A stretch of 32,000 nt of DNA from Gemmata obscuriglobus (GTDB lineage: Bacteria; Planctomycetota; Planctomycetia; Gemmatales; Gemmataceae): NCBI RefSeq assembly GCF_008065095.1, contig NZ_CP042911.1:5070001-5102000 (forward strand), read 5' to 3'. The translations under genes and the position numbers were made by a program. The notes below the pieces were generated by a model. It did not search any database, was not told where the DNA came from, and worked only from the letters and a program-made list of their open reading frames with translations. The first letter of the stretch is position 1, and every line of letters starts with the position of its first letter. This document shows, piece after piece, positions 1-32,000 of this stretch.

Positions 1-645
1 ACCTGGCTCTACCGCATCGCTACGAGCCATGTACTGAACATGAAGCGACGCGGCGGCGAACTCCGACCGCAGACGTTCTCGTCCTATGCGGCGGCCATCA
101 ACGACACCCCCGATCTGGACCTGCCCGACCCGAAGAGCGTGCCCGTGGACGTGCCGCTGCTCGTTGAGGAGGCCAAACTGACTTGCACGACCGGGATGCT
201 GATGTGTCTCGACCGCAAGCAGCGGCTCGTGTTCACCCTCGGCGAGATCCTCGGCACCAGCGACACCGTCGGCGGCGAGGTGCTGGAGATGTCGGCCGAC
301 AACTTCCGGCAAAGTCTGACCCGCGCCCGCCGCGACCTTTACCAGTTCATGCACGGCCAGTGCGGCTTGGTGAACGCGAACAACCCGTGCCGGTGTCCCA
401 AGAAGACGAAGGGGTTCATCGCCGGCGGCCACGTCGATCCCGACCACTTGCTCTTCGTTCCGCTGCGCGTCCGGCGGATCAAGGACGTTGCGGCCGACAC
501 GGTGCGCGAGATCGAGGACGTTCTCGACCGCAAGTACGCGGCCCTCTTCCGTGAGCACGCGTTCCTCGAACCGCCCGATCAAGTCGCGTGGGTCCGCCGG
601 GTTCTTGACGGCCCCGACATCCGCACCGCCTTGCACCTGGATTGA
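1..645 (+). CDS. ECF-type sigma-70 family RNA polymerase sigma factor with a Cys-containing C-terminal extension; 5' end lies outside the window
   Basis: Frame 1 is open from nt 1 ([13 protein letters not shown]..., the sigma region-2 WLYRIA signature) and continues into the listed 40..645 ORF. A region-4 HTH-like segment is present ([40 protein letters not shown]). It is followed by [16 protein letters not shown] and about 85 further residues. Confidence 0.7.
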
Positions 646-712
646 ACATTTCTCCCCGACAGTTGTCACAGTCGATCTCCCGGCGTGTCTACGGGTGCAA
701 GGAGGTCGAACC

Positions 713-1468
713 ATGTCAAAACTGCAAGACAAAGTGGCCCTGGTGACCGGGGCGTCGAAGGGGATCGGGGCCGGCATCGCCCGGGAACTGGCCGTCGCCG
801 GGGCGGCCGTCGTGGTGAACTACGCCAACGACCAGAGCGGCGCGGACGCGGTGGTTGGCGAGATCATTCAGGCCGGCGGCCGAGCCATCGCGGCTCCGGG
901 CGATGTGTCCAAGGCAGCCGATGTGGCCCGACTGCTGGCCGAAACCCGACGGGCATTCGGCGCGCTCGACGTGCTCGTGAACAACGCCGGGGTCTACATG
1001 CCGATGCCGCTGGAGGCAGTCACCGAGGACGAGTTCCACCGCGAGTTCGACACGAACGTGCTCGGACCGCTGCTGGTCATCCGGGAGGCACTCAAGCTCT
1101 TCGGGCCGCACGGCGGCAGCGTCATCAACATCGGCTCCGGCGCCTCACGGATGTGCCCGCCCGGCTACTCGGTTTACGCGGCCTGCAAGGCGGCTCTGGA
1201 CGCCATCACGGGAGTTCTGGCGAAGGAGTTGGCCCCGCGGAAGATCCGCGTGAACTCGGTCAATCCCGGTGCCACGCTGAGCGAGGGCACCAAGGCCGCG
1301 GGCCTGTACGGCACCGGCAGCGAGTTCGAAAAACAACTGGTCGCAATGACACCGCTCGGCCGCATCGGCATGCCACAGGACATCGCGAGGGTCGTGGCGT
1401 TTCTGGCGTCCGACGATTCCGCCTGGCTGACCGGCGAGGTCATCCTCGCTTCCGGCGGGCTGCGGTAG
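713..1468 (+). CDS. Short-chain dehydrogenase/reductase (FabG-like SDR oxidoreductase)
   Basis: The ATG at 713 is preceded by AGGAGG (700-705). The protein has the TGASKGIG Rossmann motif (TGxxxGIG), NNAG, and the catalytic YxxxK (YAACK). The length of about 251 aa is typical of classical SDRs. The upstream part of the listed 488..1468 ORF overlaps the sigma-factor gene and is not used. Confidence 0.9.
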
Positions 1469-1497
1469 ATCGCTTCAACCACTCACGAGGGGAACGG

Positions 1498-1971
1498 ATG
1501 AACCGGTTCGTGCTGAGCATGGTGTGCGGGGCAGTGGCGGGTGTGGTCCTTGCGGACGAACCCAAGGCTGACGCCAAGAAAGCCGCGGTCGAGAAGGCAC
1601 TGAAGGTGTTCACGGGCACCTGGGAGATCGTCACCGTGACGCCGGACGGGGCGACGAAGGACGCCCGGCGGCTGGTGTTCAACAAGGACGGCACCTACGC
1701 GGCCCAAGACAAGGACGGGAAGGAACTCTGGGCGGGGACGTTCGAGATCGACCCGACGGCGGCCCCAAAGGTGTGGGACCACCGGTCGCACGACGCGAAG
1801 AAGACGGGCGCGGACGTACTCGGCATCTACGAACTCGACTGTGACAAGTTGAAGGTGGCCTGCGTGGTCGGGCAGTGGAAAGACAAGCAGTGGACCGGCA
1901 AGGCGCGCCCGAAGTCGGTCGACCCGAAAACGGCGGATGTGGTGATCGAGATGAATCGGGTCAAAGGGTAG
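1498..1971 (+). CDS. Secreted TIGR03067-like (planctomycete-type) domain protein of unknown function
   Basis: ATG at 1498 with a hydrophobic signal-like N-terminus (MNRFVLSMVCGAVAGVVLA). The pattern GTWEIVTVTPDG...FEIDPTAAPKVWD...GIYELDCDKLKVAC...ARPKSV matches my recollection of the TIGR03067 domain. Only the last 157 codons of the listed 685..1971 ORF are taken as real. Confidence 0.6.
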   Translation: MNRFVLSMVCGAVAGVVLADEPKADAKKAAVEKALKVFTGTWEIVTVTPDGATKDARRLVFNKDGTYAAQDKDGKELWAGTFEIDPTAAPKVWDHRSHDAKKTGADVLGIYELDCDKLKVACVVGQWKDKQWTGKARPKSVDPKTADVVIEMNRVKG

Positions 1972-2392
1972 GTCAGGGCGAAGTTAGAACGTCGAGAGTT
2001 CGGTATTACAAGAACCGCGGGGCGTACTTCGCGCACCTTGAGGAACGCAGGTTCGCCTCGCCGACTGACCAGACGACGCCCAAAGGGGAAGACCGACACC
2101 GCTACCCTCACCTGATTCCAAGAGCTGACATTGGTCAGTAGTGCCGGCGCCGGCGACCACCGGGTACCAGCGCACGGCACAAGCCGTCACCCAAAAGCAA
2201 TACCCGAACACGGTCGCGCGGTCGATCAGTGCTCGGCTCGTTGGGAAAAGTTGCCACCTGCCGCGTGAGGCTGCGGGTGATGGTGATGAGCAACACTGGC
2301 AGCAAGCTGTTCACGCTCCAATCGCTCACTCACTTCAAGGCGGACGAACATGAGTCGAATCCGGCCTTGAGCCGCGCGGAAAGTGGGTGCCT

Positions 2393-4450
2393 TTACACCT
2401 CGGAGCGGACGGTTTTGCGGAACACGGTATCCTCCCGGTACATCCATTCGCCGCGCTTCAACAGCCTCTCGCGCACCTCGTCCGCCAGTTCGGGGTTGCG
2501 CAGCGCGTTCAGGTTCTCTTCCAGGTACTCTAAGTTCGACGGCGCGGTGAAGCACGCCGACACGCCCGGCGTGTTCAGCGTGTAGCGAAAGCAGTCGCTC
2601 GGCCGGAACGACGGGTCGAGCAGTCGGCCGTAACAGGTGTTGTTGAACGTCAGGACGGAGGTGCCCCGTTCGCACGCGAAGGGAAGCACCTCGGTTTCAG
2701 CCTTTCGATGTGCGGCACTGTGCCGCACCATCACCGGGTTCCAGCCCTCAATAATGGCGTCGCGAGCGATGCCGCGGTTGTGCGTCGAGAGGCCGTACAC
2801 CTGAACCAACCCGTCCGCCTTCAGCCGGTCCAATTCCGAGCGGACGTCAGGGGTAATGCGCTGCCAGGACTGCGTCCAGAAGATGAGGAAGATGCTGATC
2901 CGTTCCAGCTTCATGTTGCGTAGCGCGCGTTCGACATCTTTGCGGATCTTGACGGGGTCGGCTTCGAAGGTGCCAACGAGAACATGAACTCCGCGCCGAT
3001 CGGCGGGCGAGAGGCGTGTCATGAACCGCGTGAGTGTGGCGTAGTTCGGCTCCCAGAAAAAGAGGTTCACGCCCTGCTCGGCGGCGCGCACGTACCCTTC
3101 AACGGGCAGCCCGTAGTGCCCCGATACGCCGAGCGGCGACACGACCGGACCGTCGGGACCAATCTGGCGTGGTCTCACGAGATTGATCGCCGGCAGCGCG
3201 AGCGGTTCGGCGGGTTCGCGCGGCACCGCGGGCGGCTTCCAATGCGCTTCTGGGGCCAGACTCCAGATCGGCACGCGGCACAGCTTGGAAGCACGTGCAA
3301 GCACGAACCACGACGTTTCCTGTGTCGGGTTCTCGACGAGTTCTTTTGCGCGGGCCGGGGTCAGCGCGGCTGCACGCGAATACGGGTGCGTATCGGAAAA
3401 CGGCTCCTCTATCGGCTCGCTCACTTCGACGAGTTGGGGGCGCAATCGGGCGAGATCGGTGGCAGTTTCGTCGGCCGGGAACGCCTCCCCAACCTGCGCG
3501 GCGGCCCACTTGAGGGCCACCAGCGGCGGAGACTCCATTGCAAGGATGTGCTTCGCCACCTCCTCAATGCGGTCCAGTTCTACCCCACGGGTCAGGGCAT
3601 CGAGAACGGGCGCGGTGTCCTCGCGCGGGTCGCCCAGGTAGCTCAGCGCGTGCGCCCATTGCGCAACGGTCCCGTCCTCACGCAGCGCGAGAACGACCCA
3701 GCTCCGCACCCGTTCGTCCGGGTGGTTCACGAGTCGCGCGAGTACAGACAGCGCGTCGCGCCGGCCGGCCCGGCCGAGTAACTCCAGGTTGCGCGCGAGG
3801 ACCGCCGGGTCCCAGTCCCAGAACGGGCACCACGTGGACGGATCGTCTGTGACGCGTTCGGCCGGCGCCTCACCGGTCCAGCGGTAATGCAGGTACTCCC
3901 CAAGGCGCAGGGCGTGCGGATGCTCACCGAGCATCCGTACGATCAGCTCCTGGCTCCTCCCAGGCTCACGGCCAAACGATTCGAGGACTTGGGCGACCGC
4001 GTACCGCACGCGCCAGTGCGGATCTGAGGACGCCGCCATAACCGAGGCGTACGCACCTTGAGCCGCGAGTGCGCTCACAGCCGCGCGTCGCACTTGCCAG
4101 AACGCGTCGTACTCCCGCAGGCGCTGGAGCGCACGGGTCGTGAGCGCCCTCGGTCCGCATAGCTTCCGCCGTGTGACCTCATTCACGGCGAGGATACGCA
4201 CACTCGGGTGCGGGCTGTTGAGCGCGCGCACGACTGTGTCGGATACAAGCGCCGAAGTGTCGTGTTCGAGGCTGCGGAGCGCGGCCGCAGCGGCGGTCGC
4301 ACCGGTCTCGCGGTTCAGCACCAACTCGACCAGACCTTCAATTTCGGCGCGTTCGACTGTCCCGCGAAATGCTGACGCGACTGATGGCGCCGCGTCGGGG
4401 TCGAGCAGGGCGTAGGAGCGGGCCAGCGGGTGGTCGTTTGGAACGCGCAT
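2393..4450 (-). CDS. HEAT-repeat (PBS-lyase type) protein fused to a C-terminal aldo/keto-reductase-like TIM-barrel domain
   Basis: The N-terminal half has HEAT-like repeats: HPSVRILAVNEV, FWQVRRAAVSALA, DPHWRVRYAVAQVLE, HPDERVRSWVVLALRE. The C-terminal ~260 aa align by eye to the AKR fold (GVNLFFWEPNYA, LERISIFLIFW, ADGLVQVYGLSTHN, VMVRHSAAH, GTSVLTFNNTCYGRL). The start is ambiguous: ATG at 4450, or ATG-ATG at 4498/4495. No clear SD precedes either. Confidence 0.7.
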   Translation of the reverse strand: MRVPNDHPLARSYALLDPDAAPSVASAFRGTVERAEIEGLVELVLNRETGATAAAAALRSLEHDTSALVSDTVVRALNSPHPSVRILAVNEVTRRKLCGPRALTTRALQRLREYDAFWQVRRAAVSALAAQGAYASVMAASSDPHWRVRYAVAQVLESFGREPGRSQELIVRMLGEHPHALRLGEYLHYRWTGEAPAERVTDDPSTWCPFWDWDPAVLARNLELLGRAGRRDALSVLARLVNHPDERVRSWVVLALREDGTVAQWAHALSYLGDPREDTAPVLDALTRGVELDRIEEVAKHILAMESPPLVALKWAAAQVGEAFPADETATDLARLRPQLVEVSEPIEEPFSDTHPYSRAAALTPARAKELVENPTQETSWFVLARASKLCRVPIWSLAPEAHWKPPAVPREPAEPLALPAINLVRPRQIGPDGPVVSPLGVSGHYGLPVEGYVRAAEQGVNLFFWEPNYATLTRFMTRLSPADRRGVHVLVGTFEADPVKIRKDVERALRNMKLERISIFLIFWTQSWQRITPDVRSELDRLKADGLVQVYGLSTHNRGIARDAIIEGWNPVMVRHSAAHRKAETEVLPFACERGTSVLTFNNTCYGRLLDPSFRPSDCFRYTLNTPGVSACFTAPSNLEYLEENLNALRNPELADEVRERLLKRGEWMYREDTVFRKTVRSEV

Positions 4451-4521
4451 CGGTGCTTGTGCAAAGGGGTGACGTCCGCTAACTTCTACGCACATCATCG
4501 ACGGTCGGAGGGGGTCACGCA

Positions 4522-6072
4522 ATGTCTGCTTCTCAGTCCGCTCCGGCGTGGCTGCTGCTACCGCTCCCGGCCAACGCGGACGCCGACGCAATTCTCATCG
4601 CCACAATCGAGCAGTACGCGACTTCGCTACCGCAAGAGTTCAAGAAGCTCCACGACGCACTCGACGAGGTGCGGGCGCTGGCGAGCTATGAACCGGCCGT
4701 GAACCGCTCCAACACGCTCGTCTGGGAGAAGCTCGAAACCCTGCTCACAGCGCCAGAAGGAACGGCCCGCATCGCTCTCATCCGTTACGCTCGCGAACAC
4801 ATGCCCGAGCGGGCGTGCGCGCGTGTCCTACGGCGGCTCGCGAAAGACGCGGACATGAACGTACGCCGCACCGTGGCGAAAGCGATCCGGAAGGCGAAGA
4901 TTCAAGAGGTCGCCATCCCGGCCAAGAAGGACGGCGACTGGGACCCGTCCGGGTGGCTCCTACCGGACGAAGTTTCAAAGGTCACGCGCCACAAAACCGG
5001 CAAACGCGCGCAAGAGCGCAGCGGGGTTCCGGCGCTCACGAAGCTCGCAGAGTTGCGCAAGCTCCTCGGGATCAAATCGACGAACCAGCTCGGGTTCTTC
5101 CTGCTCGCCAGCGACCACAAGGGCGGGCCGTACACCACACACAAGATCCCGAAACGCGACGGCAGCGATCGCCAGATTTGCGCGCCCAAGAAACAACTGA
5201 AGTGGGTGCAGAAACAGATCCTGAAACACATCCTGAGCAAGGTGCCGCCGCACCCGGCGGCGCACGGGTTCGTCAGCGGCCGCTCCACGGTGAGCAACGC
5301 CACCCCGCACGTCGGCGCGGAGTTGGTGGTGAAGTTCGACCTCAAGGACTTCTTCCCGACGGTCCACTACTTCCGCGTGATGGGCCTGTTCGCGAGCCTG
5401 GGTTACCCGGTCGGTAACTGCATGTTCGGCACCGACGACGGCGCCAACCAGATTGCGCCGGTGCTCGCCCGGCTGTGCTGTTACACCCCGGACCCGAAGC
5501 AGTGGGGCAGCGCAGCGCTTCCGCAAGGCGCGCCGACCTCACCGGCGATCTCGAACCTCGTGTGCCGCCGGCTCGACGCCCGGCTCCAGGGTCTGGCCGA
5601 AACCAATCACGGCACCTACACGCGCTACGCCGACGACCTGACCTTTTCGTTCCCCAAAGCGGAAGGCATGAACCTGGGCCGGTTCCGCTGGTGGGTCGAT
5701 CAGGTGTGTCAGCAGGAAGGGTTCGTGGTGAACCAGGAGAAGTTCCGGGTGATCCGCGATTCGCAGCGCCAGGTGGTGACCGGGATCGTGGTGAACGACG
5801 CGGTTCGCGCGCCCCGTGAGCTGCGCCGCGAGATCAGGGCTATCCTCCACAACTGCGAAACCAAGGACCTCGAATCGCAGGCGAAACGGCACCCGCGGTT
5901 CCGGGGGAACGTCCCGGCGTTCTCGCAATACTTGCGAGGCATTGCGGCGTACCTCAACATGGTGCAGCCGGAGCACGGGGCCGCCCTGCTCCGCCGGGTC
6001 AACGAACTGCTCGGCGGTCCGATCGAAGGTGACACGCCCTCGCAGGACCAGGGGAAGGCGGGTGACGCATGA
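4522..6072 (+). CDS. Retron-type reverse transcriptase with a ~170-200 aa N-terminal alpha-helical (HEAT-like) extension
   Basis: The ATG at 4522 is preceded by GGAGGGGG (4507-4514). RT motifs occur in order: IPKRDGSDRQICAP, HGFVSGRSTVSNATPH (NAxxH, nt 5296-5310), KFDLKDFFPT, LPQGAPTSPAISN, YTRYADDLTFS (YADD, nt 5626-5637), RQVVTGIVVN (VTG, nt 5776-5784). The N-terminal extension contains DADMNVRRTVAKAIRK. Confidence 0.85.
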   Translation: MSASQSAPAWLLLPLPANADADAILIATIEQYATSLPQEFKKLHDALDEVRALASYEPAVNRSNTLVWEKLETLLTAPEGTARIALIRYAREHMPERACARVLRRLAKDADMNVRRTVAKAIRKAKIQEVAIPAKKDGDWDPSGWLLPDEVSKVTRHKTGKRAQERSGVPALTKLAELRKLLGIKSTNQLGFFLLASDHKGGPYTTHKIPKRDGSDRQICAPKKQLKWVQKQILKHILSKVPPHPAAHGFVSGRSTVSNATPHVGAELVVKFDLKDFFPTVHYFRVMGLFASLGYPVGNCMFGTDDGANQIAPVLARLCCYTPDPKQWGSAALPQGAPTSPAISNLVCRRLDARLQGLAETNHGTYTRYADDLTFSFPKAEGMNLGRFRWWVDQVCQQEGFVVNQEKFRVIRDSQRQVVTGIVVNDAVRAPRELRREIRAILHNCETKDLESQAKRHPRFRGNVPAFSQYLRGIAAYLNMVQPEHGAALLRRVNELLGGPIEGDTPSQDQGKAGDA

Positions 6073-7049
6073 GCGACGACGACACCGTGCCGGACGAGGC
6101 GAGCCGGTTCCCGTCCGCCCGCGCGATGGTCGAACTGGAAGCCCTCACCAATCAGGCTCCTGGGCCGGAACGCGGGCTCGCGGCATGGAAGCTCGTTACG
6201 GCCGCGGCCCGCAACCCGGACGGGCACGCGGCTATCGACTTCGCGCGCGAGCACGAACTCGTGCAACCCTGCGAACACACAGACAGCACGATCGCGAACC
6301 TGAAGTGGACGAACCCGATCGACGGGTCGGAAATGATCTGGATACCCGCCGGCAAGTTCTCCGTCGGAACGCAGGGCGAGTTCGGCGAGTGCGCGGGGTT
6401 CTCACTCGCCCGCTGGCCGGTCACCAACGAGCAGTACGTCCAGTTCCAAACAGAAACGGGTTACTGGCCGCAGGACGCGCAGAACCCCGTTACCGGCGAT
6501 CTGCTCGCGCACTGTACCGGTGGAAAGATCCCGAAAGGCCGGGAGAAGCACCCGGTCACCTGGGTGTCGCTGTTCGACGCGCTCGCGTACTGCGCGTGGG
6601 CCGGGCTCACGCTCCCGACCGAGTGGATGTGGGAAAAGGCGGCCCGCGGTACCGACGGGCGCATGTACCCGTGGGGCACGAACGCCGGCACCAAGGGGAA
6701 CCGTAAGCTCGCGCACGTCGAAGCGCGTTCGACGTGTGAGGTGGGGAAGTTCTCACACGTGCGCTCGCCGTTCGGGTGCGAGGAGTTGGTCGGCAACGTG
6801 TCCGAGTGGTGCCTACCCGCGGCCGAAGACGCCGCACCGGGCGAGTTCCCGCCGACAGAGCAGAACATCCCGTACCCGACCGAGGCCGCCCCGGTGGAAA
6901 CGGTCGTGCGCGGGGCGTGCTTTCTGCGGGGATCAGCGAACGCGATGAAATCGACGCACCGTCGGCGCCTCTCCGTGGCGCGGCGGAACCAGTGGGTCGG
7001 GTTCCGCCCGGCGTGCCTGTTGCCAGTGCGACCGTCGGCGAAATTCTAA
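6069..7049 (+). CDS. SUMF1/FGE-sulfatase-fold (C-type-lectin-like) domain protein lacking the FGE catalytic Cys pair
   Basis: Its ATG overlaps the RT stop codon (ATGA at 6069-6072). SUMF1-fold signatures are present: MIWIPAGKFSVG, RWPVTNEQY, HPVTWVSLFDALAYCAWAG, LPTEWMWEKAARG, YPWG, GNVSEWC, VVRGACF, WVGFRPA. Where FGEs carry CHxSYC, the sequence reads RGACFLRGSANAMKSTHRRR. Confidence 0.85.
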   Translation: MSDDDTVPDEASRFPSARAMVELEALTNQAPGPERGLAAWKLVTAAARNPDGHAAIDFAREHELVQPCEHTDSTIANLKWTNPIDGSEMIWIPAGKFSVGTQGEFGECAGFSLARWPVTNEQYVQFQTETGYWPQDAQNPVTGDLLAHCTGGKIPKGREKHPVTWVSLFDALAYCAWAGLTLPTEWMWEKAARGTDGRMYPWGTNAGTKGNRKLAHVEARSTCEVGKFSHVRSPFGCEELVGNVSEWCLPAAEDAAPGEFPPTEQNIPYPTEAAPVETVVRGACFLRGSANAMKSTHRRRLSVARRNQWVGFRPACLLPVRPSAKF

Positions 7050-7079
7050 ATCGCTCATCGACCGCTGAATCCGTTCAGG

Positions 7080-8408
7080 TCATTTTGCCTCAATGCAGTA
7101 CAGGTACTTTTCGCCACGCAGGAACAGTTGCTTGCCGACCGCAACGGGTGAGGCGTCGATCGGGTCGTCAAGCTTATTGACCGATACCACGTCCAGCGAC
7201 TCTCCGGCTTTCACAACAACCGTGGTTCCGGTGCGGTCCACGAAGTAGATGTGTCCGCCGGCCACGAGCGGCGAAGCGTAAAAGGTCTTAGCCTGCGAAA
7301 GCCGCTCCTTCTCGATAACCGCCTTGCCGGTCTTCGCGTTGAGGATCGTGACCATCGGTTCATTGGTGGAGTTGAAGTACAACAGTTCTCCACTGAGCAC
7401 AGGCGACGGGACGTACGGCGTACCGAACGAATAACGCCAGTCGACTTTGCCTTTGTCACCGAGGTCACCACTCGAACCGAGTGGGACCGACACGGCGGCG
7501 GCCCGTTGGTAGCCACTCATACAAATGACGGAATCACCGAACCGCACCGGAGACGGGATCGGGTTTACGGTCATGCCGCCACACTGCCACAGCACCGCAC
7601 CGGTCGCGAGGTCGTAGCTGCGGATACGGGCCGTACCGTTGGTGACCACCTGCGTCTTACCCCCGAAGTCCACGACCAGCGGGGTGGACCACGTCGTCTT
7701 CTCGTCGCGCTTCGCCTCCCACTGCGTTTTCCCGGTCGCGGCCTCCAGACAGATGAGCCGCGAATCGATCTCCTGGTCGTAGTTCAGCAGCAAGTGGCCC
7801 CCGTGAACGACCGGAGTCACGGCCTCGCCCCAGCCGAGCCGCGTGTGCAACCGGCCGAGATCGGTCCGCGCCCACTTCACATTGCCGTCGAAATCGAGGG
7901 CGTAGGTGCCGAACGAGCCGAACGACGCGTACAGCAACTTCCCGTCGGTCGTCGGCGACCCCGCGGCGTAGGAGTGCGTGACGTGGTGGCCTTCGTGCGG
8001 CACCATCTCCGCAACCTGCTTTTCCCACAACTTGCTGCCGTCCCGCCGGTCGAAGCAGAGCACGACGAACTTGTAAAAGTTCGTCGGCGGTTCCGTCTTC
8101 ACCGCGAGCTTCGTTTCGACCTTGGGCATCTCCTCGGGTTTGGCCCTGCGGTCCGTTTTGATGGCGGTGAGGACGAAGATGCGGTCCCCCCACATGATCG
8201 GCGTGGCACTACCGCGGCCGGGCAGTTCGGCCTTCCAGGTGATGTTGGTCTTCGCGTCCCACTTGATTGGCGGGCGAGCGTTCGGCGCGGAGCCGTCGGC
8301 GTTGGGTCCACGCCAGTGGTGCCAGTTGGCTTCGACATCCCTCGGGCTTTGAGCGCGGGCGAACGGCACAAGTGTCAAAGCGAGCGCCACGGCAGCGAGG
8401 CGGTGCAT
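7080..8408 (-). CDS. Secreted PQQ-like / BamB-like beta-propeller repeat protein
   Basis: ATG at 8408 gives the signal peptide MHRLAAVALALTLVPFARAQS. There are repeated propeller-blade motifs with conserved Trp (ITWKAEL, KLWEKQ, VKWARTD, TQWEAK, VLWQCGG, VDWRY). The gene is convergent with the SUMF1 gene, 30 nt apart. Confidence 0.75.
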   Translation of the reverse strand: MHRLAAVALALTLVPFARAQSPRDVEANWHHWRGPNADGSAPNARPPIKWDAKTNITWKAELPGRGSATPIMWGDRIFVLTAIKTDRRAKPEEMPKVETKLAVKTEPPTNFYKFVVLCFDRRDGSKLWEKQVAEMVPHEGHHVTHSYAAGSPTTDGKLLYASFGSFGTYALDFDGNVKWARTDLGRLHTRLGWGEAVTPVVHGGHLLLNYDQEIDSRLICLEAATGKTQWEAKRDEKTTWSTPLVVDFGGKTQVVTNGTARIRSYDLATGAVLWQCGGMTVNPIPSPVRFGDSVICMSGYQRAAAVSVPLGSSGDLGDKGKVDWRYSFGTPYVPSPVLSGELLYFNSTNEPMVTILNAKTGKAVIEKERLSQAKTFYASPLVAGGHIYFVDRTGTTVVVKAGESLDVVSVNKLDDPIDASPVAVGKQLFLRGEKYLYCIEAK

Positions 8409-8443
8409 CGGGTTGAACTCCGGTGTTAAAGCGGACGACGAAC

Positions 8444-8965
8444 CTACCCACCAAGATACGCGAGCGCCCGCGCAACGCACTCGTCCAGCGTTAGCGCCCC
8501 GGTGTCGAGGGTGAGCCGCGGCAACGTCAGCGGAACAGCGCCGGCCCGAACGCGGTCGTAAAGGTCGGGAGTGCGGTTGCCAGCCAGGTGCGCCCCAGCG
8601 GAATGGTCCGAGGCGATCCGCTCACGGGCGACGCCCGGCGCGCACACGCACTCAATCACGCGCAGCGATAAACCGGCCTGGGCGGCCAGCGAGGAGGGGG
8701 CATCAAGTTGACCGGCTTTGCTGAACGTGCGGCCGTCAAGGAAGACGGGCACCGTGGGACGTGTCTTGAGAAGGTGCGCGGCGGCCTGGTAGACCGCCGT
8801 CATTGCGATTTCATCTTGCGCGGAAGAGTAGTCCAGAACGGAGGCAGTGAACAGCGCGGCCCGGACAACATCTTTGCTGAGCACGACGCCACCGGATGCA
8901 GCGGCGAGGCGGGCGGCGAGTGTACTTTTACCACTCCCGGGCAAACCGGCCATTGCAATGAGCAT
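8444..8965 (-). CDS. P-loop kinase / AAA_33-like ATPase
   Basis: ATG at 8965 gives MLIAMAGLPGSGKSTLA, a Walker A motif directly at the N-terminus. The size of about 173 aa is typical of small predicted kinases. Confidence 0.7.
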   Translation of the reverse strand: MLIAMAGLPGSGKSTLAARLAAASGGVVLSKDVVRAALFTASVLDYSSAQDEIAMTAVYQAAAHLLKTRPTVPVFLDGRTFSKAGQLDAPSSLAAQAGLSLRVIECVCAPGVARERIASDHSAGAHLAGNRTPDLYDRVRAGAVPLTLPRLTLDTGALTLDECVARALAYLGG

Positions 8966-9033
8966 GGTGGCGTTCCCGGAAACGGCACGGCGCCGGAGTG
9001 ACACACCGGCCGCCCTTGTGTGACCAACTCGAA

Positions 9034-10722
9034 TCACCCCTGACGGTCCCGCCGGGCGCTCACCCGCCGGCCCCGGAGGCGCACGCCGTTCAGCGACTCG
9101 ATCACGTGTTCGGCAGCGTCCTCGGGCACATCCACCAGCGAGAACCGCTCCGTGATCTCGATGCTGTGGATCTCGCGCCCGGGCAGGCCGGCCTCGTTGG
9201 CGATCGCCCCCACGAGGTCGCGCGGCATGATCCCCGCCTCGCGCCCGGCGCTGATGAAGATCCGCGCGAGCCGCGGCCCCGGCCCGCGGAAGGCACCGGC
9301 CCCCCGCCGCGGGGGCAACGGGTTGTTGTCGCGTCCGTTGCGATCGCCGCGCTGGGGGACAGTCGCCACCGGAATGTCCGGACCGTCGTCGATGTCGCCG
9401 CCCCGGGCGCGGTGCGCCAGTTTGAGCGCCGCGAGAGCCACATCGGTCGGATCGAGTTCGCCCACGAGTGACCCGAACATCGCCCGGAACGCCTCCAGTT
9501 CCCCAGCGGCGACCGTTTCACGGATCGCGACCTTCGTGCGTTCCAGCCGCTTCTCGCGAAGGGTCGCGGCCGTGGGCACCTGGCCGTACTCGATCCGCTG
9601 CCCGGTGTGTCGCTCGATCGCGCGGAGGGCGCCTTGCTCCCGCGGTTCCGCGACGGTGATCGCCACGCCCTCGCGGCCGGCGCGGCCGACGCGGCCGATC
9701 CGGTGAACGTAGTTCTCGATCCCCAACGGGAGCGAAAAGTTCACCACGTGCGTGAGGTGTTCCACGTCGAGCCCGCGGGCCGCGACGTCGGTCGCCACCA
9801 GCAGGTTCGCCTGCCCGGCGCGGAACAGGCGCATCACCCGGTCGCGGGCGTCCTGCGCCATGCCGCCGTGCAGCGCCTCGGGCCGGTACCCCCGGCCCCC
9901 GAGCGCCTCCGTCAGCTCGTCCACTTCCGAGCGCGTCTTGCAGAAAATGAGCGCCGCCGCCGGGGACTCCCCGTCGAGCACCCGACCGAGCGCCGCGAGC
10001 TTGTACTGCCGCTGCACCACGTACGCGGTCTGGCGCACCTTCGGCAACTCGCCCGCGGGCACCGGGTCCCGCGTGACGTGGATCTCGGTCGCGTTCTTCA
10101 GGTGCTTGACCGCGATCGCCTTGATCCTCGGCGCCATGGTGGCGGAGAACAGGGCCGTTTGCCGCTCCGTGGGCGTGGCAGCGAGGATCGCCTCAATGTC
10201 CTCGGCGAACCCCATGTCCAGCATCTCGTCCGCTTCGTCGAGCACGACGACGGTGATGGCGTCGAGCTTCAGCGTGGTGCGGCGCATGTGGTCGAGCGCG
10301 CGGCCCGGGGTCGCGACGACCACGTCGATCCCGCGGTCCAGCGCGCGGATCTGCTGGTCCATCGGCGCGCCGCCGTAGATCGGCAGGACACGCACACCGA
10401 GCGGCTGCCCGTATTTCGCAACCGACTCGGCCACCTGCATGGCGAGTTCGCGCGTCGGCACGAGGATCAGGGAGGTGGGCTTGGTGCGTGCGGTGCTTCG
10501 TGCGAGGCCGTGCAGAATGGGCAGCGAGAACGCGGCGGTCTTGCCGGTGCCGGTGGCGGCCCGGCCAATCAAGTCGTGCCCCTCGATCAGCGGCGGAATC
10601 GCCTCCCGCTGAATGGGCGTCGGCTCCTCGTATCCCAGTCCCGTAAGCCTTTCCACGAGGCGACTGTCGAGACCCAGCTTAGCGAACCCCGACTCAGTTT
10701 CCGTCGCCATCGTTTCAACCAT
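9034..10722 (-). CDS. deaD: DEAD-box ATP-dependent RNA helicase with a DbpA-type C-terminal RNA-binding domain (DeaD/CsdA-like)
   Basis: Motifs seen: Q-motif (GYEEPTPIQ), motif I AATGTGKT, DEAD (VVLDEADEML), SAT, HRIGRVGRAG. The C-terminal RRM-like DbpA segment reads ARIFISAGREAGIMPRDLVGAI...VRLRGRRV. The start is uncertain: ATG at 10722 or 10710, with the listed ORF opening at TTG 10752. Confidence 0.9.
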   Translation of the reverse strand: MVETMATETESGFAKLGLDSRLVERLTGLGYEEPTPIQREAIPPLIEGHDLIGRAATGTGKTAAFSLPILHGLARSTARTKPTSLILVPTRELAMQVAESVAKYGQPLGVRVLPIYGGAPMDQQIRALDRGIDVVVATPGRALDHMRRTTLKLDAITVVVLDEADEMLDMGFAEDIEAILAATPTERQTALFSATMAPRIKAIAVKHLKNATEIHVTRDPVPAGELPKVRQTAYVVQRQYKLAALGRVLDGESPAAALIFCKTRSEVDELTEALGGRGYRPEALHGGMAQDARDRVMRLFRAGQANLLVATDVAARGLDVEHLTHVVNFSLPLGIENYVHRIGRVGRAGREGVAITVAEPREQGALRAIERHTGQRIEYGQVPTAATLREKRLERTKVAIRETVAAGELEAFRAMFGSLVGELDPTDVALAALKLAHRARGGDIDDGPDIPVATVPQRGDRNGRDNNPLPPRRGAGAFRGPGPRLARIFISAGREAGIMPRDLVGAIANEAGLPGREIHSIEITERFSLVDVPEDAAEHVIESLNGVRLRGRRVSARRDRQG

Positions 10723-10994
10723 GTGGATTTTCTCTGAGTACAGTTCCGTCAAAGGTAATCTCTTATTATATGGAATCTTAACGCCGAACCGAGAGCGGCG
10801 TGTGAATTCCGGGAGAGCCGCCGGAAAATGGGCGAAAAAACCGGTTGGTATTCACGCCAGCGGCGCCTTCCAGAATTAGAGGTTCACCGCGGCACAACGG
10901 TTCGCGCGGAACCGGAATGGCAGCGCCGGACCGACCGACGACACTTGCAGTCGGTCCCGGACAACTCCGGTAACCGACCGGACTCGCGACGTGT

Positions 10995-12374
10995 TCAATC
11001 TTTCTCGCCCCACACCTTCGGAGACACGAACCCTTTCGGTTTCGGTTTCGCCTTTGGCGGAACCGCCTGCTTCGCGAACCTGGCCAGCGCCTCACGCAGT
11101 TCGCTCACCTTGTCGGCGTACTTCTCGGCAAGGTTTGTTTTCTCGAACGGGTCGTCCTTCAGGTTGAACAGCTCAACACTTGCTTTGCCCGGGTTTTTCG
11201 CCGCAGCGCCGTCGGGATCGTCCGTCCCGTTCTTCACAACCAGTTTCCAGTCGCCGGCGCGAACGGCCCCGGTGTTTGGCGTCGTGTTAAGCAGAATGGC
11301 ACCGTGCGGGCTCGGTTTGCCGCCCGTCAGGACCGGCCAGATGTCGAGGCCGTCGACGGGTAGCTGCTGTTCACCCGTCGGCCCGCCGAGTTTCAGCAGC
11401 GTCGGGTACCAGTCCACCACGTGAAGCGGCTCGGTGATCGTCGTCCCCGGCCTGATGTGGCCGTCGAAGGCGGCGCACGCCGCAACGCGCACACCGCCTT
11501 CGTACAGGGTCCCCTTCCCCGCTCGGAATTTCCCGTTGCTCGTCACCACACCGGGTTGCGGACCGCCGTTATCGCTCAGAAACACGAAGAGCGTGTTCTT
11601 ACGCACGCCAGCCTTCTCGACGGCCGCCACGATCTGCCCGACCGCCTCGTCCATCGCGGCGAGCATCCCGGCGTACTTCTGTCGCTCGCCCTTCAGGTGC
11701 CCGTAGGGTTTCAGATACTCCTCCGGAACCTGGTGCGGGGCGTGAACGGCGTTGAAGGGCACGTACAGGAAAAACGGCTTCTTCCCGGCATGAGTTTGCA
11801 CGAACTGCACAGCGTCCTTCGCAACGAGGTGCGTGCTGTACCCCTCGTCGCTGTTCACCTTGTCGTCACGGTGCCAGTCAAAGCCGCCGTCACGGATGTG
11901 CGTGAAGTAGTCGAGAGCGCCGTTGTAGTGCCCGTACTGGTGATCGAACCCGCGTTTCGTGGGCAGGTACTCGGGGGCAAAATGCCCGAGGTGCCATTTG
12001 CCGATCACGGCAGTCGTGTAGCCGGCGTCCTTCAAGCCCTGCGCGACGGTACGCTCGTCGAGTGGGAGTCCGTACTGCGCCCACGGGCGAACCACCCCGA
12101 CTTGTAACCCGTGGCGCATGGGGTAGCGACCGGTCATAAACGCAGCCCGAGTCGGGCTACACACCGGCTGCGCGTAGAACGCGTCGAGGGTCGCACCGGC
12201 AGCGGCGATTTTGTCGATGTTCGGCGTTTTGATCTCTTTGCCGCCCATGAACCCGCAGTCCTCGCGGCCGAGGTCGTCGGCGAGGAGGAACACAACGCTC
12301 GGTTGCGCCGGCGCCTCGGCCCGCGCCACCGACGCGGGCGCGAGAAGGAAGAGCAAAACTGTGAATCGCCGCAT
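10995..12374 (-). CDS. Cys-type arylsulfatase (arylsulfatase B / N-acetylgalactosamine-4-sulfatase-like)
   Basis: ATG at 12374 gives the signal peptide MRRFTVLLFLLAPASVARA. The protein has LADDLGREDCGF and the formylglycine motif CSPTRAAFMTGR (C-x-P-x-R), plus GKWHLG. Confidence 0.9.
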   Translation of the reverse strand: MRRFTVLLFLLAPASVARAEAPAQPSVVFLLADDLGREDCGFMGGKEIKTPNIDKIAAAGATLDAFYAQPVCSPTRAAFMTGRYPMRHGLQVGVVRPWAQYGLPLDERTVAQGLKDAGYTTAVIGKWHLGHFAPEYLPTKRGFDHQYGHYNGALDYFTHIRDGGFDWHRDDKVNSDEGYSTHLVAKDAVQFVQTHAGKKPFFLYVPFNAVHAPHQVPEEYLKPYGHLKGERQKYAGMLAAMDEAVGQIVAAVEKAGVRKNTLFVFLSDNGGPQPGVVTSNGKFRAGKGTLYEGGVRVAACAAFDGHIRPGTTITEPLHVVDWYPTLLKLGGPTGEQQLPVDGLDIWPVLTGGKPSPHGAILLNTTPNTGAVRAGDWKLVVKNGTDDPDGAAAKNPGKASVELFNLKDDPFEKTNLAEKYADKVSELREALARFAKQAVPPKAKPKPKGFVSPKVWGEKD

Positions 12375-12561
12375 GGGGGTTCGTCCTGTGATGGGGAACT
12401 CAGCCCGGATACGTATCAAGGAGAATACCGGCGAACCATTCCGGCACGCCCGCTGCTCTCGATGAAGAAGTTTTTTGCGCCGACTTGAAAAAGCTCGTTC
12501 CGGCGCGCCAGATAGCACCACGAGCCCACAGAACGGCTCACCGACTCACGGGAACCACACG

Positions 12562-13938
12562 ATGCCCCCAGCGCCTGCCGAACTCGCTCAGCACCTCACG
12601 GCCCACGGCCAGGAGCACATCCTGCACGGATGGGATCGGCTCTCAGACGCCGAGCGAACGGTGCTGATCGAGCAGGTCACCGGCATCAATTTCGGCGCGC
12701 TCCATGACTTGTATACGGCGCACGATACGGCCCCCGCTGCGCTACCCCCTCGCAGCGCCATCGGGCCGCTGCCCGTGCTTCCCCGGGCCGCCACACCGGA
12801 GGCCCACGCGATTGGTGAAGAGGCCCTCCGTCGCGGAGAAGTCGCGGTCCTGCTGGTGGCCGGCGGACAGGGCAGCCGGCTCGGGTTCGATCAGCCGAAA
12901 GGGATGTACCCCGTCGGCCCGGTCAGCAAGGCAACGCTGTTCCAGGTCCACGCCGAAAAGGTGCTGGCGGTGTCGCGGCGGTACGGCCGGCCGGTCCCGT
13001 TCCTGGTGATGACCAGCCAGGCCACACACAGTGAAACCGAAGCGTTTTTCCGAGCCAATAACTTCTTCGGTCTTGCGCCGGAAGATGTTGTATTCTTCCG
13101 ACAGGGAACCATGCCCGCGGTCGACATTGCCACCGGAAGGCTCCTGCTGGAAGCCCCCGGCAAGCTGTTCCTGAGCCCCAACGGCCACGGCGGCACGCTC
13201 ACGGCGCTGCGCGAAACCGGCACCCTCGCACAAATGCAGGCACGTGGCATTCGGCACGTGTTCTACTTCCAGGTAGACAACCCGCTAGTCAAGGTGTGCG
13301 ACCCGGACTTCCTTGGAAACCACATACGGGCAGAATCCGAAGCCTCCTCAAAGGTCGTGTACAAGGAACAGCCCGGCGAGAAGGTCGGCATCCTGGCTGT
13401 CGTGAACGGGCGGTGCGCGATCGTCGAATATTCTGATCTGCCGGCCGAAATGGCTGCGGAGCGGACCGAAGATGGTACGCTCCGCTTCCGGGCGGGAAAC
13501 CCGGCGATCCATCTTTTCGATCTCGGGTTCTTGGAGCGAGTGACTGGGGCCGGTGGGCTGACGTACCACGTCGCCCGCAAGAAGGTACCGCACCTCGACC
13601 CGGCGACCGGCGATTACGTTTCGCCCACAAAAGAGAACGCGCTCAAGTTTGAGCTGTTCATCTTCGATGCGTTACCCATGGCCGACCGCTGGGTCGCAAT
13701 GGAAACGAGCCGCGAGGAGGAATTTGCGCCGCTCAAGAACGCCACCGGGGCTGATTCCCCCGAGACGGTTCACCGGGCGATGAGTGCTCTCCACGCCTCC
13801 TGGCTCCGTCGCGCTGGCGCCACCGTCCCAGAAGGGGCGGCAGTCGAAATTTCCCCGCTGTTCGCACTCGACCCGGAAGAGTGCGGACGGAAAATGGCAC
13901 CCGGTACGCAAGTTAGCGCATCCGCGTACTTCCGTTAG
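12562..13938 (+). CDS. UDP-N-acetylhexosamine / UDP-sugar pyrophosphorylase (UDPGP family, UAP1-like)
   Basis: ATG at 12562. VAVLLVAGGQGSRLGFDQPKGMYPVGPVSKATLFQVHAEKVL closely parallels the UAP1 signature LLAGGQGTRLG..PKGMY.VG. NGHGG and FYFQVDNPL are also present. Confidence 0.85.
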   Translation: MPPAPAELAQHLTAHGQEHILHGWDRLSDAERTVLIEQVTGINFGALHDLYTAHDTAPAALPPRSAIGPLPVLPRAATPEAHAIGEEALRRGEVAVLLVAGGQGSRLGFDQPKGMYPVGPVSKATLFQVHAEKVLAVSRRYGRPVPFLVMTSQATHSETEAFFRANNFFGLAPEDVVFFRQGTMPAVDIATGRLLLEAPGKLFLSPNGHGGTLTALRETGTLAQMQARGIRHVFYFQVDNPLVKVCDPDFLGNHIRAESEASSKVVYKEQPGEKVGILAVVNGRCAIVEYSDLPAEMAAERTEDGTLRFRAGNPAIHLFDLGFLERVTGAGGLTYHVARKKVPHLDPATGDYVSPTKENALKFELFIFDALPMADRWVAMETSREEEFAPLKNATGADSPETVHRAMSALHASWLRRAGATVPEGAAVEISPLFALDPEECGRKMAPGTQVSASAYFR

Positions 13939-14160
13939 TGACAGCGAATCGCCACCAGTGCGCAATCTTTCCTCATCGGTATTTTTTCGCCGCTGCTTCA
14001 AATGGCCACGTTGGGTGCGAACAATACGAGCAGCCACTTGCACACGGCACAAAGATGAGGGAAAGTGGAGAAACCGGGTAGCGGTGATGAATCCCCCGCG
14101 TACCCACGATACTCTTCTTTGGAACCTCACGTTTCCGCCCGATAGTCGGAGTCACCCACC

Positions 14161-15246
14161 ATGACCACGCCACGGTCGGCCCGTTTGGCCGTCTGCCTCG
14201 GCTTGCTCTTCGTTGCCGGTCTCGCGGCCGCGGCGCCTGCCGCAAACGAGAAGCCCGCCGCGAACGAGATGCCGCAATGGGACATTACGCGCACTACCCA
14301 GCCGGAAGACCTCGCCGAGCTAAAGGCGCTCCAGGCTACAGTCAAAAAGGTGGTCGATAAATGCACCCCGGCGACCGTCGCGGTGCTGTCCGGCTCGAGC
14401 GCCGGCAGCGGCGTGATCGTCAGCGAGGACGGGTTGGTGCTCACCGCGGCTCACGTGATCCGCGAGTACGCGGGGGGCGGGAAGGGACAGATGGAAGGCC
14501 GGGCGCTGCCGTTCACCGCGGGCAAGTCCATCAAAGTGATGCTGGCGGACGGAAAGCGGGTGAACGCCAAGACCCTCGGCATTAACGAGGGCTTGGACAG
14601 CGGAATGGTGCAAATCACCGACAAGGGACCGAACAACGGAAAGTGGCCGTTCCTGCCGATTGCGAAGTCGGGCAGCCTTCAAAAGGGGCTGTGGGTCGTA
14701 TCGCTGGGACACCCGAACGGCCCGAAGGACGGCCGCTCGCCTGTCGCTCGACTCGGTCGGCTCCAGGGCAGCACCAAGAACGTGCTCCGCACCGACTGCA
14801 CCCTCGTGGGCGGTGACTCTGGCGGCCCGCTGTTCGATCTCAACGGGAACGTGATCGGCATCCACAGCCGCATCGGGCTGCCGATCTCGCAAAACATCCA
14901 CGTGCAGGCCGACCAGTTCAAGAACGAGTGGGATCAGTTGGTCGCCGGCGAGTGGGTGGACAAACCCGCCAGCCTCAAGACTACTACAGCGTACCTGGGT
15001 GTAGTGTTTCCTGATGACGAGGAAGAAGACGCGTGGCTGAAGGAAGTGGAAGAGGACGGCCCGGCGGGCAAAGGGGGTCTGAAGCCCGGTGACACGATCA
15101 CCAAGTTCAACGCCACCGCCATCAAAACCGTAAAGGCGTTCCGCAAACAGATGGAATCCGTTAAGGCCGGCGACACGGTCCAGATCACGGTCCGCCGCGG
15201 CGCCGCGGTGCTGACCATGCCCGTTACCCTGGCCAAACGGGTCTGA
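14161..15246 (+). CDS. Secreted trypsin-fold (HtrA/DegP-like) serine protease with a C-terminal PDZ domain
   Basis: Signal peptide MTTPRSARLAVCLGLLFVAGLAAAAPA. The catalytic triad context is intact: LTAAHVI (His), LDSGMVQI (Asp), GGDSGGPLF (Ser). A PDZ-like segment (GLKPGDTITKFNATAIKTV...GDTVQITVRR) lies at the C-terminus. Confidence 0.85.
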   Translation: MTTPRSARLAVCLGLLFVAGLAAAAPAANEKPAANEMPQWDITRTTQPEDLAELKALQATVKKVVDKCTPATVAVLSGSSAGSGVIVSEDGLVLTAAHVIREYAGGGKGQMEGRALPFTAGKSIKVMLADGKRVNAKTLGINEGLDSGMVQITDKGPNNGKWPFLPIAKSGSLQKGLWVVSLGHPNGPKDGRSPVARLGRLQGSTKNVLRTDCTLVGGDSGGPLFDLNGNVIGIHSRIGLPISQNIHVQADQFKNEWDQLVAGEWVDKPASLKTTTAYLGVVFPDDEEEDAWLKEVEEDGPAGKGGLKPGDTITKFNATAIKTVKAFRKQMESVKAGDTVQITVRRGAAVLTMPVTLAKRV

Positions 15247-15355
15247 CCGCGACTGTACGGCTCCGCCCACACGCCCCACCCTCTCCCTGCCCCGTGGCGC
15301 TCGCGTCGCGGCTAACTCAACTACACGCTTTCACCTCACGCCGGAGCTGAGATCG

Positions 15356-16417
15356 ATGTACACGCGACTGATTGCAGCAACGCTCGCGCTGGTAGCGCTC
15401 GGCGCGCCGGCCCAGGCTCAGATCGGTAAAGACACTAAACTCCTCGGCCCGTTCAAACCGATCGTGGCCCGCGCCAGCGAGTCCACGGTCCGCATTAAGT
15501 GCGACGACAAGGACACGATCCTCGGCACGATCGTGGACGAGGCCGGGTACATCTTGACCAAGGCCAGCGAGTTGAAGGGCACCATCTGGGTGCGACTGCC
15601 GGACGGCAGCGAGTACGAGGCCGCCAAGGTCGCAGCGCACAACGACACAGACCTCGCGCTCCTGAAAGTCGACGTGAAGGGGTTGCGGCCGGTGACCTTT
15701 ACCGACACTGAAAAGTTGCCGCGCGGCAACTGGCTAGCCGCGGCCGGCCCGAACAGTGATCCCATTTCGGTGGGAATCGTCAGCGTGATGACCCGTAAGC
15801 TGACCGGGCTCGACGCCGTCGCAGCGATCCGCGACCCGAACCGAGGCGTCATGGGCGTGTACCCCGAGGACGCGACGGACGACGACGGCAAGGCGGTCGG
15901 CGCGAAACTGAGGCAGATCGAACCGACGGGTGCGGCCGCCAAGGCCGGGCTGAAAGTCGGCGATATCGTCGTCGAATTGAATGGCAAACCGGTCACGACT
16001 TCGACCACGATGCGCGACCAACTTGCGTCGCTGCGGAGTGGCGACGTGGTGACGGTTAAAGCGAAACGAAGCGAAGAAATCAAGAATTTCAAGCTGACCC
16101 TCGGGCGAGCAGAACTGGACCGCGGCGACATTCAGAACTCGATGGGGAGCACCCTTTCGAACCGCCGCACCGGGTTCCCGCAGGTGCTGCAAACGGACCT
16201 CGTGGTGGACGCTAAGGACTGCGGCGGGCCGGTGGTGGACCTGGAGGGAAACGTGCTGGGCATCAACATCGCTCGGGCGGGCCGCGTGGAAACGTGGATT
16301 CTGCCCAGTGAAGTGATCCGCCCGTTGCTGCCCGATCTGAAAGCAGGCAAGTTTGCTGTGGTGAGCACCAAGAAATTGCCCGAAGCGCCGGCGCCCCACG
16401 CCCCCAAGGGCAAGTAA
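15356..16417 (+). CDS. Trypsin-fold/PDZ protein with a substituted catalytic triad (His->Ser, Ser->Cys) and the PDZ nested inside the protease fold; probable pseudoprotease or atypical Cys protease
   Basis: ATG at 15356 with GGAG at 15343-15346, and a signal-like N-terminus. Alignment by eye to the upstream paralog gives AGYILTKASEL vs GLVLTAAHVI, DTDLALLKV for the Asp, and DAKDCGGPVV vs GGDSGGPLF (TGC codon at 16220-16222). The PDZ (about aa 160-250, GLKVGDIVVELNGKPV) sits between GIVSVMTRK and LQTD. Confidence 0.75.
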   Translation: MYTRLIAATLALVALGAPAQAQIGKDTKLLGPFKPIVARASESTVRIKCDDKDTILGTIVDEAGYILTKASELKGTIWVRLPDGSEYEAAKVAAHNDTDLALLKVDVKGLRPVTFTDTEKLPRGNWLAAAGPNSDPISVGIVSVMTRKLTGLDAVAAIRDPNRGVMGVYPEDATDDDGKAVGAKLRQIEPTGAAAKAGLKVGDIVVELNGKPVTTSTTMRDQLASLRSGDVVTVKAKRSEEIKNFKLTLGRAELDRGDIQNSMGSTLSNRRTGFPQVLQTDLVVDAKDCGGPVVDLEGNVLGINIARAGRVETWILPSEVIRPLLPDLKAGKFAVVSTKKLPEAPAPHAPKGK

Positions 16418-16464
16418 CACACGTTCGGTCAACGCACGGTTTATCATAGTAACGTTTTGAAAGC

Positions 16465-16509
16465 GGGGCGGGCGCTGGTAATCGGCCAGCGCCCGCCCCT
16501 GCCGTTTCA
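16465..16509 (+). terminator. Putative intrinsic terminator after the second protease gene
   Basis: A 14-bp GC stem, ggggcgggcgctgg (16465-16478) pairing with ccagcgcccgcccc (16486-16499), has a 7-nt loop. It is followed by tgccgtttc, a weak U tract. Confidence 0.5.
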
Positions 16510-16636
16510 CTTCAGCCGCCGAGCCGGTTTGGGGTTGAATCTCATTTTTGTGACCGCGTACCATGCTCCCCCTGCCGCGCACGCGCCTCGGGTTCGGGCA
16601 ACCTGACGCAACTGCGGCGGTCGCACGGACGCGCAT

Positions 16637-19600
16637 ATGCCGACGATCAACAAGCGATTCCTCCTCAAAATGCTGCTGGCGCTGTTCGCATTCAGCGGCG
16701 CGCTGGTGGCGGCCCATGCGGTGCAGGCCAGCCGCATCCCGGCAGCACTCAAGAGGCAATCTGACCGTGCCGCCGAGGCCGGTAAAACCGATGTCGCGAT
16801 CCATTACCTGCGTCAGTACCTGGAGTTCAACCCCCAAGAGATTGAATCCCAGATCAAACTCGCCGAGCTGCTCGCCCAGCGCCCCCCCACGCAGCGCGGG
16901 CTGACCGACCTGCTGTTCCTTTACGACAAGATCCTCCGGCTGGACCAGGCGCGCTTCGACCCTCGTCGCCATGACATTCGCCGACAAGCGTTCGAGACCG
17001 CTTTGCGGGCCGGGAAGTTCACCGACGCCGTGACGCACGGACAGGCTCTGCTCCAGGACTTCCCGACCGACGCGGCCCTGTGGGACCGGCTCGCCGCGGC
17101 ACAAACGGGGCTGAGCCAGCACGCGGCTGCGCGGAAGTCTTACGAAGAGGCGGTGCGGTGCGCCCCGGACGAGATCGCCCACTACCAGCACCTCGCCCAG
17201 CTCGTGTACAAGAACTTGGACGACAAAACCGGCGCCCGCGCCGTATTGGACCGGATGGTGTTGGCGCTGCCCCAGAACCCGAACGCGTTCCTGACCCGCG
17301 CACGGTTCGAAACGTTGCTCGCCGACGAGGAGGCGGCCGCGCGGCAGTTCGCACGCCCCATCGCGGACCTGCACCGCGTGTTCGAACTCGATCCCGAACA
17401 CGCCGAGGCCGCCCTACTGCTCGCGGAGTTGATGCAGCGGAACCGAAACATCGCCGCGGCGCACGCGCTGCTCCGCGACGCGGTCGCACTGTACCCGAAG
17501 GACCTGAAGCTCGTCCGCGGCCTGTCGTGGCTCGAACTGATCCGCGGGAACGTGGCCGCGTCGATCACCGTTCTCGAGGACGGGCTCAAGGCCACCCCGG
17601 ACGGGTTCGACCTGATGGTGCCGCTCGCGGACCTGCTGATCCAGCAAAACGACACCGTTCGCACCGCCGAGATCCTCAAGCGCCTGGAAGCGCGTAAGGC
17701 CCCGCCCACGCAGGTCAAGTACCTCCGGGCGCGGATGGTGATGCGCGAAGAGAAATGGGAGCAGGCGGTCAACCTGATCGATGCCCTCCGGCGCGACCCC
17801 GATGTGGTGAAGCTGACCGGGCTGCAACAGCAACTGAACCTCCTGACGGCCGCCTGCTCCAGCAAGCTGGGCGACCAGTCGGCCGAGGAGAAAGCGTACC
17901 AGCGGGTCACGACCGGCGACCCGAAGAACGTGACCGCGCACGTCGGTTTGGGGAACCTGTACCTGAACCAGGGCCGGTTCGACGACGCCGCTCGCGAATT
18001 CGAGGCCGCGTTACAGTCGCCGTACGCGACGGGAACAGTCGTTTCCCAGTGGGTCAAGTTGAAGGCCCGCCTGCTCCAGACCGACCCGCAGGCGAACTGG
18101 GCGCGGCTCGAAGCCGCGATCGGGGCGGCGGTCCCGCGGTTCGGCCGTGGGTCGGTGGAACCGCTCCTCCTCCGCGGGGAGGTGCTCGCCGCGCAGGGCA
18201 AGCTCTCTGAAGCGGTGAAGTTACTCCGCCAAGAGACCGCCCGCCGGCCGGCCGACGGTCACCTGTGGGCGGCGCTCGCCCTGACAACCGCTGATTTCAG
18301 CGGGTGCGCGGCGGGGCTGGTCGTGCTCGATGAGGCCCAAGCGTCCGCGGGCGACTGCGCCGACGTGCGGCTCGCGCGAGCGACCCTCTACAGCCGCGAG
18401 CCCGGGCGGGTCCGGCCCATTGAGGCGCTCTCCGAACACACCGAGAGCTGGCCCGAGAATGAGCAACTCCGGCTTCTGTCGGGATTGGTGGAGGTCTACG
18501 ACCGGCTCGGCGACGCCGAGCGCGTGGTCCAACTGCTCCGCCGGATCGTCGCGCGGCAGCCGTCGAACGTCGGCGTGTGGCTCAAGCTGCACGAGCGCGC
18601 CGGCGCCGGCGCGGCCGCAGGCGCGGCCCGTGCAGCAATCGCGAAACTGGAAACCGAGTCCGGCCCGTCGGTGGCCCTTTGCGACGCCCGGACCGCCACA
18701 GTGGAGAGCGCCGCAGCCGTGCTCCCGCGCGTGCTGCACGCGTTCGGAGCGGCCCCGACCCGGGCCGACGTTTGCCTCGCTCTCGCCCGCCTCAAGGCCC
18801 TCACCGGCGACGCGACAGCCGCAGCCGAACTCACCGAGCGCGCGTTCAAACTGGAGCCCACTCGTTACGAGTGCGCCGAAGCACTGGTGGCGCAGCACGC
18901 GAAGGCCGGAGCTGCGGACCGGACGGCGCAACTACTCGGGCGACTGGCGAACGACCCGCGGTGGGCCGGCGAGCCGTTCCGCCGCATGGTCGGCCACGTC
19001 CTCCCCATCCTGCCGACGCCGGTCGCGGCGAATTTGCTGGCCCAGTGCCGCAAACTGGTAGAGCGCGACCCGAACGGGCTCCCATGGATGGCCGAGTGTG
19101 GTGTAGCGCTGCGGCTGCCGGAAGCCGCGAACCTGGTCGACGAGGCGACGCGGCGCCCCGGGGCCACCTCCGACGATTGGCTCCGCAAGGCCCTGTTCGC
19201 GTCCCGCGACAACCCGGCCGCCGGGCCGGAAGTGCTGGCCGCCGCCCGCGCGGCGCTGCCGGTCGCGACGTACTTCCAGCTCGTCGCCGTGTACTGCGAC
19301 ACGGCCGCCGGCAGCACCTTCACCCCTGATGCTGCGGGCCCTGCGGAACGGCGGGCGCTGGCCCAGGCGCGGCTGTCGGTGAAACTGTCGCGGTCACAGG
19401 CGGCCGAAGGCGGAAAGGTGCTGGAGGCGTACCTCGCGGGCAAGGACGTGCCGGCCGCGGACGCGGACTGGGCGCGGCGCAACCTCGCCATGATCTACGC
19501 TGTCGGCGGGACCCCCGAGGACCGCGTGCGAGCAATGAACCTGATCCGCACGGTCGTCTCGACCGAGTCACTGAGCCCCGAGGAGTTGCGCGCCACCGCC

Positions 19601-20860
19601 AGCGTGCTGACCACCCTCGGCCGGTACCTCGAAGGGCCGGACCGCCGCGCCGTGCTCAACGGCGCGATCACGTCGCTAGCCGCGGCACACAAGGCCACCA
19701 ACGCGCCGAGCTACCTGTTCGCGATGTCGCAACTGTACCGCGCCCTCGGCGAGCGTCGCAAGAGCCGCGAGTGCCTGCAGATCCTGCTCAACGACGAAAA
19801 GGATCCGTCCTACGCGTTCTACCTGCGGGCCGCGCTCGACGAACTGGTCGAGGACAACTACTTCGAAGCCGCGGCCACATTCGCGGGCCGGCTAACGGCA
19901 AAGGCCGGTGGCGATTTCAACGCACTCGCGAGCGTGGCGCGGTTCGAGTGCAAGGCCGGGCGCCCGGAGCGCGGGCTGGCGATCGCCGAGGACTACGCCC
20001 GCGTCGCGGACGGCGGGTCCGGGGACTACCTGGTGCGCTCCGCCCGGGTCGCAGAGCTGCTGGACGAGTTGAGCCGGCTGCCCAACGTACGCGGCACCCC
20101 GGTGGCCCGGCGCATGACCGACGCCGCGGTCGAGCGGTATACCGCGATCGTGCCGAACCGGCCCGAGGCCATCGTCGGCGCCGCGGGGGTGTTGGCCGCC
20201 GACGGCCGGACCGCGGACGCGTTCGACCGCATCGAGCGGCTCAACCGGTACATCCCGGCCCGGCTGCGTGCCAGCGCCGGCTTGGCCATCGTCCGCGGCC
20301 GCGGCGAGATCACCGAGCGACAGGCGGAACTCGCCCGCAAGTGGCTTGACGACTGCCTTACGGAAGAACCTGACTCGATCCCCCTGCTGCTCAACCGGGC
20401 GGAGTTCCTGGCGCTGCGCCGCGACACCGCTGGTGCAACGAAGGGGTTCAAGGAGGTAATCAAGAAGGAGCCGAAGAACGTGATCGCGCTAAACAACCTC
20501 GCGTGGCTCCTCGCGGCCGACCCCACGACCGCCGACGAGGCTCTGAGGCTGGTCGCACAAGCGACCCGCGAGGGCGGGCTAACGGGCGAACTGCTTGACA
20601 CCCGTGCCCGCGTTCAGATCACCCTCAAACAGCACACGGCGGCACATCATGACCTGGCAGAAGCCATCAGCCACCAGCCGACCGCGCTACGTTGGTTCCA
20701 CGTCGCGGTGCTGCGGATGAGTCAGACCCCTCAGCAGCCCGAGGAAGCTCTAAAGGCGTTCGAGGAGGCCAAGCGGCGCGGGATCGAGCCTAAAGACGTC
20801 CACCCGGCCGACCTGTCAGTGTTCAAGGTGCTCGACGCTGCTAATGTTCAACGCCGCTAA
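16637..20860 (+). CDS. Membrane-anchored giant TPR-repeat protein (1407 aa)
   Basis: ATG at 16637 with an N-terminal hydrophobic anchor (LLKMLLALFAFSGALVAAHAV). The remainder consists of Ala/Leu-rich 34-aa TPR-like repeats, for example AHVGLGNLYLNQGRFDDAAREFEAAL and ALNNLAWLLAAD. Confidence 0.8.
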   Translation: MPTINKRFLLKMLLALFAFSGALVAAHAVQASRIPAALKRQSDRAAEAGKTDVAIHYLRQYLEFNPQEIESQIKLAELLAQRPPTQRGLTDLLFLYDKILRLDQARFDPRRHDIRRQAFETALRAGKFTDAVTHGQALLQDFPTDAALWDRLAAAQTGLSQHAAARKSYEEAVRCAPDEIAHYQHLAQLVYKNLDDKTGARAVLDRMVLALPQNPNAFLTRARFETLLADEEAAARQFARPIADLHRVFELDPEHAEAALLLAELMQRNRNIAAAHALLRDAVALYPKDLKLVRGLSWLELIRGNVAASITVLEDGLKATPDGFDLMVPLADLLIQQNDTVRTAEILKRLEARKAPPTQVKYLRARMVMREEKWEQAVNLIDALRRDPDVVKLTGLQQQLNLLTAACSSKLGDQSAEEKAYQRVTTGDPKNVTAHVGLGNLYLNQGRFDDAAREFEAALQSPYATGTVVSQWVKLKARLLQTDPQANWARLEAAIGAAVPRFGRGSVEPLLLRGEVLAAQGKLSEAVKLLRQETARRPADGHLWAALALTTADFSGCAAGLVVLDEAQASAGDCADVRLARATLYSREPGRVRPIEALSEHTESWPENEQLRLLSGLVEVYDRLGDAERVVQLLRRIVARQPSNVGVWLKLHERAGAGAAAGAARAAIAKLETESGPSVALCDARTATVESAAAVLPRVLHAFGAAPTRADVCLALARLKALTGDATAAAELTERAFKLEPTRYECAEALVAQHAKAGAADRTAQLLGRLANDPRWAGEPFRRMVGHVLPILPTPVAANLLAQCRKLVERDPNGLPWMAECGVALRLPEAANLVDEATRRPGATSDDWLRKALFASRDNPAAGPEVLAAARAALPVATYFQLVAVYCDTAAGSTFTPDAAGPAERRALAQARLSVKLSRSQAAEGGKVLEAYLAGKDVPAADADWARRNLAMIYAVGGTPEDRVRAMNLIRTVVSTESLSPEELRATASVLTTLGRYLEGPDRRAVLNGAITSLAAAHKATNAPSYLFAMSQLYRALGERRKSRECLQILLNDEKDPSYAFYLRAALDELVEDNYFEAAATFAGRLTAKAGGDFNALASVARFECKAGRPERGLAIAEDYARVADGGSGDYLVRSARVAELLDELSRLPNVRGTPVARRMTDAAVERYTAIVPNRPEAIVGAAGVLAADGRTADAFDRIERLNRYIPARLRASAGLAIVRGRGEITERQAELARKWLDDCLTEEPDSIPLLLNRAEFLALRRDTAGATKGFKEVIKKEPKNVIALNNLAWLLAADPTTADEALRLVAQATREGGLTGELLDTRARVQITLKQHTAAHHDLAEAISHQPTALRWFHVAVLRMSQTPQQPEEALKAFEEAKRRGIEPKDVHPADLSVFKVLDAANVQRR

Positions 20861-20880
20861 TGACAAGTAAATGCGAGTCG

Positions 20881-20921
20881 CCGCGGGTCCAGGGTACAAC
20901 CTGGACCCGCGGCCTTTTCGG
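20881..20921 (+). terminator. Rho-independent terminator of the TPR gene
   Basis: A perfect 13-bp stem, ccgcgggtccagg (20881-20893) pairing with cctggacccgcgg (20900-20912), has the loop gtacaa and is followed by ccttttcgg. Confidence 0.7.
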
Positions 20922-21013
20922 TGACGACGTTTCCCTTCGGTTGAGGTAACACTGTAGTGAGACGTGCGGCACGTGGAAATGAGGCCACGCTGCGGTTTGC
21001 GCCCGGGAAATCT

Positions 21014-22719
21014 CGGCCTGGTTCAAAAAAGCCCGCTTTAGGGTAACAGGTGCGTGGGGGGACGTGGCCGCGTGGACGGCTGAGACGGGCGTGTATGCGT
21101 ATTCAGTTGCGTTGGAACCGTTGGTATCCCAACAGTTCGACCCAGTGCGGATGAGCGCAGCCGGTCAGCAACTCCGTCGGGCTCTGGTTCACGCGTTCCG
21201 GGTGCTCGCTGCGTCCGAACCGTCGGTGGTTCAGGAAGAACCGCAGCAGATCCAGGTATGCACCGCCCAGGTGCCTCCGGAGGAAGAAGTACCCGCGTAA
21301 CCGACTGTTCAGGTTCTCGATTACCGAGCTCGCGCGAACCGTCCCCGCCGCCACCGGCGCCACCGCGTTCCGCAGGCTTCGGTAACGGGTCCCCAGGCGC
21401 CGGTGCAACTCGGCATCGCGTTGCCACGTCGCGGGACAGCGCTCGTCCGACATCGACACCGCTAGCACCTCACGCACCAACGCCGGCGGCACCTCGTACT
21501 CGTTCGCCACGGCCGCCAACTGCTCATCGAGGGCGCCGGCGAAGGCGAGCAGGTCGTCGCGCTGGTGGCGCAGGGCACGAACCGCCGGGCCGATCCGATG
21601 CGGGCAACGGGGCGCCCGCGCGTCCAACTCGGCGACCACGAAGTCGAACAGGTGACACCGGGTGGGATGGTCGGGACCGGCCACGGTGAAGATGTCGTCC
21701 CGGAGCCCGCCGAGGAGTACGGACACCTCGTCGGCCAGGGCGATGGCCCGATCTTGTTCCTGACGCACCAACGCGAGCCGCTTGGATTGGGTCTTGCCGC
21801 GACCGTGCCGCTTGGCCCGTGTCATGCGCCGCTGCTGCTGGTCGCACGCATCGACGGCGCCGTACGCCCGGTTGTCCAAGAACCGGATCAACTGGCCCAG
21901 ATCACGGAGCGCGTGAAAGATGTCGCCACGACACGGGGTGTCGGGCCAGGCCAAGGTCTGGCCGGCGCGCAGGCCACGACCGGCGTCGGCGATGGTCGCG
22001 TCGGGCCGAAGGCCGTGGTCTTGCAGCTCCAAGAGCCGGACACCCCAGGTGTCGGCGTCGCGGTGCTCTTCGAGACGGAGCAGGTAGCAGAACGTGGACC
22101 CCACATCGACGCCGACGAGGACCGGTTGCCCGTTCTGAAAGATCTCGTCGTGGGCACCGATACGGACCGGCGACAGGTCGCAGTTCGCGTTGTGGTGCCG
22201 TGCCCGTTCGACGGCGGAGTGGATGATGTTGTGGACGTGACCCAGGGACAGATCGTGGTCGAAGAAGTCGCGGAAGAGCTCGACGACCCCGCGGAGCGGA
22301 CAGTGACCGATGAGAACCAGACCGAGTGTGAACTGGCGGATCCAGTGCTTGGTGACGGGTAGGTGGAACAGAACCGCATCGTCGGTGGGTGGGTCGAAGG
22401 CGTTGGAGAGGGCGTGGCGCGCGAGATCTTGTTGCTGGTAGACGAATTTGCGACTGACGTGGGCGTCTTGCGCGAGCGCGGAGATCGGTTGGGTGCCGGC
22501 CAGAGCGTCCAGCGCCAGGCGCTGACGCTGCTCGGGTGTGAGCGCGTGGGCCGGTGACCGATTGGGCGCTTGGGGGTGGACCGCCGTCGCGGGTGGAGTT
22601 AAAACACACATGCCTGTTTCCTTGGAGATCCTGGAGGCGTCGTAACCACCAGTCTCGGGGAAACAGGCATTTTCGTGAACTACTCAGCCCCAACTGTTAC
22701 CCACTTCTGAACCAGGCCG
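21014..22719 (-). mobile_element. Insertion sequence (~1.7 kb) with imperfect terminal inverted repeats and a single DDE transposase gene
   Basis: The terminal 12-bp inverted repeat is cggcctggttca (21014-21025) against tgaaccaggccg (22708-22719). A subterminal 9-bp match is gggtaacag (21041-21049) against ctgttaccc (22694-22702). I could not see any target-site duplication. Confidence 0.65.
21103..22611 (-). CDS. DDE-type transposase (IS family not determined)
   Basis: ATG at 22611 with an N-terminal HTH-like segment (LTPEQRQRLALDALAGTQPISALAQDAHVSRKFVY). Candidate catalytic residues lie in GAHDEIF...PVLVGVDVGS, TIADAGRGL and ASSVIENLNSRLRGYF. The C-terminus HPHWVELLGY is of a kind I recall in transposases. 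Confidence 0.8.
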   Translation of the reverse strand: MCVLTPPATAVHPQAPNRSPAHALTPEQRQRLALDALAGTQPISALAQDAHVSRKFVYQQQDLARHALSNAFDPPTDDAVLFHLPVTKHWIRQFTLGLVLIGHCPLRGVVELFRDFFDHDLSLGHVHNIIHSAVERARHHNANCDLSPVRIGAHDEIFQNGQPVLVGVDVGSTFCYLLRLEEHRDADTWGVRLLELQDHGLRPDATIADAGRGLRAGQTLAWPDTPCRGDIFHALRDLGQLIRFLDNRAYGAVDACDQQQRRMTRAKRHGRGKTQSKRLALVRQEQDRAIALADEVSVLLGGLRDDIFTVAGPDHPTRCHLFDFVVAELDARAPRCPHRIGPAVRALRHQRDDLLAFAGALDEQLAAVANEYEVPPALVREVLAVSMSDERCPATWQRDAELHRRLGTRYRSLRNAVAPVAAGTVRASSVIENLNSRLRGYFFLRRHLGGAYLDLLRFFLNHRRFGRSEHPERVNQSPTELLTGCAHPHWVELLGYQRFQRN

Positions 22720-22993
22720 GTTCATGTATAAGACCAGTCCGAGGCCTGGTCGGGGACACGGCCGCGGCCGATGAGAACGCGTAACACGCAGCGTGCAGGA
22801 AATCGACGATCGGCTCGAAGGTCTCAAAGTACCCCAGATGCGTCGACCAATCATACGCGGTCCCGTCGGCCATGAACGCCCGCCGCCGGGCCTTATCGAA
22901 GTGAGGCTGCTGGGCTTCGGCGGCCATCATCGGACCGAACGGCGAACGCGCCTCAGGGCGCGCCACGCACGTCCTCACGACCCGCTGCGTGGA
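22697..22993 (-). pseudogene. Fragment of an older DDE transposase gene (ISKra4-like motif), interrupted by the IS at 22719
   Basis: The motif FMADGTAYDWSTHLGYFETFEPIVDFLHAACY resembles the DGA.WIW...ILDFYHA motif of ISKra4-like transposases. The frame is closed upstream by a stop at 22994-22996. Its last 7 codons (PAWFRSG*) are read from the right inverted repeat of the inserted IS. Confidence 0.35.
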
Positions 22994-23263
22994 CTACCGC
23001 GGGCGGGCAAGAGCGTCGTAGCTCGGGGCGCCGGGGGCGGCGATCCGCTTTACTTTTCTGGGGTCCCGTCCTCGCCCGCGTGTCCCTTCATCTCCTGCAC
23101 CAAGCGGGGCGCGCGACGCGGACATTGGAACGCCTCGGGGTGTTTGGGACACGCGTTGGCGGCAAACGAACCCTCCAACGTGGGCAGACCGGCGGCCTCG
23201 TCTTCCTTGTTCTGGGCCTCGTGAACACTCGGGCCGAGTCCGCGACGCGTGTACGGTCGCGTA

Positions 23264-24000
23264 AGTGAAGTTCCCAACGAATGGTGGACAGCAGGAAAAC
23301 GGCGTAAGTTCCAGTCACAGGAGGGAATGCCGATGGCCGGTCCTAAGCGGAAAACGTACACGGCCGAGTACACGTTGTCGGCGGTGAAAATGATCACCGA
23401 CCAGAAGTGGTCGGTCGCCGAGGTGGCTCGGCGTCTGGGCGTCACCGAGAACCGACTGCTCGAGTGGGACAGAGTGCACGCCCGGAAGGGAGCCGATGCG
23501 GCCCCGGGTCCGGAGAACAGACCCTACTCGAATAGGAGAATCAGCGGCTCCGGGCCGAGATCCAGAGGTCCGAAGCGGAGCGCGACATCCGAAAAAAGCA
23601 ACGGTGTTTTTCGCCAGCCAGCCGAACAGATCTTCGCGGGGATCGAGGAATGCAAGGGCCAGCTGGCCGTGTCGTGGATGTGTCGGGTCCTCGGAGTTCC
23701 CGCGCCGGCTACTACGCCTGGGGCACGCACGCCCCGTGCGACCGAGGTTCGGCGCGAGGAACGGGCCGCCGAAGTGAAGAGCATTCACGCCGAGTTGAAG
23801 GCCCGTTATGGGAGCCCACGGGCGCACGCTGAGCGGGTGGCCGAGGGCACGCGTGCCGCGTCAACTTCTTGGCCCGAGTGATGCGTGTCAGCGAGGGCCA
23901 GGCGCAGGTGACGAGTGGCGTGGCCCGGGGTTGTTCGGATACACGGGTTCGTGGGCCGCATGCAGGTGCTAGTCGTGGAGGCGTGGTAACCACCATTGAC
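23264..24000 (+). pseudogene. IS3-family element remnant: orfA plus a frameshifted start of orfB, with the DDE domain missing
   Basis: The ATG at 23333 (AGGAGGGA at 23319-23326) gives MAGPKRKTYTAEYTLSAVKMITDQKWSVAEVARRLGVTENRL, an IS3/IS911 orfA HTH. Recognisable IS3 pieces then lie in three frames: KKATVFFASQ (frame of ORF 23496), VSWMCRVLGV and YGSPRAHAE (frame of ORF 23249), RAGYYAW (frame of ORF 23650). No DDE core follows. A possible left inverted repeat starts near 23264 (tgaagttccc...). The right boundary is approximate. Confidence 0.65.
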
Positions 24001-24026
24001 CGGTAAACCCATGCGGTCCGCTACCC

Positions 24027-24560
24027 CTAAATCGCCCAACTTGGAACTACCGCATTCGGTACGTTCGTCGCGAACGGGTTCGGAGTGTGCTCAGTTGTCG
24101 CGTCGGGATCTGAGCTAGGTAATTCGACCAGTGCTTTTACTCCGCTCGAATCGGTCCCAATGAGCATACGCCGCTCGCCGGCGCGAACGAGGTGTACCGC
24201 GCACCGACCGACCGTCAGCGAAGCGACCACCACCATCGACGGAGTCGGAGCGTCGGGGCTCTTCTTGCCGAGGTAGCGCGTTGCGAGAACGCATCCGCCA
24301 CACACGACCGCCAAACTGAGTACCAAGCGTACCAGAGCTAACCCGATGTCTCTCGGGGTGTTCTGTGCCGGCGCCGGTGCAGCCGGTCGCGTGGGGGGGG
24401 CCTCGGCCTTCGTTGCCGCTTGTGGGGTTTGCGGCGCGGTCGGAACCGAAGGCACCGAAAACAAAGACGGGAGGCCGAAACCCAACAGGACGATAAGAAC
24501 CCCCGCACCGATCACGGTCGGGGGGATGCGAACGGGTTTGGTCGGTGTGGCGCCGGGCAT
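24027..24560 (-). CDS. FliO-like flagellar export-apparatus membrane protein (tentative)
   Basis: ATG at 24560. The protein has two hydrophobic segments and a Pro-rich linker. The pattern TM-RYLGKK...MVVVASLTVGRCAVHLVRAGERRMLIGTDSSGVKALVELP resembles the FliO pattern TM-RRLG...L.V..SLG.RE.LVLV.V....LLLGVT...I..L. The gene sits in a flagellar operon. Confidence 0.45.
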   Translation of the reverse strand: MPGATPTKPVRIPPTVIGAGVLIVLLGFGLPSLFSVPSVPTAPQTPQAATKAEAPPTRPAAPAPAQNTPRDIGLALVRLVLSLAVVCGGCVLATRYLGKKSPDAPTPSMVVVASLTVGRCAVHLVRAGERRMLIGTDSSGVKALVELPSSDPDATTEHTPNPFATNVPNAVVPSWAI

Positions 24561-24583
24561 CGTGCCCTCTCGTTAGGTGTGAA

Positions 24584-25378
24584 TCACGGGCCGCCCGCGG
24601 GCCGCACGTTGCTTGGGGTTCCAGCGGCTGTTCCGAAGGCCGGGGCGCTCGAGGCGGGTGCCGGGGCCGGCGCGATCGCAGTGTTCTGCGCCCGCAACAG
24701 CCGCATCTTATCCATCAACTGCGCGACGAGGGCGGGATCGTTCAGTGCTTCCATCAGCCGGGCCGCATTTCGCTCTTTCATGAGCATCATGATCTGTGCC
24801 ACCTGTTCGAGCTTGCCGGCTCCGGACTCGGCCATGCTCTTGATGTTGGGCGCCGCCCCCTCCGGGGTCATCGCGTCGTAGATCGCGGCTAGCTTGATGA
24901 GATTCTGGCGCTCGATCTTTAATGATTCTTCACGTTCCTTTTGGAGCTTCTGCTCGGTCGCGTCCGGCCCTTGCGTTTTCGGCTGCGTCTTGAGCGCGGC
25001 GGTCACCTGCTTGAGCAACTCGTCAGTGGTTTCCCGTTGCGCCTGCACGTCCGCCAGAACCATCGTGATCTGGAGCGCTTTGCGCTCCAGCCGGGCCTTG
25101 TCGTCGAGCAAGTTGGCCTCCGTGGGGCCGAGACTCGGAGAGACGATCGGCGTGCTGCCGGCTTTGTCTTTCGTCGGCTCTTTTGTCTCCTTCGTCGGCT
25201 CCTTCGCCCCCTCGCTTCCGGACGGAGGGGCTTTGCTAATCACCTTGCCATCGCCGGGCTGTTTCTCGGCCTTATCCGGCTCAGCCGGGTTCCTCGTTTG
25301 ATTCAGCCACAGCGACAGTGCGGCGGAGAGGGAAAACAGTAGAAGGGCGACGGCCCCGAGGAACAACAAATTCTTCAT
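24584..25378 (-). CDS. MotE/YlxF/FlbB-like flagellar protein (MgtE_N-like domain) with an N-terminal membrane anchor
   Basis: ATG at 25378, TM anchor LLFLGAVALLLFSLSAALSLWL, and a coiled-coil middle region. The C-terminus LAAIYDAMTPEGAAPNIKSM...QVAQIMMLMKERNAARLMEAL fits the MgtE_N/MotE pattern. Its position directly after fliJ matches ylxF in Bacillus fla/che operons. Confidence 0.6.
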   Translation of the reverse strand: MKNLLFLGAVALLLFSLSAALSLWLNQTRNPAEPDKAEKQPGDGKVISKAPPSGSEGAKEPTKETKEPTKDKAGSTPIVSPSLGPTEANLLDDKARLERKALQITMVLADVQAQRETTDELLKQVTAALKTQPKTQGPDATEQKLQKEREESLKIERQNLIKLAAIYDAMTPEGAAPNIKSMAESGAGKLEQVAQIMMLMKERNAARLMEALNDPALVAQLMDKMRLLRAQNTAIAPAPAPASSAPAFGTAAGTPSNVRPAGGP

Positions 25379-25552
25379 GGACGGCCTCTGCGCTGGAGTT
25401 TCAGTCGTTTAGGGTTCTCGGTTCCAGCACCCAAGTCGAGCGCGAACTCGCGCGAGGCCCGTCGGGACGGGTTCGGGCGCGAGTTCGCCTGGAGCTAGAA
25501 ACGCGAACGTGGAACAACCGGAATTGGTGCGACCGGGTCGCGGGCCGAACAG

Positions 25553-26038
25553 TTACGCAGCGTGTTCGGCCTCGTACAGCGCGACGGCCGGCGCGCCTTG
25601 GGCCGCCTGCCAGCGCTGTTGAACCATCTCGTCGAGCTGGTTCTGATTGTGCTTCTGAACTTCCTGTTGCCACTTATCAGCCTGCTGGCGGCGGAGCGTG
25701 GAGAGCGCTTCCACTTCGGTCGCGAGTTGGGTGCGTTCCTGGGCCGCAGCCAGTACCCGCTGCTCGGCCGTTAACACCTCGCGTTCCGAGGCCTGAATGG
25801 ACTGGCCGACCCGCTCCGCCATTCCGGACGCCGTCGCCCACTGCTGTGGCGCCATCACCCGGCCCACTGACGCGGATATTTTATCCGAAAGACTGTCGAG
25901 CTGGTCACGAAGGGATTGCAGATGTGCCCGCGCGCGCTCGGTCGCCTCCTGCGCGCGCTGCAGTTCGAGTTCGGCGATGCGCTCGAGTTGGCGCTTAACG
26001 CGGAGCAGCCGTTCCAGGGGGAACTCGAATCGTTTCAC
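25553..26038 (-). CDS. fliJ: Flagellar export chaperone FliJ
   Basis: GTG start at 26038 with GGAGGTG about 8 nt upstream. The 161-aa all-helical coiled-coil protein begins KRFEFPLERLLRVKRQLE, a typical FliJ N-terminus. It lies downstream of fliI. Confidence 0.7.
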   Translation of the reverse strand: MKRFEFPLERLLRVKRQLERIAELELQRAQEATERARAHLQSLRDQLDSLSDKISASVGRVMAPQQWATASGMAERVGQSIQASEREVLTAEQRVLAAAQERTQLATEVEALSTLRRQQADKWQQEVQKHNQNQLDEMVQQRWQAAQGAPAVALYEAEHAA

Positions 26039-26244
26039 AGTTGGGCACCTCCGTTGGTGCCGGGGTTATGGCGAACCCGCGGGGGTGTGTCAACTTCAAG
26101 TCTGACGCCCGTGCTTACAGGTCGTCAATTGGCTTCAGCCCACAAGTTACAGCGCTCAAACTCCACGACTGGAGTTGGGAAAGTCGGAAGTCAGAGATCG
26201 AAAGCCAAGTCGCTCTCATCTACGACTTCCGACTCTCGTTTTGC

Positions 26245-27561
26245 TTAATACGGCCACGCGGCGGTGATCTGAAGCAACCCGGCCTTCGTGTCCTCGAACG
26301 ACGACCGCTCGCCGACGTCCTGCCGCAGGAATTTCTCGACCTTCGGCATCAGTTCGAGGGCCTTGTCCACTTGCGGGTCCATTCCCCGGGTGTACGCCCC
26401 AATGCGGAGCATGTCCTGGATGTCGGCATGGGTCGCCATGATGGCACGCAGTTTTCGAGCCGCCTTGGCGGACTCGCGGTCCACAACGTCGGTGGCCACA
26501 CGGCTGATGCTACGCGACACGTCGATGGCGGGGTAAAAGCCGCGCTCGGCGATCTTGCGGTCCAGCACGATGTGGCCGTCCACCAGCCCGCGCACGTAGT
26601 CCGCGATCGGCTCGTCCATGTCGCCGCCGTCCACCAGCACGGTGAGCAGCGCGGTGATCCCGCCGACGGCGGCGTTGCCGAGCCGTTCGACGGTGTTAGC
26701 GAGCGTCTGGAACACGCTCGGGGTGTACCCGCGGCTGCTCGGCGGTTCGCCCAACAGCAGCCCCAACTCGCGCTGAGCCATCGCCAGGCGGGTGAGGCTG
26801 TCGATGACGAACAGGACGTTTTGACTCTCGCTGCGGAAGTAGTCGGCGATGGCGATGGCCGACTGCGCCGCCCGCACCCGCATGAGGGCGGTCTGCTCGC
26901 AGGTGGCGACGATCACCACCGAGCGGGCCATGCCTTCCGGCCCGAGCACGTCTTCGAGGAACGGCGCCACCTCACGGCCCCGCTCGCCGATCAGGGCGAT
27001 CACGTTCACGTCCGCCTGCGACCCCTTCGCCACCTCGCCGAGCAGGGTGCTTTTTCCGACGCCCGAGCCGGCGAAGATGCCGACCCGTTGACCGCCGCCG
27101 CACGTCAGAACGCTGTCGATGGCGCGGATGCCGGTCACGAACGGTTCGCGGATGCGCTGCCGCTCCATCGCGGGCGGGGCCGGGCGGTTGACCGGCTTCA
27201 GCGGGCAGTCGGCCAGCGGCCCCTTGCCGTCGAGCGGCCGCCCCAGGCCGTCGATCACGCGGCCCAGCAGGTTCTTGCCGGTCGGGACCATGAGGCCCTT
27301 GCCCTTTCGGAGCACGGGCATCCCGGGTTGGAGGTTCTCGGCGGCGTCAAACGGCACCAGGTAGGCAAGGTCGTTTTCGAACCCGATCACCTCGGCCAGC
27401 ACCGGCTCGCCGTCGCGCGGCAGGATCGCGCAGTGATCGCCTACGGCAGCCGGGATCGCGCAGGTCATGCGCCCGGTGACGCTCTTGAGCCGCCCGCCCA
27501 TGCGGTACAGCGGGGTCTGAGTGATGCTGCGGCTCATCGCTGACATATCAAGACCGAGCAT
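26245..27561 (-). CDS. fliI: Flagellum-specific type III secretion ATPase FliI
   Basis: Walker A GIFAGSGVGKSTLLG and Walker B VLFVIDSLTR are present, along with F1/FliI-type motifs (GERGREV, PPSSRGYTPSVF, ITALLTVLVDGGD). The start is ATG 27561 (14-nt overlap with fliH), or alternatively ATG 27546 or 27537. Confidence 0.95.
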   Translation of the reverse strand: MLGLDMSAMSRSITQTPLYRMGGRLKSVTGRMTCAIPAAVGDHCAILPRDGEPVLAEVIGFENDLAYLVPFDAAENLQPGMPVLRKGKGLMVPTGKNLLGRVIDGLGRPLDGKGPLADCPLKPVNRPAPPAMERQRIREPFVTGIRAIDSVLTCGGGQRVGIFAGSGVGKSTLLGEVAKGSQADVNVIALIGERGREVAPFLEDVLGPEGMARSVVIVATCEQTALMRVRAAQSAIAIADYFRSESQNVLFVIDSLTRLAMAQRELGLLLGEPPSSRGYTPSVFQTLANTVERLGNAAVGGITALLTVLVDGGDMDEPIADYVRGLVDGHIVLDRKIAERGFYPAIDVSRSISRVATDVVDRESAKAARKLRAIMATHADIQDMLRIGAYTRGMDPQVDKALELMPKVEKFLRQDVGERSSFEDTKAGLLQITAAWPY

Positions 27562-28231
27562 TCTTCAGGCTCCGTAAGAGTTCGTCACGAATTTCGTCCA
27601 GCTCGCGGACCACGTCCGACAGGAGCATAGACTCGCGGCCTTCGACTTGGCAGTCGCCGCGCCCGAGGTTCGGGTCGGCAACAAATCGCGGGTCGCCGCG
27701 GTAAGGGACCAGAGGGCGCCCGCCGAGGCGGGCGTTGAGCAGCGCGAGATCGGCTGGGTTCAGTCGCACCGTGACGGCCGCGTCGTCACCGAGCTGGGCG
27801 ATCATGTCGCTCACCTTTGCGTCGATGGCGAACGAATCCGATTCGATGCGCTCGTGCAGCAAGCGGGTTGCGATCGTCAGCGCCAGTTCGACGGCGGCCT
27901 GCTGCCACTCGACCAGTCGGTCGTTCCGGTCGGTACGGACCCGGTCGACGGCAGCCTTCATCGCGCCCAAAACAACTTCGATACGCTCGCGGTCCTCGCG
28001 CAGCTCTTTGGAAACGTCGGGCTGCACGAAGCCGCTCGGCGGCGGTGCCGGTGTAGCGGGCGGAGCGGGCGGCGGGCTGACGACCACAGGTGCGGGCGGC
28101 GGAGCGGGTACAGCAGTCGGCGGCTCGAGAGCGGCGACGATCCGGACCCCGCGGAGCGGACGAGTGAATCGGACGCGGAACTCGTGCGACCCGGGTTGAT
28201 TTCCCCGGCGGGCGACCGGTGTTGACCGCAT
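27548..28231 (-). CDS. fliH: Flagellar assembly protein FliH
   Basis: The FliH/YscL-type C-terminal domain is recognisable (LVEWQQAAVELALTIATRLL...VTVRLNPADLALL...GRGDCQVEGRESMLLSDV). It precedes and overlaps fliI. The ATG at 28231 has GAGGGGAG about 5 nt upstream. The listed ORF opens at GTG 28288. Confidence 0.8.
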   Translation of the reverse strand: MRSTPVARRGNQPGSHEFRVRFTRPLRGVRIVAALEPPTAVPAPPPAPVVVSPPPAPPATPAPPPSGFVQPDVSKELREDRERIEVVLGAMKAAVDRVRTDRNDRLVEWQQAAVELALTIATRLLHERIESDSFAIDAKVSDMIAQLGDDAAVTVRLNPADLALLNARLGGRPLVPYRGDPRFVADPNLGRGDCQVEGRESMLLSDVVRELDEIRDELLRSLKNARS

Positions 28232-28542
28232 GAAACTCCCCTCGCTCACTTCCGACCCCACACCAAGCGGTTGGGTGATGCCAGACACACGGCGTGCGGA
28301 TACCCACTCGGGGCCGAGTCCGCAAGAGTCTGGGTGGTGGAAACGAACAATTTCACAATGGATCAGGTTCGTTTGGTGGGAGCGGAGGTTGGAGGGGATT
28401 TCTGGAGAAAAAGAGGTAATGAGTAGTGGGTTTCGAGCCGGTTCGGGAAAGTTATTGTGAAGGCAAAAGAACTCTCGACGAGACTCACTCTCGTGCGAAA
28501 TCGTCCGTAGAAGGGGTTGTGAAACTGCTAAAAACGAGTTGA

Positions 28543-28652
28543 CTAGTGTTCCGTCTACGCTAAATTTTCGGGTCGAAGCGCCCTGCTTTTGCAGGAATTC
28601 CCTGTGGATACCACTTCAGCAACCCGAAAGTTTAGCGTGGATGACGCACTAG
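28543..28652 (+). repeat. 110-nt long-stem hairpin / inverted repeat (MITE-like or structured RNA) in the fliG-fliH spacer
   Basis: Arms 28543-28573 and 22622-28652 are not the pair; the correct arms are 28543-28573 (ctagtgttccgtctacgctaaattttcgggt) and 28622-28652 (acccgaaagtttagcgtggatgacgcactag). They pair over 31 positions with only 2 mismatches. Several positions are G:U on a + strand RNA but C:A on a - strand RNA. The 48-nt apical part contains cctgc-tttt-gcagg (28582-28595). Confidence 0.6.
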
Positions 28653-29046
28653 AGAGGTTGCATCGGATTCTCGAAAGGCACTCAAGGGGCACTCGTCACA
28701 AGGTCATGTTTAGTCAGTAGATGCCTCTCCCTGTGATGTGTGGACGCGAGTTTCTGTCATCAGTTTCTATGTGATGGCGCGTGCCGCTCGCACAGCTCAT
28801 CCGAGTCAATAGCTGGTAACTGCGACAAGAATTGAGCTGAGCGCAGGATAGCGATTGAGACGCATTGTCTCAATCGTTCTCAGAAGTTTCACGTTCCACC
28901 TAAAGCCTCAAAGCACACGAGTGGCCGGGGCTTTTGCTGAGCTGGTCCCCAACTTGAAACTTGGAACCTGAAGCTACTGGTGTTGAATTCGCGTGACGCC
29001 ACTATTTTGTCGTCGTCGCATCAGCGAGCATCAAATCCAGCGTTTC

Positions 29047-29075
29047 AAGTCCGATTCCCGAATCGGACTTTTTTC
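29047..29075 (+). terminator. Canonical intrinsic terminator on the + strand, antisense to the flagellar operon, with no upstream + strand ORF
   Basis: A 10-bp stem, aagtccgatt (29047-29056) pairing with aatcggactt (29061-29070), has the loop cccg. It runs into a T tract (t29069-t29074). The reverse orientation has no U tract after the stem. Confidence 0.55.
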
Positions 29076-29184
29076 GGGTTCAAGTGCGAAGTGATCAAAC
29101 TGCACAGTTGTGGCGGCATTCAGAACAGGTTCCTTATTCGCGCCGAGGGGCATTTCGGCGCGTCCGCTGTCATCGCAGATGCCG

Positions 29185-30162
29185 TCAGTCCATGGTGATC
29201 TGGCCATCTTCTTCGCCTTTGCGGACAGCGGCCAAGACCGTGCCCTGAGCTTCGCGCACCACCGAATCCGCGATCGACCCGAGCAACTCGCTTTCCTCCT
29301 CAAGCACCGACTTCGACCGGCTCGACATGTTGGACGTTACCTTCTGCCGGATCGCGGGAACCGCTCCCTTGAGGGCCACGGCGACGGTTTTCACGTCCAA
29401 CTTCCCGAGCAGCATCTGGATCTGCCGGTCCGGGATACGGAGCAGGTCCTCCATGCGGTACAACTTCTCGACCACCCGCGAGGCGATTTCGGGATCGGCC
29501 TGTTCGAGCTTTTGCACCACCGGCATGCGGTCGTTGCGCGGGAACGACCGGAGCATGTCGGCGAGGTTCTGGATCAGCTCCTCCTGCGACGGTGCCGATG
29601 GCACGTCCCGGAGCTTCCGCGTTTTCTCGACCACCGCCTTGGCGAGCGGTTGAAGCAGGGAAAGATTGCGTGTCCCCGGCTTCGCGATGCGCAAGGCGAT
29701 ATCGGCCCGCTGCTCCGCCGGGAGCCGGCGGATAATCTGCCCGACGGTGGCCGGATCCAAAGCGCTGAGGATCAGCGAAACGGCCCCGGCCTGTTCGCCC
29801 TCCATTGCGCGGGCGAGTTGGTCCGGGGGGATGAGTTTGAGTTCGTCGATCGGGTTGGCCGGCGGCGGTTGCTCGGCTGCGATCTCGTCGGGCGACATTG
29901 CGGCCCGGCGGCGGATCAACCGTAATAGGTCGAAGAACTGGGCGAGTGCGTCGTCCAGTTCCGCGATGGGGGGCGGCTCGCTGGGAGCCAAGCGGAGGCG
30001 CCGGCGCAGGCGCATGCTCGACTCCAGGCTGAGCTGCGATAGGACGTTCTCGGCTACGTCCACCGGCAGCACTCGGAGCAACATCAGGGCGGCATCTTCG
30101 CCGTTAGACTCAGCCATGCGGGCTACCAGTTGGGCAAAAGTCGAGCGGGTGCGTTGGGTCAT
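29185..30162 (-). CDS. fliG: Flagellar motor switch protein FliG
   Basis: The ATG at 30162 lies 1 nt after the fliF stop (TGAGATG). The FliG C-terminal motif is present: IPDRQIQMLLGKLDVKTVAVALKGAVPAIRQKVTSNMSSRSKSVLEEE. The listed ORF opens at TTG 30207. Confidence 0.9.
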   Translation of the reverse strand: MTQRTRSTFAQLVARMAESNGEDAALMLLRVLPVDVAENVLSQLSLESSMRLRRRLRLAPSEPPPIAELDDALAQFFDLLRLIRRRAAMSPDEIAAEQPPPANPIDELKLIPPDQLARAMEGEQAGAVSLILSALDPATVGQIIRRLPAEQRADIALRIAKPGTRNLSLLQPLAKAVVEKTRKLRDVPSAPSQEELIQNLADMLRSFPRNDRMPVVQKLEQADPEIASRVVEKLYRMEDLLRIPDRQIQMLLGKLDVKTVAVALKGAVPAIRQKVTSNMSSRSKSVLEEESELLGSIADSVVREAQGTVLAAVRKGEEDGQITMD

Positions 30163-30163
30163 C

Positions 30164-31735
30164 TCAGATTGACTTCTCGCCAAGCATGACACTGAGCACA
30201 TGCACAACGGTGGCAGGCTCGTTTCGGGCCATGGTCTGGAACCGAATCAGCTCGGCGTTGCGCCGTTCTTCCGTCGTGGGCGGCGGGGTCGGGGCGACCG
30301 GACCGGTCGGACCCGCACCGGCTGTCTCTGCTCCGGGTTCAGTTCCGGTTGCCCCTTGAGCTTCCGGAACCGGCCGGCGGCGAAGGAGTAGCAGCCCAAT
30401 TACCAGGAAGGACAAAACGGCCGCGAACGCCACACTCAAGTTCCGCGCGAGGCTCACATACGTCTGGATCCGCTGAAGCCGAACGAGCGTGTCATCCGGT
30501 TCCCCGGCGTTCGGTCCGGTCAGCGGTGCGCGAGCGATTGTAACACTGTCGCGTCCCGGACGGAAGCCGACTGCTTGGCGGATAATTTCTTCCGCGTCAG
30601 CTTGGCTGATAACCGCTTGCCCATCGGCTGCCGTCAGATCCACGAGGGCCGCAACGCTCAGGCGGGTCACCGCTCCGCTACCCTCTTCAATGTCGCGGAG
30701 CGTTTCAGAAACAAGGAAGTCGGTCTGGATCACCTCTTCTTTAGACGTTCCGCCACCACTACCGGCATTGGCGGTGCTTCCACCGGTGCGGGTGATGTTC
30801 GCGGTTGCGCCTGTCACCCCACCGGCCCGGGTCCCCGTGCTGGTCGAGTTGGCAGTTCGTTCCGCCACCCCGACGCGTCCATCAGGCGAGTAGGTTTTAA
30901 CACGTTCCTTGATTTTCTGGAAGTTCACATCTGCGCTAACCCGAATCACCGCCCGACCGGGGCCGAGAGTCTTGCTTAACATCTCCTCGGCCTTCGTGGA
31001 GAGATAAGTCTCAAGTCGCTCTATGTATTCAAGTTGCGGCGTCGGAAGCCCGCTCCGGGCCGCAGCGTTCGGGTCAGACAGCAGTCGCCCACCGGTCTCC
31101 ATTACGGTAACATTTTCGGGCCGCAATCCTTCAATACTGTGTGCGACCAGCGAGACGATGGCGCCAGCCGTTGCCGGGTTCATCGTCATCCGCGGTTTCA
31201 ATTTTATGACCACACTGGCCGTCGGGTTCTTCTGGTCCCGAACAAATGGAGATGGTTCGGGCTTGGCGATCATCACCCGTGCCGACTGTACCGATTCCAT
31301 TTGCATGATGGAACGCGCTAGCTCGGCCTGGAGTGCCCGCTGATAGTTGACGCTCTGGACGAACGGGGTGGTCATGAGCGAGGTTTCGTCGAACACCTCG
31401 AACCCCTTGCCACCACGAGCCGGTATGCCGGCACCCGCCAGCGACACCACCGCCTCGGCGTATCGCTCGTCCGGGACCTCGATCCCGGTTCCTCCGCTAC
31501 TAAGCCGGAACGGAATCCCGTCCCCGCTGAGGCGGGTGCGCATGGCGGACACGTCCTCGGGCGGGAGCGGCCCGGCGCCGAGCGGCGTGTACCGGCCCCC
31601 GGGGGAGAGGTACACCACCGCCCCGAGCGCGAGCAGCACGCCGAGGAAGCTCAGGACCACGCCGATGCGGCGACCGGCGCTGAGACCGGCCCAGTAGGCG
31701 CGGGCTTGTTCGAGCAGGCGGTTGAACACGTCCAT
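30164..31735 (-). CDS. fliF: Flagellar M-ring protein FliF
   Basis: ATG at 31735. The N-terminal TM is GVVLSFLGVLLALGAVVYL and the YscJ/FliF-family region reads MTTPFVQSVNYQRALQAELARSI...ARVMIAKPEPSPF. A second TM lies near the C-terminus (VAFAAVLSFLVIGLLLL). The gene is followed by fliG. Confidence 0.9.
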   Translation of the reverse strand: MDVFNRLLEQARAYWAGLSAGRRIGVVLSFLGVLLALGAVVYLSPGGRYTPLGAGPLPPEDVSAMRTRLSGDGIPFRLSSGGTGIEVPDERYAEAVVSLAGAGIPARGGKGFEVFDETSLMTTPFVQSVNYQRALQAELARSIMQMESVQSARVMIAKPEPSPFVRDQKNPTASVVIKLKPRMTMNPATAGAIVSLVAHSIEGLRPENVTVMETGGRLLSDPNAAARSGLPTPQLEYIERLETYLSTKAEEMLSKTLGPGRAVIRVSADVNFQKIKERVKTYSPDGRVGVAERTANSTSTGTRAGGVTGATANITRTGGSTANAGSGGGTSKEEVIQTDFLVSETLRDIEEGSGAVTRLSVAALVDLTAADGQAVISQADAEEIIRQAVGFRPGRDSVTIARAPLTGPNAGEPDDTLVRLQRIQTYVSLARNLSVAFAAVLSFLVIGLLLLRRRPVPEAQGATGTEPGAETAGAGPTGPVAPTPPPTTEERRNAELIRFQTMARNEPATVVHVLSVMLGEKSI

Positions 31736-31806
31736 GCGTCACCCGATCGTGTCTGACAAAGAAGGAGCGGTGTGCCGAGCGCGGGCCGCGTCGTGCGGCC
31801 CGGGGA

Positions 31807-32000
31807 CTACACCTGCATGCGGGTCACTTCTTGGAACGCATCGGTCAGCCGGTTTCGCAATTCGAGGATCAGCCGGAACGAGAGGTCCGCTTGCGCCACG
31901 GCGAGGCTGACCGTGTGAAGATCCTGGGCCTCACCCGTTGCGAGCGACTGAACCGCGGCGTCGGCGCCGCGGTTGGCCTCAATGTTGCCGTTCAGCACGC
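31807..32000 (-). CDS. fliE: Flagellar hook-basal body complex protein FliE (C-terminal part; 5' end outside the window)
   Basis: The C-terminus ...DLHTVSLAVAQADLSFRLILELRNRLTDAFQEVTRMQV* matches the conserved FliE end (..A.LS.Q....VRN....AYQEI..MQV). It lies directly upstream of fliF. The listed M at 31998 is a GTG codon and probably internal. Confidence 0.75.
   Translation of the reverse strand, partial: VLNGNIEANRGADAAVQSLATGEAQDLHTVSLAVAQADLSFRLILELRNRLTDAFQEVTRMQV

What the first reader, a model, noticed from the sequence alone, without database searches (positions are those of the whole stretch)
4522..7049. Retron-type reverse transcriptase translationally coupled to a non-catalytic SUMF1/FGE-fold protein: candidate undescribed RT-based system
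Seen: ORF 4522-6072 carries an ordered RT motif set. It includes HGFVSGRSTVSNATPH (NAxxH, nt 5296-5310), KFDLKDFFPT, LPQGAPTSPAISN, YTRYADDLTFS (YADD, nt 5626-5637) and RQVVTGIVVN (VTG, nt 5776-5784). These follow a ~170-200 aa non-RT N-terminal extension. The RT stop overlaps the next start codon (ATGA, 6069-6072), so the two ORFs look co-translated. ORF 6069-7049 has clear SUMF1/FGE-sulfatase-fold signatures. However, where true FGEs have the Cys pair (RGGSxxCHxSYCxRYR), it reads RGACFLRGSANAMKSTHRRR. Opposite-strand genes flank the pair on both sides, so it is a self-contained two-gene unit. Established: NAxxH and VTG are signatures of retron-clade RTs rather than group II intron or DGR RTs. 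Retron and DRT RTs work with an adjacent effector in anti-phage defence. The FGE fold is a C-type-lectin-like ligand-binding fold that is reused as a variable or sensor domain in DGR targets and in NTPase conflict systems. Inference: a lectin-like SUMF1-fold partner is not among the retron/DRT effector classes I know (NDT, ATPase+HNH, 2TM, cold-shock, protease, TIR, Toprim, nitrilase and others). This may therefore be a new RT-based module in which the SUMF1-fold protein is the sensor or effector.
Basis: partly seen in the sequence, partly recalled or inferred. Interest (0 to 1): 0.85.

Follow-up and report, generated by a model that had tools for sequence, protein, structure and literature searches.

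The report
New retron branch with lectin-fold partner
In Gemmata obscuriglobus, a retron-type reverse transcriptase is kept together with two unusual partner proteins (a non-enzymatic FGE/lectin-fold protein and a HEAT-repeat/aldo-keto-reductase-like protein), forming an undescribed sister branch of type XIII retrons; the template RNA gene that relatives carry is missing next to this copy.

Summary
ORF 4522-6072 is a retron-type RT (PADLOC RT_XIII 1e-109) with a conserved ~170-aa N-terminal extension. Its stop overlaps the start (ATGA) of ORF 6069-7049, an FGE-sulfatase-fold protein that lacks the catalytic Cys pair.

The RT-FGE pairing is conserved. Every RT that is at least 46% identical has this partner, in 18 distinct loci (window included) from Gemmatales, Pirellulales and two Myxococcota MAGs. 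No more distant RT has it.

The "two-gene unit" reading is incomplete:
- The divergent upstream gene (2393-4450, HEAT repeats plus an AKR-like TIM barrel) is a third co-inherited component.
- Relatives also carry one to four copies of a ~155-nt msr-msd-like ncRNA. Its a1/a2 stem is supported by covariation, and its msd hairpin is hypervariable.
- Orphan copies of this ncRNA also occur far from any RT.
- No copy was found in this 32-kb window or in the other Gemmata/Frigoriglobus loci.

The RT clade is sister to canonical type XIII retrons, which carry a SWIM protein. Its nearest sister group (Myxococcota) has HEAT-AKR, the ncRNA and the RT, and often an LRR protein in the slot occupied here by FGE.

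My best reading is a new retron subtype in which HEAT-AKR is the constant partner and the FGE or LRR protein is a swappable binding or sensor subunit. The function is inferred, not shown.

The parts
2393..4450 (-). HEAT-repeat / AKR-like protein (685 aa). An N-terminal alpha-solenoid (aa 1-390) is followed by a C-terminal aldo-keto-reductase-fold TIM barrel (aa ~430-685). This is the third, constant component of the module.
   Evidence: - Pfam: HEAT_2, HEAT and Aldo_ket_red.
- Weak PADLOC HEAT-ARM_XIII hit, 1.4e-8.
- AF2 model pLDDT 88. Foldseek top hits are AKRs, TMt 0.71-0.78.
- Present beside the RT in 16/18 FGE-type loci and 7/9 sister loci.
- Distance correlation with the RT is 0.975.
- The start at 4450 agrees with the gene calls in L084-L086.
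4451..4521 (.). 71-nt divergent intergenic region between HEAT-AKR and the RT. It is presumably a promoter region and is too short for a retron ncRNA.
   Evidence: - Partly conserved among Gemmata/Frigoriglobus loci.
- No sigma-70 consensus match.
- Fold z-score is about 0.3-0.5.
- No CM or HMM hit.
4522..6072 (+). Retron-type reverse transcriptase (516 aa). It has an N-terminal extension with a HEAT-like repeat (aa 1-~170, nt 4522-5031), the RT domain (aa 209-417) and a C-terminal thumb-like region.
   Evidence: - Family assignment.
- YADD and all RT motifs are invariant in alignment A1.
- hhalign gives a weak HEAT-like similarity between the N-extension and HEAT-AKR (E 0.004, probability 8.7%).
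- More than 120 full-length homologues at 57-95% identity.
6069..6072 (+). ATGA stop/start overlap between the RT and the FGE-fold gene (translational coupling).
   Evidence: Shown directly by the sequence. An ATGA, GTGA or TTGA overlap is conserved in 12/16 loci. In the sister clade the RT stop is also overlapped by the candidate start of the downstream LRR gene.
6069..7049 (+). FGE-sulfatase (C-type-lectin-like) fold protein (326 aa). A three-helix N-terminal domain (aa ~10-61) is followed by the FGE-fold domain (aa 87-313). There is no Cys pair and no signal peptide.
   Evidence: - Pfam FGE-sulfatase 1e-37.
- PDB sequence hits are OvsA, CalU17, FGE, ToxD, EgtB and TvpA, with E-values from 8e-14 to 5e-7.
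- AF2 model pLDDT 67, with a confident N-terminal domain.
- Foldseek hits are FGEs, ToxD, PvdO, OvsA/EgtB and TvpA.
- The C-terminus is conserved among orthologues, so it is not a DGR variable region.
- 100% identical to a G. obscuriglobus protein annotated 'pkn1' / 'Sulfatase-modifying factor'.

Best explanation
**What it is (shown).** The pair is two-thirds of a three-protein retron-family module of Gemmata obscuriglobus:
- a HEAT-repeat/AKR-like protein (2393-4450, minus strand);
- a retron-type RT with a HEAT-like N-terminal extension (4522-6072);
- a non-catalytic FGE/C-type-lectin-fold protein (6069-7049) whose start overlaps the RT stop.

The RT belongs to a clade that is sister to canonical, SWIM-associated type XIII retrons. 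Within that clade:
- The Myxococcota sister group has HEAT-AKR, then a ~155-nt msr-msd-like ncRNA, then the RT, often followed by an LRR protein.
- The FGE group (Planctomycetota plus two Myxococcota MAGs) has the FGE-fold protein in the LRR slot. In nine loci it has one to four ncRNA copies beside HEAT-AKR.

**How it probably works (inferred).**
- The RT reverse-transcribes the msd hairpins of these ncRNAs into msDNA, as in other retrons.
- The RT-msDNA particle assembles with HEAT-AKR, the constant partner. HEAT-AKR is the only enzyme-like fold in the minimal systems and therefore the likeliest effector or scaffold.
- The particle also binds the protein encoded after the RT, which overlaps the RT stop in most loci. 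That protein is built from a classical ligand-recognition fold (FGE fold here, LRR in the sister clade). It most likely acts as a swappable receptor or regulatory subunit.
- By analogy with characterised retrons, I take the whole to be a phage- or stress-sensing switch.

**Open point for this genome.** No template RNA lies in cis in G. obscuriglobus. The RT must use a copy encoded elsewhere (orphan copies exist in related metagenomic contigs), or this lineage has changed template.

**Confidence.** The identification as a new retron subtype with three co-inherited proteins is at about 0.85. The defence-switch mechanism with FGE as the sensor is at about 0.4. The single figure given is a compromise between the two.
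For: **RT identity**
-.

**Conservation of the RT-FGE pair**
- Gene calls in L001-L003 and L084-L086.
- phmmer over 83 genome loci: all 13 RTs at 46% identity or more (window, L001, L002=L006, L003-L005, L007-L012, L065) have the FGE ORF; none of about 70 more distant RTs do.
- Further metagenome loci L096 and L117.
- Stop/start overlap in 12/16 loci.

**HEAT-AKR as a third component**
-.
- Pairwise-distance correlations among the three proteins are 0.92-0.975 over 14 loci from two phyla.
- The conserved DNA block among Gemmata-clade loci starts at the HEAT-AKR stop, except in L004, which lacks HEAT-AKR and aligns from the RT start. In the non-syntenic L001 and L005 it ends at the FGE stop; in Gemmata spp. 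and L004 similarity resumes in the downstream PQQ_2/AAA_33 genes.

**ncRNA**
- Sister group: 27 of 47 pairs covary.
- FGE group: in the a1/a2 stem, 16 of 21 pairs show compensatory changes. Over all 29 pairs tested (a1/a2 stem plus msr hairpin), 92.5% of cells are paired against 42-51% in slid controls, and 0/500 shuffles reach this.
- The msd centre is 32% identical against 79% for the flanks.
- The msr hairpin motif also lies upstream of canonical type XIII RTs.

**Clade placement**
- The SWIM motif is present in nearly all of L022-L083 and absent here.
- NJ tree.
- RT_XIII scores are 361-378 bits for this clade against 509-621 bits for canonical RTs, and SWIM_XIII scores 8e-163 in L066.

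**Slot swapping**
- LRR proteins are encoded immediately downstream of the RT in L013, L014, L015, L017, L030 and L042; the best candidate start overlaps the RT stop, as ATGA in L042 and L014 and GTGA in L030.

**Folds**
-.

**FGE partner is not an FGE enzyme and not a DGR target**
-.
Against: - **No template here.** No msr-msd-like element is detectable in the 32-kb window, in six other Gemmata/Frigoriglobus loci, or in L002 and L011. This holds for Rfam, the CM with filters off, and nhmmer --max.
- **No toxin-like domain.** None of the three proteins carries a recognisable toxin or nuclease domain. The AKR-like barrel has lost the catalytic Lys and His of AKRs.
- **Neighbourhood and inheritance.** The neighbourhood is housekeeping (DeaD helicase, sulfatase, UGPase, flagellar genes), not a defence island. 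Inheritance looks largely vertical within Gemmataceae. Both fit a non-defence role as well.
- **Method limits.** Clade placement rests on an NJ tree without outgroup or bootstrap and on HMM scores. The FGE model is only moderately confident (pLDDT 67). No complex prediction or experiment was possible.
- **Literature limits.** The literature check covers only the held library.
Confidence: 0.55

Rival explanations
1. Domesticated, non-defence retron. The RT/HEAT-AKR/FGE module is a vertically inherited cellular device (for example regulatory, developmental or stress-related). This has long been suspected for the vertically inherited myxobacterial type XIII retrons. Under this reading the FGE-fold protein binds an endogenous ligand.
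For: - Full-length orthologues occur throughout Gemmataceae at 57-95% identity, and the NJ tree groups them by taxon (Gemmata/Frigoriglobus, other Gemmatales, Pirellulales, Myxococcota).
- The genomic context is housekeeping.
- The system is absent from viral contigs.
- Mestre 2020 notes vertical inheritance of type XIII and a possible non-defence role.
- No toxin-like domain is present.
Against: - All functionally characterised retrons act in phage defence (background knowledge).
- The third protein is swapped between LRR and FGE folds, and the msd is hypervariable. Both are typical of conflict systems.
- The module occurs in two phyla, which implies at least one transfer.
Confidence: 0.25
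2. The Gemmata/Frigoriglobus lineage has lost the retron ncRNA altogether. The RT now works without msDNA. It might use another RNA template, or act as a structural or regulatory subunit of the HEAT-AKR/FGE complex.
For: - No ncRNA in the window or in 6-8 kb flanks of six related loci, L002 and L011.
- Conservation stops exactly at the gene boundaries.
Against: - YADD and all polymerase motifs are invariant, so polymerase activity is under selection.
- Orphan ncRNA copies far from any RT exist in GC-rich contigs, one of them flanked by a DUF7133-HEAT-cytochrome c gene of a kind also seen beside the Frigoriglobus locus L001. A template encoded in trans is therefore plausible.
- Only 32 kb of a genome of about 9 Mb was searched.
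Confidence: 0.12
3. Diversity-generating retroelement. The RT mutagenises the adjacent FGE/C-type-lectin-fold gene, as in DGRs whose targets often have this fold.
For: - The FGE-sulfatase fold is a common DGR target fold.
- TvpA appears among the structural and sequence matches.
Against: - The RT matches retron models at 1e-109, not DGR or group II models.
- There is no TR/VR repeat; only chance-level 30-nt repeats at about 70% identity.
- The C-terminal region of the FGE protein is conserved, not hypervariable, among orthologues.
- No Avd-like gene is present.
Confidence: 0.01
4. Ordinary sulfatase-maturation gene lying next to an unrelated RT by chance. A sulfatase gene lies 4 kb away, at 10995-12521.
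For: - Pfam FGE-sulfatase hit.
- Sulfatase nearby.
- Planctomycetes are rich in sulfatases (background knowledge).
Against: - The catalytic Cys pair is absent.
- The adjacency and stop/start overlap with the RT are conserved in loci whose other neighbours differ and that lack a nearby sulfatase.
Confidence: 0.02

Closest known systems
Type XIII retrons (Mestre et al. 2020, clade 10: Mx162, Mx65, Sa163, Ne144; PADLOC retron_XIII)
   Same: - RT_XIII is the closest RT model.
- The RT carries an N-terminal extension.
- A HEAT/ARM-type repeat protein accompanies the RT.
- Relatives share the msr hairpin motif found upstream of canonical type XIII RTs.
- Inheritance is largely vertical, and Myxococcota are involved.
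   Different: - There is no winged-helix/SWIM protein.
- The RT scores 365 bits on RT_XIII against 509-621 bits for canonical members. The N-terminal part of the model is not matched, and the RT falls in a sister clade.
- The repeat protein carries an AKR-like TIM barrel that is not described for type XIII.
- An FGE-fold (or LRR) protein is coupled to the RT.
- The ncRNA occurs as tandem arrays and orphans in relatives and is absent in cis here.
Retron Ec86/Eco1 and other structurally solved retrons (Ec67, Ec83, Ec78, Eco8)
   Same: The RT core is homologous: Ec86 RT at 2e-40 is the closest solved structure. The expected logic is the same: an RT-msDNA particle controlling partner proteins.
   Different: Those RTs are about 310-380 aa without the N-extension, or are fused to Toprim as in Ec67. 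Their effectors are different (NDT, Toprim, PtuAB, OLD). Their ncRNA is a single copy directly upstream of the RT.
Diversity-generating retroelements with FGE/C-type-lectin-fold variable proteins (for example TvpA)
   Same: An RT gene lies next to an FGE-sulfatase-fold gene. The fold serves as a ligand-binding scaffold.
   Different: The RT clade is different. There is no TR/VR, no Avd and no hypervariable C-terminus.
FGS/FGE-fold domains as sensors or 'neutralising' effectors in NTPase-centred conflict systems (Kaur et al. 2020) and as sensors fused to Pepco-associated proteases (bioRxiv 10.1101/2025.11.14.688446)
   Same: A non-catalytic FGE-fold domain is used as a binding module in predicted defence systems. 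Planctomycetes are mentioned as hosts.
   Different: Those systems are built on MoxR-vWA, STAND or GTPase NTPases or on proteases, not on a retron RT. Here the domain is a free-standing protein with its own three-helix N-terminal domain.

Membership tests
Retron (RT + msr-msd ncRNA + accessory protein) | RT of the retron lineage (NAxxH and VTG motifs, retron HMMs) | tested here: met
   Motifs are at the stated coordinates. All top PADLOC hits are retron RT models. NCBIfam hits are retron models. The nearest PDB entry is the Ec86 RT.
Retron (RT + msr-msd ncRNA + accessory protein) | Contiguous msr-msd ncRNA gene flanked by a1/a2 inverted repeats | tested here: not met
   None found in the window by Rfam, CM R1 with default filters and with filters off, nhmmer or motif searches. 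It is met in related loci: L003, L007-L010, L012, L065, L096, L117 and the sister group.
Retron (RT + msr-msd ncRNA + accessory protein) | Production of branched RNA-linked msDNA | not testable with these tools
   Needs nucleic-acid extraction from cells or a heterologous host.
Retron (RT + msr-msd ncRNA + accessory protein) | Accessory/effector gene(s) specifically linked to and co-evolving with the RT | tested here: met
   The FGE-fold gene is present in all FGE-clade loci and HEAT-AKR in 16/18. Distance correlations are 0.92-0.975.
Type XIII retron | RT in clade 10 / full-length match to RT_XIII | tested here: inconclusive
   RT_XIII is the best model, but at 365 bits over model positions 61-424 against 509-621 bits for SWIM-linked RTs. 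The NJ tree puts the RT in a sister clade. No reference ML tree was available.
Type XIII retron | Winged-helix + SWIM Zn-finger protein (cluster 114 / SWIM_XIII) | tested here: not met
   No CxCx12CxH protein in the window or in any FGE-type or HEAT-AKR-type locus, while nearly all of L022-L083 have one. SWIM_XIII scores 8e-163 in L066. There are no PADLOC hits for the window neighbours.
Type XIII retron | HEAT/ARM-repeat accessory protein (clusters 216, 259, 1688, 3262) | tested here: inconclusive
   A HEAT-repeat protein is present, but it gives only a 30.6-bit local hit to HEAT-ARM_XIII. It carries an AKR-like barrel not described for type XIII.
Diversity-generating retroelement | Template repeat / variable repeat pair with adenine-specific differences | tested here: not met
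   Only chance-level 30-34-nt repeats at 70-77% identity in 1500-9000.
Diversity-generating retroelement | DGR-clade RT and hypervariable C-terminus of the lectin-fold target | tested here: not met
   Retron models win by a wide margin. The C-terminal motifs VRGACFLR...HRRxLS..RRNxWVGFRPA are conserved among orthologues.
Formylglycine-generating enzyme (SUMF1/FGE) | FGE-sulfatase fold | tested here: met
   Pfam 1e-37. Foldseek hits to FGEs, probability 1.0, TM about 0.45-0.5 on a model with pLDDT 67.
Formylglycine-generating enzyme (SUMF1/FGE) | Catalytic copper-binding Cys pair (human C336/C341) | tested here: not met
   The region reads RGACFLRGSANAMKSTHRRR. The single Cys is not invariant and the second is absent in all orthologues. 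The correspondence to human C336/C341 was aligned by hand from memory of the FGE motif.
Aldo-keto reductase | AKR TIM-barrel fold | tested here: met
   AF2 model pLDDT 88. Foldseek matches to 4pmj, 4exb and 3erp with TMt 0.66-0.78.
Aldo-keto reductase | Catalytic tetrad Asp-Tyr-Lys-His | tested here: not met
   His is replaced by Phe (IHW to IFW) in the HMMER alignment to 3n2t. The Lys position reads GT[F/Y] family-wide. The family's own invariants FWEPxY, STH, M.RH..AH and YGR are kept. The Asp, Tyr and Lys assignments are by motif context, not by structural superposition.
Defence-associated RTs (DRT/UG/Abi) | Match to Drt/UG/Abi RT models | tested here: not met
   Drt2 scores 37 bits (cut-off 390) and Drt3a 19.8 bits (cut-off 200). 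PADLOC's top 25 hits are all retron RT models.

The most novel reading that the evidence does not exclude
A multi-template, receptor-equipped retron. One vertically inherited RT services a repertoire of msr-msd genes, present as tandem arrays and dispersed orphan copies. Their msr and a1/a2 parts are conserved, but their msd hairpins are hypervariable. This gives the cell a library of different msDNAs. The RT-msDNA particles are read out by a constant HEAT/AKR-like partner and a swappable pattern-recognition subunit (FGE/lectin fold or LRR). In Gemmata the templates would be encoded entirely in trans. This would be a new organisational principle for retrons: template repertoire plus receptor subunit, instead of one ncRNA plus one toxin.
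Probability: 0.2. Interest if true: 0.85.

Novelty: new variant of a known kind. Interest (0 to 1): 0.65.

Why it matters
- **New partner classes.** Retrons are classified by their effectors, and every characterised one pairs the RT-msDNA with a recognisable toxin. This clade pairs a retron RT with three partners that are not in PADLOC's retron models and were not found in the searched literature:
  - a HEAT-solenoid/AKR-like barrel;
  - an FGE/lectin-fold protein;
  - an LRR protein in the sister group.
- **Link to an old question.** The clade is the nearest relative of type XIII, the myxobacterial retrons discovered in 1984. To my knowledge their function is still unknown, so it offers a comparative handle on that question.
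- **Unusual template organisation.** The tandem and orphan ncRNA copies with hypervariable msd were not found described in the literature searched. If functional, they would change how retron templates are searched for in genomes. Current pipelines expect one ncRNA next to the RT.
- **Distribution.** The HEAT-AKR family has 311 clusters at 50% identity at E<=1e-30, so the module is not rare.
- **Annotation.** The FGE partner is currently mis-annotated as 'Ser/Thr kinase pkn1' or 'formylglycine-generating enzyme'.

Tried and rejected
**Searches for the ncRNA in the window (all negative)**
- Rfam at gathering threshold: no hit.
- Inverted-repeat search around the RT start: only chance-like pairs.
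- Motif searches for the ncRNA core: nothing above chance.
- CM R1 with filters off on the window and Gemmata-clade loci: only short GC hairpins, best E about 0.03.
- nhmmer --max with the 29-copy HMM: best window hit E=23.
- Alignment of the region beyond the HEAT-AKR stop among six Gemmata/Frigoriglobus loci: no conserved block.
- blastn: similarity starts at the HEAT-AKR stop.
- Folding of the 1972-2392 gap: z-scores -0.3 to -2.2, unremarkable.

**Hypotheses tested and rejected**
- DGR: tested with a direct-repeat search and rejected.
- tRNA or integration-site idea: no tRNA in the window.

**Other checks that led nowhere**
- RNAalifold on a raw MAFFT alignment of FGE-group ncRNAs recovered only the msr hairpin, because the msd region does not align. 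I replaced it with an explicit pair count on a named structure.
- Conserved protein neighbour for orphan ncRNAs: none found.
- Viral contigs: no orthologue of the FGE partner and no ncRNA motif.
- Promoter/terminator consensus scan: uninformative.
- Supplementary tables of Mestre 2020 are not held. The 'census of retrons' preprint does not mention type XIII.
- The N-extension versus HEAT-AKR profile comparison gave only a weak HEAT-like signal (probability 8.7%). I do not claim homology.

Full report
**1. The observation**

The two ORFs are as described: 4522-6072 (516 aa) and 6069-7049 (326 aa), overlapping by ATGA.
- The RT motifs sit at the stated coordinates.
- The first ORF has Pfam RVT_1 at aa 209-417 and a weak HEAT_2 match at aa 71-131.
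- Its best PADLOC model is RT_XIII (1.2e-109, 365 bits), followed by RT_other and RT_outgroup.
- NCBIfam gives only retron models with any strength. The group II maturase and Drt2/Drt3a models fall far below their cut-offs.
- The closest solved structure is the retron Ec86 RT (2e-40).
- The second ORF is Pfam FGE-sulfatase (1e-37, aa 87-313) and matches no PADLOC model.
- Where FGEs have their Cys pair it reads RGACFLRGSANAMKSTHRRR. Among orthologues the single Cys is not invariant and the second is absent.
- The organism is Gemmata obscuriglobus. The FGE-fold protein is 100% identical to a protein from that species, annotated there as 'Ser/Thr kinase pkn1' or 'Sulfatase-modifying factor'. It has no kinase domain.

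**2. Is the pairing conserved?**

Yes. The RT has more than 120 full-length homologues at 57-95% identity. Those that carry a taxon name are all Gemmataceae or Gemmata/Frigoriglobus.
- Gene calls around six of them show RT followed by an FGE-sulfatase gene. These are Frigoriglobus tundricola, three Gemmata genomes and two MAGs.
- A scan of one genome per species returned 80 loci. Local phmmer showed that every RT at 46% identity or more has the FGE ORF immediately downstream. These are the window, L001, L002=L006, L003-L005, L007 and L065 (Gemmatales); L008, L010 and L012 (Pirellulales); and L009 and L011 (Myxococcota MAGs). None of about 70 more distant RTs has it.
- Two further metagenome loci, L096 and L117, have the same genes.
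- The stop/start overlap (ATGA, GTGA or TTGA) is present in 12 of 16 loci. The others have a 1-nt overlap, an 8-nt overlap or a 3-nt spacer, or an apparent assembly frameshift.

**3. The unit has three genes, not two**

The divergent upstream gene (2393-4450, minus strand; start set at 4450) encodes HEAT repeats plus an Aldo_ket_red-like C-terminus.
- Homologues lie divergently upstream of the RT in the window, L001, L003, L005, L007-L012 and L084-L086. They lie convergently downstream in L065, L096 and L117. They are missing only in L002/L006 and L004.
- Among Gemmata-clade loci that carry HEAT-AKR, DNA similarity to the window begins at the HEAT-AKR stop. In L001 and L005 it ends at the FGE stop. 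In Gemmata spp. and L004 it resumes about 30 nt further on, in the syntenic PQQ_2 and AAA_33 genes.
- Pairwise distances of the three proteins correlate at r = 0.92-0.975 over 14 loci from two phyla.
- An AF2 model (pLDDT 88) shows an alpha-solenoid (aa 1-390) and a TIM barrel. The barrel's best structural matches are aldo-keto reductases, with TMt 0.71-0.78.
- The AKR catalytic His is replaced by Phe and the Lys position reads GT[F/Y] across the family. The family-specific residues FWEPxY, STH, M.RH..AH and YGR are invariant in both phyla.
- An exhaustive profile search finds 311 clusters (50% identity) at E<=1e-30. Most full-length members among the best 150 have the AKR-like part at the C-terminus.

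**4. Relation to known retrons**

- Almost all of the more distant loci (L022-L083) carry a CxCx12GPCxH SWIM protein just upstream of the RT.
- In L066 that protein scores 8e-163 on PADLOC SWIM_XIII. The RTs of L066, L075 and L023 score 509-621 bits on RT_XIII. These are canonical type XIII retrons as defined by Mestre et al. 2020 (PMC7736814).
- The window RT and its relatives score 361-378 bits, and the N-terminal part of the model is not matched.
- In an NJ tree of the RT core, the FGE-linked RTs are monophyletic. Their sister is a Myxococcota group (L013-L021, L030, L042). The two together lie apart from the SWIM-linked RTs.
- In that sister group a ~1000-aa HEAT + Aldo_ket_red protein lies upstream of the RT and in the same direction.

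**5. The ncRNA**

*Sister group.* Between HEAT-AKR and the RT lies a conserved ~155-nt element.
- It has flanking inverted repeats, an AGCTAGC motif and a hairpin CCGCGATGTTACGTCGCGG.
- 27 of 47 predicted pairs show compensatory changes.

*FGE group.* A covariance model of the sister element (R1) and nhmmer find homologous elements in FGE-type loci. They always lie just beyond the 3' end of HEAT-AKR:
- L003, three copies;
- L008, four copies;
- L065, two copies;
- L010, two copies;
- L012, one full copy plus two weak partial matches;
- L007, one copy;
- L009, one copy on the HEAT-AKR strand.

*Metagenome scan.* A scan with the core motif gave 32 more contigs.

*Structure test on 29 distinct copies.*
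- The 21-bp a1/a2 stem has compensatory changes at 16 pairs.
- Over all 29 pairs tested, 92.5% of cells are paired, against 42-51% for slid controls, and 0 of 500 shuffles reach this.
- The hairpin CTGCGGCG-TTA-CGCCGYGG is nearly invariant.
- Each copy folds into a terminal stem, msr hairpins and a long central hairpin.
- The central (msd) part is only 32% identical between copies, against 79% for the flanks. This also holds between tandem copies within one locus.
- The msr hairpin motif is also found just upstream of canonical type XIII RTs.

I conclude that this is the msr-msd gene of the clade.

**6. Orphans, and the missing template here**

- Of the 32 metagenome contigs, only L096, L098 and L117 carry any of the three module genes beside the ncRNA.
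- In the others, similarity between contigs is confined to the ~150-nt unit. Flanks of up to 8 kb hold ordinary chromosomal genes: DUF7133-HEAT-cytochrome c, GT2, GFO_IDH_MocA and AcrB. GC content is 63-67%.
- In the window itself no copy was found by any method. None was found in six other Gemmata/Frigoriglobus loci, L002 or L011.
- The intergenic spaces are 71 nt (4451-4521) and 30 nt (7050-7079).
- The RT nevertheless keeps YADD and all other motifs invariant.
- Whether G. obscuriglobus encodes the template elsewhere could not be tested here.

**7. The third slot is swappable**

In the sister group, the gene immediately downstream of the RT in L013, L014, L015, L017, L030 and L042 encodes a protein whose best candidate start overlaps the RT stop (ATGA in L042 and L014, GTGA in L030). 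All but L030 match Pfam LRR models, and L030 groups with them by BLAST. These proteins have two kinds of N-terminus. L016, L018 and L020 have no such gene.

The minimal conserved set is therefore HEAT-AKR + ncRNA + RT. The protein coupled to the RT is an add-on built from a ligand-recognition fold: LRR or FGE/C-type lectin.

The FGE partner model (pLDDT 67) has a confident three-helix N-terminal domain and an FGE-fold core. It resembles FGEs, ToxD, PvdO, OvsA/EgtB and TvpA. FGE-fold ('FGS') domains are already proposed as binding modules in other conflict systems (PMC7159879; bioRxiv 10.1101/2025.11.14.688446).

**8. Mechanism (inferred)**

By analogy with characterised retrons:
- The RT copies the msd hairpins into msDNA.
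- The RT-msDNA particle binds HEAT-AKR, the only enzyme-like fold of the minimal system and hence the likeliest effector or scaffold.
- The particle also binds the FGE-fold protein, which acts as a receptor or regulatory subunit.

Arguments for a conflict role:
- the LRR/FGE swap;
- the hypervariable msd;
- the cross-phylum distribution.

Arguments against:
- vertical inheritance within Gemmataceae;
- the housekeeping neighbourhood (DeaD helicase, sulfatase, UGPase, HtrA-like proteases, flagellar genes);
- absence from viral contigs;
- the lack of any toxin-like domain.

I put the retron-subtype identification at about 0.85. The defence-switch mechanism with FGE as sensor I put at about 0.4.

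**9. Rivals**

- DGR is excluded: there is no TR/VR, the RT is of the retron type, and the C-terminus is conserved.
- A true sulfatase-maturation enzyme is excluded by the missing Cys pair and by the conserved coupling to the RT.
- A domesticated non-defence retron remains open.
- A lineage that lost its ncRNA also remains open.

**10. Novelty**

- PADLOC has no model for the FGE partner. HEAT-AKR gives only a weak local hit to HEAT-ARM_XIII.
- Mestre 2020 does not mention FGE, sulfatase or Planctomycetes.
- A 2026 survey counts 26 'type XIII' candidates in Planctomycetota without describing their accessory genes.
- Full-text searches for retron with FGE-sulfatase, formylglycine, aldo-keto reductase or Gemmata found nothing relevant.

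I classify it as a new variant of a known kind: a new retron subtype, sister to type XIII. Its template organisation (arrays and orphans with hypervariable msd) deserves follow-up.

Noticed in passing
L087:2279-2427, L099:8017-8161, L111:7893-8054, L115:9918-10058, L102:2012-2157, L104:2029-2204 and others (L087-L118): Orphan copies of the ~150-nt msr-msd-like ncRNA lie in ordinary chromosomal contexts, with no RT, FGE or HEAT-AKR gene within up to 8 kb. Similarity between contigs is limited to the unit itself.
   Followed up: partly
L003:5361-5927 (3 copies), L008:3946-4893 (4), L065:10517-10843 (2), L094:698-1387 (3), L096:6726-7051 (2), L117:4078-4401 (2): Tandem arrays of the ncRNA. The msr and a1/a2 parts are 70-94% identical, but the msd hairpins are only 26-49% identical within the same locus.
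   Followed up: partly
L013:9421-10797, L042:9371-10783, L014:9359-10333, L030:9436-10419, L017:1907-2980, L015:1508-2398: In the Myxococcota sister clade, the gene whose start overlaps the RT stop encodes an LRR protein (two N-terminal architectures) instead of the FGE-fold protein.
   Followed up: partly
L018:4099-7865: A YhgA-like transposase gene (Transposase_31, 6633-7865) lies between the two ncRNA copies (4099-4478) and the RT. The retron may be disrupted or rearranged.
   Followed up: no
L002 (=L006):7479-10955: In this long-read MAG the FGE partner is frameshifted near its C-terminus. This is either a pseudogene or an indel error. A TacA1 + GNAT acetyltransferase toxin-antitoxin pair lies directly upstream of the RT in place of HEAT-AKR.
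   Followed up: no
window 7080-8480 and 8444-9037 (minus strand): A PQQ_2 beta-propeller gene and an AAA_33 kinase-like gene are syntenic with RT-FGE in Gemmata spp. and in L004. They are not syntenic in Frigoriglobus tundricola or more distant loci. This is probably genus-level synteny rather than part of the module.
   Followed up: partly
window 10995-12521 (minus strand): A sulfatase gene lies 4 kb from the FGE-like gene. The proximity is not conserved in other loci, and the FGE-like protein lacks the catalytic cysteines.
   Followed up: partly
window 23249-23881 and 28289-29184: An HTH_Tnp_1 transposase fragment, and a ~900-nt stretch with no ORF of at least 150 aa between fliH and fliG, in a part of the window where GC falls to 0.57.
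   Followed up: no
L085:3310-3845, L086:3600-3845: GGACAGA-type simple-sequence repeats fill the space downstream of HEAT-AKR in two Gemmata genomes. In relatives this is where the ncRNA sits.
   Followed up: no
window 6069-7049 and 2393-4450: Public annotations look wrong or truncated. The FGE-fold protein is named 'Serine/threonine-protein kinase pkn1' although it has no kinase domain. HEAT-AKR is annotated as a 513-aa N-truncated protein in one G. obscuriglobus assembly.
   Followed up: partly
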